The notes beneath the pieces were generated by a model that had not been told where the DNA came from, did no database searches, and was given only the letters and a program-made list of their open reading frames with translations. A stretch of DNA of 64,000 bases, taken from a virus. The stretch is taken from positions 58,314 through 122,313 of the IMG/VR virus record IMGVR_UViG_3300035126_000842. One strand, given 5' to 3'. The position numbers and the translations under genes are program-made. Below are positions 1 to 64,000 of this stretch, in pieces. Position 1 is the first letter of the stretch. Every line of letters begins with the position of its first letter.

Positions 1-3000
1 AGCAAATTAACAATATTATCGACACTAGATAATTTGTTTCTATTATTGAACAGAACCATGTTTAATGCATTTAATCCATCAATAATTGTAGAATCTTTTA
101 ACATATCTTTTATTAAAGTATCAGGATATTCAATACTACTGTTTAGGATACCTAATAATTTCAGATAGTTAACTATTTTATATATGTTGTCTTGGTATGT
201 AAATACAACCGTGCTTTTATACTGTGAAGATGTAGGGTCGTACAGCTTTTTATTTTCAGGGTGCGCAAAAAACTTTGCAGCATTAAACTTTAATTCAGAA
301 CCTACTTGTTCTAAACCGTATCTATTTTGTTCTTCCACAGATAGTTTTGAAACAAAGTCTGTGTATTCTATTTCTCTCTTATTCCAAAAACTAATAAACT
401 CTGTATTGCCTATATATGATTCTAAAATATATTGTTTCTTTTTAGAGTCATACGATACATTTGCTATAATAGGAAGTACTTTTTCTCTAGATAAACTTTT
501 TAATAATGAGTTAAATGTAAAGAAGTGTTCTTTTACGTGCTCATAAAATGCAGGGTATGCTTTGGCTTTTTCTTCTATAACATTCTCTGCATTTTGTATA
601 TTTAGCTGTTGCCATTTTTCTAGAGTGTTACCTCCTATTATTCCATATACACTTGCATAAAATAACTTATCTGTTATTGAACTACCATTTTGCGCATAAG
701 CTTTAATAATTTCAGGTATGCTTAAAGGATCTAATCTACCAACTAATCCTGGTGTAGATATTAACTTAGTAATTGCAATGTTTGCATTATCTAAGGTTAA
801 AGGTAAACCCGCAGAATCTCTTTCTACATAATGAGAACCTAATACAATATCACCGTTTCCTGCAACACTATATTTGTTTTTAGAAAACAACTCGTAAAAT
901 TCTCCTTTAGTAAGAATAGATTCAGCACCGGAAAGCATATTTACTTTATAGAAAAGGTCTCCTACTTTTTTAATACCTTCTGTTAGCGCATCGTTTATAT
1001 ACAAAGTATTATCCTTCAGCACTTTTATCTTAGGCATTTTTGTAAACATGAACTTTAAGTAAGGGGAAAAGTCATTATGTACCGAAGTGCTATTGTTACC
1101 TTTATCAGAATACTGACCATCATCTTTAGAAAGAAAATCTTCATCTTCATCTTGATAGATTTCATTGATGAATTCGTTCTCTTCTATATAATACTTAATA
1201 ATACCTTGGTTTTCTGTTCTGCTTTTTAATTTTGTTACATCACCTAAATTTTGCAGAGCAATTCCAAAAAGCTTTACTGTTGACTCATATGATTTTTTTA
1301 AGTCTTCGTTAGTAGTTTGCTCTACTAAGGATTTAAAAAGATTATATCTACTTTGCAGTCCTCGTGATATAAGCTGATAAACTGATTCTATGTTATCTAC
1401 TTTAAATAGAAGTCTAACACTACCTAATATTTTATCTTGAGCACCTGCTTGCATTAGCATTGGTGTTATACCGGCACTAAATATAATAGAGTCAATAGTC
1501 TTTTGTAGTAAAAGCGTTTCTTCACTAGTAAACTTATATCTAGTTTTTTTATCACCAACACCTACTATTGTTTTTTGCAAGATATTAGTTGAACCTTGAT
1601 TGATATCATATCTGTAGGCTTCAAGTTTTTTAATATCTCCTGTGTATAAAGTATTAAAAATTTCTCGTATAGCAGGGTTATCAAAGGCATTTATATTATT
1701 ATCTAAAGCAGTAGTTTTACTAAATAGAGAATCAAGAAGTTTTTTGATTGCTTTAAAAATTGCTTTTATTGCTTTAGTAACTACAGAGTTACTTTCATCT
1801 ATTGCAAATAATCTATACTGATCTGCTAAAAATTCCATTGCTTCCTCATAGGTATCTATTTCAGAAGCGGGTTTTGTTATTTGTTTATTCTTATAGTAGT
1901 ATGTAACTCTACCTTTTATCTTTTTTACTTCTTCAAAAAGCTGTTGCTTTTGTTCTGGAGTAAACCACATTTCAGTAAACTCATGCCATGCTTCATGATA
2001 TAAGTCAGTATATTGTGATCCATTATATAGTGTAACACCTGCTTTACTCCAAGTAGCAAAAGCTCCTGAATTTACTATATCAAAAAGTTTTTGCAATGGT
2101 ACATTTTTGGTTACAGGATTACTGTTAAACCATTCTAATGCTTTTTGATTAAGCTTATCTGTAGATAAGTTTGCAATGTTTTTAGACATCCATAGTACAT
2201 CTCCTAAATCTTCTTCTGCTACAAATTCATCTTTTTGAGTACTAAATGGTTCAGTAAAATTTATTGCTAGTATAGGATTCAATATAGGCAATGTATCACT
2301 ACCTTCTGATACAGTAACCGGTAGTTTATAATATTGTGCTATGTAGTCTGCACTATTTATTTTTGTTAATGTAAGAATTTTATTATCACCATCTTGAACT
2401 ATTGATGGAATTTCAATTTCTTGTTCATTAGGATTAAGCAAATAATTTTGCTCTAGACTTTGCCGTAAAGCTTGCTTAAAACCTTCTTTGTTATTAAGTT
2501 TTCTGTATTCTGTATAAGTCCTATCTGTTGGATTATAAATCTGTACATACCAATTTGACTCATAAGACTTTAGATTATGTTTTGCTGATGCAGTTTTAAA
2601 GGTTATTTCTTTAAAATAAAAAGATTCAAATATTCTTTGTTTTTCTTCGGTGGTTAATGGTACCCCTTGATATAGTATTTCATCATTACTCATTAACTCT
2701 ACTAATGCATCTACAATAGGAAGTAAACGCTCGTTTTTCCTTTCTGTAGGAGACCCTAGTTTATTATTACCTAAGAAAATTGTAATGTCAAATTTATCAT
2801 TTATGACCAAGCGAGCATTCTGTTTTACTCCAGAAACTTTAGCTGGGTTATAACTAACTGATGTTATACCACTTAAAAGCTCTCTCAAATCATTTGTAAT
2901 ATAGGTATCTCCTTTTTCTTCTAACTGGGATAGTTTAGAGATGTATCTTAAATAACCTATTCTACTATTTATATCATCTATTTTTATTAAGTTACTTTCA

Positions 3001-4088
3001 GGATTTACTAAAATTTTGTCTTTAATAAAACGAGCAATATTTCTTGTAGTAGAAAGCAGATTATTTACATAGTCCTTTTTTTCGTTTTCTATTATTTCTA
3101 TACTATTTTCTAACTCAATTATTCTATCAGCATTTCTTTCTGTTTCAAGATTTTCCTTGAGTGTATTTAAAGTATTGACTTTATACTTATTAGGATTTAA
3201 AACCATTCCTCTTTTTAAGAGTAAGTCTAATAGTACACTGTCTGTACTACCGTCCATATATTTATCTATGTTGTTTATTACTTCGTCTGGAATACGAGAG
3301 TAAGAAGCTATATAATAGCTACCACTAGAATCAATAACTCCATCATCATTAATAAACACAGGTTCCCCTTTAGCATCTGTTATAAGAAAGATATATTTGT
3401 TTCCTTTAGGATTACCATAAATTTTAGAAGAATCTACATCTTTTATATTATAAAGCCTGATGTAAAGGTTATTTAAAACAGGATCTTTATCTGAAATAGT
3501 TTTGAGAGTATTACTTAAAAAGTAATCAATAAACTTTCTAAAAGCTTTTACACCGTTGCTTTGAATTACATTTTTTGATAAATCGCTGTTGTCATAAAAC
3601 TCAGAATCAGTTGGTTGAAATAACAAAGCAATGTTCATTGTATTAATTTCAAACAAAGATTCTTCGTAATCTCTATCATCAACAGTAGTAATACTTATTG
3701 GAGTTATAACAGGATCTACAGTAGGTTTAAGATTAAGATACTCAAGTACTTTGCCCTTAGAAGAATCAGTTGCTATATTCCAAGGTATATTTCCAAGCTG
3801 TTCAACAATATACTCTGGAAAATACTTTGCATTTTTTTTATTTCTTGCTGTATTAACTAAAGCTACGGCACCTACTAAAGTAGCAAGTAAAGCTTTTTCA
3901 TACTTTTGAGACGGTTCATCTACTATATCCGTAACTTGTTTATAGTAATCTTGAATAAAACTTTTAAGGTTTAACTCTTGATTTGGCTCTAAACTATCAA
4001 AAGCTTTTTTATAAGATAAGACGAAATGATTTTCAAAATTCTCTAAATCTTCCGTTGTAATGTTGCAAGAAGTAGCTGATATATTCAT
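1..4088 (-). CDS. Giant virion cargo protein (runs off the window edge, >1360 aa) with zincin HExxH domain; candidate virion RNA polymerase precursor
   Basis: Not in the ORF track. ATG at 4088 (MNISATSCNITTEDLENF); the frame was open at every spot I translated, including bases 1-120. Contains HEAWH (1997..1983) followed by EEAMEFLADQY. Position as the last of the giant genes matches crAss-like vRNAP loci. No DxDxD catalytic motif seen in this portion. Confidence 0.75.
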   Translation of the reverse strand, partial: MNISATSCNITTEDLENFENHFVLSYKKAFDSLEPNQELNLKSFIQDYYKQVTDIVDEPSQKYEKALLATLVGAVALVNTARNKKNAKYFPEYIVEQLGNIPWNIATDSSKGKVLEYLNLKPTVDPVITPISITTVDDRDYEESLFEINTMNIALLFQPTDSEFYDNSDLSKNVIQSNGVKAFRKFIDYFLSNTLKTISDKDPVLNNLYIRLYNIKDVDSSKIYGNPKGNKYIFLITDAKGEPVFINDDGVIDSSGSYYIASYSRIPDEVINNIDKYMDGSTDSVLLDLLLKRGMVLNPNKYKVNTLNTLKENLETERNADRIIELENSIEIIENEKKDYVNNLLSTTRNIARFIKDKILVNPESNLIKIDDINSRIGYLRYISKLSQLEEKGDTYITNDLRELLSGITSVSYNPAKVSGVKQNARLVINDKFDITIFLGNNKLGSPTERKNERLLPIVDALVELMSNDEILYQGVPLTTEEKQRIFESFYFKEITFKTASAKHNLKSYESNWYVQIYNPTDRTYTEYRKLNNKEGFKQALRQSLEQNYLLNPNEQEIEIPSIVQDGDNKILTLTKINSADYIAQYYKLPVTVSEGSDTLPILNPILAINFTEPFSTQKDEFVAEEDLGDVLWMSKNIANLSTDKLNQKALEWFNSNPVTKNVPLQKLFDIVNSGAFATWSKAGVTLYNGSQYTDLYHEAWHEFTEMWFTPEQKQQLFEEVKKIKGRVTYYYKNKQITKPASEIDTYEEAMEFLADQYRLFAIDESNSVVTKAIKAIFKAIKKLLDSLFSKTTALDNNINAFDNPAIREIFNTLYTGDIKKLEAYRYDINQGSTNILQKTIVGVGDKKTRYKFTSEETLLLQKTIDSIIFSAGITPMLMQAGAQDKILGSVRLLFKVDNIESVYQLISRGLQSRYNLFKSLVEQTTNEDLKKSYESTVKLFGIALQNLGDVTKLKSRTENQGIIKYYIEENEFINEIYQDEDEDFLSKDDGQYSDKGNNSTSVHNDFSPYLKFMFTKMPKIKVLKDNTLYINDALTEGIKKVGDLFYKVNMLSGAESILTKGEFYELFSKNKYSVAGNGDIVLGSHYVERDSAGLPLTLDNANIAITKLISTPGLVGRLDPLSIPEIIKAYAQNGSSITDKLFYASVYGIIGGNTLEKWQQLNIQNAENVIEEKAKAYPAFYEHVKEHFFTFNSLLKSLSREKVLPIIANVSYDSKKKQYILESYIGNTEFISFWNKREIEYTDFVSKLSVEEQNRYGLEQVGSELKFNAAKFFAHPENKKLYDPTSSQYKSTVVFTYQDNIYKIVNYLKLLGILNSSIEYPDTLIKDMLKDSTIIDGLNALNMVLFNNRNKLSSVDNIVNL

Positions 4089-4108
4089 ATTGTAAATATA
4101 GTAAAATT

Positions 4109-7100
4109 TTAAGATTTAGGGTTATTAGGAGTACATGGTTTGTTAAATATAGCCTTAGCATCAACTTCAGGTAAGTTGTCCATATCTTTACCAGACCCAG
4201 ACGGTGTATCAATTTTTTCTCCTTCACCTGCAGATTCTTGTTTAAATGATAAGATCTTATTTTTGTTCTTAGAAACAGAATCTACAAAACTAGATATTGA
4301 TTGTGATTTAAGCTGAGGCTCTGCACCTATTGCAGAAAATACAAAGTAATTTAAATTATCACCAACAATTTTTTCAAGTACAATAAAGTTTGTTAAAGGA
4401 TTATTTAAATCAGTAATCGATACTGTTCCTAAACTAACATTAGCTAAGGTATTTATTACTTTTCGCAGAAACTGATTTTTATCCGAAACAGTAGTCCTTT
4501 CAGAATTGTAAAAACTTTCAAAGTAATTAAAAAGCTCGGTTGCTTTTGTATCAAGGTTATCTCTTAAGCTACTAAATTCTGAATAAAAAGGAGATTCTTT
4601 AGTTAATATTTTACTGAAAAGCTCAATGATTTCGTTTGAATTTAAACTACTAACATTAACACCACTTAATTCAGTTATAAGATTGGTTAGCAAAGATTCA
4701 TCAAAAATAATTCTATTAAAGAGATTCATTTTTAATCTGTAAAAAGCAGCTTCTGCTTCTACTACATCAGCACCTTTAAGTAAAACATCGCTAAAAGTTT
4801 GTCCTTCAGTTAATACTATGACTTTTTTATCAAATTCATTTTCAGCTGCTATATACTTAGCAACATCAGTCTCACCTGTTAAAATTCTATTACGTAATAT
4901 ATCACTACGTTGTTCACTTAAAACTGCAATATCAGCGTCTTTAATAAATCTTTTACTGCCTGTTACGTAAATTTTATTTGTATTTTTTTCATTTTTTCCT
5001 TGATTTATTTGATTTAAAACAGGATTGTACACTAAACTATCTAGATTTTCATAACCTACTTTTTTATTAAAAGCATTGATTATAGCAAATATATTTTCAT
5101 TTGTAAACTCCAAATCACCCGCAAAATTTTTTGTTTTATTTATTTCAGCAAGTCTGTTTAGCAATAAATCATCTACATCTATAAGAGTGTATTTTCTTTC
5201 ACTTTCAGGACGACTATTGTATTCTTGTACTAACCGTGTTTTTCCTATACCAGGAGTACCGTATATAAGTTTACCTACAAAAAACTCAAGGAAATCTTCT
5301 GTGGGTTTTATTATATTGTCTAATAAGTTTTTGTTTTTATCAAAAACAGATTTACTTATACCAAACCTAGCAACAAACATTTCTTTTTGCTCAGGAGATG
5401 TTGCTGTTTTGTATAAAGAAACCGCCTGTCTATTATCTTCATTAAGAAGTGTATTGTACCAATACTCAAATAAACCTGGGTTTGCATTAAAGAAATTATT
5501 AGAAAGCGTTGTTATCTCAGAAGGTTTACTTACAGAACCTTTTGTGTTGTTAAATACAAATACAGGAATTCCATTCACAGAAGTTACTGTTACAGAACCA
5601 ACCTGTTTATTGTCTTTGTATATAGGATAAGTAGTATCAAGTTTTATAGATGACACATTTCCTATACTAGACGTATTAGTTTGTGTAGCAGTTTCTGTAG
5701 CAACTGGTTCTTTTAAAGCAGCTAATTGTTTATAAGCATCACTATCTTTTCTACCAACTTTTTCAAGAGCTTGCATAGCTTGCTCTTTAGTCATTTCTCC
5801 TTTATTAACAGCATCTACATATTTTGCATCAGATATAGCGTTGATTCTATCGATATTTATTGGTAATTCTTTTTCAAGCTTATCAAGACTTTTTTGTCTA
5901 TCATCAATATTAAATTGATAAGTGCCATCTAAAGCTTCAAGTCCATTAGGATTATCTATTAATTTTTGTTTAAACGTTTCAATTCCTTTTAAATTAGTTC
6001 GTTTAGAAACATCATACTGTCTTTGATTTTCTTTTAACTCTTCCTGTCTTGTTTTTTCTATATCATCTATCTTAGCATCTACATTTGTCCCCGTAGGAGT
6101 TTCTTTTAAAGCAGCTAGTTCTCTTTCTAATTTAGCAATAGTTTCTTTTTGATCTTTTACAATTCTTTCTTGAGCATCTTTATTTGGATAATTTGGAGAT
6201 TCATATATTTGTAAACTTTGTTTAGCTTGATCTAACTTATACTCTAAATTTTCTTTTTTGTATAAGTCAAGGTAATTTTTAATATCACCTTCCATAAATT
6301 TATCCTGCTGATCAAGTCCCTTTACTTTATCTGCTGCTTCTAGTAAATCTATAAGTTCTTTTGGAGCATATTTTTCAACAACTTCTTTTCTCTTTTCAGG
6401 ACTTAATACAAGAGCATTTCCTGTTTTTGGATCAGATGCTTGAAACTCTCCATTAGATTGTTTTGGAAAAATAGACCACTGTCCTTTTTCAAAAAAAGCT
6501 AGAATATCAAAATTATCGCCTTTTAAAATTACTCTAAAATAAGCAGCTCCTTGAGCAGGCTCAAATAATCCTTTTACATTTTGTAATCCAAATTTTTTTC
6601 TTTTAGCTTCTATATCAGAAACAGGAGCTGGTTTTTCTTTCTTAGGTTTAGCAGTCCGTTTTTGAGTTTCCTCTTTTTCTTTTTTAGCATCTTCTAATCT
6701 AGCTTCTGTTTTTTGAGCACTAGGTTTAGCAGTTGGGGTAGGTGCTTTTTTAGTTTCTGGTGCGCGTTGTTCTCTTGTAGGTTTACTAGGTGCAGCTTTC
6801 TCTAACTTAATTTTATATAAATCAGGATATAATACTGCAAGTAAATTGTTAAGGTACCGTATTTGGTTGTTGTATTTTTGAACAACATTATACAAGTCAT
6901 CAAGACGTTCTTTTTCTTTTTGTTTAGCTCCTTCTACAATTTCTATAGAATCTAGATTATTTTCTATAGCTTTTTCAAGTTCGTCAGCTTGTTTCCTTAA
7001 TTTGTCGTATTCTGTTGTAGCAGAAGAATCCTCCGCATCGATTAACTTTCTTAGTTCTTCAGTGTTTAACCGTTTGAAGTTAGTATTCTTTTTAAATATT

Positions 7101-10100
7101 TCTAAGTCGTTAATAGCTTTAGTTGTAATTCTAACATACTCTTTAAGATAGAATACTGATTGTTTTATTGCTTTAACTAAACTAGCTATTATTTTTTCTA
7201 GAACTGATTTCTTTTTGTTAATAGTTTCTATTTTTTCTTCTATCTCTTCAAAGCTCAAAGTTTCAAAGTTTTTGTTAGCTATCATATTTCTATAATAGTT
7301 AATTTGATCAGATAGATCTTTATCTATTTTTTTAAGTTGTTCTAAGTCTTCTTTAAGATATTTAATCCTATTAGCTATATCGTTAAACAACTGCTTTTCA
7401 GTTCTAAACTGTTTTTTATATTCTTCTATACTTAAAGTTATGTTTTGTCCTCTCTTTGACTTTCTAGCAGAATTTGATGATATTGCCTCTTCAAGAGTTT
7501 TAATAGTATTAAGTATTTTTTTAACTTCTTCAAAACCTAATTCAGAAGTTTCATCTAAAAGCTCATTTAAATATTCTAGTGTGTTTTCAACATTTGTAAT
7601 ACTTTGTTCACCTCTTTCTTTTCTTTTTTCAAGAATGCCTATTGTATTATTAATAAGTTCTATTCTTTCTTCTAAAGAAAGAAGGGATGCATCAACAGGT
7701 TTTTTAACTTCTTCTTCAGAAACTTCTTCTTTTTTCTTTTCTTCTTCTGCTAAACCTTCTTCTGATTTTATTTCTTCTTCTGCTTTGGGTATAGGGGGTT
7801 GTTTTCTACCTACTTTAAGAGCTAATCGTTTTGTACCACTGCTTGAGTCTACAGAAGCTTCTATCTTAGTATAAGCTTTAGTTTTATTACTATCCTGTAT
7901 AGTTAAAGGTAATATAAACAAACCTGTTACTTTTATACCGGTTCTTTGTTCTAATAAATCAGCATAACTGTTCAACTGATTTTCGTCAGAATCTCTGTAG
8001 AAGAAAATGCTTTTTACATCAAAGTAAGGTTTTATTCCGTTTTCTTCTATACTTAAAAAGTTAGTTATTATTTCTCCTACTTCAGGATCATCACGCAAAT
8101 TTTTATCTTTGGAAACTATTTTGTTTTGGTTTTCTATTATTTTTTCTTTTACTAAATCGTATTTATCACCAGCTATTTTTTTAAGAGCTGCTTCCATAGC
8201 ATACGCTTTTCTTCTATCAGAACTAGAAGTTTTAAGATCTATTAGTAAAGCTTCACCTTTATCATTTATTGCAAGAATATCTGGAGTTCCTGCTACAAAT
8301 TGTCCGTCTATCTTTCCCCACAGCGTAGGTATATCAGCTCTAAGAGTATAACCTTGTGCTTCAATATTAGATATGAAATTTTCTAGAACAGATCTGAGAG
8401 TATCTAAATTAGCATCAGTGAATTCAAAAGCTTCAGGATTTTCTTTTTGTAATTGACTATACGCTTCTTTAAACTTTTCTTTACTTATAGTTTTATCACC
8501 GATAAGAGTTCTTAATAAACCATCTATTATGTTACCTCGGTGACTAAACTTTTCAGTTGCAAATTCTTTAGTTCTATATAAACTAGTTACACGTATCCAC
8601 TCTAAAGTACCGTCTATAGGATTACCCTCTTCATCAACTTGTACATAATATGACCTTTTAGTATCAGGGTCTTTTACTATTTTAAACTTAGCATTATTTA
8701 ATAACTCCAATGCTTCTTCTATTTCTTCTTTTGTAGTAGGAGTAGATGCTGCATTTTCTATGTTTTGAGCTAGCTTATCAAATTTATCTATTGCGCTAAC
8801 AAAAGAAAATCTTAGCGGACTATTAAAAATAGATTTAGCAAGTGCCTCTACAGCTTCATCAGATAATCCAGAATTTGATTTACGTATCTTATCTTTGATT
8901 CGCTCAAAATCTTTTTTATCCTTACTTAATTGTTCTGCAGCTTTCTTTTTCTTTTCTTTAAGCTTTTCGGTTTCTTTATCTACTTTAGATAAAGCTACCT
9001 TTTTATCATAAAAAGCATTAAGCAGTTCATCATATTCGTCAGATAAACGATCTACAGGAATAACAGAATCTGTTACGTCTGCACTAGGTTTTATAAAATC
9101 AACACTACCATCTTCATATTCATTTATAAATACACCATACGTGCTGAACATAAAATTGTAAAGAGCATTGTGCTCTAACAAACTAACCCCTCTGTTAACC
9201 ATATTAGCAACAAAGCTAGCATCGTTTAATATTTTCTCTAGATAATCAGTAGTATCATTTACTGTTGTAGCAAAACCTTGAGGATCTTGTAAAACTGAAA
9301 TTATACTAGTAAGTAATTCGTTTTCAGATTCTAAGGAAATATAATCTAAAATGTAATTAAGAGATTCGTTTATATTTTCAGTTTTGACTACAGAACTTTT
9401 TCTTTCAGGATTTTTATTTAGTAGATCTATGTAAAGTTTATAGTCATTAAGTAAATTCTGTCTTTCTTCATCCGTAAATTCAGTATTAGATTTAATTTTA
9501 GTTCTAAACGAATCAAACTTTTTAGCTAACTCTTGTAAAGCTGCTATCTTTTGTTTAAGATAATTTTCTTTTACTTTAGCCTTTTCTCTATCTTCAGGTG
9601 TAGTGGTAGGAGAACTTTGTGTAGATTTAGCTAGTTCAATTTCTTGTATAAGCTGATCTATTTTGTATCCATTTAATCTAAAAGAATCTACTAATACTAA
9701 AACATCATCAGAATCTATTTCTCCAAATTCAGGGAGCATAGTCATCATAGATTCTAACATTTTGCTTTTTCTAGCTGTACCATCCATTATAGTATCTTCA
9801 GCCATTATAAGCATTTTTCTTACTGTTTCAATCGCATTCTTTTTTGCCAGTAGTTTTGCATACATGGGGTCTTTTTTATCAACCCCTTTTAAACTTACAG
9901 GATTAACAAAATTATATTTATCATGTAGTTTTTTAATAGACTCTGCTCCAGAAATAGCTTTTGCAATATCAGATCTTAGTTGTGGAACTTCAGTAATGTC
10001 TTTACCAAAAGCTTCAGCTAATGATTTATCATCTAATTCAAGTTGACTTCTATAATCATCAACAAGATTATTATAGAATCCTCCTTTAATAGCATTAGAA

Positions 10101-11914
10101 ACATGTTCAAATATAGATAATCTTTGCGCGTCTTTTGATAATTTAACATTACCTGTTTGACTAGCAGCATTCATTGTTTTGTTAGCAGCACTTTGTTGAG
10201 CAGCATTTACAGCATTAGGATTAAGTATGTCTGCATAACCTCTACCTAAATCTAAAAAGTTTTTATCAAGAAAATTAGCAGATTCTTCAAATCCTAATTT
10301 TAGTTTTTCTTTTTCCTCTTGATATGCTTTAAATTTTTCAGGATCGTAAATTCTTTGACCTGCTGTTAATCCTAAGTTTGCTAGCTTACCCATTCCCCCC
10401 ATTAAACCGCCCGTTAAGAAACCACTAAAGAAAGTTTCTAAACCTTGTGCTGTAAATTGTTCTCCTAACCCTAGTGCGACAGATTCTTTAAGCAGCATGT
10501 GCTGGTCTATCATAGGATTTTCAAATAGCTTGGTGTAATAATTTATAACACCGGCACTGGTAGCTTCCTGTAAATTTTCTTGAATTGCTTCTGCAAAGTT
10601 GTACCTGGTATAATTAAGAAATGATTTTCCTATTTCAGTAGGTCTAAGACCTGCTGATACTTTTTGCAAAGGAGTACTAAGATATTTATAACCTTGTCCT
10701 TTTATTTTAGAAATACTACCAAACTGATTAACTTCATCTAATGCACTTAATAAACCTGTACCTTTAGGTAATTGTTTTATGATATTATCTAATCCTACTT
10801 TATTAGAAAAGAAAATAAGAGGTAGATTTATCATCGTAGTAGCAAAAGCTGCATTTTCAGCAGCTGCTCTAATACCTGCAATTTTTTCTTCTGTAGGGTA
10901 TTGTCCTGTAGCATCATACTCTTTTCTTATTCCGTCTTCAACCATTTGATTGATAACAAGACCTCCTTCCATTTGAGCTTCATTAAGAACTCTAGCAGCT
11001 GCTCTTACATCCGCGTAAAAAGCACCAAAAGAAGTAGCTGTTTTACCAAGAGCATTTAATCCTTTAAAAGTTTCAGGATAATTTTTTAGTAAAGTTGCAG
11101 TATTTGAAAGAGGGTTAAAAAAATTAGCTACCGGACCATCTAAAGCTTTACCTATTTTACTAAAATCATATATGCTTTTAACTTCATCAGCATTTCTTGC
11201 TAATTTAAAAATAGTCTCGTTTGCATTAAATACTTTGTTTATATTTCTAACAAACTTACCAACATTAAGAGCTGTACCTGTAGCTAATAAACCAGCGCCA
11301 GGAGCAAGACCTATTCCTGAACTACTTAATAATCCAGCAGTTGCTGCAATAACAGCTTCTTCTATAATAGCACTACCTGCAATACCAAGAGTAATACCTG
11401 TATTAAGTAAAAAGTTATTAGTAAATGCACCAAACCCACCACTAGTGTCATATCCTAATTTCATCATTCTGGATATAGAACCAGCTGATTCTTCGTCATA
11501 GTTTAAAGGATCAAATAAATCTAAAGTAGAAATGAAAGGTTTATTAGAAGCAAACGATTCCATTGCTATATGACCCATTGCTTTAGCAGATCTCCCTAAA
11601 TTTGACATCCAAGAACTATTCTCATTATATAGTCTATCGTTATCTCTCCAAGGTGAATAACCTAATCTGCTAAAATTAGGGTGCATATAGTACCTTTCAA
11701 ATGTAAGATTCATTTGAGAATCACCATATACTGAAGGAACACCTCCTGATGTAGAAACCAAAGACGGTGTAGTCTTAATGTTTTCTTTTAACATCTGAGC
11801 TGCAACATCTCCATTAAAAGTAGTATTCTGTGGAGCGCCCGTTACATTACCAAATTGATAAGCGCTATATATAGCAGAATCTATATCTTTTTGTAAATCG
11901 CTAAAATTATCCAT
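4109..11914 (-). CDS. 2601 aa polyvalent virion cargo protein with embedded PD-(D/E)xK nuclease and P-loop domains
   Basis: Gly/Ala-rich hydrophobic N-terminal part and long coiled coils. AGTPD..IDLKT..QLNSY nuclease motifs at about 7900-8610; Walker A GTPGIGKT at 5237-5260. Confidence 0.75.
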   Translation of the reverse strand: MDNFSDLQKDIDSAIYSAYQFGNVTGAPQNTTFNGDVAAQMLKENIKTTPSLVSTSGGVPSVYGDSQMNLTFERYYMHPNFSRLGYSPWRDNDRLYNENSSWMSNLGRSAKAMGHIAMESFASNKPFISTLDLFDPLNYDEESAGSISRMMKLGYDTSGGFGAFTNNFLLNTGITLGIAGSAIIEEAVIAATAGLLSSSGIGLAPGAGLLATGTALNVGKFVRNINKVFNANETIFKLARNADEVKSIYDFSKIGKALDGPVANFFNPLSNTATLLKNYPETFKGLNALGKTATSFGAFYADVRAAARVLNEAQMEGGLVINQMVEDGIRKEYDATGQYPTEEKIAGIRAAAENAAFATTMINLPLIFFSNKVGLDNIIKQLPKGTGLLSALDEVNQFGSISKIKGQGYKYLSTPLQKVSAGLRPTEIGKSFLNYTRYNFAEAIQENLQEATSAGVINYYTKLFENPMIDQHMLLKESVALGLGEQFTAQGLETFFSGFLTGGLMGGMGKLANLGLTAGQRIYDPEKFKAYQEEKEKLKLGFEESANFLDKNFLDLGRGYADILNPNAVNAAQQSAANKTMNAASQTGNVKLSKDAQRLSIFEHVSNAIKGGFYNNLVDDYRSQLELDDKSLAEAFGKDITEVPQLRSDIAKAISGAESIKKLHDKYNFVNPVSLKGVDKKDPMYAKLLAKKNAIETVRKMLIMAEDTIMDGTARKSKMLESMMTMLPEFGEIDSDDVLVLVDSFRLNGYKIDQLIQEIELAKSTQSSPTTTPEDREKAKVKENYLKQKIAALQELAKKFDSFRTKIKSNTEFTDEERQNLLNDYKLYIDLLNKNPERKSSVVKTENINESLNYILDYISLESENELLTSIISVLQDPQGFATTVNDTTDYLEKILNDASFVANMVNRGVSLLEHNALYNFMFSTYGVFINEYEDGSVDFIKPSADVTDSVIPVDRLSDEYDELLNAFYDKKVALSKVDKETEKLKEKKKKAAEQLSKDKKDFERIKDKIRKSNSGLSDEAVEALAKSIFNSPLRFSFVSAIDKFDKLAQNIENAASTPTTKEEIEEALELLNNAKFKIVKDPDTKRSYYVQVDEEGNPIDGTLEWIRVTSLYRTKEFATEKFSHRGNIIDGLLRTLIGDKTISKEKFKEAYSQLQKENPEAFEFTDANLDTLRSVLENFISNIEAQGYTLRADIPTLWGKIDGQFVAGTPDILAINDKGEALLIDLKTSSSDRRKAYAMEAALKKIAGDKYDLVKEKIIENQNKIVSKDKNLRDDPEVGEIITNFLSIEENGIKPYFDVKSIFFYRDSDENQLNSYADLLEQRTGIKVTGLFILPLTIQDSNKTKAYTKIEASVDSSSGTKRLALKVGRKQPPIPKAEEEIKSEEGLAEEEKKKEEVSEEEVKKPVDASLLSLEERIELINNTIGILEKRKERGEQSITNVENTLEYLNELLDETSELGFEEVKKILNTIKTLEEAISSNSARKSKRGQNITLSIEEYKKQFRTEKQLFNDIANRIKYLKEDLEQLKKIDKDLSDQINYYRNMIANKNFETLSFEEIEEKIETINKKKSVLEKIIASLVKAIKQSVFYLKEYVRITTKAINDLEIFKKNTNFKRLNTEELRKLIDAEDSSATTEYDKLRKQADELEKAIENNLDSIEIVEGAKQKEKERLDDLYNVVQKYNNQIRYLNNLLAVLYPDLYKIKLEKAAPSKPTREQRAPETKKAPTPTAKPSAQKTEARLEDAKKEKEETQKRTAKPKKEKPAPVSDIEAKRKKFGLQNVKGLFEPAQGAAYFRVILKGDNFDILAFFEKGQWSIFPKQSNGEFQASDPKTGNALVLSPEKRKEVVEKYAPKELIDLLEAADKVKGLDQQDKFMEGDIKNYLDLYKKENLEYKLDQAKQSLQIYESPNYPNKDAQERIVKDQKETIAKLERELAALKETPTGTNVDAKIDDIEKTRQEELKENQRQYDVSKRTNLKGIETFKQKLIDNPNGLEALDGTYQFNIDDRQKSLDKLEKELPINIDRINAISDAKYVDAVNKGEMTKEQAMQALEKVGRKDSDAYKQLAALKEPVATETATQTNTSSIGNVSSIKLDTTYPIYKDNKQVGSVTVTSVNGIPVFVFNNTKGSVSKPSEITTLSNNFFNANPGLFEYWYNTLLNEDNRQAVSLYKTATSPEQKEMFVARFGISKSVFDKNKNLLDNIIKPTEDFLEFFVGKLIYGTPGIGKTRLVQEYNSRPESERKYTLIDVDDLLLNRLAEINKTKNFAGDLEFTNENIFAIINAFNKKVGYENLDSLVYNPVLNQINQGKNEKNTNKIYVTGSKRFIKDADIAVLSEQRSDILRNRILTGETDVAKYIAAENEFDKKVIVLTEGQTFSDVLLKGADVVEAEAAFYRLKMNLFNRIIFDESLLTNLITELSGVNVSSLNSNEIIELFSKILTKESPFYSEFSSLRDNLDTKATELFNYFESFYNSERTTVSDKNQFLRKVINTLANVSLGTVSITDLNNPLTNFIVLEKIVGDNLNYFVFSAIGAEPQLKSQSISSFVDSVSKNKNKILSFKQESAGEGEKIDTPSGSGKDMDNLPEVDAKAIFNKPCTPNNPKS

Positions 11915-14799
11915 TATTTAATTCTTAGTAAATTATACAATTCTGTTTTTGAAACAAAGTCTGTTTGTAAATTTTGATTCTCGTTTGCTACTTTATTATT
12001 TTTAGTAGCTATTCCTGTAGAAATACTTTTAACACCCTGTAATATATATTCTTCAGGATCACTACTTCCTATTGGTATGTAACTGTTACCTTTAAAAACT
12101 CCATTAAAGTTTAGATAACTATAGATCTGACCATCTTCTGCTCTAAAAAGATTTAATTCATAGCTATCTCCCGAAATAGGATCTTCAACAGTTTGAGTTA
12201 TTTTTCCCCCTCCTTTGAGTACAGTATTTGCTGCATTAAAATTAGAAGTAGCATTTACAAAACTACTCCTATCTGAATTTTTATCTACTTCTACAATAAT
12301 TTGAGAAACTTCTTTTACGTTTTTACCTGTCGTTTTTGCTATTGCTTCTGCTGTAGTAGGAGCAATATTTATTTTATAAAGTACTTTAGAATCATCATAT
12401 TCTTTTTTGTATGTAAGATTTTCGCTTCTTTCAATACTATTGATTTGCAGTACATTACTTTTTTGAGGATTTGAAAAACCTGCTTTTAATTGAGCTATAA
12501 CATCGGCACCAACTTCAAGTTCTTCATATTTATTTCCATCGGGATAATAAAACTTTATTTTACTTCCGGGTTCATTAGTAGCTACATTATATAAACTTTC
12601 GAGCATAGAAAGAGTAGTTTTTTTCTCAGGTGTCGTATCCGTACTACTAACTGTTGTAGGAATACCTATAGCAGGGTAAGATATTACAGGATTGCCTAAT
12701 TGATCTAATTTCAAATCAGCACCTATTATTTTAGGTTTAGTCGTTGAAGAATTATATGCTTTTGATTTAGCTCTAGTTAAAATATCTTGTAGTTCTAATA
12801 AAGTACCTAACTTTTTATTGAACATTTTTGTAGAACTAATTTTTTCAAAAAGAGGTGTTAATACTAAACCTAACGGATTTGTCATTTCTGCACTACTAGA
12901 AGTAGAGGGTGTTTCTTTTATTATTAACTCCTTTAAAGCATCTTCATTAATACCTTTGCTTCCGTCTTCTGATGAAAATAATTTTTTTATTTCTGCTTGA
13001 CTAAAGATATTACTGGACGCTATAGTTTGCATTAATTCAGTAAATTCTGGATTCGTCATCAATCTTGCATAAACTAAAATTCTATTATTATTAAAAGCAC
13101 TTATTGCTTCTTTAGAAGCAGTTTCATTTAAATCTATTGAAGTTTTTAATGCTGTTAATTGTCCTTGAATATTAGGAACTGTTGTAGAAGCTGTTTTAGC
13201 CATAGCATCACTTACACTTCTGTACAACATAGTTAATGTAGAAACTTTACCTTTAGGTCCATCTTGCAATGTTTTAGGATCTAAATTTTGTAACTCTTCC
13301 ATGTTATATACAGCACCATCTTGTTTTTTAAACAACTTAGCCCTATCTGCAGGACTTAAATTTTGATATAGTGTTATAAGATATTCTTTTTGTCCTTTTT
13401 GAGCTTGAGTAGCATAAGCGAGCGCTTGATCTCTATTATGTTTTTCTATTTCATCTATAGGTCTTGTAGCACTTTCACCTTGATTCATAAGTTGTACTCC
13501 TCCTTCAGGAGTAACACCAGGTATATTTGCAGCATTTTCAAGGTTAAATTTAAACTGCTCTTTAGCCATATCCATGCGAGCTCTAAGTATGATATTATCT
13601 TTATCATTTTGATCTCTCATTTTTTCTATAGCAACATCATAATTAAACTTTTGCTCATTTACTGCAAAAGGGTTAGCGTCTATATCAACTTCTTTTTTAA
13701 GTGCACTATAAGATTTAGCAAAAGACCTTATTTGATTGCTTAATAAAAGTGAAGATACTTGGTTATCAATTTGAGCAGCGTTTGCATTTTCTTTAAATGA
13801 TTCAAATTCTTGTTGTCTTTCTAAAATACTTTCTTTATTAGATTCAAGCATTTCAATTATTTGACTAAATTGTTCAATTCGTTGCATTGTTCTACTGCCT
13901 TTTGGTACTTTACCACCAGACGCATCAACAAGTTGTTTAGCTTGAAACTGTATTTTTTCTATAGAAGTATTAATGTTTTTTAAATCTTCAGCGGTTGATT
14001 TATCTATACTTGTTAAAATTTCTTCATTATATTTTATATCAGCTTCTGCTCTAGGTAGTCCTGAACTTCTTATAAATCTTTCTCTTTGAACAGAAGCTTT
14101 ATTTCTCATGTACTCTTGCACTTGAGGATCTGAAGCAATAGCATTATGTAAAATACTATTAAGATGTGCTTGTACTTCATCTCCCATTTTAGTTTTTACA
14201 ATCCATTGTCCTTGAACTTCAGTAACTTTAGCACTAGGTTCTATTTCTTTTATAAGATCAGTAAGTCTTTTAGGTATTTTAGGATCATATACGTATCTTA
14301 TAGGATTAGCTTTAAGCGCTTCTTCAGGAGTCATGTTCTTAAAATTTTCTAACCAATAATTTATAGCTTCTTCACTCTCTGGGTTGTAACCATCATTACA
14401 TTTTTTAGGATCAGCACACTCTCTTGCGTCATATCCTTTTTGTAATTCTGCAGCTGCAATTTTAGTTGCAGCTACATCTTTTAAAAAAAGTTGGTTATTA
14501 ATAAGCGGGTCAAATATTCTTTCTGCTACTGAAACATTTTGAGGTTTGCTAAGATCTACAGTAGAAATCTGCTTTATTGCTTTATCAGCAGCTTTCATAA
14601 AAGCTTTTCTAGTTTCTTTAGTATCATCTCTAGAAAGCTTTGCGTTTAATAAACTATCTTGTATGCTTTTTATTTTAGCATAATTAGCATCGTACTGTGA
14701 TTGTTTAATTTTAAGAGTCTGTTGAATTAACCCTAAATCTGGTATATCGTTCTGAAACTGAGGTATATAATCAGTTACGCCAGGAATAAAAGTAGCCAT
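11914..14799 (-). CDS. 961 aa putative virion cargo/ejection protein
   Basis: Long helical ORF starting MATFIPGVTDYIPQ, directly upstream of the giant proteins; synteny with crAss-like cargo genes. Confidence 0.6.
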   Translation of the reverse strand: MATFIPGVTDYIPQFQNDIPDLGLIQQTLKIKQSQYDANYAKIKSIQDSLLNAKLSRDDTKETRKAFMKAADKAIKQISTVDLSKPQNVSVAERIFDPLINNQLFLKDVAATKIAAAELQKGYDARECADPKKCNDGYNPESEEAINYWLENFKNMTPEEALKANPIRYVYDPKIPKRLTDLIKEIEPSAKVTEVQGQWIVKTKMGDEVQAHLNSILHNAIASDPQVQEYMRNKASVQRERFIRSSGLPRAEADIKYNEEILTSIDKSTAEDLKNINTSIEKIQFQAKQLVDASGGKVPKGSRTMQRIEQFSQIIEMLESNKESILERQQEFESFKENANAAQIDNQVSSLLLSNQIRSFAKSYSALKKEVDIDANPFAVNEQKFNYDVAIEKMRDQNDKDNIILRARMDMAKEQFKFNLENAANIPGVTPEGGVQLMNQGESATRPIDEIEKHNRDQALAYATQAQKGQKEYLITLYQNLSPADRAKLFKKQDGAVYNMEELQNLDPKTLQDGPKGKVSTLTMLYRSVSDAMAKTASTTVPNIQGQLTALKTSIDLNETASKEAISAFNNNRILVYARLMTNPEFTELMQTIASSNIFSQAEIKKLFSSEDGSKGINEDALKELIIKETPSTSSSAEMTNPLGLVLTPLFEKISSTKMFNKKLGTLLELQDILTRAKSKAYNSSTTKPKIIGADLKLDQLGNPVISYPAIGIPTTVSSTDTTPEKKTTLSMLESLYNVATNEPGSKIKFYYPDGNKYEELEVGADVIAQLKAGFSNPQKSNVLQINSIERSENLTYKKEYDDSKVLYKINIAPTTAEAIAKTTGKNVKEVSQIIVEVDKNSDRSSFVNATSNFNAANTVLKGGGKITQTVEDPISGDSYELNLFRAEDGQIYSYLNFNGVFKGNSYIPIGSSDPEEYILQGVKSISTGIATKNNKVANENQNLQTDFVSKTELYNLLRIK

Positions 14800-14869
14800 A
14801 TTAGTATGAATATTTCACACTAATATAGCTATTTTAACATTACAAGTTTAATAAATTTTTAAAATTTAT

Positions 14870-17260
14870 CTATTGTCTACTACCAGGTAAACCTGCTTGT
14901 TGTCTCCAACCAGCACCTCCTCGTCTAGGTACATAACCAAGTTGATTACGACTTGCTATACGTGATTCAATATCACGTATGCTTAATTCTTTTTCATACC
15001 TCTCTAATTCATCAGGACTCATGTTTGCAGTGTTTTTTCTTGTAAAACCTGTTTCTGTTGAAGCTTCTTCATTACCAGGTTGTCCTGTAAACCGAATATT
15101 ATTTGCTCTAGTACTAAACATAAAACTTGGATCTTGAGCGTTTAACAAGTTTACATTACCCTGATTAGTATAAGCTTGAGAAAGTTTATTAGTAAATACA
15201 TTTCTCTTTTGAGCTCTAGTATTAGCTTTTTGTTGTAGGTAAGTAGCTAAATCTACATCATATTGTCTATCAGCCATTTGACGCATTCTGTCATAGTTAC
15301 CTAACATTTGAGCATTAAACCCTTGTGTTTGATTTAAAGTACCTATGTTTCTTTGATTAACACCACTTATTATATTAGCGGTATCACCTGCTGCTAAACC
15401 TTGCATGTAAGATGCTGCAGATGAAGGGTTTCTACCAAATGCTTTTATAGCGTCTGTAGCTCTAGCAGCACCTTCTTGTCTATTAGCAATAGCGCGAGTA
15501 GGGTCTTCTAATACAGGATTAATAGTTCTAGGACCAGCAACTCTTTGATATGTAGGACCTACATCTGTATTATCAAATAAAGAAAAGGCAGAACCATATA
15601 AGTCTACCACATCTGATTTAAAGAAAGGTTGACTAGGATATTGAGAGTAATCGTAGGTTTGCTTTTCTTGCTCTTTTCCAGCAACTGTCGTTGGTACATA
15701 CTCACCTTTAGCATCACCACCACCTTCTCCTCCTGGAAATACTCTTTCTTTTTGTATATTTACACAATTCCCATTTATTTCCATGTGACCTGGAGGACAA
15801 TTAGAAGAAGCAGGAGTTGCATTTGGTGTAGGAGTAGATTGAGGGGCAGGTTGTGCTGTTTTAAGAACTTCTGTTTTTCTTATAGTAGGCATTTTACCGT
15901 ATTTATGTAAATCTTTAGCTGCGGCTTCCATTGCTACTGGATCATTTGCAATACCTGCTTCTTTAGCTAATCTATGAAAAGTACTAAATTTTCCTTGATT
16001 TTGTAGAATATCAGCTGGTGTAAAATTAGTTTTTTGGTCAGTAGGTACTTTATAACCAGGAGTATCTTTGTATGCATAATTAGAATCTTCAGCATAGGGA
16101 TTATAACCTTCTGAAAATTTATCTACAGGTCTTGCATCTACAGGTGGTTTAAAAGGTTTTCCTACTTGAGCTTTATGTAAATATCCACCAATTTTCTTTT
16201 TATTTAATGAATCTAAACCTGTTAATTTATTTATAGCATCAAAATAATATTGATTAGTATTTTGATTTGAACCTTGAAAGTTTAATACTGGTTTTTTATC
16301 AGGCATGTTTTGACCTGTATTATAATAAAAAGATTCAGTAAGAGGATTACCTCCTCTATCAATATTTTTCATATATACATATGAGGTATCATTAGGTAAA
16401 CCATTATTATATGTGTTTATAATTCTAGCACCTTGTTCAAAAAAAGCTCCGTCATTGTCTACCGTAGGAAAAGAATTGCGTAGTTCAGTGTTTGACCCGT
16501 GATGTATATAGCTATTATCTGCTATTGGTGATGTATATATAGGTTGTTCAGTACTAGTTTTTTTAGCAGTTTTTATTTGCTTTCCTGTTTGTGCTTTAGA
16601 AAGGTACCCACCATACCTGTACTGTTCTTCATTTATATCATCTTGGTCTGTTGCAAGCTGACTAGTATTTATACCCTTCTTCTCTAAGTAGGGAAAAGCA
16701 AATTTAGGTACATTACCACCCTTTAAATAAACTTCTTGAATAATAGCTAGTTTAGATAGTTTATCACGGTTATTATTAATCATTAATTCTGCTGTCTCTT
16801 TTTCAAGAGTGTCAGTATCCTTATCTAAAAGTTTAGCATTGTAATCGTTTAGCTGGTATCTTTTTGAAAGAGCAGCAGGTGTATAAGAACCTTTAGATTT
16901 ACCAAAGATTTTTAACAAATCTGGATTATTAATTCTCATTTTCTTTGTGTCTGAGAAAATAAAAGACTCAGGTAAATTTAAAGGTACACCCGGACCATCT
17001 GCGTGACGAGGACCTTGTATATTATAGAATTCATCAAGACCGTCTTTTTGGAAATCACCAACTACAGTTTCTCCACCTTCTGCTTCTACATTAGCTTCTT
17101 CTCTAGGTACCGAAGTAAGAGTTTTTCTTACAGGAGAAGAAGTCTTATCTGATAGCAAACTAGCAGTATAACCATTTTTATTTTTGGTACTCCACCCTTC
17201 TGATATGGGTCTACCATAACCAGCTTCAGGAAGTTTAGTAATTTTTACACGTCTCATCAT
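14870..17260 (-). CDS. 796 aa putative virion cargo protein with GG-Y-L-x-K-A-Q motifs
   Basis: N-terminal VEAEGGETV..GPRH..G.GV segment of a type I recognise from crAss-like cargo proteins; two GGYLxKAQxG motifs; Q/A/N-rich helical C-terminus. Confidence 0.55.
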   Translation of the reverse strand: MMRRVKITKLPEAGYGRPISEGWSTKNKNGYTASLLSDKTSSPVRKTLTSVPREEANVEAEGGETVVGDFQKDGLDEFYNIQGPRHADGPGVPLNLPESFIFSDTKKMRINNPDLLKIFGKSKGSYTPAALSKRYQLNDYNAKLLDKDTDTLEKETAELMINNNRDKLSKLAIIQEVYLKGGNVPKFAFPYLEKKGINTSQLATDQDDINEEQYRYGGYLSKAQTGKQIKTAKKTSTEQPIYTSPIADNSYIHHGSNTELRNSFPTVDNDGAFFEQGARIINTYNNGLPNDTSYVYMKNIDRGGNPLTESFYYNTGQNMPDKKPVLNFQGSNQNTNQYYFDAINKLTGLDSLNKKKIGGYLHKAQVGKPFKPPVDARPVDKFSEGYNPYAEDSNYAYKDTPGYKVPTDQKTNFTPADILQNQGKFSTFHRLAKEAGIANDPVAMEAAAKDLHKYGKMPTIRKTEVLKTAQPAPQSTPTPNATPASSNCPPGHMEINGNCVNIQKERVFPGGEGGGDAKGEYVPTTVAGKEQEKQTYDYSQYPSQPFFKSDVVDLYGSAFSLFDNTDVGPTYQRVAGPRTINPVLEDPTRAIANRQEGAARATDAIKAFGRNPSSAASYMQGLAAGDTANIISGVNQRNIGTLNQTQGFNAQMLGNYDRMRQMADRQYDVDLATYLQQKANTRAQKRNVFTNKLSQAYTNQGNVNLLNAQDPSFMFSTRANNIRFTGQPGNEEASTETGFTRKNTANMSPDELERYEKELSIRDIESRIASRNQLGYVPRRGGAGWRQQAGLPGSRQ

Positions 17261-17272
17261 AATCTAAAAATA

Positions 17273-17280
17273 CAAAATTA
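17273..17280 (-). promoter_or_regulatory. Bacteroidota-type -7 promoter box (TAATTTTG)
   Basis: Matches TAnnTTTG; about 13 nt upstream of the 796 aa start. Confidence 0.45.
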
Positions 17281-20022
17281 ATCTATAAACTCCAATTCTC
17301 CACCTGCTGCTAAAAACTCATAAATTTCATCGTCGGTCATATCTACCTCACCACCAAACTGCATACTCCCTGTTCCTACTGAAAACTTATCAAAGTAACC
17401 TAAACGATTCGGTTGTAAGAATCCTTGATTAGTAGTCCAATCTCCTCTGCTCATACTTTGACCAGGTTCTTTATAGTTTCTTTGAAACTGACTGTAGTCT
17501 GGAGTTTTTTCTAATAAGTTATTAAGAGCTTTAGTACCTAATAATATGTTATCAGCATTAGCTCCTTTCCACATTCTGCTAGCAAAAGCTCCTGCTTTTT
17601 GACCAAAAGAAGGTTTATCTGCAGCACCAGAATCTAATTTAATACCTTGCTTGCTTTGAGCAGAAGAACTTCCACTACCATCACCTCCTCCGTACATACT
17701 ACCGTCACCTTGTGGTGCTGCGTAAGATTGATTATCTAACCAATTTCTATATTGACCACTAAAAGCAGTAGATTCTAAAGGTTTATTTATACCAAATATA
17801 TCTTCATCTAACTGAGAATTAGCTGTCGCATACATACCTGAACCTATATTAGTTCTTGGTGCTTTACGACCATAAGTAATCATGTCTGATTCAACAGGAT
17901 TGTTAGGATCAAAAGGGTCTGCAAATTGTGCTTTAGGAAGGTAACCTCCATATTTCTTTTTGGTTGATTTACTATTTTTCATTTGATAAGCTTTTAATGC
18001 TTTTTGAGTTTCAGCTCCTAATACTCTATCAAAACTACCGTCTTCTTTAATTGAATTAGGTAATTTATAACCTATTTTAGATAAAGCATTTTGTAATGCA
18101 AATACAATTTTTTCAGAAGCTTCTGTTCCAATTAAATCAGGTGAAGATATTATACCTATTAGATTGTTAGCTTGATTTAAAACTTGCTCTGGTTTATTGA
18201 AAGAAATAGGTCTTAACCTAACACCTAAATCGTAATAGTCGTCATAAGTTCTACCTGTTACATCTATTGTTGGGTATTTTTCTTTTATTTTAAAAACAGC
18301 TCCTACAGGTGTTTGTATTCCTTTACTTCTAGGTATTCCAAAAGCATCACACACATTATCCGCACAATTATTTGTAAATAAATTCCAATCAGAAGGTTTA
18401 AATTCAGTTTCACCAGCAAGCCACCCAAATTCTCCCATAGGTAATGACATGGCTTTATTGTAAATCTTATTCTGGTCTGCTCCATAAACATAATATGAAC
18501 GCTCTCCTTCTCTTTTTGCTCTCCCTATACCAAATGGGTAATTACCAGCTTTACTATAATCTATAGATGCCGATTCAGGATCGTTTGTAACAGAAACAGA
18601 AACATGACCAGGTATATATTTACCAAACATAGGATATAAATTAACCTGTGACGGATGATTCTGCTCAATAGAATGTACAGGTTTTCCTTTTACACCATAT
18701 GCACCAACTTCTTGTCTTGGAGTTCCTGCATATTTAGTATTATATCTTTTACCTTTATACATAAATTCTTGTTCTCCTGCTTTTTTCGCAGCAGAATAAG
18801 CTGTATTAAAATCACCTTTATCAGAATAATCTGCTACATCCCAATTATAAGGATTTGCCCATGAGGGTATAAAGTTTCCTATAGATTGAGCTTTAGGTAA
18901 ATAACCTCCGTATTTTTTTTTATTTTTCTTTTGCCAATTTTCAAATGCAATTTTAGTATCTGTTCCCCAAATTCCATCATATGTTCCATCTTTTTTAAGA
19001 GAAGAGGACATATCATAACCTTGTTCACTTAAAGCTTTTTGTAAAATTCTTATATTATGTTGATTTTCATACGGACTAAAAGCTTTATTTTTGTATTTTT
19101 CTAAAACTTGTTGTCTTGCATATGCAAAATCTGCAGAATTTTCAAAATCATAATCTCTAAATAAAATTCTTTGTTTTAAAGGAAATCCTTGTGATTCATG
19201 TACATATTCAATGCTTTTAGGATCCTTGTACATTTTCTCATCATATCCAACCCAGTCATTTAATGTTTTATCATAAAAAACATTATTTCTTTTAAGATCC
19301 TCGTTTAGTTTATTTAGAAACCCTTCTGACCCCCAATCTTTTGACTGTCTAGAATGTAATAATTCTTCTATATAATCATCTATAAGATTTGCAGTATCTA
19401 TTTTTGTTACGTTAGGATCTTGATTAAGACCAAAAATATACATTTTATTATCTTCATTAGAATAATTAGCTCTTCCATAATCTCCACTTCCATGATTTTG
19501 CGATTCAGAAGATTCTATTGAAACAAGTGGATTACCATATCTATAATGTAAATTTAAAACATCTTTATATCTTGTTTCAGGATCACCGTATGTTTTTCTA
19601 TGCCCTTTTATATTACCAGGAGTTATATTTTTTTCTTGATTTATAAAATAATTTTTTAAATAGTTTTTGAAAAAATCAGGTGATTTTTGTTCAGCAATTT
19701 CCCAAGGTTCTAGTTTTTTACCACTATCTTTTACAGCAAAACGTTTACCGTTCCACATAAACTCATTTGCTCCTTCTTTTTTTGCACCAGCATATGCTTT
19801 ATTAAAATCTTTCTCATGACTATAATCAGATACTCCCCAGTTTAATGGGTTAGTCATCATTGCGCGACGATTCTGTATTTGTTTATATTTAGCATCGTCT
19901 ATTCCATAAAAAGCTCTACCTGCAGCTACTAATGCATTATTAAATTGTTGCAATAAAGAAACATCCTCTTCTTTTTTAGATCCTGCTATTTGATACTTAC
20001 GCAAATAACCTTTTCTTTTCAT
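17278..20022 (-). CDS. 914 aa modular virion protein: two cassettes, each with a catalytic-type domain plus a peptidoglycan-binding-like domain
   Basis: Duplicated NPxNW..DY..KxDFNxAY..AKK.G..EFM..GKR leader. EELLH zincin-like motif in cassette 1; H...NNCAD papain-like motif in cassette 2. Two LQ.AL...GY......DG..G..T..A segments typical of PG_binding_1. Confidence 0.65.
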   Translation of the reverse strand: MKRKGYLRKYQIAGSKKEEDVSLLQQFNNALVAAGRAFYGIDDAKYKQIQNRRAMMTNPLNWGVSDYSHEKDFNKAYAGAKKEGANEFMWNGKRFAVKDSGKKLEPWEIAEQKSPDFFKNYLKNYFINQEKNITPGNIKGHRKTYGDPETRYKDVLNLHYRYGNPLVSIESSESQNHGSGDYGRANYSNEDNKMYIFGLNQDPNVTKIDTANLIDDYIEELLHSRQSKDWGSEGFLNKLNEDLKRNNVFYDKTLNDWVGYDEKMYKDPKSIEYVHESQGFPLKQRILFRDYDFENSADFAYARQQVLEKYKNKAFSPYENQHNIRILQKALSEQGYDMSSSLKKDGTYDGIWGTDTKIAFENWQKKNKKKYGGYLPKAQSIGNFIPSWANPYNWDVADYSDKGDFNTAYSAAKKAGEQEFMYKGKRYNTKYAGTPRQEVGAYGVKGKPVHSIEQNHPSQVNLYPMFGKYIPGHVSVSVTNDPESASIDYSKAGNYPFGIGRAKREGERSYYVYGADQNKIYNKAMSLPMGEFGWLAGETEFKPSDWNLFTNNCADNVCDAFGIPRSKGIQTPVGAVFKIKEKYPTIDVTGRTYDDYYDLGVRLRPISFNKPEQVLNQANNLIGIISSPDLIGTEASEKIVFALQNALSKIGYKLPNSIKEDGSFDRVLGAETQKALKAYQMKNSKSTKKKYGGYLPKAQFADPFDPNNPVESDMITYGRKAPRTNIGSGMYATANSQLDEDIFGINKPLESTAFSGQYRNWLDNQSYAAPQGDGSMYGGGDGSGSSSAQSKQGIKLDSGAADKPSFGQKAGAFASRMWKGANADNILLGTKALNNLLEKTPDYSQFQRNYKEPGQSMSRGDWTTNQGFLQPNRLGYFDKFSVGTGSMQFGGEVDMTDDEIYEFLAAGGELEFID

Positions 20023-20023
20023 A

Positions 20024-20752
20024 TTAGTACAATTCCATTAAGTCTTGTTCATCTAACTGACCACCAAACTCTTTAGCAAAGTTTTCTTCGCTTTTATTTT
20101 TTTCCTCATATGTGAGAACAAAATTTTTACAAAATTTATATATCTCATCATTCGTAAAATCGCTTTTCATTTGGTTTATAGCCATACATACTAATTGTGT
20201 ATTATTTTCTGTATATCCTTCGTTTGGATTTATTCTATCCACACTTAAATTAGTTGGAGTTCTTCCTGCATTTAATTCAAAAGTCATATCTAAATTTGAT
20301 AAGGCACATTTTCCTTTTTGTTTTATATATAAATCATGAAGAAATGCTTTACTTATAGAAAATTCTATATTAGATTTCAAAGATCTATCTACAGCACCTC
20401 TGTATCTACTAGTTAAAATTTTATCTAATTTTTTATCTTCAGAAAAAGAAGCATTTAATTTATGTTGTCGTATTTTATTACAATTATTGCATATATACCT
20501 TCTATAATTTCTTGTAGCATTTAAAGTGTTATTTGGTGTAAAAACAACTTCATCTTTGTAGTCAGCACATTTATGACACAATAACTTGCCTTCAAACCAC
20601 TCAGGTTTTAATTTAATAGAATCTTCGCATGTTCTACAAACCATGTGAAAAACCTCTTTGCTATGTATTCTAGAAGAACGATAGTTTTTTCTGTTTTCTG
20701 GCAAATTGACAGAACACTGATGACATATTTTATATGTAGTTGTTCCTTTCAT
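20024..20752 (-). CDS. HNH (His-Me finger) homing-type endonuclease
   Basis: Four CxxC pairs, then KQKGKCALS..NLSVDRINPNEGYTENNTQLVCMAINQMK, the SxDRI..GY..N..xC..N motif of phage HNH-type endonucleases. Sits between two GG-motif genes. Confidence 0.75.
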   Translation of the reverse strand: MKGTTTYKICHQCSVNLPENRKNYRSSRIHSKEVFHMVCRTCEDSIKLKPEWFEGKLLCHKCADYKDEVVFTPNNTLNATRNYRRYICNNCNKIRQHKLNASFSEDKKLDKILTSRYRGAVDRSLKSNIEFSISKAFLHDLYIKQKGKCALSNLDMTFELNAGRTPTNLSVDRINPNEGYTENNTQLVCMAINQMKSDFTNDEIYKFCKNFVLTYEEKNKSEENFAKEFGGQLDEQDLMELY

Positions 20753-20757
20753 AATAC

Positions 20758-21570
20758 TTAATCTTCTACGTATATATCTCCACCAAATTCATTTTTCCAT
20801 TTACTTGCTTGCCTAGCAAAGTTTGCTTTACGAACCATCGCGGTAGAATACTTATCTTTATTTCTAAGAATATGACGCGCTGCTTCTTGAACACTCATAC
20901 CCATTTTAGTAGCTTGAGCTTTGAATGTACCTTTTTTACGAGGGTCAATATGAATACCACCTTGCTTCATTTGATTCATACCACCCATTTCAAATAATGC
21001 TACAGGGTGCTGATAACCATTAGGTTCCATCATAGGGTGATTCATATAACCACCATAGTACCAAGAACCACCTTGCGCCATCATTGCTTGTTGTTCAGGT
21101 GGCATCATCTGCTGTTGCATACCTTGTTGAGGCATACCCTGTTGTTGTTGCATAGCTTCTTGAACAACCTGCGCCATTTGTTGTATAGCTTGTTGCTGTT
21201 GTTCAGGACTTAATTGCTGAAGTCTCTGCATAATTTCTTGGGGATCTACACCTTGTATCTCAGCAAACATTTGAATAATCTGCATTATTTGATCTTGCTC
21301 AGTACTCCCACCTTCTTGATATCTACTACCACCCATTCTCATCTGTTGCCCTTGACCTTGCTGTACTACTTGCATCATCTGCTGAATAGCTTGCTGTTGT
21401 TCTTTTGAAGATAATCCTTGCAGTTGTTGAATTATTTCTTCAGGATCAACACCTTGCATGTCTGCGAACATTTGAATTACTTGCATAATTTGGTCTTGTT
21501 CTGCAGAACCACCTTCTTGCATTTTTACATTACCACCGCACTTATAACAGGGTTTTGACGACTTTTTCAT
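20758..21570 (-). CDS. 270 aa Gln/Met-rich protein with nine xxxGG motifs, an internal duplication and a basic C-terminal module
   Basis: Two copies of QEGGSxEQDQIMQxIQMFAxxQGVDPxEI. C-terminal GGIHIDPRKKGTF..KANFARQASKWK module of a kind I recognise from crAss-like phages. Confidence 0.7.
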   Translation of the reverse strand: MKKSSKPCYKCGGNVKMQEGGSAEQDQIMQVIQMFADMQGVDPEEIIQQLQGLSSKEQQQAIQQMMQVVQQGQGQQMRMGGSRYQEGGSTEQDQIMQIIQMFAEIQGVDPQEIMQRLQQLSPEQQQQAIQQMAQVVQEAMQQQQGMPQQGMQQQMMPPEQQAMMAQGGSWYYGGYMNHPMMEPNGYQHPVALFEMGGMNQMKQGGIHIDPRKKGTFKAQATKMGMSVQEAARHILRNKDKYSTAMVRKANFARQASKWKNEFGGDIYVED

Positions 21571-21599
21571 ATAACTATAGTTTATCTAATTTACGAAAT

Positions 21600-24500
21600 T
21601 TATTTAGAAAATGGAACTTCATCTACATAATTTACACCAAGATACAAATATTCTTCACCTGGTAGCATTAAATTTGCTTTTCCATTATCTCCAATTGCTA
21701 AAACAGGATAGTTAATTCCTTCCATTGTAATTCTGTTAGAAGGAATTCTAGTTGTTTTACCAGGAAATTTTCTTTGTCCTTCAGGGTGTTCAATAGGAGT
21801 TTTACCTCCGTCTTGCCAAGTACCAAATCTTTTATGCCAGTACAAAGGACTAAACTGATCTTTAGCTTTAGCAGAATTTTTACCACCCATTCTGTCCCAG
21901 AATCTTTCTCTTCTTTCTTCTGAACCATGCTGGGTGTAATCTTTCATCCCTTTATAACCACCGTGCACTATTTTATATTTGTTGCCTTTTTTAGCAAGTA
22001 CCATCCATTTTTTACCAGGACGATTAGATTTGCGTTTTGCACCCACTTTAGTAAAACCTTGGTTTTTGTATCTATCAGGAATACCACCTTCTCTAAGAAC
22101 TTTAATATCTTCTATTTGATTGATGTCTTCTTCTTCGTAATCACCTAGTTCTGATAATCTATCAATCGCTTCTTCTACTAAAGAATCTACTACCTCTTCT
22201 GAATAACCAGTATCTACTAAAGAACCTGCTAACATATCAGGGTCTTCCCCATCAGCTATCATGGAAGCTATCTGAGCTAATAGATTATCAGTTTCTTTAT
22301 CGTATATATTACCGCCCATTTGTTCTTTAGAAATAGGATTATTTTGAGTATCTCTAGTCGGTTCAAACTCCTCCATTCTATCTCCTTCTACATAAGCTCT
22401 ACCTTTATTATAACCTATTGTGTTTTCAGGGTCGCTATCTAATCTTGTATCACCAGAAGCTATGTATATTTCATTACCTGAAGAGTTAAGTGCTGTATAT
22501 GGTTTACCAGCTAATCTTCTTTTTTCTTGTTTTTTATCCATTCCATAATAAAATTTCTGAGGAGGGTTTCTTGCAGGTTTTTGTATAGGAATATCTAAAG
22601 GTACAAATTCTCTTTCTGGTTTATCATAAGATATTTGAGTTATATTTCTTAATGGCATTTTTTTAAGCTTTGGCATTAATGGTTTTTGAAAAATAGGTTT
22701 ATAATAAGTGGTACTTTCAGTTGTTGTTGGATTTCCTACAGGTTGCCCGTATATTGTACCATATGAATTACTTCCAATTGGTACCATAGTTCTTCCTTGT
22801 TCGATAATTTTTTCTTCCCAAGATGTTGGTTTTATTCCATCTACTGAAAAGTTAGGATCTTTTTTTGTTTTCCAATACTCGTTTAATTTAACATTTGGTC
22901 TAGCATACATGTTATTTAAATAATATTTTCGATTAAGTCTATCCTTATAATCTTTACTTTCCATAATATCCTCTAATACTTTTACTTTTCCTTTATAAAA
23001 CTCTTCAGATAAGCTTTCAGGAACTCTTCCTTTAATTCTTAAAGAGTCTTTAGAAGTTTTTCTTTCTGTTTCTAAACCATACTTTTTAGCAAATTCTTTA
23101 ACAAATAAATCTTCATTATCAAATGCTTGTTGAGTGTATTTCTTAACTGCTTCATCGTGTTGAGTATATTCTTCAAATTCATTAGGGAATGTATTTTTGT
23201 CTATAATTAATTCATATTCTGGTTGTTCTTCATTATTATATTGATTATATAATTTTAGTTTTTTGTGATATTCTACCCAAGGGTCTATCTCTGATGAAGA
23301 CCCACCATCTCGTTTTTTTGCTCTATTTTTGCGTTGTTTTGCTAAAATAGATTCAATACCGTTTGTTACAATTAAAGGCGCTTCATCAGAATATACTTGA
23401 TCTAAATATTCTTCTACTAACTTAGCAAACATTTTGTCATCGAAGTCTTTGTAATCAAAACCAATGTAATTGTCTCCTACGTCATAACCTCTTTCTGTTC
23501 CATACCCTCTGTATTTCTTTCTAAAAAAATTCTTTACTTGTTCAATGTTTTCCTCTGTAAGATATTCTCTGGGTATTTCATCTAAATCTCTAAAGAATAT
23601 ATTTTTTATATGCTCGTTTCTTTTAGTTTCGTCTTTTATTCTATAAGGGTAATTAGAACCTTTGTAATACATGTCTATTAGATTCTCACCACCAGCTTGT
23701 TTTTTAGGTACATACTGTAATCTACCATCTTCTCTTTGTGTAAGTAATAGATCTTTTGTATAGGGACTAAGTTGACTTGCTAGCGCTTCATAAACAACAG
23801 AAGGGTGGTTTTTACTCTTTAACACTATACCATCTTTACCTACGCTAAATCCATGATACAAACCATCATCTTGTAACGGAAAAAACTCTGTGTCTTTTAC
23901 TTCTTTAAATGAATTAGGTTTTCCTGCAGCTTCCCACATGCCATACAAATCATAGTATGAGTAGTCTCCATATTTAAAGTTATCATCTCTTAAATTATTA
24001 GGAAGCGTTTTATTAAAAGCTGTAAACTTAGTCCAGTCTTCAGGATTCTCTCCTCCTTCTCGATATTTAGGTCCTTTCTCGTTTTTAAAATGAGTTTCGT
24101 AAGACCTATCTATACCGACAGGGTTTTTCTTACCCATATAAGATACTCCTTCTTGTAGTGCGTTTATAGCTAAGTCACCCCAAAAAGGTGCTGGTGATTT
24201 TAATCCTTCTAAAGCAATGTTAACTGTTCTTGCATAATCGCTAGGATTATTTTCTAGTATTTGAGTTGTTGCATTATAAGCGGGACCTACTACATTAACT
24301 TGGTCAGCTAAAGTTTGTTTAAGTATATTTCCGGCAGGTGTATTAAGAAGTTTAGTTAACCAGTTTTCAGTTTCTCCTCCTCCTTGATACATATACTCTT
24401 TATCTTGATATGGTACTCCTGTTGTTGAAGTAGGAAAAAAACCACCCATTTCTTTCTTCTCATTTCTAATCTTTCTTTCCTGTTTTAACATTTCAGCGGT

Positions 24501-27293
24501 AGGTTTTTTACCAGAACCTGCATTATCACGAATGTTGTCCCAAAGTCCTCTACGAGAATAACTACCATCTTTTCTTCTTATCATACCACCATTTTTTTGT
24601 TTTTGCTTAACAGCAGAGTTTACATTATGGCGAAGATAATCACCCATAGGGTAACTCTGTTTAGTATAGTTACTAGGATTAAGTATATTTAGTTTAACAG
24701 CATTATTTGAATGATTGAAATACTGTACAGAATTGTTACGTAAAATGTTATTTTCTCTTTGAGCAATTAAATTAGTAACTAATTCAGAAAACTCTTTAGG
24801 ACTATATTCTAGTACACCATGTGACATAAAAGGCTTACCAAAAAATTTTTCTAGTTTTACGTTACCTGGAACCAAATCCCATATATCATTATATTCCATT
24901 ACATTGTTGTAAAATCGCTGATTGTAACCACCCATTATATTAGTAGTGGTAAAATCACTTTCTTTAGTTTGAAGACTGTTATCTAAAGCATCTATTTTTT
25001 TCTTTTCTTCTTTCAATAATTTTAAATCTTGCACTGATGCATATTTAGGATTATAATAAAACCAAGGAGCTAAATCAGCAATGTTAGGTAAGTCATTTAA
25101 CAATCTATTTTCATTATTAATCGAAAATATTTCAAGATTTTTTAATTGTTCGGGAGTATAAGCAGGATGATTAATAGGAGCAGTTTCAGCAATTCTAAAC
25201 GTATTATATTTTTGAGGAAGTCCACTATACAATCGCCATGCATCATATCTATTAGTTGATACCAATGGATTTTTAGTATCTATTGACATTATAACTTTGC
25301 TTATGTCATCTGTTAAAATTTTTGAATTTGTTTTACCTAAAATTATTTTTTGGGGTATTTGAAGAATTCTTTTTGTAGCATTATCATAACTATAAGGTAC
25401 AACATACTCAGTCAATAATTCGGATACTATAGGCAAATAACCTTTTCTTTGTTTACTTGTTATGCCTAATTTTTCCATTTGTTCTTTTGCAATTTCAAAC
25501 TGAGTTAATCCTTTTTGCAAACCCTCTTTTTCTATTTGTAATAATGCGTTATCTATTTTATTAAAATAGGATGACGCTTGTTTTGCACCTTTAAAACCTG
25601 CACCTAAAAAAGGTACTGCTTCAAGAGCATTCATTCCAGCACTTAAATAATTACCTTCTGAAATATCACTAGGTATGTTAGCTAATCCTTCTATAGTAAG
25701 AAGAGGATTAACCGCGTCACCAATAGGGTCTATAGATATTAAACCCCCACCTTGAGGTTCTCTCCAACCTTGATTTTGAGATTGCTCATACTGTTGTTGA
25801 ACTATACGTTGTCGTTCTTTTTCTGTTTGATATGTATTATCAAAATCTTCTTCTATCTCTACTTTAACGGGTAGTGATTTTTGAGTAGTAACACCAGCAG
25901 CAGTTGCGGTAGATTTTGCTACACTTCTATTAGAACCTGCATAACCAGCAGGTCCTTTCCAGGAACCTTTATCTTGATATTTTGGTAATGAGCCACCATT
26001 TTTGTATTTACCTCTCCAACCTATTTTGTAATCTTGTAATAAATCATCTATATATTTTTTAAACTCCAAATTTTGTTCGGGAGTTAAATTTTTATAATCC
26101 ATAAAAGGAAAGCTTTCGTCTACATCAAACATTTTAGAACCTCTTTTACCCATAACGTTTGTACTTCCTTTATACATAGCCATAGGTCTTTCGTAAGAAA
26201 GAACAGGATTAAAATCAAAACGTCGAAATCCTTTAGATAAATCATCAAAATTATTTTCTGGATGAAAATATTTATTAAACCAATTTTGATAATTACCTGT
26301 AGAATAATCTCTAGGTGATGTCATTCTTATTTGGTAGTTTCCATAATAATTAGGAGTAGAAGATAAATATAAACCTCCTAAATATCTATTGTCTGGTAAT
26401 CCTGATGTATAACCATATTGTTCCATAGGAACATGAGAAGCTTGATATTTTGCAATGGATAGAGGATCGTTAAAATCAACTCCTGCATTTTTCATGTTTT
26501 CAAATTCAGAAATTTCATTATAATAATGAGGTCTAGACATATCAAACGAAATCCCTGTATTGTCTTGAATACCTTTACCATCTTTAGGTACACTTCCTTT
26601 AACACCTCTAAATCTAGTTGCTTCTCTGTTCAAAGCAAACTGTGTTAGCTTATTTGTTTTGTCTGTACTTCTAGCAGCATAATTAACATCACCTAAATTA
26701 AAATCTTTTCCTATTAAGCCTTCTTTTTGTAAACCTTTAATAAATTGTCTTCTTTTTAAAAATCCTTTAGCATCTTCTAATTTTGTAGGATCTATTTTTA
26801 TAGAATTAGAAGTAGTACTGCTAAAATCAAATAGTTCTTTAGCATCAACATTACTATTAGTTATGTGTGGGAATCTAGTTCTTTTTAATCCTCTAAATGC
26901 TGAACCTGCAAAAGGAAGTGCTTCTAATGCATTCATTCCTGCTCCAAAATAATCACCTTCTAAAATCTGACCTGGTATAGAAGCAATAGATTCAGCAACT
27001 AATAAAGGATTTACAGCATCTCCTATAGGATCTATAGATATCATAGCTCCTGAAGCAGAAGGATCAGTCCAAGGATTCATTCTTCTTTGCAAGTATGCTA
27101 TTTCATCAGCTTTTTTTTGCTCAGGAGTTCTACTATCAATATATTGCATTCCTTCTGTTTGAGGTACAGTGTTTACATAAACACCTGCAGCTTCTACCTT
27201 TGTTACGGCAGGTTTATTTACATTGGACTTACCAACATAACCACTAGGACCTATCCATTGCGTACCTTTTTGAGCTTTAAGTAATTTTTTCAT
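21600..27293 (-). CDS. 1897 aa mosaic protein of GG-delimited modules; putative virion cargo polyprotein
   Basis: Eleven xxxGG boundary motifs, a duplicated ISIDPIGDAVNPLL..AGMNALEAxPFxG segment, and several small basic modules. Confidence 0.65.
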   Translation of the reverse strand: MKKLLKAQKGTQWIGPSGYVGKSNVNKPAVTKVEAAGVYVNTVPQTEGMQYIDSRTPEQKKADEIAYLQRRMNPWTDPSASGAMISIDPIGDAVNPLLVAESIASIPGQILEGDYFGAGMNALEALPFAGSAFRGLKRTRFPHITNSNVDAKELFDFSSTTSNSIKIDPTKLEDAKGFLKRRQFIKGLQKEGLIGKDFNLGDVNYAARSTDKTNKLTQFALNREATRFRGVKGSVPKDGKGIQDNTGISFDMSRPHYYNEISEFENMKNAGVDFNDPLSIAKYQASHVPMEQYGYTSGLPDNRYLGGLYLSSTPNYYGNYQIRMTSPRDYSTGNYQNWFNKYFHPENNFDDLSKGFRRFDFNPVLSYERPMAMYKGSTNVMGKRGSKMFDVDESFPFMDYKNLTPEQNLEFKKYIDDLLQDYKIGWRGKYKNGGSLPKYQDKGSWKGPAGYAGSNRSVAKSTATAAGVTTQKSLPVKVEIEEDFDNTYQTEKERQRIVQQQYEQSQNQGWREPQGGGLISIDPIGDAVNPLLTIEGLANIPSDISEGNYLSAGMNALEAVPFLGAGFKGAKQASSYFNKIDNALLQIEKEGLQKGLTQFEIAKEQMEKLGITSKQRKGYLPIVSELLTEYVVPYSYDNATKRILQIPQKIILGKTNSKILTDDISKVIMSIDTKNPLVSTNRYDAWRLYSGLPQKYNTFRIAETAPINHPAYTPEQLKNLEIFSINNENRLLNDLPNIADLAPWFYYNPKYASVQDLKLLKEEKKKIDALDNSLQTKESDFTTTNIMGGYNQRFYNNVMEYNDIWDLVPGNVKLEKFFGKPFMSHGVLEYSPKEFSELVTNLIAQRENNILRNNSVQYFNHSNNAVKLNILNPSNYTKQSYPMGDYLRHNVNSAVKQKQKNGGMIRRKDGSYSRRGLWDNIRDNAGSGKKPTAEMLKQERKIRNEKKEMGGFFPTSTTGVPYQDKEYMYQGGGETENWLTKLLNTPAGNILKQTLADQVNVVGPAYNATTQILENNPSDYARTVNIALEGLKSPAPFWGDLAINALQEGVSYMGKKNPVGIDRSYETHFKNEKGPKYREGGENPEDWTKFTAFNKTLPNNLRDDNFKYGDYSYYDLYGMWEAAGKPNSFKEVKDTEFFPLQDDGLYHGFSVGKDGIVLKSKNHPSVVYEALASQLSPYTKDLLLTQREDGRLQYVPKKQAGGENLIDMYYKGSNYPYRIKDETKRNEHIKNIFFRDLDEIPREYLTEENIEQVKNFFRKKYRGYGTERGYDVGDNYIGFDYKDFDDKMFAKLVEEYLDQVYSDEAPLIVTNGIESILAKQRKNRAKKRDGGSSSEIDPWVEYHKKLKLYNQYNNEEQPEYELIIDKNTFPNEFEEYTQHDEAVKKYTQQAFDNEDLFVKEFAKKYGLETERKTSKDSLRIKGRVPESLSEEFYKGKVKVLEDIMESKDYKDRLNRKYYLNNMYARPNVKLNEYWKTKKDPNFSVDGIKPTSWEEKIIEQGRTMVPIGSNSYGTIYGQPVGNPTTTESTTYYKPIFQKPLMPKLKKMPLRNITQISYDKPEREFVPLDIPIQKPARNPPQKFYYGMDKKQEKRRLAGKPYTALNSSGNEIYIASGDTRLDSDPENTIGYNKGRAYVEGDRMEEFEPTRDTQNNPISKEQMGGNIYDKETDNLLAQIASMIADGEDPDMLAGSLVDTGYSEEVVDSLVEEAIDRLSELGDYEEEDINQIEDIKVLREGGIPDRYKNQGFTKVGAKRKSNRPGKKWMVLAKKGNKYKIVHGGYKGMKDYTQHGSEERRERFWDRMGGKNSAKAKDQFSPLYWHKRFGTWQDGGKTPIEHPEGQRKFPGKTTRIPSNRITMEGINYPVLAIGDNGKANLMLPGEEYLYLGVNYVDEVPFSK

Positions 27294-30200
27294 CGCGGTG
27301 AAATAGTAGATTTGGTATTGAATATCTTAAATACAAAGTTAACAGCTCCTGAGATAGTTTTACGTAAAAATACTTTCTGAAAGTAATTTCTTAATCTTTT
27401 TTGCTGAAACTCTGGTTTATTGTAATTTATTGCTGCAGGGTTTAGTTGTTTTTTATAACCGTCTTTTCCTACTAACCATATAGGAGAAGTAATACCTGTA
27501 TTCTCTCCTCTATTGTTTATTATGTCGTAGAATTGATTAAACCTGTATTTGTTTTCTTCTTTAGATACTAAGATGTTTATAGAGCTACCTGCTGTAGTAG
27601 GATAAGACGCTGCTAAATAAGGATTTTGTCTAGGGTAAGGTACTAGATTTAATAAACCCGAACATTGCTCTTTATTGGATACAACCGCTTGATCAAAATT
27701 TCCATCTAGTTGAGTGTAACTAACATCTGGTGAATCCGTATAGACAACCGCGTCTAAGTAATATTCAAAAGAATCTATAATAGAAACTTGTTTAGTATTT
27801 ATAGGTACTTCTACTTCAAAAGGATAATCAGTACCATAGAAGTTACAGAAACTATCAAATCTTACATTATGCTTCCAGAAGTCTTTACCATTGATAGCAG
27901 TAAATTTAGTGCGGGAAGATAAAGTGTAATTAGGATGCCAGTCGTGGAAAGAAACCCAGAAATTCTGTTTAGGGTCATAACTAACAGTCCATGATACATC
28001 TATAAAGTAAGGAGAATTTAAAGAAATGTTTCTTAATTTTCTACCAGGTAATTGCTTGCTTACTAATGTAAACTTACCTCTACCTGTATAGAAATAATCC
28101 CATAGAGTCTTGTATTGAGGATTAATTACATAATCACGTTTTGTAAAATACAGAATAGAAGATTCGTGGTCATAACTAATAAAAGATCCTATTCCTACTG
28201 CAAGATTATTAGTATCAGGAAAGTTAGGAAAATCTTCTAGTATTTTATAACCCATGTAGTTATTAAACCACCACTTTAATCCTTTTGCTGTTATATCTTC
28301 TAAAGCACCCTGTCCTGCTACTCTATATATTTTTTTCAGAGAATTAGACATTAAGAATACTCCAGCAGGACAGTTTATAACACCAAAAGTATCTATACAA
28401 GCACCTTCCATAAAAGAACGATCGCTAGATGATATATTTTGTAGAGCTTGTTCAAACAAACCACCATCTCCTAAAGTAACTTTAGTACCAAGATCTGTTT
28501 GTAAAGAATCAGAACCTTGAATCATTACAGGTGATCTATCATTAAAAACAATCATAGAACCGTTTTTGTTAATGTTTTTAATATTAACAATACCACCTGA
28601 AAGTATTTTAAAGTTATCAGGAAGATAAACTCTCCAAGGATCTGATACAGAACCGTTGTCAGGAAGTGAATACACTACCATACTAGGATCGTATGTAAAA
28701 CAATCTAGGTATGTAATAGGATCATATGTTCTAGGTTGAATATTACCCCAAGAAATTTTATCAAAAAATATTTTACTATGACTTAGTGAGAAATCATATC
28801 TGTATTGTTCTCTTTCAGTTATTACATCAGGGTTAAATAATTTATCAAGGTCTGTGTAATTGTATGGGTGATAGTGTCTATATCTATCTTCATCTAACCA
28901 ATCGCGTAAGTCAACGTTTATTTCACTTTCTACAAAAAAATCACGAACACCAGAGTAGAAGAGATACATAAAAGCATTCTTTACTCCTAATCGTAATTTT
29001 CTAAAATTAAGAGGGTTAAATGTACAGTTTTGACCATCTTGATCTAGGTTACTAAAATCAGAAGGTACTACACCCTCTTGATCTGGTTGTATTGGTATTG
29101 TAGGTCCTGCTGGATTAGAAGTAAATACAGATGAAGCCAAGCCTCCTAAACTACTCATTAAACCTTTAAAAAAATCGTTTAAATCGTAACTTTCAGTATT
29201 CATCCAGAATCTAGGTCTAAAAACAGTAGCGTTATATTTTCTATAATCTATTTCATACCCGTCAGGTCTATTCTGTAACCAATTTCTAAAAAAGAAGAAA
29301 GGATTTTTTTCTGTGTGTCTTCCTATATAAATATCACCACCAAATAACGGACCTGTACTAGAAACCCAAGTATTGTTTGTGTTGGGAGAATCAATATAAT
29401 GTGAACTAATAGGTATTTGATTTATAGTATCTAACTGACCATATTGGTTTACTATTCTGTTCACTAAAGCTCCGTAAATAGTAGCAGAGTTTTTTCCAGT
29501 AACAGGCAATCCGTTAATATGATCTTTTCCGTAAGGTGTATTTGCATCACCTAACGTAAATCTGCTAGTATCATCAGAAGGTGAAAGTAATCCTGTATGA
29601 TCAAACGATAACGATTGCGTTTCTACAAATACAAATTTGTTTCTTAAAGTATTATCTATTCTAAGATTACCAGCATTAAATACACCAGAACCTATATAAC
29701 CACTATTAAATACCTTTCTTCTGCTTATAAAAAGATTATCATAATCTTTATATAAACAATGAGACCTTTGTTGATATGCAAATTGTCTATATGGTACCAG
29801 TTTAAGTAATAGTTCTAAGAATTCATCAGTAGCTTCAGACCATGAGTTTAATAGTATTGGCAATTGATAAAAAGCTTTAAGTGGAAAAGGCATTCCTTCA
29901 TAACGACTGTCATTAAATGTTACAGTAGTTGTAGGTAGTTCAAAAGCATTAGTTGTAGTAGCTAGCCCTAATGTTCTATTTATAAAATTTCTTAAAGTAC
30001 CGCTTGATGTAAGTGCTACAGGAGGCGGAACTATAGTAGGTTGTACATATGTAGCAGAAGAAGTATTAATACTAGCTGTAAAATTAGCTAATATTCTAAA
30101 TATTTCAGGAGCAATTGTATTTTGGATATCATTGTTTAATATATCAGTGAAATATGTAGTCAACTGTGTTGCTTGAGCAGCTGTTAAAGGTCCTGTAGGA

Positions 30201-32317
30201 AAAGTAGTACCACCATTTAATAATTCAGGACCTTTAGTTTTAGGTAAAGTCATAGTAGATATAGTAGGTTCACTAGATGCTTTTTTGACACCTAAAACTA
30301 AACCTGCTATCATAGATAAAAAGAAACTTAAATCTGATGGTAGTTTATGTCTGGGATGATTTTCAACAGGACTAAATATAGCTCTATCTAATTCACCTCT
30401 TACAATACCATATTTTTTTGCTTCATATGGAGCTAGATACGGTTCTTTAAATTGTGTATCAGGAGAGTGGAAACTATAATGTTCTGTTCTAGTAAATGTA
30501 GCACGATCTGTTTTCCCTTCTGCATCACAGTTGCCTTTTTTATAAGCTGGATTAGGAGGTTGATTAGCAGGTTGTAATAATTTTTCTGTAGGACCTACTT
30601 GATTATAAGGAAAGTTCTGTATAGCATCGTTACCTTGAACCAAAAGATTATTAAATATACCTTTTGCTACAATAGTTTTATTTCCTTCACGCGATCCTCT
30701 TAATATTTCATAACCTACAATACCTGGTACATCTATTAGAACAGAAGGATTAGTAGGGTTGGGCATTTGAGGTTTTGCAATATTATAAAACCTAACACCC
30801 ATTATTCTAATTTGTCTTCCGTCATTACTATGATGCCACGAGTTTCCAGTTCGTCTAGATGGAAATTTATGATGTCTGATATAATCATTACATAAACTAC
30901 CGTATCTGACAGAGTCGTTTGGATATCGTTCAGAAGATTGCCAATACGACATTTCACCTTCTTCAATTATTTGACCTTCATATTTAGAAGCGGTATCTAT
31001 ATGTTGATAAGAAGTGTTAGTAGTAACAATAGATGTATCTTCACCTTGCCAATTAAAAGCAAAATCAAAGTTATTACCTGTACCTGGAGGAATAATACCT
31101 AAATCTGTTTGAACAGGAGCTCTACCTGGAATATGATATGACTCACTTCTTTCTCCTGTATCATATAAAAATCTAATAAAAAATGGATAGACTTCATCTG
31201 ACATGTAACCAGTTACAGCTCCCCCGTTTTTGTAAAAATTAGATTCTACTTCCCATATTACATATTTAGATCTAATATTATTAGCTGTAGGTTGATAGTT
31301 AAAACTATATCTAGTTCTAGGACCTACTCTAAGCATATAATCACCTACCGTATAAGTAGCATCTGATTTTTCATAAACAGGTCTGCGAACAGGAAGATTA
31401 GAAAGTGGTACCGTAAGCAAAGAATCAGGTATAATACTTATTCCTATTGTAGCTTCTTGACTAGGAGCAGCACCGTTGCTAGTAGCATAAAAACCAAAAC
31501 TTTTAGCTATTGTATTTCCTGCAATAGTGTAAACAATGACTAATTCAAACTCACTGAAGTACTCAGTATCAAGATTAGTTACACTTACTTCTATAGCACC
31601 ACCTATTCCTACATGATTAAATATAGGTTGAGGATTAGTAATAGCATAATAATCACCAAATCTTTGTTGATTAATAGTGTATGCTACGCATGCTTGATAA
31701 GAACCGTTTATTAACTCACCTCCATATGTAGCTTTTCTAATATCTACTTTAGGTATTTTGATTTTTGGGGTAAGTCTTATTTGATCACAATCTAATTGTA
31801 AGGGTAGAATGTTAGTGCATATACTACAACCTGTAGGACTAGGAGTACATATTTGTTTGTATGGAATACTAGTAGGAGATAGATATCTAGTAGGATTTCT
31901 ACCATCGTCCCAATAAAAAAATCTATGACAATCAAATGAATCTTTAACACCACCTGACCTAATAGGATTAGAAGAAGAAAAATTTAAACAAGGATCGTTT
32001 ACTATTTTAGTATAAGTGCAAGTAGATTCCGTATATAGTCCTATTTCATGGTTATTAGAATCATCAGTAGAAAAGATAATCCACTCGTCGTCATTAAAAA
32101 ATAAATAACCTATTACAGGAAAAGGAGCACTTGTACAAAATAAAGTAGAAGATTCATTAGATATAGTAGCCATATCACCCTGTAATGTATTTACAGCAGC
32201 ATTTCTAGCATGTGACCAAGCACCTTCTGGTAAGAAAGAATCATTAAGGTCTTTCATCATACCTTTTACAAAAGTATTGCTCTCACCTTGTTTTAAATTT
32301 TGAAAGTTCTCTGCCAT
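27290..32317 (-). CDS. Tail stabilization protein (crAss-like, P22 gp10-like/muzzle)
   Basis: 1675 aa beta-rich protein starting NTFVKGMMKDLNDSFLPEGAWSHARNA, located just downstream of ring/tubular-type genes as in crAss-like tail modules. Confidence 0.75.
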   Translation of the reverse strand: MAENFQNLKQGESNTFVKGMMKDLNDSFLPEGAWSHARNAAVNTLQGDMATISNESSTLFCTSAPFPVIGYLFFNDDEWIIFSTDDSNNHEIGLYTESTCTYTKIVNDPCLNFSSSNPIRSGGVKDSFDCHRFFYWDDGRNPTRYLSPTSIPYKQICTPSPTGCSICTNILPLQLDCDQIRLTPKIKIPKVDIRKATYGGELINGSYQACVAYTINQQRFGDYYAITNPQPIFNHVGIGGAIEVSVTNLDTEYFSEFELVIVYTIAGNTIAKSFGFYATSNGAAPSQEATIGISIIPDSLLTVPLSNLPVRRPVYEKSDATYTVGDYMLRVGPRTRYSFNYQPTANNIRSKYVIWEVESNFYKNGGAVTGYMSDEVYPFFIRFLYDTGERSESYHIPGRAPVQTDLGIIPPGTGNNFDFAFNWQGEDTSIVTTNTSYQHIDTASKYEGQIIEEGEMSYWQSSERYPNDSVRYGSLCNDYIRHHKFPSRRTGNSWHHSNDGRQIRIMGVRFYNIAKPQMPNPTNPSVLIDVPGIVGYEILRGSREGNKTIVAKGIFNNLLVQGNDAIQNFPYNQVGPTEKLLQPANQPPNPAYKKGNCDAEGKTDRATFTRTEHYSFHSPDTQFKEPYLAPYEAKKYGIVRGELDRAIFSPVENHPRHKLPSDLSFFLSMIAGLVLGVKKASSEPTISTMTLPKTKGPELLNGGTTFPTGPLTAAQATQLTTYFTDILNNDIQNTIAPEIFRILANFTASINTSSATYVQPTIVPPPVALTSSGTLRNFINRTLGLATTTNAFELPTTTVTFNDSRYEGMPFPLKAFYQLPILLNSWSEATDEFLELLLKLVPYRQFAYQQRSHCLYKDYDNLFISRRKVFNSGYIGSGVFNAGNLRIDNTLRNKFVFVETQSLSFDHTGLLSPSDDTSRFTLGDANTPYGKDHINGLPVTGKNSATIYGALVNRIVNQYGQLDTINQIPISSHYIDSPNTNNTWVSSTGPLFGGDIYIGRHTEKNPFFFFRNWLQNRPDGYEIDYRKYNATVFRPRFWMNTESYDLNDFFKGLMSSLGGLASSVFTSNPAGPTIPIQPDQEGVVPSDFSNLDQDGQNCTFNPLNFRKLRLGVKNAFMYLFYSGVRDFFVESEINVDLRDWLDEDRYRHYHPYNYTDLDKLFNPDVITEREQYRYDFSLSHSKIFFDKISWGNIQPRTYDPITYLDCFTYDPSMVVYSLPDNGSVSDPWRVYLPDNFKILSGGIVNIKNINKNGSMIVFNDRSPVMIQGSDSLQTDLGTKVTLGDGGLFEQALQNISSSDRSFMEGACIDTFGVINCPAGVFLMSNSLKKIYRVAGQGALEDITAKGLKWWFNNYMGYKILEDFPNFPDTNNLAVGIGSFISYDHESSILYFTKRDYVINPQYKTLWDYFYTGRGKFTLVSKQLPGRKLRNISLNSPYFIDVSWTVSYDPKQNFWVSFHDWHPNYTLSSRTKFTAINGKDFWKHNVRFDSFCNFYGTDYPFEVEVPINTKQVSIIDSFEYYLDAVVYTDSPDVSYTQLDGNFDQAVVSNKEQCSGLLNLVPYPRQNPYLAASYPTTAGSSINILVSKEENKYRFNQFYDIINNRGENTGITSPIWLVGKDGYKKQLNPAAINYNKPEFQQKRLRNYFQKVFLRKTISGAVNFVFKIFNTKSTISPR

Positions 32318-33543
32318 TAGTTAATTATATCGTAAAATCTTCTATACATAATATCACGCGCTTGTTTCCAAACTCTTTTCATTTCAGAGAAATTAGGAGT
32401 CCTTACAATACTTAACGCATTAATTCTTGATATTCTAAGTTTTGCTACAATAAGTTGAATCTTTCCTTCTAATCCTGTTTCACCATTCATTAAAAGGTTC
32501 TCAAGAATTCTTTCTTTAAGAGCATATTCGTAGTATTCTGTAATCATAGGATGGTCTAAAACTAGTAAGTTACCATTATCATCTTGCATAAGCGCTTGAT
32601 AGTTAATGTAAATAGTACCGTTTTCAAAACCAGCGTTTATAAAACCATCTTTAATTTCAGCATGAGCTCCTGACCTAATTCTAGTATTAGGACAATCGCA
32701 ATCTATTTGTCTACCCGGTTTAAGATATATAGGCATAAACTCGGTGTAAGTTCTAGTAGTGTATTTTACCTTTTGAATTAACTGATAATAATCACCACAT
32801 TTATTCATACACGCATCTTGTGGCATACAAAAAGGAGAATCATTAGGTTCTTTTTCTACAGGAGTTACATTTTGTATAGGGTCTCCACAATTAGGTGCTG
32901 TATTATTGTATTGATTATGTCTTTGTTTACATGCAGCACAATCCGAATGTTTTTGTAAAACTGGATAAGTGTGCCAATTTCCTGAAAAAAATTGAGGTGG
33001 TGCAGCACTAGGAATTGATTGAAAACCACAACATCCTAATTCTATACACATACCTCTATTAGTGTCATATTGAATATAAACAGTATCATTTGGAGTTAAT
33101 GGCACATAACTAATTAAACCAAATCCATAATCTCTTCCTAGACTTGTACCAAAACAATCTGTAGCACATAAAGAAGCTGAATCAGGACCATAGTCTATAT
33201 AATAATAATAAATTTTAGGTTGTTTACATTCAGGCGGAGTAAGAACAACATCTTCAATATGAGTACCAGAAGGTACCATTTCTTCTACAGTATATTTACC
33301 ACATAAGTATGCGTAGTTTAATATTTGAAAATCAGAAGGTAATCTACCCTTGTAATTACAAATATCAATAACTGCTTCTTTTTCTCTTGTTATTTGAATT
33401 CCTAAATCATAATTAACCCTACCTGCAACTCTAATAAGTTGTTGAGGGTCAATCATATTTTCAAGGTTGTATTGTTGAAAATCAACATTTACATCCGCCA
33501 TTAACTCATCAAAAGTTTTATACTGTAGTTCTACTGTTTTCAT
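32317..33543 (-). CDS. Putative tail ring/tubular protein with Cys-rich insertion
   Basis: Synteny directly upstream of the stabilization gene; about 16 Cys, mostly in a central insert. Confidence 0.5.
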   Translation of the reverse strand: MKTVELQYKTFDELMADVNVDFQQYNLENMIDPQQLIRVAGRVNYDLGIQITREKEAVIDICNYKGRLPSDFQILNYAYLCGKYTVEEMVPSGTHIEDVVLTPPECKQPKIYYYYIDYGPDSASLCATDCFGTSLGRDYGFGLISYVPLTPNDTVYIQYDTNRGMCIELGCCGFQSIPSAAPPQFFSGNWHTYPVLQKHSDCAACKQRHNQYNNTAPNCGDPIQNVTPVEKEPNDSPFCMPQDACMNKCGDYYQLIQKVKYTTRTYTEFMPIYLKPGRQIDCDCPNTRIRSGAHAEIKDGFINAGFENGTIYINYQALMQDDNGNLLVLDHPMITEYYEYALKERILENLLMNGETGLEGKIQLIVAKLRISRINALSIVRTPNFSEMKRVWKQARDIMYRRFYDIIN

Positions 33544-34199
33544 TGTCTTGTATTATCTTGTTTATCAATCATAGGATCTGCAGGTAACTGTTCCATAACA
33601 GCAAGATCTTGCTTAAATCCGTTTTCAATTTCTGAATACAAATAGGGTGGTACACGGGAAATAGTTTGTTGCATATTTCTACAACCATCTTGGACACCTA
33701 AATCTATTTCAAACAAAGCTTCAATAAGTATTGCATCCCAATCGATATTAGGAAAATAAAGATACCCATCTATATACCAAGCATATTTGTTTGTATTAAA
33801 CTTAAAGCTTTTGCTTTTAGTCATTTCTACATAAATAGAAGGTGCTGTAAAAGTAAAAGAAGTACCTCTATCTATTGATGTAACATTTCTAAACAAAGGA
33901 CCGTATGCACCATCTATTACTTTTGGTAGTTTATCTTTAGTTCTTCTTATTGTACAACCAGATTGTATTCCAACACAACATGCTTCTACTTTATCAACTT
34001 CTATAAGTTCTACACAAGGAAGTACCTGAAACACCGTTTGGTATTTCATAATACGGTTTAGATTATCCTGTCTTCTTATATACAGATATGCGTATTTTAG
34101 AAAAATAGAATACAAATCTCTGTCAGTTAAAAAACTATCAGGACTTATTGCTTTTGCTATTTTTCTAAGACGTGCTACTATTACTCCAATTGTATCCAT
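33540..34199 (-). CDS. Putative tail tubular/ring protein
   Basis: 219 aa; position in the crAss-like tail block; YAWYIDGYLYFPN segment. Confidence 0.5.
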   Translation of the reverse strand: MDTIGVIVARLRKIAKAISPDSFLTDRDLYSIFLKYAYLYIRRQDNLNRIMKYQTVFQVLPCVELIEVDKVEACCVGIQSGCTIRRTKDKLPKVIDGAYGPLFRNVTSIDRGTSFTFTAPSIYVEMTKSKSFKFNTNKYAWYIDGYLYFPNIDWDAILIEALFEIDLGVQDGCRNMQQTISRVPPYLYSEIENGFKQDLAVMEQLPADPMIDKQDNTRQ

Positions 34200-34768
34200 T
34201 ACATTTCAAATTCGTTGTAATTTTTAAGAGGATCTTCTACATTCTCTATAATAGAAATATACGGTTTTTTACTGTCAATATCAAAGATTTTATCATTCAT
34301 TTTATTTCTTTTAAAAAAATTCATATAAAACATAAAATCTTCTTTATACTTTTCTTTTATTATATTCATTTTAGGTCTGATAAAAGAAAACTGCCAGATA
34401 GAAGAATCAATAATACCGGCTTTGTCTAAGTTATGATCAAACGCAATTACTCCTATTTTTTCACCAATACTAAGTATATAATTTAGATACTTAAATCCTT
34501 CTTTGGGTTGGTCTTTAGTTATTATGTATAGCTTACCTATGTTTTTAGGTAAATAGACACCGTTTCTATTATTTAGAAGTTCGTTAAAAATTTCATCGTG
34601 AAAGGTGTCAATAATAATACCTACATCTCTTTTTCGAAATGTAGGTATTTGTTTTTTATAGTGCAACCAGAGTTTAGTTGTACTAAACTGTTTACCTCTA
34701 GGGTAATAATAATTGGGATTGTATCTAGGGGCTGTTAATAGCGCAGTGACAATTTTTGTTTTTTTCAT
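34199..34768 (-). CDS. Conserved crAss-like tail-module protein, possibly IHF-like
   Basis: Basic 189 aa protein; IIDTFHDEIFNELL..RNGVYLPKNIGKLYI resembles an HU/IHF core; synteny. Confidence 0.4.
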   Translation of the reverse strand: MKKTKIVTALLTAPRYNPNYYYPRGKQFSTTKLWLHYKKQIPTFRKRDVGIIIDTFHDEIFNELLNNRNGVYLPKNIGKLYIITKDQPKEGFKYLNYILSIGEKIGVIAFDHNLDKAGIIDSSIWQFSFIRPKMNIIKEKYKEDFMFYMNFFKRNKMNDKIFDIDSKKPYISIIENVEDPLKNYNEFEM

Positions 34769-34788
34769 AGCTCAAAAGAGCTACTAAT

Positions 34789-35340
34789 TTACAAAAGTCC
34801 TGGGGTAGTAACAAGAATAGTAACAGAATCACAAGTAGTTACAGGTGAAGAATCACATATTGATCCTACTGAAACTTCATAATCTGTAGAAGGAGCTAGT
34901 CCTGTTATCATAGCTGCTGTAGTAGAAGAAGAATAATCTTGTTGAAATACAGGTGCTCCCCCAGTAGTAGCTTTAACACGGTAACCTGTTGCTGTTGGAT
35001 TATCAACCCAAACTACAGTCAAACTAGTTTGTGTAGCATCAGATACTACAACTCCCAAAGGACTTTGACAATTAGGAGCATTCTGTACACAAGTAGGATT
35101 TGTTTGTAATAATACAAGCGCTTGATACGCTTCTACAGCACTAGACCCTGTGTTTATAGGTGTTTCTAATAAACTTTGGTAAGGAACAACAGTAGTTGTA
35201 GGATAGACAACACCGTTAGCAGGATAGTATTGAGAAGGTGCTATACCTCCGTTTGCTGCAGATAATTCATGATAACCCTCAGGAGTTACTCCAGGTACAT
35301 CATTACAATTACAGGGTTTATTATTACACTTACAAGCCAT
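34789..35340 (-). CDS. Fibronectin type III domain structural protein
   Basis: TQTSLTVVW..NPTATGYRV..ITGLAPSTDYEVSV is a textbook FN3 pattern; Cys-rich N-terminus. Confidence 0.75.
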   Translation of the reverse strand: MACKCNNKPCNCNDVPGVTPEGYHELSAANGGIAPSQYYPANGVVYPTTTVVPYQSLLETPINTGSSAVEAYQALVLLQTNPTCVQNAPNCQSPLGVVVSDATQTSLTVVWVDNPTATGYRVKATTGGAPVFQQDYSSSTTAAMITGLAPSTDYEVSVGSICDSSPVTTCDSVTILVTTPGLL

Positions 35341-35341
35341 A

Positions 35342-36772
35342 TCAAGTTCCGGGTAATGTTTCTACTACTACAGTAGGACAATTTGTATTAATTCCTGCTG
35401 ATACATTTACAATATTCATTATCAGGTCGTAAGATACTTCAGAAGATAATCCTGTAATACTACCTGTAATAGTTCCTCCTGCTACATTAGAATGTGTTAC
35501 TGAAGTAACTAGTACAGAAGGACTGCCTGTAATATATACAGAAATTACATAAGTCATTCCTGCAGAACCAGTAAATGAATATCCTATATTATCAACTCCT
35601 GCTGTGTAAACTACTTCAGGACAAACTGCAGGATTTTGAATGCCTAAACAAAGTGATTTTTCACAAGTAATTCCTTTAGCAGCATTTACAAAACAAGAAT
35701 TGACGCTAACATTATAATTAGAAGCAGGTGCTAAAGGTGTACTGCCAATAAGAATAACATAAGGAGTTAAAGTACCTGCGTAAGATTGAATAGGTATTTT
35801 TACATTCATACTATTACCTAAACTATCGGAAATAGTAAAGGTTGCACCCAATGGATCACATGCTGTAAATCCTGATGGTATTACTACAGAATCAAAATAA
35901 AACTCAATTTGCGTACCTGAAGCATCAACTGTAGAACTAATAGCCCAAACAAAATCAGAACATTCTGTGTTGCAACAATTAAGTTTAATGTCTTTAATAG
36001 CAGCTCTCATATCACAAAGAGTCAACCATAAATTATTAATTGATTCAGATAAGTTATTAGGACTTGTTTCCCATCCTGGAATAGCACTCATAGTACCATT
36101 TGTGGAAAGAGATGTATCAGTATTTAGATTTAAACACTGTCGTGAAATAGCAGTAACAATTTCGTTATTAGAACCCAATAACTGCTGCATACTACAAAAA
36201 TCTTCTTCTAATGCAGATAATACTTCACTAATAGGTGTAGCAACTGCAGGAAGTACGCATACAGGAATTATTTCAGGTTCAACAAAAATAGGTGCTGGAG
36301 CATCTTCTAGTTCTGTAATTCTGTCTTCGTGATTTGCTAAAGTAGGATTAATCTCATCTTCTATTACAGTTGCAGAACCAGCACTATTATTAGCAATAGC
36401 AGCGATAACATCTTCTAAACTTTCTCCTTCTTCTGTAATGACTGTAGCATCCCAAGCACAAGTTTTAACATCAGTACAAGTAAAAGTAGGAGTTGGTTCA
36501 GGAGGAGTTGCATTTTGCAATTCGCAAACAGCTTCTGCTATTAATTCTAAAGCATCCTCTAAATTTACAGTATGTGCTGGATTAAGACATAAAGTATATT
36601 CTTTTTGAGTAAACTCACAGAGAATTGTACCTAAACCAAATATAACATCACCTACACTATCACCTACACAAATTTCAAAACAATCTAAGTTCTGATTATT
36701 GTAGATAACACACTCCGAAGAAACGGGATTGCAACTTAAACTTTTATTAGAGGAGTTAGTAGGTCTTGCCAT
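35342..36772 (-). CDS. Cys-rich structural protein (fibre/decoration-like) with a C-terminal beta-sandwich domain
   Basis: 476 aa with about 22 Cys, a short coiled coil, and an FN3-like ITGLSSEVSYDL end. Confidence 0.5.
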   Translation of the reverse strand: MARPTNSSNKSLSCNPVSSECVIYNNQNLDCFEICVGDSVGDVIFGLGTILCEFTQKEYTLCLNPAHTVNLEDALELIAEAVCELQNATPPEPTPTFTCTDVKTCAWDATVITEEGESLEDVIAAIANNSAGSATVIEDEINPTLANHEDRITELEDAPAPIFVEPEIIPVCVLPAVATPISEVLSALEEDFCSMQQLLGSNNEIVTAISRQCLNLNTDTSLSTNGTMSAIPGWETSPNNLSESINNLWLTLCDMRAAIKDIKLNCCNTECSDFVWAISSTVDASGTQIEFYFDSVVIPSGFTACDPLGATFTISDSLGNSMNVKIPIQSYAGTLTPYVILIGSTPLAPASNYNVSVNSCFVNAAKGITCEKSLCLGIQNPAVCPEVVYTAGVDNIGYSFTGSAGMTYVISVYITGSPSVLVTSVTHSNVAGGTITGSITGLSSEVSYDLIMNIVNVSAGINTNCPTVVVETLPGT

Positions 36773-36787
36773 ATACTTAATATAATA

Positions 36788-37027
36788 TTATTTACAACAT
36801 TCTCCAAATGAAACTGGAAATATAGTAACAGTATCGTTAGTTAAAATCAATTCGGTATCAACATCTTGAATAAGACTAAACTCTGCAAGCTTATGTCTTA
36901 CATCAAGTTTGTTAAAGTTTTCTTTACAGCAAGTCTCTATACCAAATTTCATTTCTTTAAATTTGTTATACATGTAATCTGCAAAGTCACATTTTATTTC
37001 TTCTATTTCACATAAAGTACAACTCAT
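36788..37027 (-). CDS. Small Cys-containing hypothetical protein (79 aa)
   Basis: Start moved to the ATG at 37027 (MSCTLCEIEE), which overlaps the TGA of the upstream small ORF in an ATGA arrangement. Confidence 0.55.
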   Translation of the reverse strand: MSCTLCEIEEIKCDFADYMYNKFKEMKFGIETCCKENFNKLDVRHKLAEFSLIQDVDTELILTNDTVTIFPVSFGECCK

Positions 37028-37143
37028 TTTCCTTGGGATATAGCTAATGAAAGACAATTTGTGCAAACTTGGGTTCCTTTAGGAGTCTTTCTAAGTTTAC
37101 AACTACAACCTAAAGATGCTTTACAATTAGGACACATACTCAT
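37024..37143 (-). CDS. 39 aa Cys-rich mini-protein (CxxC..CxC..CxxC)
   Basis: Hand-translated as MSMCPNCKASLGCSCKLRKTPKGTQVCTNCLSLAISQGK. It exactly fills the gap between neighbouring genes and is below the ORF track cutoff. Confidence 0.65.
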   Translation of the reverse strand: MSMCPNCKASLGCSCKLRKTPKGTQVCTNCLSLAISQGK

Positions 37144-37144
37144 A

Positions 37145-37687
37145 TTATTTACAAGATTTACAAGTAAAACGATCTAATAATTTATTTGCATACTGAAACA
37201 TCATACTTCCAGCTTCGCGTTTATGACAAATTTCAACTTTTGCTACAGCAGCTTTCATCATATTTTCAATAAGTCTCAATTTTGCTAAATCTTCTTCTAA
37301 TTCTGCAGATGGCATACAACCTACATTATCAATCTTACAATATGCTTTTTGTAAGTTATTAAGAAACTTAGTTATTCTAAGATGATTGTATTCTACAAAC
37401 ACTTGAGTATTAGGATTTATACTATACTTAACAACATATACACCATCTGGAAATTCAGGGTAATCTGTAATAGGGGTAGGTGCAGGTAATAAACCTGCAT
37501 CGTAAGCAGAAAGATTTTCTATAAAAGGAAATGTAGTAGGAACAATAACACCTGGTGTAGTGTATCCTGGACCCAACACAGTTAAAATAGGATTGGTTAC
37601 AGGAGTAACTGTGTAATTACTAGCATCTGCAATTCTCATTACAGAAGGGTTCATTGTTTGAATAAAATCTAAAGCTAACTGTGACAT
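37145..37687 (-). CDS. Hypothetical structural-module protein
   Basis: 180 aa ORF preceded by a TAAATTTG promoter-like box. Confidence 0.55.
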   Translation of the reverse strand: MSQLALDFIQTMNPSVMRIADASNYTVTPVTNPILTVLGPGYTTPGVIVPTTFPFIENLSAYDAGLLPAPTPITDYPEFPDGVYVVKYSINPNTQVFVEYNHLRITKFLNNLQKAYCKIDNVGCMPSAELEEDLAKLRLIENMMKAAVAKVEICHKREAGSMMFQYANKLLDRFTCKSCK

Positions 37688-37699
37688 ACTTACAATTTA

Positions 37700-37707
37700 C
37701 AAATTTA
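37700..37707 (-). promoter_or_regulatory. Bacteroidota-type -7 promoter box (TAAATTTG)
   Basis: TAnnTTTG between a terminator and a start codon. Confidence 0.5.
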
Positions 37708-37730
37708 TTACATTTTGTCAAATATTAATA

Positions 37731-37759
37731 AAAAAATAGGGAGATTTCTCTCCCTATTT
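37731..37759 (-). terminator. Intrinsic terminator after the 419 aa gene
   Basis: AAATAGGGAGA / TCTCCCTATTT hairpin followed by a T run on the minus strand. Confidence 0.8.
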
Positions 37760-37783
37760 CAACAAATCAAAACAACCAAACAA

Positions 37784-39043
37784 TTATGGACAAGCAGCGG
37801 AGCAAGTAGCGCTGAAGTCAATATCAGCAGAACAAACACCACAACCACCTAACCAAGATTGAATAAATGCTTCAAATAAAGCATCTTTTGCAGGAACTAC
37901 AATTTCAATCAAATATTGATCATTGTCAAAAGTACTAGTAGGATTATTTCTACGAGGTACATTATGAGCAATAAAGTAACGATGGTAAGAAGAATTACGG
38001 TCAATTACATTTGTAAAATCATAACCTTGAGTTACTTCGCGCAGACGAAGATCTGTATGGAAAAAGTTCTGACGATAAGATTCAAACAAAATCAAATCAC
38101 GAACTACTTGCTCACCAAAACCTTCAGCCTGAGTAGCTTCACATTCTTTAATTACACAAAGACCTTCAAATGCACAAACATCACCGGTTTCATCAACCAT
38201 AGAAGCATATACACGAACTGGTTCTTTTTCAAAGAAATCAGAAATTTGGAAAGTACAATCACCAAATTTAGTATCAACATAAGCACCTGTAATGATCATA
38301 CCTGCCATTTGACCTACAGTATGTCCAGGAGAAACATAAGCGTCCCATGCAGCAGGAGTAGTACCAATAGAAGCACCCGCTTCATCAAAAATTTCAATCT
38401 GAATGAAAGGTTGAGTTAAGGGGAAATTCAAAAGGTCTTTTGCCCACTGAATAAATACTAATGTAGAATCTACAGGAGCAACTGGTTGACCTGCAGGGCA
38501 ACAACCTGTCCAACGACTTACATTACGGTACATATTACGGTTTAACAAACGCAATACAGGAGAACCTTTAAGGTCAATACGCAAATTGTAAACTTCATTA
38601 CACAAAAACTCGCGAGCAGGACATGCTGGAGATAAAGTAGTAGTGTAAGGAGTGTGTCCAATATGAACTACATCAGCTTTTGCAGGACATGCGGGAGTGT
38701 ACCATACTTTACTAACATGCTTAGGGTTAATCAGTTTAGACTTTACTGATTCCAAATACCCACCATGAAACTGACCAATTTTGTCTTTTTGGAAGATAGA
38801 AGCACTTGCTAAGTACAACGGGCAACAATTTGTAAAGTTGTTGGTATCAATACCATTAAAACTTTCATCAAAAAACCCAAAAGTACCTGGACCAAGACCA
38901 ATTGTACTATCTTTTAAATCGGAAGATTTAATTGTGGAAGCATCTTCAATAAAACCTGATACTGAAGAAATTCCAGAAAACACAGGTGAACCACCAACTT
39001 TGGTTCCAATGTGTGTTTGTCGAAACGCGTGATTAAAATACAT
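37784..39043 (-). CDS. Conserved crAss-like virion structural protein (auxiliary capsid-type)
   Basis: 419 aa, MYFNHAF start, about 15 Cys, followed by a strong terminator; synteny. Confidence 0.55.
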   Translation of the reverse strand: MYFNHAFRQTHIGTKVGGSPVFSGISSVSGFIEDASTIKSSDLKDSTIGLGPGTFGFFDESFNGIDTNNFTNCCPLYLASASIFQKDKIGQFHGGYLESVKSKLINPKHVSKVWYTPACPAKADVVHIGHTPYTTTLSPACPAREFLCNEVYNLRIDLKGSPVLRLLNRNMYRNVSRWTGCCPAGQPVAPVDSTLVFIQWAKDLLNFPLTQPFIQIEIFDEAGASIGTTPAAWDAYVSPGHTVGQMAGMIITGAYVDTKFGDCTFQISDFFEKEPVRVYASMVDETGDVCAFEGLCVIKECEATQAEGFGEQVVRDLILFESYRQNFFHTDLRLREVTQGYDFTNVIDRNSSYHRYFIAHNVPRRNNPTSTFDNDQYLIEIVVPAKDALFEAFIQSWLGGCGVCSADIDFSATCSAACP

Positions 39044-39080
39044 AATTATATAGATAAAATGTTTAAATCAATATAATAAA

Positions 39081-39488
39081 TTACTGTAGAAAAAGCAATT
39101 TATATTTTAAAGAATTAATTTCTGACTTAATATTGTCTAAATCATTTACTATTTCAGAAGCGTCTGATGGAAGTCCTGATTGTATTTCAGTAATCTTAGA
39201 ATGCATTTTTCTAAGAACTGCTAGCATATCTTTAGTTGTTTTTAATACAGGTACTTTAGGATCTACCGTGTCTAATAGTTTTTCATTGTACCCTTGCCAT
39301 CCTTCTGCTACTGTATCAACAAGACCTGGTAAAGCATCATAAAATTCATTAAGTGCTTTATGTGCTGCAAAAGAACCTTCTCCCGTAACAGATAAATGCA
39401 AGGAGTGAGCTCTAGGTGCTAAAGATAATAATTCAACAACCAATTCTGATATCTGAATATGTCCTAAATTAGAAGGTCTTTTTAACAT
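39081..39488 (-). CDS. Ferritin/Dps-like four-helix protein (DUF5856-like)
   Basis: AHSLHLSVTG..SFAAHKALNEFYDAL..LVDTVAEGWQG matches the phage ferritin-like H..HW/HxAL..FYD..D..AE pattern. Confidence 0.65.
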   Translation of the reverse strand: MLKRPSNLGHIQISELVVELLSLAPRAHSLHLSVTGEGSFAAHKALNEFYDALPGLVDTVAEGWQGYNEKLLDTVDPKVPVLKTTKDMLAVLRKMHSKITEIQSGLPSDASEIVNDLDNIKSEINSLKYKLLFLQ

Positions 39489-39493
39489 ATGTA

Positions 39494-40195
39494 CTAGTTA
39501 TTTCTTTCTGAGTTTTGTGTTTCTCTTTGATATTGATTAAATGACTCAATATCAGCAGCTAATATAGCTGCAGCATCGTCTACTATAAGTTCTAGTAAAT
39601 CATCTTTAAGTTCTGATTCAACGTCGACCAGCGATACTTGTCCGTTTTCAGGGTTTTCTACACCTGCGATTTCAATCTTTCTAGGAAATCTATAATAGAC
39701 TAAGTTGACTTTATTGACATCAAAGTCTTTGTTATGATAGATATGTAAGTTATTACCTATCATTGTAAAAAAGGTTTCACCCCACTCAAAACTAGGTTTT
39801 GAGTTTTCGTTATTAAGATATTGATTAACCATTGCTTCTTCTATTAAATTAGAACGCATGTTTCTAACATCTTTACAACAATCTTTTTTAGCTTCTACAT
39901 CTAAACGCTTAAATGCCAAATAGTTACTTGGCATTGGTGCAATAACATAAAAGTTATTATCTGTAGTAGGAATAAAAGCAGAGGTTAGTAGAATTTGAAG
40001 ATCATCAATTCTTCTAACACTCTGCTCGTCTCCTTCTTTAAATAAATTGTTACCATGTAAATTTCTTCTAATCCATTCTATTTGAGCTTTGTTAAAAGCT
40101 TCAATAACCATCCAGGGTTTTATATTACTATAATCCTGACTAGATATTTTGTTTAATCTTTGCTCAATTTTAAGTTTTAGAAGAGTATTATTCAT
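39494..40195 (-). CDS. Putative head-tail ring/adaptor protein
   Basis: 233 aa; RLNKISSQDY..FNKAQ and LVYYRFPRKI segments; position downstream of MCP as in crAss-like phages. Confidence 0.55.
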   Translation of the reverse strand: MNNTLLKLKIEQRLNKISSQDYSNIKPWMVIEAFNKAQIEWIRRNLHGNNLFKEGDEQSVRRIDDLQILLTSAFIPTTDNNFYVIAPMPSNYLAFKRLDVEAKKDCCKDVRNMRSNLIEEAMVNQYLNNENSKPSFEWGETFFTMIGNNLHIYHNKDFDVNKVNLVYYRFPRKIEIAGVENPENGQVSLVDVESELKDDLLELIVDDAAAILAADIESFNQYQRETQNSERNN

Positions 40196-40197
40196 GA

Positions 40198-41208
40198 TTA
40201 TTTAGACCAGTTAGATTCAACTTCTTTTTGTAAATCAACAAGAATGTCCTGATGAAGAGGATTTTTAAGGAAAACAAAAACATCTTGTGGTGTTCTACCT
40301 ACAGGAGTTTGAGTTTTTTCATAATAAATCATACCATCGCTTTTAGATCTCAAAATGTTAAGACCGGCTGCGTCTTTGATAATAGCTCTTACTTTCAGTT
40401 CTTCTACAGGAGTTTCAATAAGTTTCAAGAATTTTTGAGGTGCTTTTAACTTATCTTTATCTATTCCTACTCCTTGAATGTATCTATCAAGTTGCTGATA
40501 CAATACATCAGGAGGAGTGTTACTTCTGTAGGATAAAGAATTAGGGTCCAAAATCTTAGTAATAAGTAACATCTTATCTGTATTTTTTTCATAGAGTTTA
40601 TGTAATTCACCTAACGCTTTGTTACGGAATTTACTTACTTCTACTTTAACAGACAGAGTATCCTCAAAACGATCTAAAAAGAAACGTTTACGGACACCAC
40701 GCATATTACTATCTTTTGCAGCATTGTAATCTGGAGCAATTGAAGAAAATCCTCCTGCTTTAATAGCATAGAATTTAATCAAATCGTAAGGATCTTTTTG
40801 ATCTAAAAAGACAGGGTCATTACCACAACGAATACTAACCTTACTCCAAAACTCATCATTATCAGGTTTTAGAATCTTTACTTTGCCCCAAAAATCAGGA
40901 TCGTTTTCATCAATTACATTAGTAATTAACGCTTTTTCAAGATAAGCGACTGTCTTACGAATATCTTTAATAGCCGCTTCTTTCATTTCACCTTCTAATC
41001 GTTGTACTTCAGGTGCAAATTCATTAAGTCCTGTTACATATCTACGAACACCGTTTTGTTCTAAACATGCAATCCATTCTTCATGAACTACTCCATCAAA
41101 CACAACAAGTTCGTATTTGTGAAGACCCATTTCATCTTCAATACCTGTGAACGGACGGATACTTATATCCGACCTTTTGTTCGGTGTAGCTACTTCTACT
41201 TTAATCAT
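40198..41208 (-). CDS. Conserved crAss-like protein of the capsid block
   Basis: 336 aa; synteny with the conserved genes after MCP. Confidence 0.5.
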   Translation of the reverse strand: MIKVEVATPNKRSDISIRPFTGIEDEMGLHKYELVVFDGVVHEEWIACLEQNGVRRYVTGLNEFAPEVQRLEGEMKEAAIKDIRKTVAYLEKALITNVIDENDPDFWGKVKILKPDNDEFWSKVSIRCGNDPVFLDQKDPYDLIKFYAIKAGGFSSIAPDYNAAKDSNMRGVRKRFFLDRFEDTLSVKVEVSKFRNKALGELHKLYEKNTDKMLLITKILDPNSLSYRSNTPPDVLYQQLDRYIQGVGIDKDKLKAPQKFLKLIETPVEELKVRAIIKDAAGLNILRSKSDGMIYYEKTQTPVGRTPQDVFVFLKNPLHQDILVDLQKEVESNWSK

Positions 41209-41238
41209 AATATATTGGTTGTTTTATTTTATTTTCGT

Positions 41239-41481
41239 TTAAACTACAATATGAATTACTCCGCCTGAAGTTCTATAAAAATCTCCTGCAGTTAATCCTC
41301 CTGCTAGCGCTTGACTATTATTAGAATAAACATTAGTAGTAATTTGATTTACAAAACTATTAAAACTAGTAGGAGCATTTAATGCATCAACAATAGCGTT
41401 AATGTGACCAAACTTTGCAAGACTCATGTCTTCATCTTTATTCAAAAAGGGATCGGGTGATTGTGGTACAAATTTTTCCAT
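41239..41481 (-). CDS. Small putative structural protein
   Basis: 80 aa; C-terminal YSNNSQALAGGLTAGDFYRTSGG motif of a type seen at the ends of phage fibre proteins; upstream TATATTTG box. Confidence 0.5.
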   Translation of the reverse strand: MEKFVPQSPDPFLNKDEDMSLAKFGHINAIVDALNAPTSFNSFVNQITTNVYSNNSQALAGGLTAGDFYRTSGGVIHIVV

Positions 41482-41500
41482 GATTTCAAAATTTTATATA

Positions 41501-41508
41501 CAAATATA
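41501..41508 (-). promoter_or_regulatory. Bacteroidota-type -7 promoter box (TATATTTG)
   Basis: TAnnTTTG about 20 nt upstream of the 80 aa gene. Confidence 0.5.
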
Positions 41509-41522
41509 ATAAATAAATATTA

Positions 41523-41840
41523 CTAGAGCAAATTATTGTTATTCTGGTCATCATACATTGCTCTAATAATAAGCAAGTAATTTACAATGTCAATAATTTT
41601 TTCATCTACCTGGTCCATATCAGGAAGTTTATTATCTGCAATAGTATCTTTTAACCACTGCAAATGTTTGGTCATATATTCCCACGCAATACCCTGTGGT
41701 GTTTTTTGCATAGAAATACCAGTACGAAAATTCCGAAATACATCAGAATTGTGGGCGTACTCTTGATTTTTAACTACGAGTCTACTCCTGACTATCTCTA
41801 GAGCTGTCTCTACACTTTTGGAAAATTCTTGATTGTTCAT
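41523..41840 (-). CDS. All-alpha nucleotide pyrophosphohydrolase-like protein (DUF1599/MazG-like)
   Basis: KNQEYA..DVFRNF..K..EKIIDIVNYL pattern. Confidence 0.5.
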   Translation of the reverse strand: MNNQEFSKSVETALEIVRSRLVVKNQEYAHNSDVFRNFRTGISMQKTPQGIAWEYMTKHLQWLKDTIADNKLPDMDQVDEKIIDIVNYLLIIRAMYDDQNNNNLL

Positions 41841-41844
41841 GTCA

Positions 41845-41852
41845 CAAATTTA
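41845..41852 (-). promoter_or_regulatory. Bacteroidota-type -7 promoter box (TAAATTTG)
   Basis: TAnnTTTG 5 nt upstream of the 105 aa gene. Confidence 0.45.
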
Positions 41853-42287
41853 ATCAATAATTGAGACACGCATATTCAATAACTCAAGTTTGTGACAATC
41901 TTTTACGTGTTTAATATAAAGATTCCAAGATTTAGCCCATTCTTTAATATAGAAATTATTATAATGTTCTAAATTTAATTTTTGTAAAAGATAGTACCCG
42001 TGCTCCCAAGCTTTGTATTCACCTTCTACTATGATAACACGATTGTGGTTTTCAGTTTTAGAAAGACCTCCAAAAATACTATCGCGGTGAATAACATGTC
42101 CTATTTCATGTAACAGACCTACAATAAGGCTAGCTTTACTTTTTACACACTTTGGTAAAGCAATAACTTTACTATCAGGATAATAAAAGTACGATTTACC
42201 TTCTCTCTTTAACTCAACAGAAAGTTCTTTACAAACAGCTTCTAAAATTTTGTAATCTTTTGTAAACTGCTTATCTGTTACTTTCAT
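41850..42287 (-). CDS. Zincin-like metallopeptidase
   Basis: LLHEIGH followed by EGEYKAW, i.e. HExxH plus a downstream Glu ligand. Confidence 0.65.
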   Translation of the reverse strand: MKVTDKQFTKDYKILEAVCKELSVELKREGKSYFYYPDSKVIALPKCVKSKASLIVGLLHEIGHVIHRDSIFGGLSKTENHNRVIIVEGEYKAWEHGYYLLQKLNLEHYNNFYIKEWAKSWNLYIKHVKDCHKLELLNMRVSIID

Positions 42288-43291
42288 TTTTTGACTTTCT
42301 TGTTTATTATTCTAAGATTTTCTATTTCATATTCACCGGTAACTAAATCGCATTCTCCGTACGCAAAACCATTATTCCACTGGTTTATTCTAGCGTAGTA
42401 TGGATTCAGAGTAGAAAGACAACCTGTAGTGTAAATATTTCGGTTGTGTCGTGTAATGCTATCTGTGTCAATTCTATGACTAGTTTTATGAAAATGACCC
42501 GTAAGCATATCTCCATTAAACTTATTACCTAAACTATTAGCAGGGTTTTTACCTCCTCCTCCACCTCCAATAAATTCATGACCATGTGCAATAAACAAAT
42601 TACCAAACTTCATAAGTTGTCTATCTGCTACATACTGTATATTTAGTTCTCCTAATCTTAACCTGGCATCTAACTTAAATTCAGGATCTTTAAATATTTC
42701 AGGAGCTTTATTGTATAACCATTTTTCCCATCGTTCATCATGATTACCTTCTTTAAATATTATTGTAGTAGAAGGAAAAGATTTACGCAGATTTTCCAAG
42801 AAACTTCTTACTTGTTCAAATTCAGTATAAACATCACGACTTCTCCAGTCTTGATCGTGTCTACTAATCATTGTAAAATCTAACAAATCTCCGTTTATTA
42901 CAATAGCTTCTGCTCCTTTATTAGCAGCATAGTCTAATGCTAATTCAATACTTTCTACACTATGAAAAGGAAAATGTAAATCTGAAATAATAAGTGCTTT
43001 CTTTCTCTGTATTATAAAATGAGAAATAGTGTCTGCCATACTATTAGGAATTCCATATTTATTTACATCATGTACATAAGATTCGTTAGGAACGTAGTAT
43101 TCTCTTCTTTTATTCTGATGATGCTGATTCCTTTTGTAGCGTACAAAACTTCTAGCATTCTCATAATTTGTAAAACTTTCAGGAAATGCTGCAATTAATT
43201 CAGAGGCAAGTTTTCGCGTAAGTATTTTATCATTTGTCTCCTCTATTCGTTTATGAAAAAACTCTAAAACAAATTCAGGTCTTTTAGCCAT
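42284..43291 (-). CDS. Calcineurin-like metallophosphoesterase
   Basis: ISDLH, NGDLLD, EGNHDER, AHGH and GHFH motifs. Start moved to the ATG at 43291 (MAKRPEF), downstream of the MCP terminator. Confidence 0.85.
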   Translation of the reverse strand: MAKRPEFVLEFFHKRIEETNDKILTRKLASELIAAFPESFTNYENARSFVRYKRNQHHQNKRREYYVPNESYVHDVNKYGIPNSMADTISHFIIQRKKALIISDLHFPFHSVESIELALDYAANKGAEAIVINGDLLDFTMISRHDQDWRSRDVYTEFEQVRSFLENLRKSFPSTTIIFKEGNHDERWEKWLYNKAPEIFKDPEFKLDARLRLGELNIQYVADRQLMKFGNLFIAHGHEFIGGGGGGKNPANSLGNKFNGDMLTGHFHKTSHRIDTDSITRHNRNIYTTGCLSTLNPYYARINQWNNGFAYGECDLVTGEYEIENLRIINKKVKK

Positions 43292-43314
43292 AGTCTTTTT
43301 CTTATAATATACAC

Positions 43315-43351
43315 AAAAAAAATAACCCCAGATAATTCCGGGGTTATTTTT
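43315..43351 (-). terminator. Intrinsic terminator after MCP
   Basis: AAAATAACCCC / GGGGTTATTTT inverted repeat with a T run on the minus strand. Confidence 0.8.
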
Positions 43352-43370
43352 CCTTGTCGGGTAAGTATTG

Positions 43371-44978
43371 TTAGAAACTTCCGCCTGTAATAGGGTTCCG
43401 CATAACAATCTTCAACACTCTGGTTGGGTCTTTTACCCAAATTGCGGGGTAGGTTTGTGTCATATAAACACGGAAACCGTTGAAATTACCGCTAGATTGG
43501 AAACCTTGAGTACGACCCAAGTAATCCATAGTACCGTTTTGATACCACCAACGTAATTCAGAATCCCATTTTTTCTTCAACAAGAAGATGTTGTCATTAG
43601 TATTATCAGTGATATCAAAGATAATAAATGAGTAAGAAGAAAGAGGATAACCGTCGATAATTGGGTTCTCGATATCGTTGGTATTGTAATTATCAAATGC
43701 AGGGTTGATAACAAACTTAACATTTGCCAAGAATGGAATTACATAACTAGTGTATGCATATCCAAAGTGAAGATCCATACCTTTGTTAGTAATAGCTCCT
43801 ACTTCAGAAGCGTTGATAATCAAACCAGACTGAACAGCTTCACGCTTAATAGCCTCGTTAACCAAACGCATACCTGCAAGACCTGTTTGTACAACAATCT
43901 CACGCTTAGGATCTGGACCTTTAAACTCAACTTTACCTGCGAAGTAATTGTAAAGTTCAGATTTAAACAGATCAAGATTAAAGTTTACTTTGTTGTAAAC
44001 ACGCTTGTAAGAGTTATCTAATTGTTTCCAAAGACCTACAGACAAACGAATATCATCAGGACCGTCTTGCTTCAAACGACCGCCTTTACCCCACATCAGG
44101 TAAGATTCAATATCTTGACCGATTTTAGCAAGGTGAGCAGCTTCTGTTTTAGTAACGAAGGAACGAGTGATAGCACCAGATTTCATAGCACCTTTAATTC
44201 CATCTTTACCCATTTTATTAAGCATGTTGGGTACAGAAAGATCAAGACTAGGGTCGAAAGATCTCCAAAGTTCTTGAACTGGAATAGAACCGTCTGCCAT
44301 CATAGCACCTTTCTGCATCATCGCAGCGCGAGAAGAGAAAGAATAATGAGTATGAGCTTCAGCACCTCCTACGAAGTTATAGAACTCACGATACCCATTA
44401 CTAACTTCCATGTCTGAAAAACGCTCACCGTATTCACCACGAGCAGAACCAATACGGAAGAATTTAGTACCTGGAGCAAGATATTTAGGATCTAAACTCT
44501 GGTTAGAGTTATTATTTACCAACTGTACAGTGTAAATAAAACTATCACCCTGAGGAAGAACATCGTGTTCAGGAGAAACATAAAGTTCCAAACCATTCAT
44601 TTTGTCATAAGTGATAATATCACCGTGACCAAAAGAACGCTTGTTTAACTTAATTTTGAAGTAAGTACCATCAATACCAAGATCAGGTGCTGTTTCGATA
44701 TTCTCTACAATGTAAGGAAGATCTTCTACAATAGGAATTTGGAATTTGTACTCACCACGAGCATTGTCTACTTCAATGGTATTCTTACCACCAAAATTAG
44801 ACATCATGTAGAGTGGCATTTCAACCTTCTGCGCCATTGCCCAGAGATCGATAGGACCCATATTCATCGGCTCCTGGTCTTTCATCTGTTGGAGCAAATG
44901 GTACGAGTCGATGTGGCTAGATACTTTGTAAGCAGTGTCCCTTACAAAAATACCATTGTTTAAAACTGGAGTCGACAT
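43371..44978 (-). CDS. Major capsid protein (crAss-like)
   Basis: 535 aa directly after portal and an acidic scaffold-like gene, followed by a strong terminator; LMWGKGG..IRLSVGLWKQL segment. Confidence 0.8.
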   Translation of the reverse strand: MSTPVLNNGIFVRDTAYKVSSHIDSYHLLQQMKDQEPMNMGPIDLWAMAQKVEMPLYMMSNFGGKNTIEVDNARGEYKFQIPIVEDLPYIVENIETAPDLGIDGTYFKIKLNKRSFGHGDIITYDKMNGLELYVSPEHDVLPQGDSFIYTVQLVNNNSNQSLDPKYLAPGTKFFRIGSARGEYGERFSDMEVSNGYREFYNFVGGAEAHTHYSFSSRAAMMQKGAMMADGSIPVQELWRSFDPSLDLSVPNMLNKMGKDGIKGAMKSGAITRSFVTKTEAAHLAKIGQDIESYLMWGKGGRLKQDGPDDIRLSVGLWKQLDNSYKRVYNKVNFNLDLFKSELYNYFAGKVEFKGPDPKREIVVQTGLAGMRLVNEAIKREAVQSGLIINASEVGAITNKGMDLHFGYAYTSYVIPFLANVKFVINPAFDNYNTNDIENPIIDGYPLSSYSFIIFDITDNTNDNIFLLKKKWDSELRWWYQNGTMDYLGRTQGFQSSGNFNGFRVYMTQTYPAIWVKDPTRVLKIVMRNPITGGSF

Positions 44979-45022
44979 AATACTTATAATTAATAATGTG
45001 TTCTATATAATATAATAAGTTT

Positions 45023-46234
45023 TTAACCAAAAATACTACGAGGCTTAAAATTTTTTTTCGGTTTCCTCGATTTATCTTCGGATTCATCATCTATAATAGC
45101 AGTAGGAATCTTTTCTTTTTCTGCAATTTTGAGTTTCCTAACTGTCTCAGTTACAGCTTCTTTACCACCAATATTTTTGATTTTTTCTTTGTAACCACTA
45201 GGGTCTTGAAGCAACCATAATGCTTCTGAAATTAAATCTAATCTAGGCTCAACAAACTGATATTTTTCTAACAAATGACCTAGCAAATTAACTTTTCTAC
45301 CGGTCAAAGAGTCATAATCTAAGTTTACCAAACCAGAATAAAGATTGCTTTGAGTCTTTCTATCAATCTTAATTCCATTCAATTCACCTGCTTTTAAAGC
45401 GCCTACTACATCGTTTTGGAATTTATTTACAGCTTGAATTCTTTTTTGACGCTGTGATTCTTGTTCTGCAAGTTTTCTAGTAATCTCTTTTTGTTTTACT
45501 TCTTGCAACTTAGGTTTAAAATTATCAGCTTTCTTACTAAGAGTATTAAGATCTTTCCATTCTTGAATTTGTTCTTCAATTTCTTCTTCACTACCAAACC
45601 TAGTAAGATGTAAATAATTTCTAGCAATAGATTCTGCGTCATTTTCATCTTCTACATTCGATTCAAACATTTCTGCATTTTCAGCAAACATTCTAAACAA
45701 ACCTTTCAAATCAGTACCACCTTTTTGAAAATAACTATATGCGATAGCAAATTCTTCAGGCATTTCCTCAAAGAAATTTTGTTGAAGTTCTGCTCTAACA
45801 TTATCTTCTACTTGTTCAATATTAGCTTTGATTAGTTCTTCAATATCTTTATCAGAATAATCATCTATTTTTTCTTCAGTACCATCATCTTTAACAAAAG
45901 GTTTAATAACACCTTTTTTAATTAATGATGCTACAGCTTTTCCTGTATAAGGGTTTTTTGATTTACCAGCATCTTTGTTAAACGCATTACCTTTATCCTC
46001 ATCTTCATCATCATCATCGTCATCATCAGCATCGTCTTCTTCTTCTAATTCTGTAGGATCAGGAATATTATCCTCTACTTTTTCAAAAACAGATGATTTT
46101 TTAACATCATCTGGTTTATCTGTTTTTTCTTGAGACAAATCTGAAGGTGTATTATCATCTGTCTCCATACTTGCGGAACCTGCACCAAAATCATCCAGGT
46201 TGTCCAATTCAAACTCATCTACGTTAGTCTGCAT
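45023..46234 (-). CDS. Acidic scaffold-like protein
   Basis: Highly acidic N-terminus with a poly-Asp tract and a helical remainder; lies between portal and MCP. Confidence 0.55.
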   Translation of the reverse strand: MQTNVDEFELDNLDDFGAGSASMETDDNTPSDLSQEKTDKPDDVKKSSVFEKVEDNIPDPTELEEEDDADDDDDDDEDEDKGNAFNKDAGKSKNPYTGKAVASLIKKGVIKPFVKDDGTEEKIDDYSDKDIEELIKANIEQVEDNVRAELQQNFFEEMPEEFAIAYSYFQKGGTDLKGLFRMFAENAEMFESNVEDENDAESIARNYLHLTRFGSEEEIEEQIQEWKDLNTLSKKADNFKPKLQEVKQKEITRKLAEQESQRQKRIQAVNKFQNDVVGALKAGELNGIKIDRKTQSNLYSGLVNLDYDSLTGRKVNLLGHLLEKYQFVEPRLDLISEALWLLQDPSGYKEKIKNIGGKEAVTETVRKLKIAEKEKIPTAIIDDESEDKSRKPKKNFKPRSIFG

Positions 46235-46283
46235 AAAATATAATTTTCAATAAAGTTACTAAGTTTATTTTATCAAATCCAAA

Positions 46284-49055
46284 TTATTTAGATTTATTCT
46301 CTTTTTCTTTATTTTTTCTGTTTGCTTCAAGCTCACTTTTAGTTTTATTTTCTCTTGCTATTTCAAGTGCAACTCTAGCTTTCTCTCTTTCAACATTTAA
46401 TTTTTCTCGCGACAGATTTAATTTTTCTCGTTCAGTTAAAGATCTGTTATTTTCTTTTTCCCTATTAAAATTCATCTGATCTTGATATTGTTGAGTAGAA
46501 GTAAGACGATCCATATAATCTTGATAATCGCTCATTTTATTTTCATTGATATCTTGCATAGAACCATACCCGGCTGCTCTAATTTGAGCAACCATGATAT
46601 TGTTTTCATTATCCATCTGAGCCATTTCAAGCTTAAATTGTCTTTCTTTTTCAGCTTCTGCTTCTTGTGCTTGTAACAACTGTTGTTGTTTTTGCATTTC
46701 AGCTTCTTGTGCAGCTTGAGCATTTTGTTGAGCTTGTTTCTCAATCTTAGCAAGAATATTATCTGTTTCTGCTATACTGGTAGATTTAATAATATTAGCA
46801 AGGTCATATATACTAGCGTTTGCTGTATTATTACTCATTGCTAAACTCTTAAGTTGTTCTAATAAAGCACGGTGATTTGCTTTAGTAGTGACAAAAACAT
46901 TAAGATCGCGCAGCAATAAATCAGTACCATTTATTTCAAAGTTTACTTTTTCATCTAAACTTGTAACATACGTTAATCTAGTAGAAGGATTAGTAGAATG
47001 ATAAAACTGTGCAAGGTCTGTTCTCATCTGATGGACACGTGGCATTAAGTAATCACTATGTTCTACAAACATCATTTCGGTTTGAGCATAAGAACCAGTA
47101 ACCGCTTGTTCTACTTCTGTAGCAGACTGTGTTTGTCCTATCTGCTGTCCCATTCTTTGCGGATTAACTCCTATGACATCAAACGCTTGGGTTTTAAAAT
47201 ACTGAGCTAATTGAATACGAGACATTAAACGCTGAGTTTGTTCTAGGTTAAGAACTTGATAATGATTAAATCCAACATTATTTTCTGTATTCATCAATGT
47301 AGTATCTAAAGGTAAAATACTAAAATCACGCATTGCGACATACGCTTTAGCATAGTTACCTTTACCCCAGTCTTCACCCAAACTATGTTGAGGTAAAGCA
47401 TTTTGGTCTAAAAGAACTACAGTACCTAATTCATCAATAAGAATATCTTGAATCTGATTATTGACAATATTATAACCTACTTGAAAAGGTTTCATAATAT
47501 CAACCATAGAAACAGATCTAGTATTTCTATCATTAAACACAGATCCTTCTACAGGAAGTTTACACCCATACAAGTTGTTATTACCTTTAAACTGGAATTT
47601 TAATCTACCCGGTTTATCTTTTCCTACTCCTAAATAAATAGGATTAAAACCACCTGGGTTATTCATACCCCATAATGAAGGTCTATTAGGTCCTATTTTA
47701 ACAGCTCCATAAACTTCATTAATCCATAACCATTCTATGTGTTCACCAAAAATTAAAGTCTCAGAAGTTTTTTCTTTTTTTAAGGTAGCGTCATAAAGAG
47801 GTTTATCTGTTACTTTATACGATTCCGTTACAACTTTTTCTATTACTTCACCTTCTTCTGTAATCTTAGTAAGATGACCAACTTTTCTTTGAGTCTTCCA
47901 GTAAACTGTAGTAACCCTTACAAAATAAGCATTGCCTGTATTAATAAGATCTTCAGATTCAGCATATACTGCCCATATTGGGTCACCACCATAAATAAAA
48001 TCATCGTGCACCGACAAGAACTGACGGTACCCTAAAGATGGCATTGAGGTATTCCATTCGTGTGTTCTGGTAGGGTCGTAAAAAGAACCATCGTTTTGAA
48101 CACCCTGCATAGCATAAGTAGCTCCTTTTACAGGATAATTAAGTTCTATACTTCTTAATTCTTCTTCAGTCATTAAATAACCATATTTATCAATAACATC
48201 GGAAGCAGTCATCACATCAATCTTTCCTACATAATTACCTTCAGACGTATATCTAACAGAAGGTGACTTATGGTAAAAAGTAGTAATAGGATTCCATATA
48301 TCTATTTTATAATCGTTCTCTTGCATTTCAAAATGCCAGAATTCACGATCTGTAACGAGTTTGTCTCTAAAAGCTCTCTCTTCTAACTCGTCCATTTTAA
48401 ATCGTTCAACATCTACATTATGCTGATGTTGTGCCCATAATTCACACATAGAGCGATAACTTTTAGTCATCGCACTTTCTATTTCAGGCATTGATTGAAT
48501 TTTTTCTGGACTAAGAGCTTCTTGAACTTCAGGGTCATTAGGATCTACCCCCTGTTCTACCATAGCAGCAGCTATTTTTTGTTGAGCTTTAACAAAAAGA
48601 GCTTCCTCTACCATTTCTTTTTTAACTTCTAACTGCTCGTTGTAGGAAGTATCATCTACTGCTCTATATGAAACTGTATTGTTTCTTTTGGCAAATTCAG
48701 CACATAATACATTAACTACATTAGGAATAATAGGATAGAATTTTAATTCATTAGCACCGTCGTATTGAAAGTTTAGGGTATCTACCAATTCTGCAGTATC
48801 CGATGTTTCATCTACGATATAGTCGTTTCTATCAATAATACCTCTAGCTAACTTATAGTTTTTGAGTAATCTTTTAGCATTTCTAGATATTTGTTTAATA
48901 CCCTGCCATTCAAAATAATCTACACAAGATGCTAACCAAACATCATCTTTCTCCTTCTCTGGAAGAAATTGTAAAGGTTGTACTATAAGACCAAGTCTGT
49001 TATTTCTTTCAACTTTGGCTCCCTGTTTTATTTGCAGTGCGTTAACTACTCTCAT
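46284..49055 (-). CDS. Portal protein
   Basis: 923 aa immediately downstream of terminase; YPIIPNVVNVL..E motif and coiled-coil C-terminus typical of crAss-like portals. Confidence 0.85.
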   Translation of the reverse strand: MRVVNALQIKQGAKVERNNRLGLIVQPLQFLPEKEKDDVWLASCVDYFEWQGIKQISRNAKRLLKNYKLARGIIDRNDYIVDETSDTAELVDTLNFQYDGANELKFYPIIPNVVNVLCAEFAKRNNTVSYRAVDDTSYNEQLEVKKEMVEEALFVKAQQKIAAAMVEQGVDPNDPEVQEALSPEKIQSMPEIESAMTKSYRSMCELWAQHQHNVDVERFKMDELEERAFRDKLVTDREFWHFEMQENDYKIDIWNPITTFYHKSPSVRYTSEGNYVGKIDVMTASDVIDKYGYLMTEEELRSIELNYPVKGATYAMQGVQNDGSFYDPTRTHEWNTSMPSLGYRQFLSVHDDFIYGGDPIWAVYAESEDLINTGNAYFVRVTTVYWKTQRKVGHLTKITEEGEVIEKVVTESYKVTDKPLYDATLKKEKTSETLIFGEHIEWLWINEVYGAVKIGPNRPSLWGMNNPGGFNPIYLGVGKDKPGRLKFQFKGNNNLYGCKLPVEGSVFNDRNTRSVSMVDIMKPFQVGYNIVNNQIQDILIDELGTVVLLDQNALPQHSLGEDWGKGNYAKAYVAMRDFSILPLDTTLMNTENNVGFNHYQVLNLEQTQRLMSRIQLAQYFKTQAFDVIGVNPQRMGQQIGQTQSATEVEQAVTGSYAQTEMMFVEHSDYLMPRVHQMRTDLAQFYHSTNPSTRLTYVTSLDEKVNFEINGTDLLLRDLNVFVTTKANHRALLEQLKSLAMSNNTANASIYDLANIIKSTSIAETDNILAKIEKQAQQNAQAAQEAEMQKQQQLLQAQEAEAEKERQFKLEMAQMDNENNIMVAQIRAAGYGSMQDINENKMSDYQDYMDRLTSTQQYQDQMNFNREKENNRSLTEREKLNLSREKLNVEREKARVALEIARENKTKSELEANRKNKEKENKSK

Positions 49056-51241
49056 CTTATATTTTTAAAAGGAGATTTCCTAATAGATTGTTTCATCCCT
49101 CCAAAATGCTTAAAAGGACTCTTTTTCAATTTATACAAATCTTTATTCTTATCCAAATCTTTATTAATAACTCTTTTAGCAAAACCCTTATTTGCAGTCT
49201 GAACTTTTATAAAAGCTACAAGAGCGCAAAAACTTACAAGTCTATCCACGTTTAAACCATCCACATACGCTTTCATTTCCTTAATAAGCATAGGGTCAGG
49301 TATTCTTTCTACTCCGTAAACACGTTTTACTACTTTACCTGTAGTAGCATGCTCTTCGTTTATGACTTCTTTTACATATTCAATAGCGTGACTTAAAAGG
49401 TGAGTTTTAAAAATAACACCTACGTTTTTCCATCCATATTCAGATCTTACTGTAGAATTAGCGGTTAACTCTTTCAAAAACAGCATCTTATCTTTAGGTA
49501 CCAAAAAGTGCTGTTTCTTTTTAAGAATCATGTATGTAATAAAAATAGGTACGTTGTTTTCTATAATAGTCCACGCATTGTACCAGGTAATAATATTTAA
49601 CAACTGCTGATGTGTCTCGTTAATATCATCGTATCGACCGCACCAAGTAGCAACAATTTTATCACCTTCTATTTCAGTTCTAGATGTACCATCTTCCTCA
49701 TACACAGTAACTTCTGTGGGTGCTTTGTAGACTATAATAGAACAAAGAGAATCTGAGGTAGTAGTAGCACCTTCAGAAACAGGGTCAATAGAAGCGTAAT
49801 ACTGACCAAAGGAAGGATCTTTACAAGGTCTTTCCCATACAGAAATGCAAGCTCGTTTATCTTTTTGTTCTTTCTTTACAGGAAAGTCCATAATAGGATA
49901 ACGCATACTTCTTTTAGCTTCAAGCTCACCTTTTTCGTTATGATCAAGATCTAAATATTCTACACTATACTCTTTGTTAGCAATACGCATTTCCTGCGCT
50001 TGCAATATATGTAAAGGAAATTTAGATTCTTTTCTACTAGCTAGCGCTTCTTCTATGTTTCTAGGACGCTGAGAAATTTCAAGTTGATATTCTGCAGGGT
50101 CTAGATTTTCTTTAAGTTTTTCGTAATCTTTATCTAAAGCTTCTAATGCTTCTTGTACTAATGAATTACCATAAGCATCTATAAAAGGAGGCATAGACCA
50201 TTGCTCAGGAATAAACAAACCTGTAACAGCAACTGTACCTTTTGAGTCCATCAACTTATGCTCTACACCCAAAAACTTATTTTCAATAGGACGTAGTAAA
50301 TATTTTTTCAGAGGTTCACATTTGTCAAGTTCCCCTACAGAACCTCCTAGATAAAAAATACCGGTTTTAATTTGTCCTTGTCTTTGAGCAGGTTCTAAGT
50401 ACTTGAAGGTTTTATCTGCAGTAGGAGCAATACCACCCTCTTCATACCAGAATTTACGACATCTGCCACCCACACCTTTTGTTGGAGATTTTTCAAAACT
50501 TCGTCCCAGAATCATAGACTTGTTACCAAAGGTTTGTTTTTTACCTCCTATAGTTTCTTCTTCTTTTTGTTCCCAGTGCAAAACTCCACCTGGATTAGTA
50601 GGACGATACCAAGCAGTATGTTGATTTAAGAAATCTCTATACTCGTTTAAGTATTTCCAAGTACCCTCGTCACTAATGTAACCTTTATCAGAAGCACCTA
50701 TTTTAAGAATAGAACCTTCTTCAAACCAAAACTCAGTAATCATCTCCGCACACATTTGGTAGGAGTAAGCAATCTGACGCTTCTTCATACAGACTGAATT
50801 TAGACCTTTTAATTCAGCTCTAAAATCATAAAGTCTCATATGGTACTGAGTATCCCAAATTTTAGGGAAAGCGTACTTATTATCTATTTTATCAAAGATT
50901 GGTAAAAAATTAAGCCACATGTAGTAGGCTCTTGTTAAATACCAAGTATCTTTTCCCAGTTTAATAATAAGACCCTTTCTGCATTTAGCTTTTTCAAAGT
51001 CCCAGTATTTAATATAATCAGCACTCTTGTAAGGAGCATCTGTGTAAAATTGATTCTTTTCAAAGAAAGAACCTTGTTCATTAAAAAGACGAGCAGTAGT
51101 TTCATTAAAATTATATTCACCAGGTTGCTTAAACAAGGAATCGCAAAATTCTATAAAATCTACTTTGTTTTCAAAAGTAGTTTTTGTCCAAGTACCATTG
51201 TCCCAAGTAGGAATATCTGTAAAATAAAAGTTTTGTATCAT
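49052..51241 (-). CDS. terL: Terminase large subunit
   Basis: KKRQIAYS Walker A-like motif, FWYEEGG Walker B-like motif, and RNase H-like ASIDPV..D..VDRL nuclease motifs. Confidence 0.9.
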   Translation of the reverse strand: MIQNFYFTDIPTWDNGTWTKTTFENKVDFIEFCDSLFKQPGEYNFNETTARLFNEQGSFFEKNQFYTDAPYKSADYIKYWDFEKAKCRKGLIIKLGKDTWYLTRAYYMWLNFLPIFDKIDNKYAFPKIWDTQYHMRLYDFRAELKGLNSVCMKKRQIAYSYQMCAEMITEFWFEEGSILKIGASDKGYISDEGTWKYLNEYRDFLNQHTAWYRPTNPGGVLHWEQKEEETIGGKKQTFGNKSMILGRSFEKSPTKGVGGRCRKFWYEEGGIAPTADKTFKYLEPAQRQGQIKTGIFYLGGSVGELDKCEPLKKYLLRPIENKFLGVEHKLMDSKGTVAVTGLFIPEQWSMPPFIDAYGNSLVQEALEALDKDYEKLKENLDPAEYQLEISQRPRNIEEALASRKESKFPLHILQAQEMRIANKEYSVEYLDLDHNEKGELEAKRSMRYPIMDFPVKKEQKDKRACISVWERPCKDPSFGQYYASIDPVSEGATTTSDSLCSIIVYKAPTEVTVYEEDGTSRTEIEGDKIVATWCGRYDDINETHQQLLNIITWYNAWTIIENNVPIFITYMILKKKQHFLVPKDKMLFLKELTANSTVRSEYGWKNVGVIFKTHLLSHAIEYVKEVINEEHATTGKVVKRVYGVERIPDPMLIKEMKAYVDGLNVDRLVSFCALVAFIKVQTANKGFAKRVINKDLDKNKDLYKLKKSPFKHFGGMKQSIRKSPFKNIR

Positions 51242-51750
51242 TGATCGTAACCTCTTGCTCTATCACCTCGTACACGAGATTTTTGTTCATCCATAAGATC
51301 TCTATAAACTCCTTTATATGACTCTCTTATTTTATGAAATTTTTCAGCTGCAGAAAGCAATGCTGTAATATTACCATCTCTTCCGTGAGAAATTGCTGTA
51401 TTAGACATATAATCAGATAGTCTATCTAACATAGATTTAATACCTATGTACGCGCGTAGAGTAGGAGTTTGTTCTAGCTGTCTGTATTTTTCTAGAGCAT
51501 TTTGTATAGTTAACTCCTCTGTAGAAAAACAAGAACTATCTATTTCCGATAAAATTATTTCTTCTTTGTCATCTTCAGGCACATTAAAAAAAGGATTTTC
51601 GTCAGCACTTATAGAACCCATATAAAAGATATACTTATATACTTCTATATAACAATCAGGGTATTCTTCCATTATTTCTTTAAGAAAATCTAAAGCATAA
51701 CAATGCTCTGTAGGAATAAGTACTTTATTTTTTACGTCAAATAGTTTCAT
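51238..51750 (-). CDS. Conserved protein upstream of terL; possible terminase small subunit
   Basis: Helical 170 aa protein overlapping the terL start; positional inference only. Confidence 0.4.
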   Translation of the reverse strand: MKLFDVKNKVLIPTEHCYALDFLKEIMEEYPDCYIEVYKYIFYMGSISADENPFFNVPEDDKEEIILSEIDSSCFSTEELTIQNALEKYRQLEQTPTLRAYIGIKSMLDRLSDYMSNTAISHGRDGNITALLSAAEKFHKIRESYKGVYRDLMDEQKSRVRGDRARGYDQ

Positions 51751-52550
51751 CCGCGATGTTTTATTATTGAAATAACTTCACTCTTAAGATAAGGTAATTT
51801 TATCTTTTCTACTCCTTTTACTATAAAACTACCATCTTTATCTCTTTTATAAATAGGATAACCGTTAGCGTCAGTAGATTCTAACTCAAACTTTATATGA
51901 TGAATAGTTAAGTTTCCTGCTTTTAACTTAGGATTGTGTTTAAGAATCATATACATATAGAAACTTAACTGCAATGCATAATGATAAAAATTACAATCTT
52001 GTAAATTATCTACAGGAGGTAACATCATCTTGTGTTTACCCTCCCAATTTTTAAATGATTCTCTTTCAATTTCTTTGTTGCTTTTGTAATCCTCTATGTC
52101 TACCACACCTTTATTAGAAACAATAACCTTATCAGATTGACCGCAAATTTTTGCTGACTTAAGATATACAATTAATTCAGGGTAACAACCTGGTTGCAAC
52201 TTAAGGTTTTCTGCTACTCTAGAACCTTCTATTTCTAATGCTTTGTGCACAGGAAGTGTAGAATCTTCGTGCTTTATACTACCTGCAGACCATAGTTCTT
52301 TTTCTTGTTTTTTATGGTACCAATCACCACACTCAACAGAACGTTGTGTTTCTGCTTCCCATATTGCTTTTACTTCTAAAGGATCTTTACCATACCACTT
52401 ACTCTTAGGATTCTTTACAGATTTAAAGTGTTGATTGGGGTCAAACTTATTCTTGTAAGAAGACACTATTCGCGTAACACTTTCCCATTCAATGTTATCG
52501 CCATCTATAGAAGTGTATTTATGATCTTTTTCGTCAAACTTAAGAACCAT
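51747..52550 (-). CDS. PD-(D/E)xK nuclease (RecB/Cas4-like family)
   Basis: ICGQSD..DIEDYKS..YALQLSFY motifs. Confidence 0.8.
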   Translation of the reverse strand: MVLKFDEKDHKYTSIDGDNIEWESVTRIVSSYKNKFDPNQHFKSVKNPKSKWYGKDPLEVKAIWEAETQRSVECGDWYHKKQEKELWSAGSIKHEDSTLPVHKALEIEGSRVAENLKLQPGCYPELIVYLKSAKICGQSDKVIVSNKGVVDIEDYKSNKEIERESFKNWEGKHKMMLPPVDNLQDCNFYHYALQLSFYMYMILKHNPKLKAGNLTIHHIKFELESTDANGYPIYKRDKDGSFIVKGVEKIKLPYLKSEVISIIKHRG

Positions 52551-52893
52551 ATCCTGAATTTTTACGTAAATCTAAATTAATAATTGACTCTGGTGAAGAT
52601 GCTATCAAATAGCTATCATTAGTTATAGAATCAGTAATGTAACATCTTACCGGTGAAATCTCATTCCTACTATTTATATAAGACTGAACACAATTTATAT
52701 TAGCTCTTGGAATCCAAAACTGTACAATTTTTTCTTTGGTTTTTTTAACCGTTTGAGTTTGACCTATAAGATTATTATTTTCATCATACACATTAGTATT
52801 CTTAATATGTTTTAAGGTCAATATCAAAGGTAAACAAACTCTATTACCTACTATTGTAAAGTATTTACTCCGCTTTGTAGTTGATTTTTTCAT
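52540..52893 (-). CDS. Hypothetical protein
   Basis: ORF in a tightly packed operon. Confidence 0.5.
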   Translation of the reverse strand: MKKSTTKRSKYFTIVGNRVCLPLILTLKHIKNTNVYDENNNLIGQTQTVKKTKEKIVQFWIPRANINCVQSYINSRNEISPVRCYITDSITNDSYLIASSPESIINLDLRKNSGYGS

Positions 52894-53227
52894 ATAGTTT
52901 ATCTTCTTGTTCTTGGGTTATAACAGCATGCCATAGTTTATTATCATCATTAGAACACTCTGTAGAAAGAGATCTTGTAAGTAAACTTAAACAACACCCG
53001 CAAATACTACAACAAGGTTGCGTTCCTGGTACAGCACAATCAGAACCTTTGCGATCCATAAATACACAGGTTTCGCACTTGCTCATTCTATAAGCCGCAA
53101 TAGCTTCAATCTCCTGTTTCCTGAGTAATAAATTTATGAGCCCCTGCTGTATTTTTTTGCGATTCTTCAAGATTTCTAAAAATACTGACGCGAACTTTCC
53201 TAATTTTTCTTTTAATAAAGTTTTCAT
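52865..53227 (-). CDS. Cys-rich putative Zn-binding protein
   Basis: CETC..C....CCSICGCCL..C. Confidence 0.55.
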   Translation of the reverse strand: MKTLLKEKLGKFASVFLEILKNRKKIQQGLINLLLRKQEIEAIAAYRMSKCETCVFMDRKGSDCAVPGTQPCCSICGCCLSLLTRSLSTECSNDDNKLWHAVITQEQEDKLYEKINYKAE

Positions 53228-53540
53228 ATAAATAAATAAACTGTAGTTTTCTTAAAATAGATATTCTCCAACTAGCATAGCGTATCATAAACACAGGTTT
53301 TTTTGAGTTATCTATGTTATGTAATACTTTGTCGTAGTGTTCAATTTTTCTATCAATAACTTTAGTAGATGCTTTTAACAAACCAAAGTTCCTAATTTTA
53401 ACATAAGGTGCATTACCTTTTACCATACCTTGACGTACACGATTCCAGTAAAGATGTATTATTTCACTACATACTTTCTCAGGAAATCCTGTTTTGATAG
53501 CTACGTTTTTGATTAATGTATTAGGATCTGTTGGTACCAT
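53106..53540 (-). CDS. HU/IHF-like DNA-binding protein
   Basis: LIKNVAIKTGF...EIIHLYW..VRQGM..VKIRNFGLLK resembles the HU/IHF fold; its 3' end overlaps the next gene by about 120 bp. Confidence 0.55.
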   Translation of the reverse strand: MVPTDPNTLIKNVAIKTGFPEKVCSEIIHLYWNRVRQGMVKGNAPYVKIRNFGLLKASTKVIDRKIEHYDKVLHNIDNSKKPVFMIRYASWRISILRKLQFIYLYENFIKRKIRKVRVSIFRNLEESQKNTAGAHKFITQETGD

Positions 53541-53889
53541 GAGCTAAAAATTCAAACTGCAATAAAACAGCAGGTTTGTTTATTATTTCGCAATCAGGGT
53601 GTATCACAATCTCTTTTCTACTCTTGCCGGTCTTATATATAAAACCCATTTTTTCAAGTTTAGATAAAGCATTTCTAGTAGATTGAGATGACTTAAATAT
53701 TGAAATATTTGTGACATGAGTACAAAAATCCTTTAATGGAGTAGGACCATATATAATCAACTCTACTAAAGCTTTTCTGTCTGCAAGACTTATATTCAAA
53801 TCTTTTATAAAACAATAAGTGAGGAGTTGGAACTCCAACCCCTCTCTTAAAGTCAGCCTTGTTTTTTTATGTACGCGCGTTACTATCAT
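53521..53889 (-). CDS. Winged-helix DNA-binding protein
   Basis: SSQSTRNALSKLEKMGFIYKTG pattern. Confidence 0.5.
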   Translation of the reverse strand: MIVTRVHKKTRLTLREGLEFQLLTYCFIKDLNISLADRKALVELIIYGPTPLKDFCTHVTNISIFKSSQSTRNALSKLEKMGFIYKTGKSRKEIVIHPDCEIINKPAVLLQFEFLAHGTNRS

Positions 53890-54572
53890 AAATTAGTTGT
53901 TTCCCATTCATACATAGAATCTACCATAGCTTTAGCTAGCTTTAGTCTAAACTCTTCTGTCTGAATGTATTGAGCTTCCTTAAAATTAGTGTGAAATCCT
54001 AACTCTAATAAAACTGCAGGCATTATTGTTTTTTGTAATACAAAGAAGTTTTCTTCTTTATCAGGGTCTTTGTCAGTCATATCCTGACGCATGTTTATTT
54101 CGGGGAACTGAGACCTAAGATTTTTAAAAACAATATCCGCAAATTTATCAGAAAGAGTTTGCCCTTTAGACGTAAATACTGTAATACCAGAAGCAGGGTG
54201 CCAGTTAATACCATCTCCTGCAGCGTCACTATGAAAAGAAATATAAACAGATTTTTTACCATATTTATTAGCTAATGTTACACGTTTAAGCAAACTTACA
54301 TCTTCATTAGTAGGAACAAGATTCGCTACCTTAAAACCTAAGTTATTAGCTAGTCTAAATACAGCATTTACATTTAAACGGTTATTTACACCTTCAAATA
54401 ATACCTCTCCGTTTGGAAAAGCAGGAGATCTTTTTCCTGGTGTAACATACTGACCATTTGCCATACCTCCATGTCCTGGATCTAAGAGAAAAGTCCACTT
54501 AGGATTTTTAACCTTAATCTCAATCTTGTCACCAGAAGAAGGAGTAAAGAAATTTATAATGTTTTTTAACAT
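53886..54572 (-). CDS. N-acetylmuramoyl-L-alanine amidase (Amidase_3), probable endolysin
   Basis: LDPGHGG, EGVNN, ISFHSDA and VLLELGF motifs. Confidence 0.9.
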   Translation of the reverse strand: MLKNIINFFTPSSGDKIEIKVKNPKWTFLLDPGHGGMANGQYVTPGKRSPAFPNGEVLFEGVNNRLNVNAVFRLANNLGFKVANLVPTNEDVSLLKRVTLANKYGKKSVYISFHSDAAGDGINWHPASGITVFTSKGQTLSDKFADIVFKNLRSQFPEINMRQDMTDKDPDKEENFFVLQKTIMPAVLLELGFHTNFKEAQYIQTEEFRLKLAKAMVDSMYEWETTNL

Positions 54573-54594
54573 GGTATAAATTTTAAAAGTTAAC

Positions 54595-54888
54595 TTAATT
54601 AGTTTCGTTAGCTTCTTTTGATTCTTCTTCTACTTTAGCTTCTTCAAAACCTTTTTCTAATTGAACGCTAAGTTGAATAAACTCCATACGATTTTTTAAC
54701 TCCTCTAAACGAGCTTTCCAAATCATAGCAAGTTCTTCATAATAAATACGTTGCGCTTTTAAATTAGGAGTTTTGCTCTTGTAGTACTGAGCCATTGCAC
54801 GTTCTTGAGCTTCTTGTATTTTAGCTGATACATTGTTTTCTGTGCTAGAACCTTGTTCCGCAGCAGAGGTTGCATTTTGATTTTCCAT
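54595..54888 (-). CDS. Small coiled-coil hypothetical protein
   Basis: Start moved to the ATG at 54888 (MENQ), 5 nt after a TATATTTG box. Confidence 0.55.
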   Translation of the reverse strand: MENQNATSAAEQGSSTENNVSAKIQEAQERAMAQYYKSKTPNLKAQRIYYEELAMIWKARLEELKNRMEFIQLSVQLEKGFEEAKVEEESKEANETN

Positions 54889-54892
54889 GCAA

Positions 54893-54900
54893 CAAATATA
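54893..54900 (-). promoter_or_regulatory. Bacteroidota-type -7 promoter box (TATATTTG)
   Basis: TAnnTTTG 5 nt upstream of the ATG at 54888. Confidence 0.45.
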
Positions 54901-54915
54901 CATTAAAAGTTTAAA

Positions 54916-55695
54916 CTATGCAAGTTTCCTATATCTTTTTTCAATACTGTGGTATTGATAAAAGTTTTCTAGGTTTCCTCTAAAAATAGCAGACCAAAGT
55001 CCTATGTTACCAGTATTAGTAATTATAGCAGAAGATGTTGTAGATAATGCATGCAGTGTTGCTAAAAACTCCTGAGCAAAGAAAGTTAGGTTTTCTGATA
55101 TAACATAAGAGTCATAGTTTGTTTTTATTCTAGGTATGTTTTCATTTGATAATGTATCAGGAAATATTTGTATAAAATATTCATAAAACTCAACCTCGTC
55201 CGTCTGCAAAAAAAACTTATTGTAACCTGATTGAAAAGCAATATCTATAATAGCATCGTAAGGAGTTCTTTCTATTTCTTTTACTTTATCATTACCTCTA
55301 TAAATAACAGAGCACCGATCTTTAAGATCATAAAAAGAAGATATTTCTTCAGAACGATTATAAATATTAGAATTTAATTTACATACTTCATTTGCTAAAA
55401 GATGAATGTTTTTTAAATCTATTTCATCATACCAGGCAAATTGTAATCCATGATCATAATTAGGTAAAACCAAATCTTGAACTTTTGTGGAATCAAAAGG
55501 AGCATAAACATTATCACAAAATGGTTTATCAAATGCTACTCCTTTTGTGTGTAGTAACCAATCTGTGTAGAAAGAAAACTGCTTGGTTGAATCTATGTCT
55601 GTAATTTCTTTCCAGTTTTTTTGCTGGCAGAAATCATGTAATCTTACTGATAAACAAGATGTTAAACCACCACCTGTAGTAACTTTAAGTATCAT
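54916..55695 (-). CDS. Fucosyltransferase-like GT-B enzyme (GT11/NodZ-like)
   Basis: GGGL N-terminal motif, IYRGNDK (HxRxGD-like), FLQTD, and NTGNIGLWSAIF (STFSWW-like). Confidence 0.55.
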   Translation of the reverse strand: MILKVTTGGGLTSCLSVRLHDFCQQKNWKEITDIDSTKQFSFYTDWLLHTKGVAFDKPFCDNVYAPFDSTKVQDLVLPNYDHGLQFAWYDEIDLKNIHLLANEVCKLNSNIYNRSEEISSFYDLKDRCSVIYRGNDKVKEIERTPYDAIIDIAFQSGYNKFFLQTDEVEFYEYFIQIFPDTLSNENIPRIKTNYDSYVISENLTFFAQEFLATLHALSTTSSAIITNTGNIGLWSAIFRGNLENFYQYHSIEKRYRKLA

Positions 55696-56258
55696 ATCCC
55701 GTATTTTTTATTAAAATCTTCTTTAACATACATATAGTAATACAAAACTTTGTTAATATAAACTTCTGTTTTTATAAAACCTGCTTCTTTAAGCCTTTTA
55801 GAATAATCATAGTCTTCACCATATCGCATATCTCTATATCCTATTATAACAGCAATGTTTCTTTTTATAGGGGTTTTATGGTAAGGAGTTCTAACATAAT
55901 CAAAACCTCCGTGATTATCTTTCCATGTACTCCATTTATTACTAGCAGATGCTGTTTTTCCTGTGGTACCATGACATTCTATTTCAAAACCTACAGAATC
56001 AGGATTCGATTCAAGAGCTTTTAGTATAGACTCTACATAATCCTCAGAAATCATGTCATCATCATCTATAAATACAACATATTCTCCTGCTGCTTTTTCT
56101 AAAAGAGTCTGTCTTTTTCTACCAATAGAAATTTCTTTATTATCTTTTTGCTCTATAACCTCAACGTCTTCTGTTAATTGAGGGTTTAAAACAGAACGTA
56201 GTCTTTCTAAAAGATGTTCTCTTCCTACTACAGTAGGGATAAGAATTGATAGTTTCAT
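55692..56258 (-). CDS. Glycosyltransferase family 2
   Basis: LSILIPT, R..LL..A.GEYVVFIDDDD and GEDYD motifs. Confidence 0.85.
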   Translation of the reverse strand: MKLSILIPTVVGREHLLERLRSVLNPQLTEDVEVIEQKDNKEISIGRKRQTLLEKAAGEYVVFIDDDDMISEDYVESILKALESNPDSVGFEIECHGTTGKTASASNKWSTWKDNHGGFDYVRTPYHKTPIKRNIAVIIGYRDMRYGEDYDYSKRLKEAGFIKTEVYINKVLYYYMYVKEDFNKKYGI

Positions 56259-56866
56259 TTTGCTAAGATTAAATTTTCGTAGTTCTGATGAATTAACTTA
56301 AATCCAGGTAATAATGATAATATCTCATTCTTTACAGAGGGTTTATTGTTAAACTCAATGCATATTAACTTTGTATCCTGAATATACGGTAATAATTCTT
56401 TAAGAATAACAAGATCTAATCCTTCACAATCGATAGAAATAAAATCAAAGGTTTTTATTGAAGACCTTTCTACAATTTTATTTATAGTAGAAGCTTTAAC
56501 TGTAATAGGAGTAAAAGTTTGTGTTTTACCCCATCTTTCAATTTCGCTAGGTACTACAGTAGATAAAAGAGAAGTATCTCCCCTACCTAAATGCTCATTG
56601 CTATCAAGCAATTCTATTTCTTCAATATCTAAATCAACTACGGCTACATTAAATAATTCATTTAATGTGCCTTTATATAGTTTTTCTAATTTAGGAAAAG
56701 CTGTAGGACTAGGTTCAACTAAAACACCAGACCAGCCTTTTTCAAAAAGAGCCCTTGTATTAGATAACGTAATCCCATCATTAGCACCTATATCTAAAAA
56801 AGTACCTTGAGGTTGCTTTTTAAAGTAATCTAAAATTACTTGTTCTTCATTGTTTTGACTATACAT
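56255..56866 (-). CDS. FkbM-family SAM-dependent methyltransferase
   Basis: YSQNNEE, FLDIGANDG..SNT, VLVEP and ISIDCEG motifs. Confidence 0.85.
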   Translation of the reverse strand: MYSQNNEEQVILDYFKKQPQGTFLDIGANDGITLSNTRALFEKGWSGVLVEPSPTAFPKLEKLYKGTLNELFNVAVVDLDIEEIELLDSNEHLGRGDTSLLSTVVPSEIERWGKTQTFTPITVKASTINKIVERSSIKTFDFISIDCEGLDLVILKELLPYIQDTKLICIEFNNKPSVKNEILSLLPGFKLIHQNYENLILAK

Positions 56867-56870
56867 ACCT

Positions 56871-57443
56871 TTATTTTTTTATGTAATATAAATATTCAAT
56901 CGTTTCGTCTACTAAAGTGTGTTCTTCTAAAATATTACCTATTTCCTTAAGACTATAAAAATCATCTGGTTTTTTAAGGCACACAAATTTAGCTTTATTT
57001 ACCATACTTATTAATCCCTTAAGTATAAACCCCGGATTTTTGATGTTTATTACAATCAAATCAAAGGTATGAATAACACTTATACGACTTAATAAAGTAG
57101 GTGTATTATAATAAAGAAAAAGAGGAATAAATTCTTCCTTAGCTTTTTTTAACTCAAACAATTCTAGCACTTTATCAGGTAATCCTTCATTACTAGTGTC
57201 CCTAAAGTATGATTCTGAAGTAGGAGATAATGCAAAATTAAACACCTGGTGCTTTTCATTACCGTAAATCTCCTGTAATTTCTCTACCTTATAACAAGAT
57301 GGCTCTACTAGTGTAGCATACCAACCTTTCGCTGCAAGATCCCCGGTTAGTGAATTTGTTTTACCATCCCCCGCCCCTATTTCTAGGAAAAATCCAACAG
57401 TATTACCTAATATTGAGTTAAGAATTTCTTTTTCCTCAAGCAT
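56871..57443 (-). CDS. Divergent FkbM-like methyltransferase paralog
   Basis: FLEIGAGDG..LVEP is retained, but the IDxEG motif is replaced by INIKN. Confidence 0.6.
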   Translation of the reverse strand: MLEEKEILNSILGNTVGFFLEIGAGDGKTNSLTGDLAAKGWYATLVEPSCYKVEKLQEIYGNEKHQVFNFALSPTSESYFRDTSNEGLPDKVLELFELKKAKEEFIPLFLYYNTPTLLSRISVIHTFDLIVINIKNPGFILKGLISMVNKAKFVCLKKPDDFYSLKEIGNILEEHTLVDETIEYLYYIKK

Positions 57444-58089
57444 TTAATCCAAAATTCTCTGCTTCTCTTCGCTTAAACACCTGTCTATCAGCTTCAAAAA
57501 AGCTTTCTGTCTTATGATATTGAGCATCCCACGCTGCTTTTTTATAAACAGGATGATAATGATCAAATATTTTATTGCTAAAATAAAAATATCTATTTCT
57601 TTTTTTAGCTACTTCCATTGCTTCATTATCAGCCCATAGAGAAGTATAATCCGGGTGATATATATAACCATCCCTATCATAATACTTCCTATCCATTATA
57701 CTCATAGTAGCAAGATGATGTTTAGCATTCTCATCAGGGTAATGTAAAAAACAATCACCTCCTACTGCAGCAACATGATCCTTTATAATCTTATCAAATC
57801 CTTTGATCAAAAATACCTGATCATCAGATACATTAACAAGAATATCCCACGCGGGTGCTAGATTCATATCCCTATTAACAGCATCTATTTTTGTTCTAGA
57901 CAAACCGTAGTAACAAACTACCTTATCATACGAACTTAGTTTTTCCTTAATAGAAATAAGAGATTCATCATCCTCATCGAGGGTGCATAGTATAACATAA
58001 TCATCCGATTCTACCATACTCTTAATGTTCTCAATCGTCCGTATCAATTTCTCAGGACGAGATCTGCTAGTTAACTTAAATAATATCAT
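57436..58089 (-). CDS. GT2-like (GT-A fold) glycosyltransferase
   Basis: TSRSRP, AVN..M..WDILVNVSDDQ, WADNE and H motifs. Confidence 0.7.
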   Translation of the reverse strand: MILFKLTSRSRPEKLIRTIENIKSMVESDDYVILCTLDEDDESLISIKEKLSSYDKVVCYYGLSRTKIDAVNRDMNLAPAWDILVNVSDDQVFLIKGFDKIIKDHVAAVGGDCFLHYPDENAKHHLATMSIMDRKYYDRDGYIYHPDYTSLWADNEAMEVAKKRNRYFYFSNKIFDHYHPVYKKAAWDAQYHKTESFFEADRQVFKRREAENFGLNA

Positions 58090-58316
58090 TTTTCTTTAGA
58101 TAAAATAATAGAAGCTGTATCGTTTTCCGAAACTACAATCATCCTATAAGTAGAACCGCTATCTAAGGGAACTATAATTTCAGCAGGAACTTTAGCTTGT
58201 AAAACCCCGGAGACAAATTTACTAATAACATACCTATAGTCAAACTCATTGTCTACTATAGCAATCTTAGCAGTAAGTACCCCCTCAATAAACTCTACTT
58301 CTTCAAACAATAACAT
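58086..58316 (-). CDS. Hypothetical protein; first gene of the minus-strand block
   Basis: 76 aa ORF with a TAGATTTG box ending 5 nt upstream. Confidence 0.5.
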   Translation of the reverse strand: MLLFEEVEFIEGVLTAKIAIVDNEFDYRYVISKFVSGVLQAKVPAEIIVPLDSGSTYRMIVVSENDTASIILSKEK

Positions 58317-58320
58317 ATTA

Positions 58321-58328
58321 CAAATCTA
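58321..58328 (-). promoter_or_regulatory. Bacteroidota-type -7 promoter box (TAGATTTG)
   Basis: TAnnTTTG at the head of the minus-strand gene block. Confidence 0.5.
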
Positions 58329-58629
58329 TGAAATTAATTTAACAACCCAATACGGCTATAAGTTTTGGTATAAGACTTGTGTTTGATGGGGTGTATATGA
58401 AACGCTCCCCCTGTCAAATCTATCTTTCGGGTACCCCCCGTCATTCTGTGGAGTAAAAAGTATTTCTAGAATTGTTTCTTAAATTTATTTTCTGTGGGAA
58501 GAACAAAGAAGATGGGTGGTGTGTGGTGTGTGGTGTCTATGTGTTGTATCTATTGTTCTATTGTTGTTGGAGTAGGAAGAGAACACACGCAACACAACAA
58601 CCAATGTCTATCAATATCATTTGAACACT

Positions 58630-58812
58630 ATGGAAAATATAGAAAAAAAACCTATTCGCATTGACCTGGAATTGGTTGATGCGACACCCGACGGTCTGCG
58701 GGTAATACAGACCAAACTTAACCAGTGGTTAACAGCAGGAACGCTGGTTAAGTTCGAGTCCCAACCAATGGGAACTCAAATCCTCTTCACAATTGCGAGG
58801 AGGAAAGAATAA
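58630..58812 (+). CDS. Small early hypothetical protein
   Basis: ATG at 58630; the track's TTG start lies inside the repeat motif. Confidence 0.6.
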   Translation: MENIEKKPIRIDLELVDATPDGLRVIQTKLNQWLTAGTLVKFESQPMGTQILFTIARRKE

Positions 58813-58834
58813 CCTTCGGGTTATTCTTTTTTTT
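58805..58834 (+). terminator. Intrinsic terminator
   Basis: AAGAATAACC-TTCG-GGTTATTCTT plus T tract (cUUCGg tetraloop). Confidence 0.9.
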
Positions 58835-58865
58835 CCATTTAGTTTATCAATATCATTTGAATACT

Positions 58866-59087
58866 ATGGCTACTTATATAAAAGTAGACTACCGATGGGT
58901 CGGTAGTATGTCCTTTAATTGGGCATCTTTAGATACGAATGTATCTGAAATTCAGGCTGAATCAATGCCTGAAGCAGAGTACTACGAATCTAACGACCCT
59001 TGGAACAGTCAAGGTACTGAGTATTTCAGTACTCTTGACGAAGCAAACGCTTGGATTGAATCCGAGCGCTCCAATGAGGTAGTCTAA
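58866..59087 (+). CDS. Small acidic early hypothetical protein
   Basis: ATG at 58866, 5 nt after the motif. Confidence 0.6.
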   Translation: MATYIKVDYRWVGSMSFNWASLDTNVSEIQAESMPEAEYYESNDPWNSQGTEYFSTLDEANAWIESERSNEVV

Positions 59088-59166
59088 TTGAGTTAAATTC
59101 TATACAAGGTATAGAAGAAAGACTCAGGGTTCGCAATATAACCTGGTAACAGAAAATTGCAAATTG

Positions 59167-59193
59167 AAAGAGGAATAATTTCCTCTTTTTTTT
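59167..59193 (+). terminator. Intrinsic terminator
   Basis: AAAGAGGAA-TAAT-TTCCTCTTT plus T tract. Confidence 0.8.
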
Positions 59194-59209
59194 ATCAATA
59201 TCATTTACT

Positions 59210-59605
59210 ATGGTTTATAAATATCATACGAACTCTATGGAATTAACGAATATTATTCTAAAATGGGTGAGTCCTATCACCAAGGTTTCCGACAGACTCG
59301 AAAAACGCGAGATTGTCGTCGAGACATTAGGACAGTATCCTCAACTTTTAAAGTTTGAGGTTCATAACGGAAGGTGTGCTGATTACGATAGCATTCCACT
59401 TGAATCTATGATTTCTATTAGATTTGAGTTGTGTGGTCGTAAATGGAAGAACCGCGATGGTAAAGAAGTTCTCATTGAGAGCAAAGTTGCCTACTCGGTC
59501 CACACAAATGTAAAGTCTACTTACACCCACTCCGTACCTGCGCAAACCTCTGCGCCTGCACCTGCACCTGCAAAAGTCACTGACTCTGACGACTTGCCGT
59601 TCTAG
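59210..59605 (+). CDS. DUF3127-like single-stranded DNA-binding protein
   Basis: TLGQYPQLLKFEV..ISIRFELCGRKW OB-fold pattern and acidic DSDDLPF tail. Confidence 0.8.
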   Translation: MVYKYHTNSMELTNIILKWVSPITKVSDRLEKREIVVETLGQYPQLLKFEVHNGRCADYDSIPLESMISIRFELCGRKWKNRDGKEVLIESKVAYSVHTNVKSTYTHSVPAQTSAPAPAPAKVTDSDDLPF

Positions 59606-59608
59606 TGC

Positions 59609-59645
59609 AAACAACACTCCCTCAACAGGGGGTGTTGTTTTTTTT
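59609..59645 (+). terminator. Intrinsic terminator
   Basis: AAACAACACTCCCT-CAAC-AGGGGGTGTTGTTT plus T tract. Confidence 0.85.
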
Positions 59646-59695
59646 AAATGCTTTTATTGATATCATTTGAAGACTGCAACATAAACTTTGTACAT

Positions 59696-59890
59696 ATGAA
59701 AGAGAAAATGCTTCGTATCCTACTAATAATACTATTAGTAGTAGGGGTCTTCACAACAGGGACCTTATTAAACCTGTTGTTTTCTACACTGTTTGCAGGG
59801 GAGTTTATTGCTCTGCAAACTAGCCCTATTTGGGTTGTGTATTGTGTTCTAGGTTTTCTAGCAATACTATACATAATGCTAGAAGAGTAG
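59696..59890 (+). CDS. Small two-helix membrane protein
   Basis: Two hydrophobic stretches; start moved to MKEKM at 59696. Confidence 0.6.
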   Translation: MKEKMLRILLIILLVVGVFTTGTLLNLLFSTLFAGEFIALQTSPIWVVYCVLGFLAILYIMLEE

Positions 59891-59895
59891 AAAAG

Positions 59896-59923
59896 AAACA
59901 GGGTGTAAAAACCCTGTTTTTTT
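59896..59923 (+). terminator. Intrinsic terminator
   Basis: AAACAGGGT-GTAAAA-ACCCTGTTT plus T tract. Confidence 0.85.
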
Positions 59924-59962
59924 ATTTTTATATCATTTGAATATTAGTTAACTAAAATCATT

Positions 59963-60202
59963 ATGAAAAAACTAGTATTATTATTGCTCGCTGTATTGGT
60001 TGTAGGTTGTGGTACTACTACACCAAGATTACATTATCCACAAGAAACTATGTGGAAAATGGCAAGACCATTGTACCAAAACAAGAATCATAGGTATGGT
60101 TTCTTTATATACCCTGATTCTAACTTCGTTACATACGTACCTAGAAAGGGATGTATGATGAACTATGAGTTGTACGACAATGATTATTTGTATATTCCAT
60201 AG
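59963..60202 (+). CDS. Small predicted lipoprotein
   Basis: MKKLVLLLLAVLVVG-C signal peptide with lipobox. Confidence 0.7.
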   Translation: MKKLVLLLLAVLVVGCGTTTPRLHYPQETMWKMARPLYQNKNHRYGFFIYPDSNFVTYVPRKGCMMNYELYDNDYLYIP

Positions 60203-60209
60203 TAAAAAG

Positions 60210-60237
60210 ACCTTCGCTTAAACGCGAGGGTTTTTTT
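60210..60237 (+). terminator. Intrinsic terminator
   Basis: ACCTTCGC-TTAAAC-GCGAGGGT plus T tract. Confidence 0.8.
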
Positions 60238-60292
60238 CTTACTTATTATATATCATTTGAAATCTGATAAATTCACTCTTAAACAAAATGTT

Positions 60293-60607
60293 ATGTTAAG
60301 TTACGAACAGTTAAAGGCAGACCGTAATTATGAAGCTGTATGGGGTTCATTTAAAAGAGAAAATGGCGTCGTTTATGATGTATATGATTATAAACATCAT
60401 GCTACAGAAGATGTAGTTAGTGTGGTAACATTCGAAGTAAACGAAGTAGGAAAAGATGAATTGGATGCACTTTACCGCATTCAACGCATCATTGAGGACA
60501 AGATTTACGAAGCAAGAACTCGTCTTCAAGAAATTAAGGAAGCTAACATTAAGGATGATGAAGAATGCTCAAATGTACCAGCGTACTTCGACGGTCCTTT
60601 CGGGTAA
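60293..60607 (+). CDS. Early hypothetical protein
   Basis: Probable ATG at 60293; the track's TTG start lies inside the repeat motif. Confidence 0.55.
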   Translation: MLSYEQLKADRNYEAVWGSFKRENGVVYDVYDYKHHATEDVVSVVTFEVNEVGKDELDALYRIQRIIEDKIYEARTRLQEIKEANIKDDEECSNVPAYFDGPFG

Positions 60608-60612
60608 AAAGT

Positions 60613-60643
60613 AACAGCGGGTGTAATAACTCGCTGTTTTTTT
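60613..60643 (+). terminator. Intrinsic terminator
   Basis: AACAGCGGGT-GTAATA-ACTCGCTGTT plus T tract. Confidence 0.85.
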
Positions 60644-60718
60644 CCTACTATAGTAACTATATTAATTTAAATATCATTTGAAATCTACAATTATGTTTCA
60701 CCCTTAATCACACAAAAA

Positions 60719-61015
60719 ATGTTAAGAACAGTTAATGAAAATGGAGCTACTGTAGCAGAAGCATTCGGCTTCACGCAAAAAGAAGATGTCTCAATCAGAC
60801 TCTGCGTCCTTAGGAATGTTATGAATCCTGAGTACTCAAAGTACACTGATGTAATGAGTACTTCTCTTAATGAGTTAACAAACGAATTACCCCCTTCGTT
60901 TGAACTAATTGCTACCGTGAGTTTTCAAGCAGGTTTATATTACGAAAAAATGCGCTTGAAACAAGTAGAAGAACTCATAATTGAGCGATTCGTACTCGAA
61001 AATTATCAGGGGTGA
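60719..61015 (+). CDS. Early hypothetical protein
   Basis: 98 aa ORF between a motif copy and a terminator. Confidence 0.6.
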   Translation: MLRTVNENGATVAEAFGFTQKEDVSIRLCVLRNVMNPEYSKYTDVMSTSLNELTNELPPSFELIATVSFQAGLYYEKMRLKQVEELIIERFVLENYQG

Positions 61016-61022
61016 TAATAGG

Positions 61023-61055
61023 AAGCGCTCTCTCTTCGGAGGGAGTGCTTTTTTT
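61023..61055 (+). terminator. Intrinsic terminator
   Basis: AAGCGCTCTCTC-TTCG-GAGGGAGTGCTT plus T tract. Confidence 0.85.
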
Positions 61056-61439
61056 ATCTATTAATTTAAATATCAATTGAATACTAGATATTGTGGTAAT
61101 TGTTGTGTACATTGCATCCTTTCTAGAGGGTTGCATTGATTAGTCCTACTGTTATAATAAGAACAGCATGAAAACATCGCCAAAGGTGTGGGGCATAACA
61201 GTTACTACAGTATTTTTTTTAACTGTATAAGGGAGTATTGTTTTCCTATATATATAGTAAAAAGAGAACAAAGCGGGGGAAATTTTCGCTAGTGTACATA
61301 TGGTGTATATATATCGTATCGTGTGCGTAGCGAAAACTTGCGTATTACTCCTATATATATAGTGTAGTACTATTCGTACTTAATATCTAATAATTTAAAT
61401 ATCACCCGAATCCCGATTATCTTTTCACAATTTAACTAA

Positions 61440-62039
61440 ATGTTTATGGAAATCAAAGTTCAATTCCCAGCGGACTGTTATGTCCAACCACGAGTTGTTC
61501 GCGACGAAGACGGCAACCCTATCGTTAACCCTGAAACAGGCGAGCAGGTTAAAAAGCGCGGTTATTATCGCGGTATCGTCATTGAAGGTAAGGAAGCGTT
61601 TCGCGAACATTATGTTGACCGTAACGGAAATCCTGTTCGTCAACCTAAAGAGAGTAAAGACCTTATCTACTACTCTCTAAACGCACCCGAACTTGTAGGT
61701 CGCGATGCGAGCGGTAAACCTGTCTACGCTATTATGACATTGCAAGCGTGGAGTAATACCGATAATAACGGTGTTACTAAGCGCGGCATCAAAGTGGTAG
61801 ACGGTCGTAACCAAAACGAACTTGACCTCGCAGAACTTAAAAAGGTTCGCGAAATGTTAGGTGACGAGGAAGCGGTAACGGGCGAATACAATCAACGCGT
61901 AGCGCAAGTAGCGAGAAATGCGTTTGACAATGCCTTGCGCAACGTCCGGAATCGCTCTACCGCTACTACGGAAGCGCCTGCGCAAACGCTTGAGAATGAG
62001 CGAGTTATCGAACCGGACCCTAACGAACCCTCCTTCTAA
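61440..62039 (+). CDS. GC-rich hypothetical protein, possibly ssDNA-binding
   Basis: 199 aa, beta-rich, with an acidic tail ending EPDPNEPSF; composition is atypical for this genome. Confidence 0.55.
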   Translation: MFMEIKVQFPADCYVQPRVVRDEDGNPIVNPETGEQVKKRGYYRGIVIEGKEAFREHYVDRNGNPVRQPKESKDLIYYSLNAPELVGRDASGKPVYAIMTLQAWSNTDNNGVTKRGIKVVDGRNQNELDLAELKKVREMLGDEEAVTGEYNQRVAQVARNAFDNALRNVRNRSTATTEAPAQTLENERVIEPDPNEPSF

Positions 62040-62302
62040 CACACGACTGTTAGTCGCAATCTGAACTTAAGTACTTAATCTTGCGTGGCTTTATGCTGCG
62101 CAAGGTTAGGTGCTTATTTTCTGCTGTGCGTGTCGTACATTCTTTTGGGGTTTATTCTATACATGATTCCATACATATCGTGTAGCATAAATAAATTTTG
62201 CAATAACTACCTATATATTATCTATCTTCTATATAATAAAGGTTCCTTATACATATATGTTACTTTTGTAGGGAAAAATATCACCCGGTTTTATTTTTTA
62301 TT

Positions 62303-62761
62303 ATGAATACCTATTTTGCAATAATTAGAGTACCACATGACTCATCAGCACAAATATATTTCAATGCTGTTGATGATAGAAAAACTATACAAGATACTAT
62401 TGATTGGAATGCTACAATAGCGGAATATCGTACTATATGGGAAGATAATAATCCCGGTATACCGTTTGTAGAACCTGAACAAATAGAATACGACTATCAT
62501 ACATATCGTATAGGTGATTTAGTATATGATACTTTTTGGGACGATGTGAACCGAATATATTATCTTAACACCGAATTAGAACTTGTTAAACTTTGGGTTG
62601 ATATAACAAGTGCATATAGTAAACCCCACCAATGGAGCAGAATAATACAACTTATAGAAAATTATATTATCTCTGAGTATTCTGAATCTCTTAACTTTAC
62701 AGAGGTAACTCCAGAAATTATACAAGTTATTATTACCATATTAGAACAAGTTACACCTTAA
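62303..62761 (+). CDS. Hypothetical protein
   Basis: 152 aa ORF downstream of motif copy 10. Confidence 0.6.
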   Translation: MNTYFAIIRVPHDSSAQIYFNAVDDRKTIQDTIDWNATIAEYRTIWEDNNPGIPFVEPEQIEYDYHTYRIGDLVYDTFWDDVNRIYYLNTELELVKLWVDITSAYSKPHQWSRIIQLIENYIISEYSESLNFTEVTPEIIQVIITILEQVTP

Positions 62762-62788
62762 ATAACATTAACTACTTAACTTTGTTTT

Positions 62789-63022
62789 ATGAGAATTACT
62801 AAGTCAGATTTACTTTTGTTCTTTTGCAGTATTGTTGTAGCCTTTATGACATATTCTGTCTACAATACAGAAATGGAATACAGAGAACGCAACAAAAAAA
62901 CTTTTTATCATTTTACTATTATAGATTCGTCTATGGTATTATATGATGAAGAGGATAACTACATCGGGTCTACCCAGCTATCAGGTAACATTGATAGTTT
63001 ACTAGTAGATTATTACGAATAG
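62789..63022 (+). CDS. Small membrane-anchored protein
   Basis: N-terminal hydrophobic helix. Confidence 0.55.
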   Translation: MRITKSDLLLFFCSIVVAFMTYSVYNTEMEYRERNKKTFYHFTIIDSSMVLYDEEDNYIGSTQLSGNIDSLLVDYYE

Positions 63023-63036
63023 TAGTTTTTATTACC

Positions 63037-63197
63037 TTTGCACTAATTCACTCTAGGGTGAGCAGTTGTAATATTCATCTCAGCTCCTATAAATAATAAG
63101 TTATTAGAGATGATTACTGTGCACAAGTAGATGACCAAAATCAGTTATTCCTTGAAGAATAACATGAAGGAGTGGCGCTATTACAACTGAGTGCAAA
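63037..63197 (+). ncRNA. Candidate structured non-coding RNA
   Basis: Nested complementary segments TTTGCACT/AGTGCAAA, CAGTTGTAATA/TATTACAACTG, TCATCTC/GAGATGA and GTTATTC/GAATAAC; TACCTTTG promoter box at 63033-63040; no ORF. Confidence 0.45.
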
Positions 63198-63315
63198 AAA
63201 ATGATGTTCTATTTCTAAAAGGATGTCGCTAATAAAAAACTTAATAACTTCCCAAGTTGTTGAGTTTTACTTCTCAAGATTTGGTTTTCTAATAAATTCT
63301 TAGTATATATGCAGT

Positions 63316-63855
63316 ATGAAAACTGTAATTACAAAGGAAATATTAGAAAACCTACTTGAGCAAGGTTTTAGTAGTAATCAAATTGGTAAACAATTAGGCT
63401 ATAGTGGCGTTGGTATAAGATATTACATGAAAAAATGGTTATTATCGTCTATTCATGCCTCAATACAAGATAAAACTTGTTATATAACTGATACACATAA
63501 ACAATGTCCTAAATGTTCTGAAATTAAAGAACTAAATAATTTTGATAAAAGACCTAATGGTAATGTTCAATCTTATTGTAGAAAATGTTGTAATGATAAT
63601 AGGTATTCTATTATTAAACAGCATAAACTCACAATATTAAATGAATTAGGTAATTGTTGTTCTAATTGTGGATACAATAAAAACACATCAGCATTAGAAT
63701 TTCATCATTTAGAACCTGAACATAAAGACTTTCATTTTGGTAGTACAAAAACTACTAATATTGATAAAATAAGAAAAGAATTGGAGAAATGTATTCTTGT
63801 ATGTGCTAATTGCCACAGAGAAATACACTATCCTCAAAATAATAAAACTATATAA
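63316..63855 (+). CDS. HNH endonuclease with N-terminal HTH and Zn ribbons
   Basis: CSNCGY..ALEFHH..K.F..ELEKCILVCANCHREIH. Confidence 0.85.
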   Translation: MKTVITKEILENLLEQGFSSNQIGKQLGYSGVGIRYYMKKWLLSSIHASIQDKTCYITDTHKQCPKCSEIKELNNFDKRPNGNVQSYCRKCCNDNRYSIIKQHKLTILNELGNCCSNCGYNKNTSALEFHHLEPEHKDFHFGSTKTTNIDKIRKELEKCILVCANCHREIHYPQNNKTI

Positions 63856-64000
63856 ATCCTCTATGCTGAGGACACCAGTTTCTTTGATATAAACGGACTA
63901 AACCCAATTATAATTGAAAGAATGTAAGAATAGCTTTCTTACCCTTTATAATATTATCAAAGTTTTAGGTGTAAAACACAATAGAGTAAACTATTCAAAT

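Follow-up and report, generated by a model that had tools for sequence, protein, structure and literature searches.

Why would neighbouring phage genes place the same short peptide, ending in two glycines, between protein modules that are otherwise unrelated? This question is raised by a window of 64,000 nucleotides, the whole stretch of DNA analyzed here, which is part of the complete 122 kb genome of a distant crAss-like phage. Few known viruses are as abundant as the crAss-like phages. The TerL of this genome has around 25% identity to Crassvirales, and crAss-type tail-barrel ring proteins are present, with both ring families above their Pfam cut-offs. The landmarks of the neighbourhood are:

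32317-33543, CrAss_Ring_1 gene (Pfam E 1.1e-8, 35.3 bits versus a 27-bit cut-off)
33540-34199, CrAss_Ring_2 gene (Pfam E 3.8e-13, 50 bits versus a 27-bit cut-off)
45023-46234, gene of a 403 aa protein between portal and MCP, scaffold-like at best
46284-49055, portal gene

The genes at 14870-27293 are in the position of cargo proteins, with a muzzle-position gene on one side and giant virion proteins on the other, and this cargo gene order is kept across 80 related loci. The muzzle and giant assignments are by position only: neither BLAST nor Pfam connected the 1675 aa muzzle-position protein or the giants with crAss001 or phi14:2. Searches of an annotated phage collection by megablast and tblastn with the region, the 796 aa protein, and the DUF5754 end returned no match. 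Scanning viral contigs with a single sequence found no relatives either, and an alignment-based scan was needed to find the related loci. The cargo genes and their main junctions, all on the minus strand, are:

14870-17260, minus strand, 796 aa cargo protein, with 1308 relatives
16160-16201, minus strand, junction KKKIGG-YLHKAQVG, residues 354-367 of the 796 aa protein
16583-16621, minus strand, junction YRYGG-YLSKAQTG, residues 214-226 of the 796 aa protein
17278-20022, minus strand, 914 aa protein (cargo B), with two enzyme-plus-PG_binding_1 cassettes
17926-17961, minus strand, junction KKKYGG-YLPKAQ, residues 688-699 of the 914 aa protein
18880-18918, minus strand, junction KKKYGG-YLPKAQSIG, residues 369-381 of the 914 aa protein
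20024-20752, minus strand, 242 aa HNH endonuclease with PHROG endonuclease matches, inserted into the 3' end of the 270 aa gene
20758-21570, minus strand, 270 aa cargo protein with nine GG motifs and three small helical modules
21600-27293, minus strand, 1897 aa protein (cargo A), a mosaic of small modules including DUF5754
25965-26006, minus strand, junction YKNGG-SLPKYQDKG, residues 430-443 of the 1897 aa protein, followed by a second copy of the N-terminal segment

The first-pass annotation had described short Gly-Gly motifs between unrelated domains in these five genes, and all the motifs that it listed are present in the genes to which it assigned them, on the minus strand. So is the extended form GG[YS]L.K[AY]Q, whose 5 occurrences in the 38.8k-residue proteome are only in the 796, 914, and 1897 aa proteins, and so are the half-motifs lacking the glycine pair at the N-termini of the 914 aa (YLRKYQIAG) and 1897 aa (LLKAQKG) proteins. 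We defined the context motif as [MYWF]-[QKRE]-x-G-G, i.e., an aromatic residue or Met, then Q, K, R, or E, any residue, and Gly-Gly. It frequently takes a doubled form, GG-[W/Y]-L-x-K-[Y/A]-Q-x-G(G), and the corresponding GG-to-GG distances of 6-10 residues are 3x enriched. Examples of junction peptides are KKKYGGYLPKAQ and MQEGG.

The suggested enrichment of the glycine pairs held in part. Plain GG dipeptides exceed composition-preserving shuffles in the 270 aa protein (9 versus 2.7, p = 0.0005) and do not in the other four proteins of the region. The signal lies in the flanking context: the four cargo proteins have 12 occurrences of [MYWF][QKRE]xGG versus 1.0 expected, the four giant proteins of this genome have 0, and the remaining 128 ORFs have 4 versus 1.8 expected. 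This pattern was set after inspection of the data and was later confirmed with the 80 independent related loci. There, the motif is 9.5x enriched in cargo A and B proteins (371 versus 39) and 7x in the 796-like proteins. In the neighbouring downstream giants, it is around 5-fold depleted (0.2x), with 4 occurrences versus 16.6-19.5 expected and a minimum of 8 among 100 shuffles, a count that includes related sequences and thereby overstates independence. The control patterns in these loci (reverse, AA, and SS analogues) range from around 0.4 to 2.4x. The motif is real and widespread, and over a large clade of phages its occurrence is cargo-specific. We found no published description of it in the literature, nor of the cleavage of crassvirus cargo proteins.

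The first-pass annotation had proposed to test whether the motifs lie in disordered linkers. In the predictions they do, at positions shortly ahead of folded modules, both in the 270 aa protein and at GG217 of the 796 aa protein. In the AF2 model of the former, whose overall confidence is low (mean pLDDT 55.7), the modules span residues 23-76, 90-144, and 207-262, all nine GG fall in segments with pLDDT below 50, and a GG precedes the first helix of each module by 1-3 residues. For the 796 aa protein, pLDDT is 96-98 over residues 45-210 and below 50 in the linker at 216-227, which starts at GG217. The anticipated coincidence of homology breakpoints, module indels, and gene starts with the motifs was also recovered: 7 of the 17 clusters of HSP ends are at most 7 residues away from a motif GG, versus 1.6 expected (P = 0.0002). 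Six unrelated modules have a GG at most 6 residues upstream in 84-100% of the distinct sequence contexts, and at homologous sites the GG is conserved in 46/46, 103/104, and 29/34 cases with variable flanks. The motif marks gene ends as well, with short C-terminal tails after the last GG. N-terminal copies are found in 17% of the cargo A/B proteins, 41% of the 796-like proteins, and 2% of the giants, sometimes at the extreme N-terminus (MQDGG.., MKNWLDKFQEGG.., MISYKSGG..). In the relatives, the same modules also occur as separate small basic genes, some of which have an N-terminal leader of 15-25 residues ending in ..[KR][KE]GG; other stand-alone basic genes begin at the GG-equivalent position.

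The individual genes illustrate how modules are exchanged at these borders. The 118 homologues of the 1897 aa protein have only 5-20% of its length in common, and among them are over 15 different Pfam domains, including ART-PolyVal, Kinase-PolyVal, SET, YkuD, SLT, M23, and lysozyme. This protein has 11-12 border motifs in addition to its N-terminal half-motif, and HSP ends cluster at GG433, 902, 950, 1080, 1201, 1736, and 1829. Its internal repeat was identified by direct reading of the sequence only, and self-BLAST returned nothing. In the alignment of the 270 aa protein with its relatives, the GG are kept and exactly one module is deleted. The glycine pair reported in the tail of the HNH endonuclease is present, but it is not a feature of the endonuclease itself: the last 19 HNH codons, including EFGG, are the native tail of the 270 aa protein captured by the insertion, since the C-terminus in relatives of the 270 aa protein, NFAKEFGGQLDEQDLMELY, matches the HNH tail exactly. 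In the 914 aa protein, KKKYGG-YLPKAQ closes each cassette, with the half-motif at the N-terminus and an acidic GG tail at the C-terminus. The two junctions have an identical peptide and differ at synonymous sites. The 796 aa protein has a conserved N-module (around 45-215) and C-module (around 530-796), and its variable middle contains two GG-YL.KAQ.G junctions.

The best described crassvirus offers a point of comparison. The cargo proteins C1 and C2 of crAss001 are gp45 and gp46, and its structure shows parts of C1 on either side of the portal (Bayfield et al. 2023, PMC10172136). By gene order, the crAss001 cargo genes would be in the same place, after the ring and muzzle-position genes and before the giants. 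Its gp45 has 21 GG, and A-[FY]-G-G pairs frame both segments resolved by cryo-EM, one motif being doubled (AFGG-WLNTQ-GG). crAss001 is a distant relative, and the flavour of its motif differs somewhat: the form [MYWF][QKRE]xGG is absent from gp45, as it is from g069 and g070 of phi14:2. A single crAss001 gene, of 842 aa, has its counterpart here in four genes that add up to 3877 aa and contain many more modules. HMM searches detected no sequence homology of the 796 aa protein to gp45 or gp46. The best PDB match of the AF2 model of its residues 1-235 is 7qog_M, the portal-bound domain of crAss001 C1, by VIA-align (rank 1, Z 5.5, rmsd 3.1 over 94 residues, 19% identity) and at rank 2 by Foldseek (E 0.49), a weak match that ties with unrelated helical ones. 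According to the residue range printed in the paper, rather than the coordinates, the model of C1 covers residues 425-552 and with them AFGGWLNTQGG (PMC10172136). This range spans two GG pairs, which are therefore uncut in the crAss001 virion, and the doubled motif would be ordered and uncut at the portal. We also used peptide-mass fingerprinting on the published peak lists of crAss001 gel bands, which are numbered without masses. Band 3 corresponds to gp47 and gp50 and band 4 to gp49 and gp44, in agreement with the ~270 and ~150 kDa bands of the paper (predicted intact sizes of about 263-277 and 155 kDa). In bands 1-9, gp45 was not identifiable by this method.

If the motif were a cutting site, one could look for the enzyme. 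The profiles of C39, C48/Ulp1, Prok-JAB, S78, M23, and NlpC/P60 had no match in five clade genomes that are 97-100% complete, and each of them matched in control genomes. Clan CE was represented by the C48 profile. The S78 prohead protease profile (PF04586) was among the negatives with positive controls. The S77 profile (PF03420) also lacked matches in the clade genomes but is uninformative because the control genomes gave nothing either. No peptidase family was found within the five proteins of the cargo region, Pfam scans of 20 core genes gave replication and structural families only, and a screen of the core unknowns for conserved Cys and His was uninformative. Two candidates were discarded. 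One is encoded elsewhere in the window:

41850-42287, 145 aa ORF, HEIGH zincin (PF18818, below the Pfam cut-off)

It is absent from five complete relatives and is in a genome-specific insertion, which rules it out as a clade-wide GG protease. The other is the second core of the 914 aa protein, described as 'permuted papain-like', for which PDB and NCBIfam searches were empty; the only lead, a weak one, is a TseH-like cell-wall hydrolase (score 0.83) accompanied by PG_binding_1. Judging from sequence, no protease conserved across the clade was found.

Our best explanation, put forward tentatively at a little under an even chance, is that the motif would be a module-border recognition and hinge element for the loading or threading of cargo. 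The genes at 14870-27293 would encode ejected internal proteins, whose presence in the virion is predicted, each protein being a chain of small modules that would fold independently (cell-wall hydrolase and peptidoglycan-binding units, DUF5754, and small helical or basic modules). A single short linear motif, set in a flexible linker, would stand at the N-terminal border of every module. This peptide would be recognized by a shared particle partner, possibly the portal, the tail barrel, or the scaffold, and each module, alone or fused in a chain, could thus be loaded and held. The glycine pairs would act as hinges, with modules unfolding and threading successively through the tail. Because each module would bring its own motif, modules could be fused, split, deleted, or swapped at their borders without loss of function, and such exchanges would account for the extreme mosaicism. 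The enrichment in cargo and depletion in giants, with controls at around 0.4-2.4x, argue for this explanation, as do the location in disordered linkers, the coincidence with breakpoints, the conserved GG, the enriched spacing of the doubled form, the presence of the motif on unrelated modules, N-termini, and stand-alone genes alike, the ordered and uncut doubled motif of crAss001 C1 at the portal, and the negative search for a conserved protease. On the other hand, we infer both the partner and its binding, and some features of the motif have a ready alternative. An invariant glycine pair with loose flanks is typical of protease sites (adenain, pS273R, Ulp1, C39), the depletion in the co-packaged giants would more naturally be the avoidance of a cutting site, and leaders of the type ..K-K-G-G followed by a very basic part resemble adenovirus pVII.

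These features suggest proteolytic maturation, a serious rival that we consider possible and on balance doubtful: this large crAss-like clade would cut its injected cargo after Gly-Gly with a yet unrecognisable phage or host protease, and strings of small effector, cell-wall, and DNA-binding modules, packaged or threaded in a single chain, would then come apart into individual proteins. Cutting might take place in the procapsid, as for T4 capsid-targeting leaders or the core precursors of adenovirus and ASFV, or after ejection, freeing effector modules from one threaded chain. It would fit the motif copies at extreme N-termini, where nothing needs linking, the leaders of the small basic stand-alone proteins, the short C-terminal tails, and the position of the GG just before the first helix of each module. 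The enzyme might come from the host, as one of our control genomes, Bacteroides thetaiotaomicron, carries C39 and C48 peptidases, and processing was already proposed for phage polyvalent proteins (Iyer et al. 2017, PMC5512222). However, all informative protease profiles were negative in the clade genomes, the zincin is sub-threshold and confined to an insertion of this genome, the scanned core genes are replicative and structural, the modelled C1 segment crosses two GG pairs, it is hard to see what a protease would gain from doubled sites spaced 6-8 residues apart, and the depletion statistic overstates independence. The first-pass annotation had interpreted the genes as polyproteins matured at GG or as carriers of capsid-loading signals. 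The modular cargo and the GG between unrelated modules are supported, as is the tie of the motif to cargo across the clade, and cleavage stays hypothetical; a signal for capsid loading accounts for the data no less well than processing does. We regard as unlikely a third reading, in which the joints are passive linkers or evolutionary scars: GG would tolerate in-frame fusion, split, and swap of modules with no dedicated reader, and the flanks would look alike by descent from a small set of ancestral junctions, carried along as the modules spread. The location in disordered linkers at breakpoints, the duplicated cassette to which both 914 aa junctions belong, and the lack of a partner or protease in our searches are consistent with it. 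It accounts poorly for six unrelated modules with the same upstream pattern in many contexts, for N-terminal copies and stand-alone leaders that join nothing, and for a motif that is depleted elsewhere and whose reverse, AA, and SS analogues are not enriched. Moreover, the 914 aa junction peptide was kept while its synonymous sites diverged, which points to selection on the protein. Finally, glycine-rich and Q/K-rich proteins could yield such pentapeptides by composition, and shuffles do indeed reach the plain GG counts of four of the five proteins, but the enrichment here and in the relatives, the coincidence with breakpoints, and the conservation at orthologous sites already refute chance, which we hold to be extremely improbable.

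Whichever way its glycine pairs are read, the motif bears on how crAss-like phages load and eject megadaltons of protein. It would provide a sequence rule by which cargo proteins of uncultured phages, and the borders of their modules, could be recognized, would account for the free shuffling of domains in these proteins, and makes the choice between one threaded chain and many cut pieces testable by mass spectrometry. If cutting were true, it would reveal a new specificity of a phage or host protease and a tailed-phage counterpart of the core-protein processing of adenovirus and ASFV.

The adenovirus adenain and the ASFV pS273R are clan CE cysteine proteases that process virion core precursors at Gly-Gly-X. 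The phage proteins, predicted to be virion-internal, share with these systems the Gly-Gly at their junctions, and small genes of the relatives have a similar leader ending in ..GG before a very basic part. In contrast, the hydrophobic residue is at P5 or P3 here and at P4 in adenain and pS273R sites, and those viruses encode a clan CE protease whereas the C48 profile is negative here. In T4, a short N-terminal capsid-targeting sequence is present on internal proteins, and the gp21 prohead protease cuts after Glu. There, as would be the case for our motif, a short peptide directs proteins into the capsid, from which they are later ejected as cargo, but the T4 peptide is N-terminal whereas the element described here is also internal and repeated. 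T4 has a prohead protease; here S78 is negative, and S77 is negative with empty controls. The polyvalent proteins of phages and conjugative elements are large mosaic multidomain proteins delivered with DNA, for which zincin MPTase, assemblin-like, DD, or LonC peptidases were proposed as processing enzymes (Iyer, Burroughs, Anand, de Souza, Aravind 2017, PMC5512222). We found no mention of glycines or linkers in that work, and no MPTase-type peptidase is embedded in the five proteins studied here. What they have in common with the homologues of the 1897 aa protein is the presence of many unrelated domains in one polypeptide and an extreme variation in architecture.

The window corresponds to the right-hand half of a 122,313 bp phage record, which is complete. 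Since its TerL has about 25% identity to Crassvirales terminases, PHROG matches were found for the portal, MCP, and TerL, and two genes score above the Pfam cut-offs for CrAss_Ring_1 and CrAss_Ring_2, the source is a distant crAss-like phage. In minus-strand order, the ring proteins are followed by a 1675 aa protein, named muzzle-position protein from its position, then by the 1897 aa, 270 aa, HNH, 914 aa, and 796 aa proteins, and finally by giants of 961, 2601, and 3741 aa. The cargo proteins C1 and C2 of crAss001 occupy the slot equivalent to the GG-motif genes (PMC10172136). Few domains are recognisable in these five genes:

914 aa protein, minus strand, PG_binding_1 and endolysin-like PHROGs
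1897 aa protein, minus strand, DUF5754
242 aa protein, minus strand, HNH/endonuclease VII

All the GG motifs listed in the first-pass annotation are present in the five genes. Plain GG counts exceed those of composition-preserving shuffles for the 270 aa protein alone (9, with 2.7 in the shuffles). The non-random part of the signal is the motif context, not the plain GG count: the pattern [MYWF][QKRE]xGG, which we call the border motif, appears 12 times across the four cargo proteins (796, 914, 270, and 1897 aa) for 1.0 expected, and 0 times in the 9290 residues of the giants. The extended form described as recurrent, GG[YS]L.K[AY]Q, is found five times and is confined to these genes. Cargo proteins and polyvalent proteins are already known; no description of the motif or of GG-punctuated cargo was found in the literature searched.

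Since the border motif was derived from these cargo proteins, it was tested on independent data. An alignment-based scan detected 410 related viral contigs. In the 80 loci retrieved, the gene order of the cargo region is conserved. In these relatives, whose kinship to each other makes the counts overstate independence, the motif occurs 371 times in cargo A and B proteins (the 1897 aa and 914 aa types) against 39 in shuffles, 103 times against 15 in 796-like proteins, and is rarer than in shuffles in the downstream giants (4 against 19.5, or 4 against 16.6 after removal of duplicates, the lowest of 100 shuffles being 8). Control patterns (reverse, AA, and SS analogues) gave about 0.4x-2.4x.

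Each of the 118 homologues found for the 1897 aa protein covers only 5-20% of it, and together they contain many different domains. Their BLAST alignment ends cluster at GG433, 902, 950, 1080, 1201, 1736, and 1829; homology breakpoints coincide with the motif, 7 of the 17 alignment-end clusters lying at most 7 residues from a motif GG for 1.6 expected (P = 0.0002). GG is present within six residues upstream of six unrelated small modules in 84-100% of the distinct contexts, and orthologous sites retain it (46/46, 103/104, and 29/34) with flanks that vary inside the pattern. Certain members of the 270 aa family are shorter by precisely one module, bounded by two motifs, and a single member opens with MQDGG. 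A location in disordered linkers agrees with the AF2 model of the 270 aa protein, of low overall confidence, where 9/9 GG fall in four low-confidence segments that separate or flank three helical modules; for the 796 aa protein, AF2 puts GG217 at the first residues of the linker that follows a domain modelled with very high confidence. In the 914 aa gene, synonymous sites differ between the two KKKYGGYLPKAQ junctions, and the conserved entity is therefore the peptide.

Several other features of the cargo genes were observed. The HNH endonuclease gene (20024-20800, minus strand) lies within the 3' end of the 270 aa gene. The GG motif reported in its tail is present, but this tail is identical to the native end of the 270 aa relatives, which terminate in NFAKEFGGQLDEQDLMELY; the 270 aa gene of this phage has a substitute ending, ..KWKNEFGGDIYVED. 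The HNH gene thus has the appearance of a homing-type insertion that took over the native end of the gene it entered. Residues of about 84-137 in the 1897 aa protein (25580-27293, minus strand) recur as a near-copy at about 517-570 (..ISIDPIGDAVNPLL..GMNALEA.PF.G..F.G), an N-terminal segment repeated with a different downstream part after each, as read from the translation (self-BLAST returned nothing). The second enzyme core of the 914 aa protein (residues 385-640; 18100-18870, minus strand) has a ..NNCADNVCDAFG.. motif, and its nearest named protein-atlas cluster is that of phage TseH + PG_binding_1 proteins (score 0.83). TseH is a T6SS cell-wall hydrolase, and as a lead this core is more likely a cell-wall enzyme than a maturation protease. 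The element P-C-[YFH]-[KE]-C-G-G recurs, here as KPCYKCGG in the opening part of the 270 aa protein (21510-21545, minus strand); in many relatives a second GG follows 6-8 residues later, and the element could constitute one half of a small metal-binding knuckle.

Many homologues start with the motif (e.g., MKNWLDKFQEGG, MGWLKKYQKGG, and MEKRRVRLYKAQEGG), and in many the last GG is a few residues from the C-terminus (e.g., ..GGNWLDNIN and ..GGWLSKYK). Within the N-terminal 25 residues, the half-motif [KR][AYFM][QPKRT]x0-2G is present in 17% of cargo A/B, 41% of 796-like, and 2% of giant proteins. Three complete relatives carry a cluster of 7-9 small, very basic genes (60-230 aa, 20-40% K+R; L083-L101) between the head genes of 233 aa and 336 aa:

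G001, 65970-68146, basic-gene cluster
G003, 110231-112577, basic-gene cluster
G005, 21720-23319, basic-gene cluster

The cluster is absent from this phage at the equivalent site (40195/40198), where the two head genes adjoin. Several cluster genes have leaders ending in ..[KR][KE]GG, some stand-alone basic genes begin at the GG-equivalent position, and homologous basic modules are also fused into polyproteins of other relatives, directly after GG. The cluster genes probably encode proteins that are internal to the head or associated with DNA. The 914 aa protein ends in an acidic tail (17278-17370, minus strand; approximately [ST]-x-[DE]-E-[IL]-x-x-[FY]-[IL]-x-x-G-G-x-[IV]-E-[FY]-[IL]), which is conserved and closes 38/145 cargo A/B proteins of the 80 loci and 0 in other classes; the matching N-termini of these proteins are strongly basic.

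Profiles of C39, C48, Prok-JAB, S78, M23, and NlpC/P60 had no match in five genomes and all matched control genomes; S77, without matches in either, is uninformative. The core genes scanned are replication or structural. The sole protease candidate, a 145 aa HEIGH zincin (41850-42287), was rejected as a clade-wide enzyme: it scores too low for the Pfam cut-offs of MPTase-PolyVal and M78, is missing from five complete relatives, and lies in a genome-specific insertion. It lies between the MCP and the 80 aa head gene, with a 105 aa ORF and a 374 aa calcineurin-like phosphoesterase (41523-43408, minus strand), a trio that we regard as accessory genes inserted into the head module because three complete relatives lack a counterpart. 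In phi14:2, a phosphoesterase is likewise present in the structural block.

The evidence points strongly to a specific reader for the motif. Our leading, still tentative, reading is that the motif is an uncut address-and-hinge element. Cutting of the chain at the motif, which the first-pass annotation had proposed alongside capsid loading, would account for the invariant GG, the leaders of stand-alone genes, and the depletion in co-packaged giants; however, no enzyme was found, the doubled GG-peptide-GG form is 3x enriched, and crAss001 has an ordered and apparently intact copy, so that we judge it less likely, though a serious alternative. The two are not mutually exclusive, because in T4 the capsid-targeting leader acts as a signal and is itself cleaved. 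A reading as passive linker or scar seems improbable, as it gives no reason for motifs at termini or on stand-alone genes, and a chance pattern is very improbable; a small remainder is left to readings beyond these four.

The motif is absent from the cargo proteins of phi14:2 and therefore belongs to one clade rather than to all Crassvirales. Peptide-mass fingerprints of the deposited crAss001 MALDI lists left gp45 (C1) unplaced, and assigned band 3 to gp47 and gp50 (matching 47 and 50 of its 97 peaks) and band 4 to gp49 and gp44 (matching 46 and 17 of its 65 peaks). These assignments fit the bands of ~270 and ~150 kDa listed for crAss001 (PMC10172136), and the giant virion proteins thus seem to migrate close to the sizes predicted for intact chains, although the deposited file gives no masses for numbered bands. 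The 796 aa N-module (AF2) has as best PDB match the portal-bound domain of crAss001 C1, at a Z of 5.5 that is not decisive. C1 has 21 GG, and A-[FY]-G-G pairs flank both of its cryo-EM-resolved segments (214-245 and 425-552). The second segment opens with AFGG-WLNTQ-GG, the doubled form of this phage, and since both GG pairs are inside the published model range, both bonds would be intact in the crAss001 virion.
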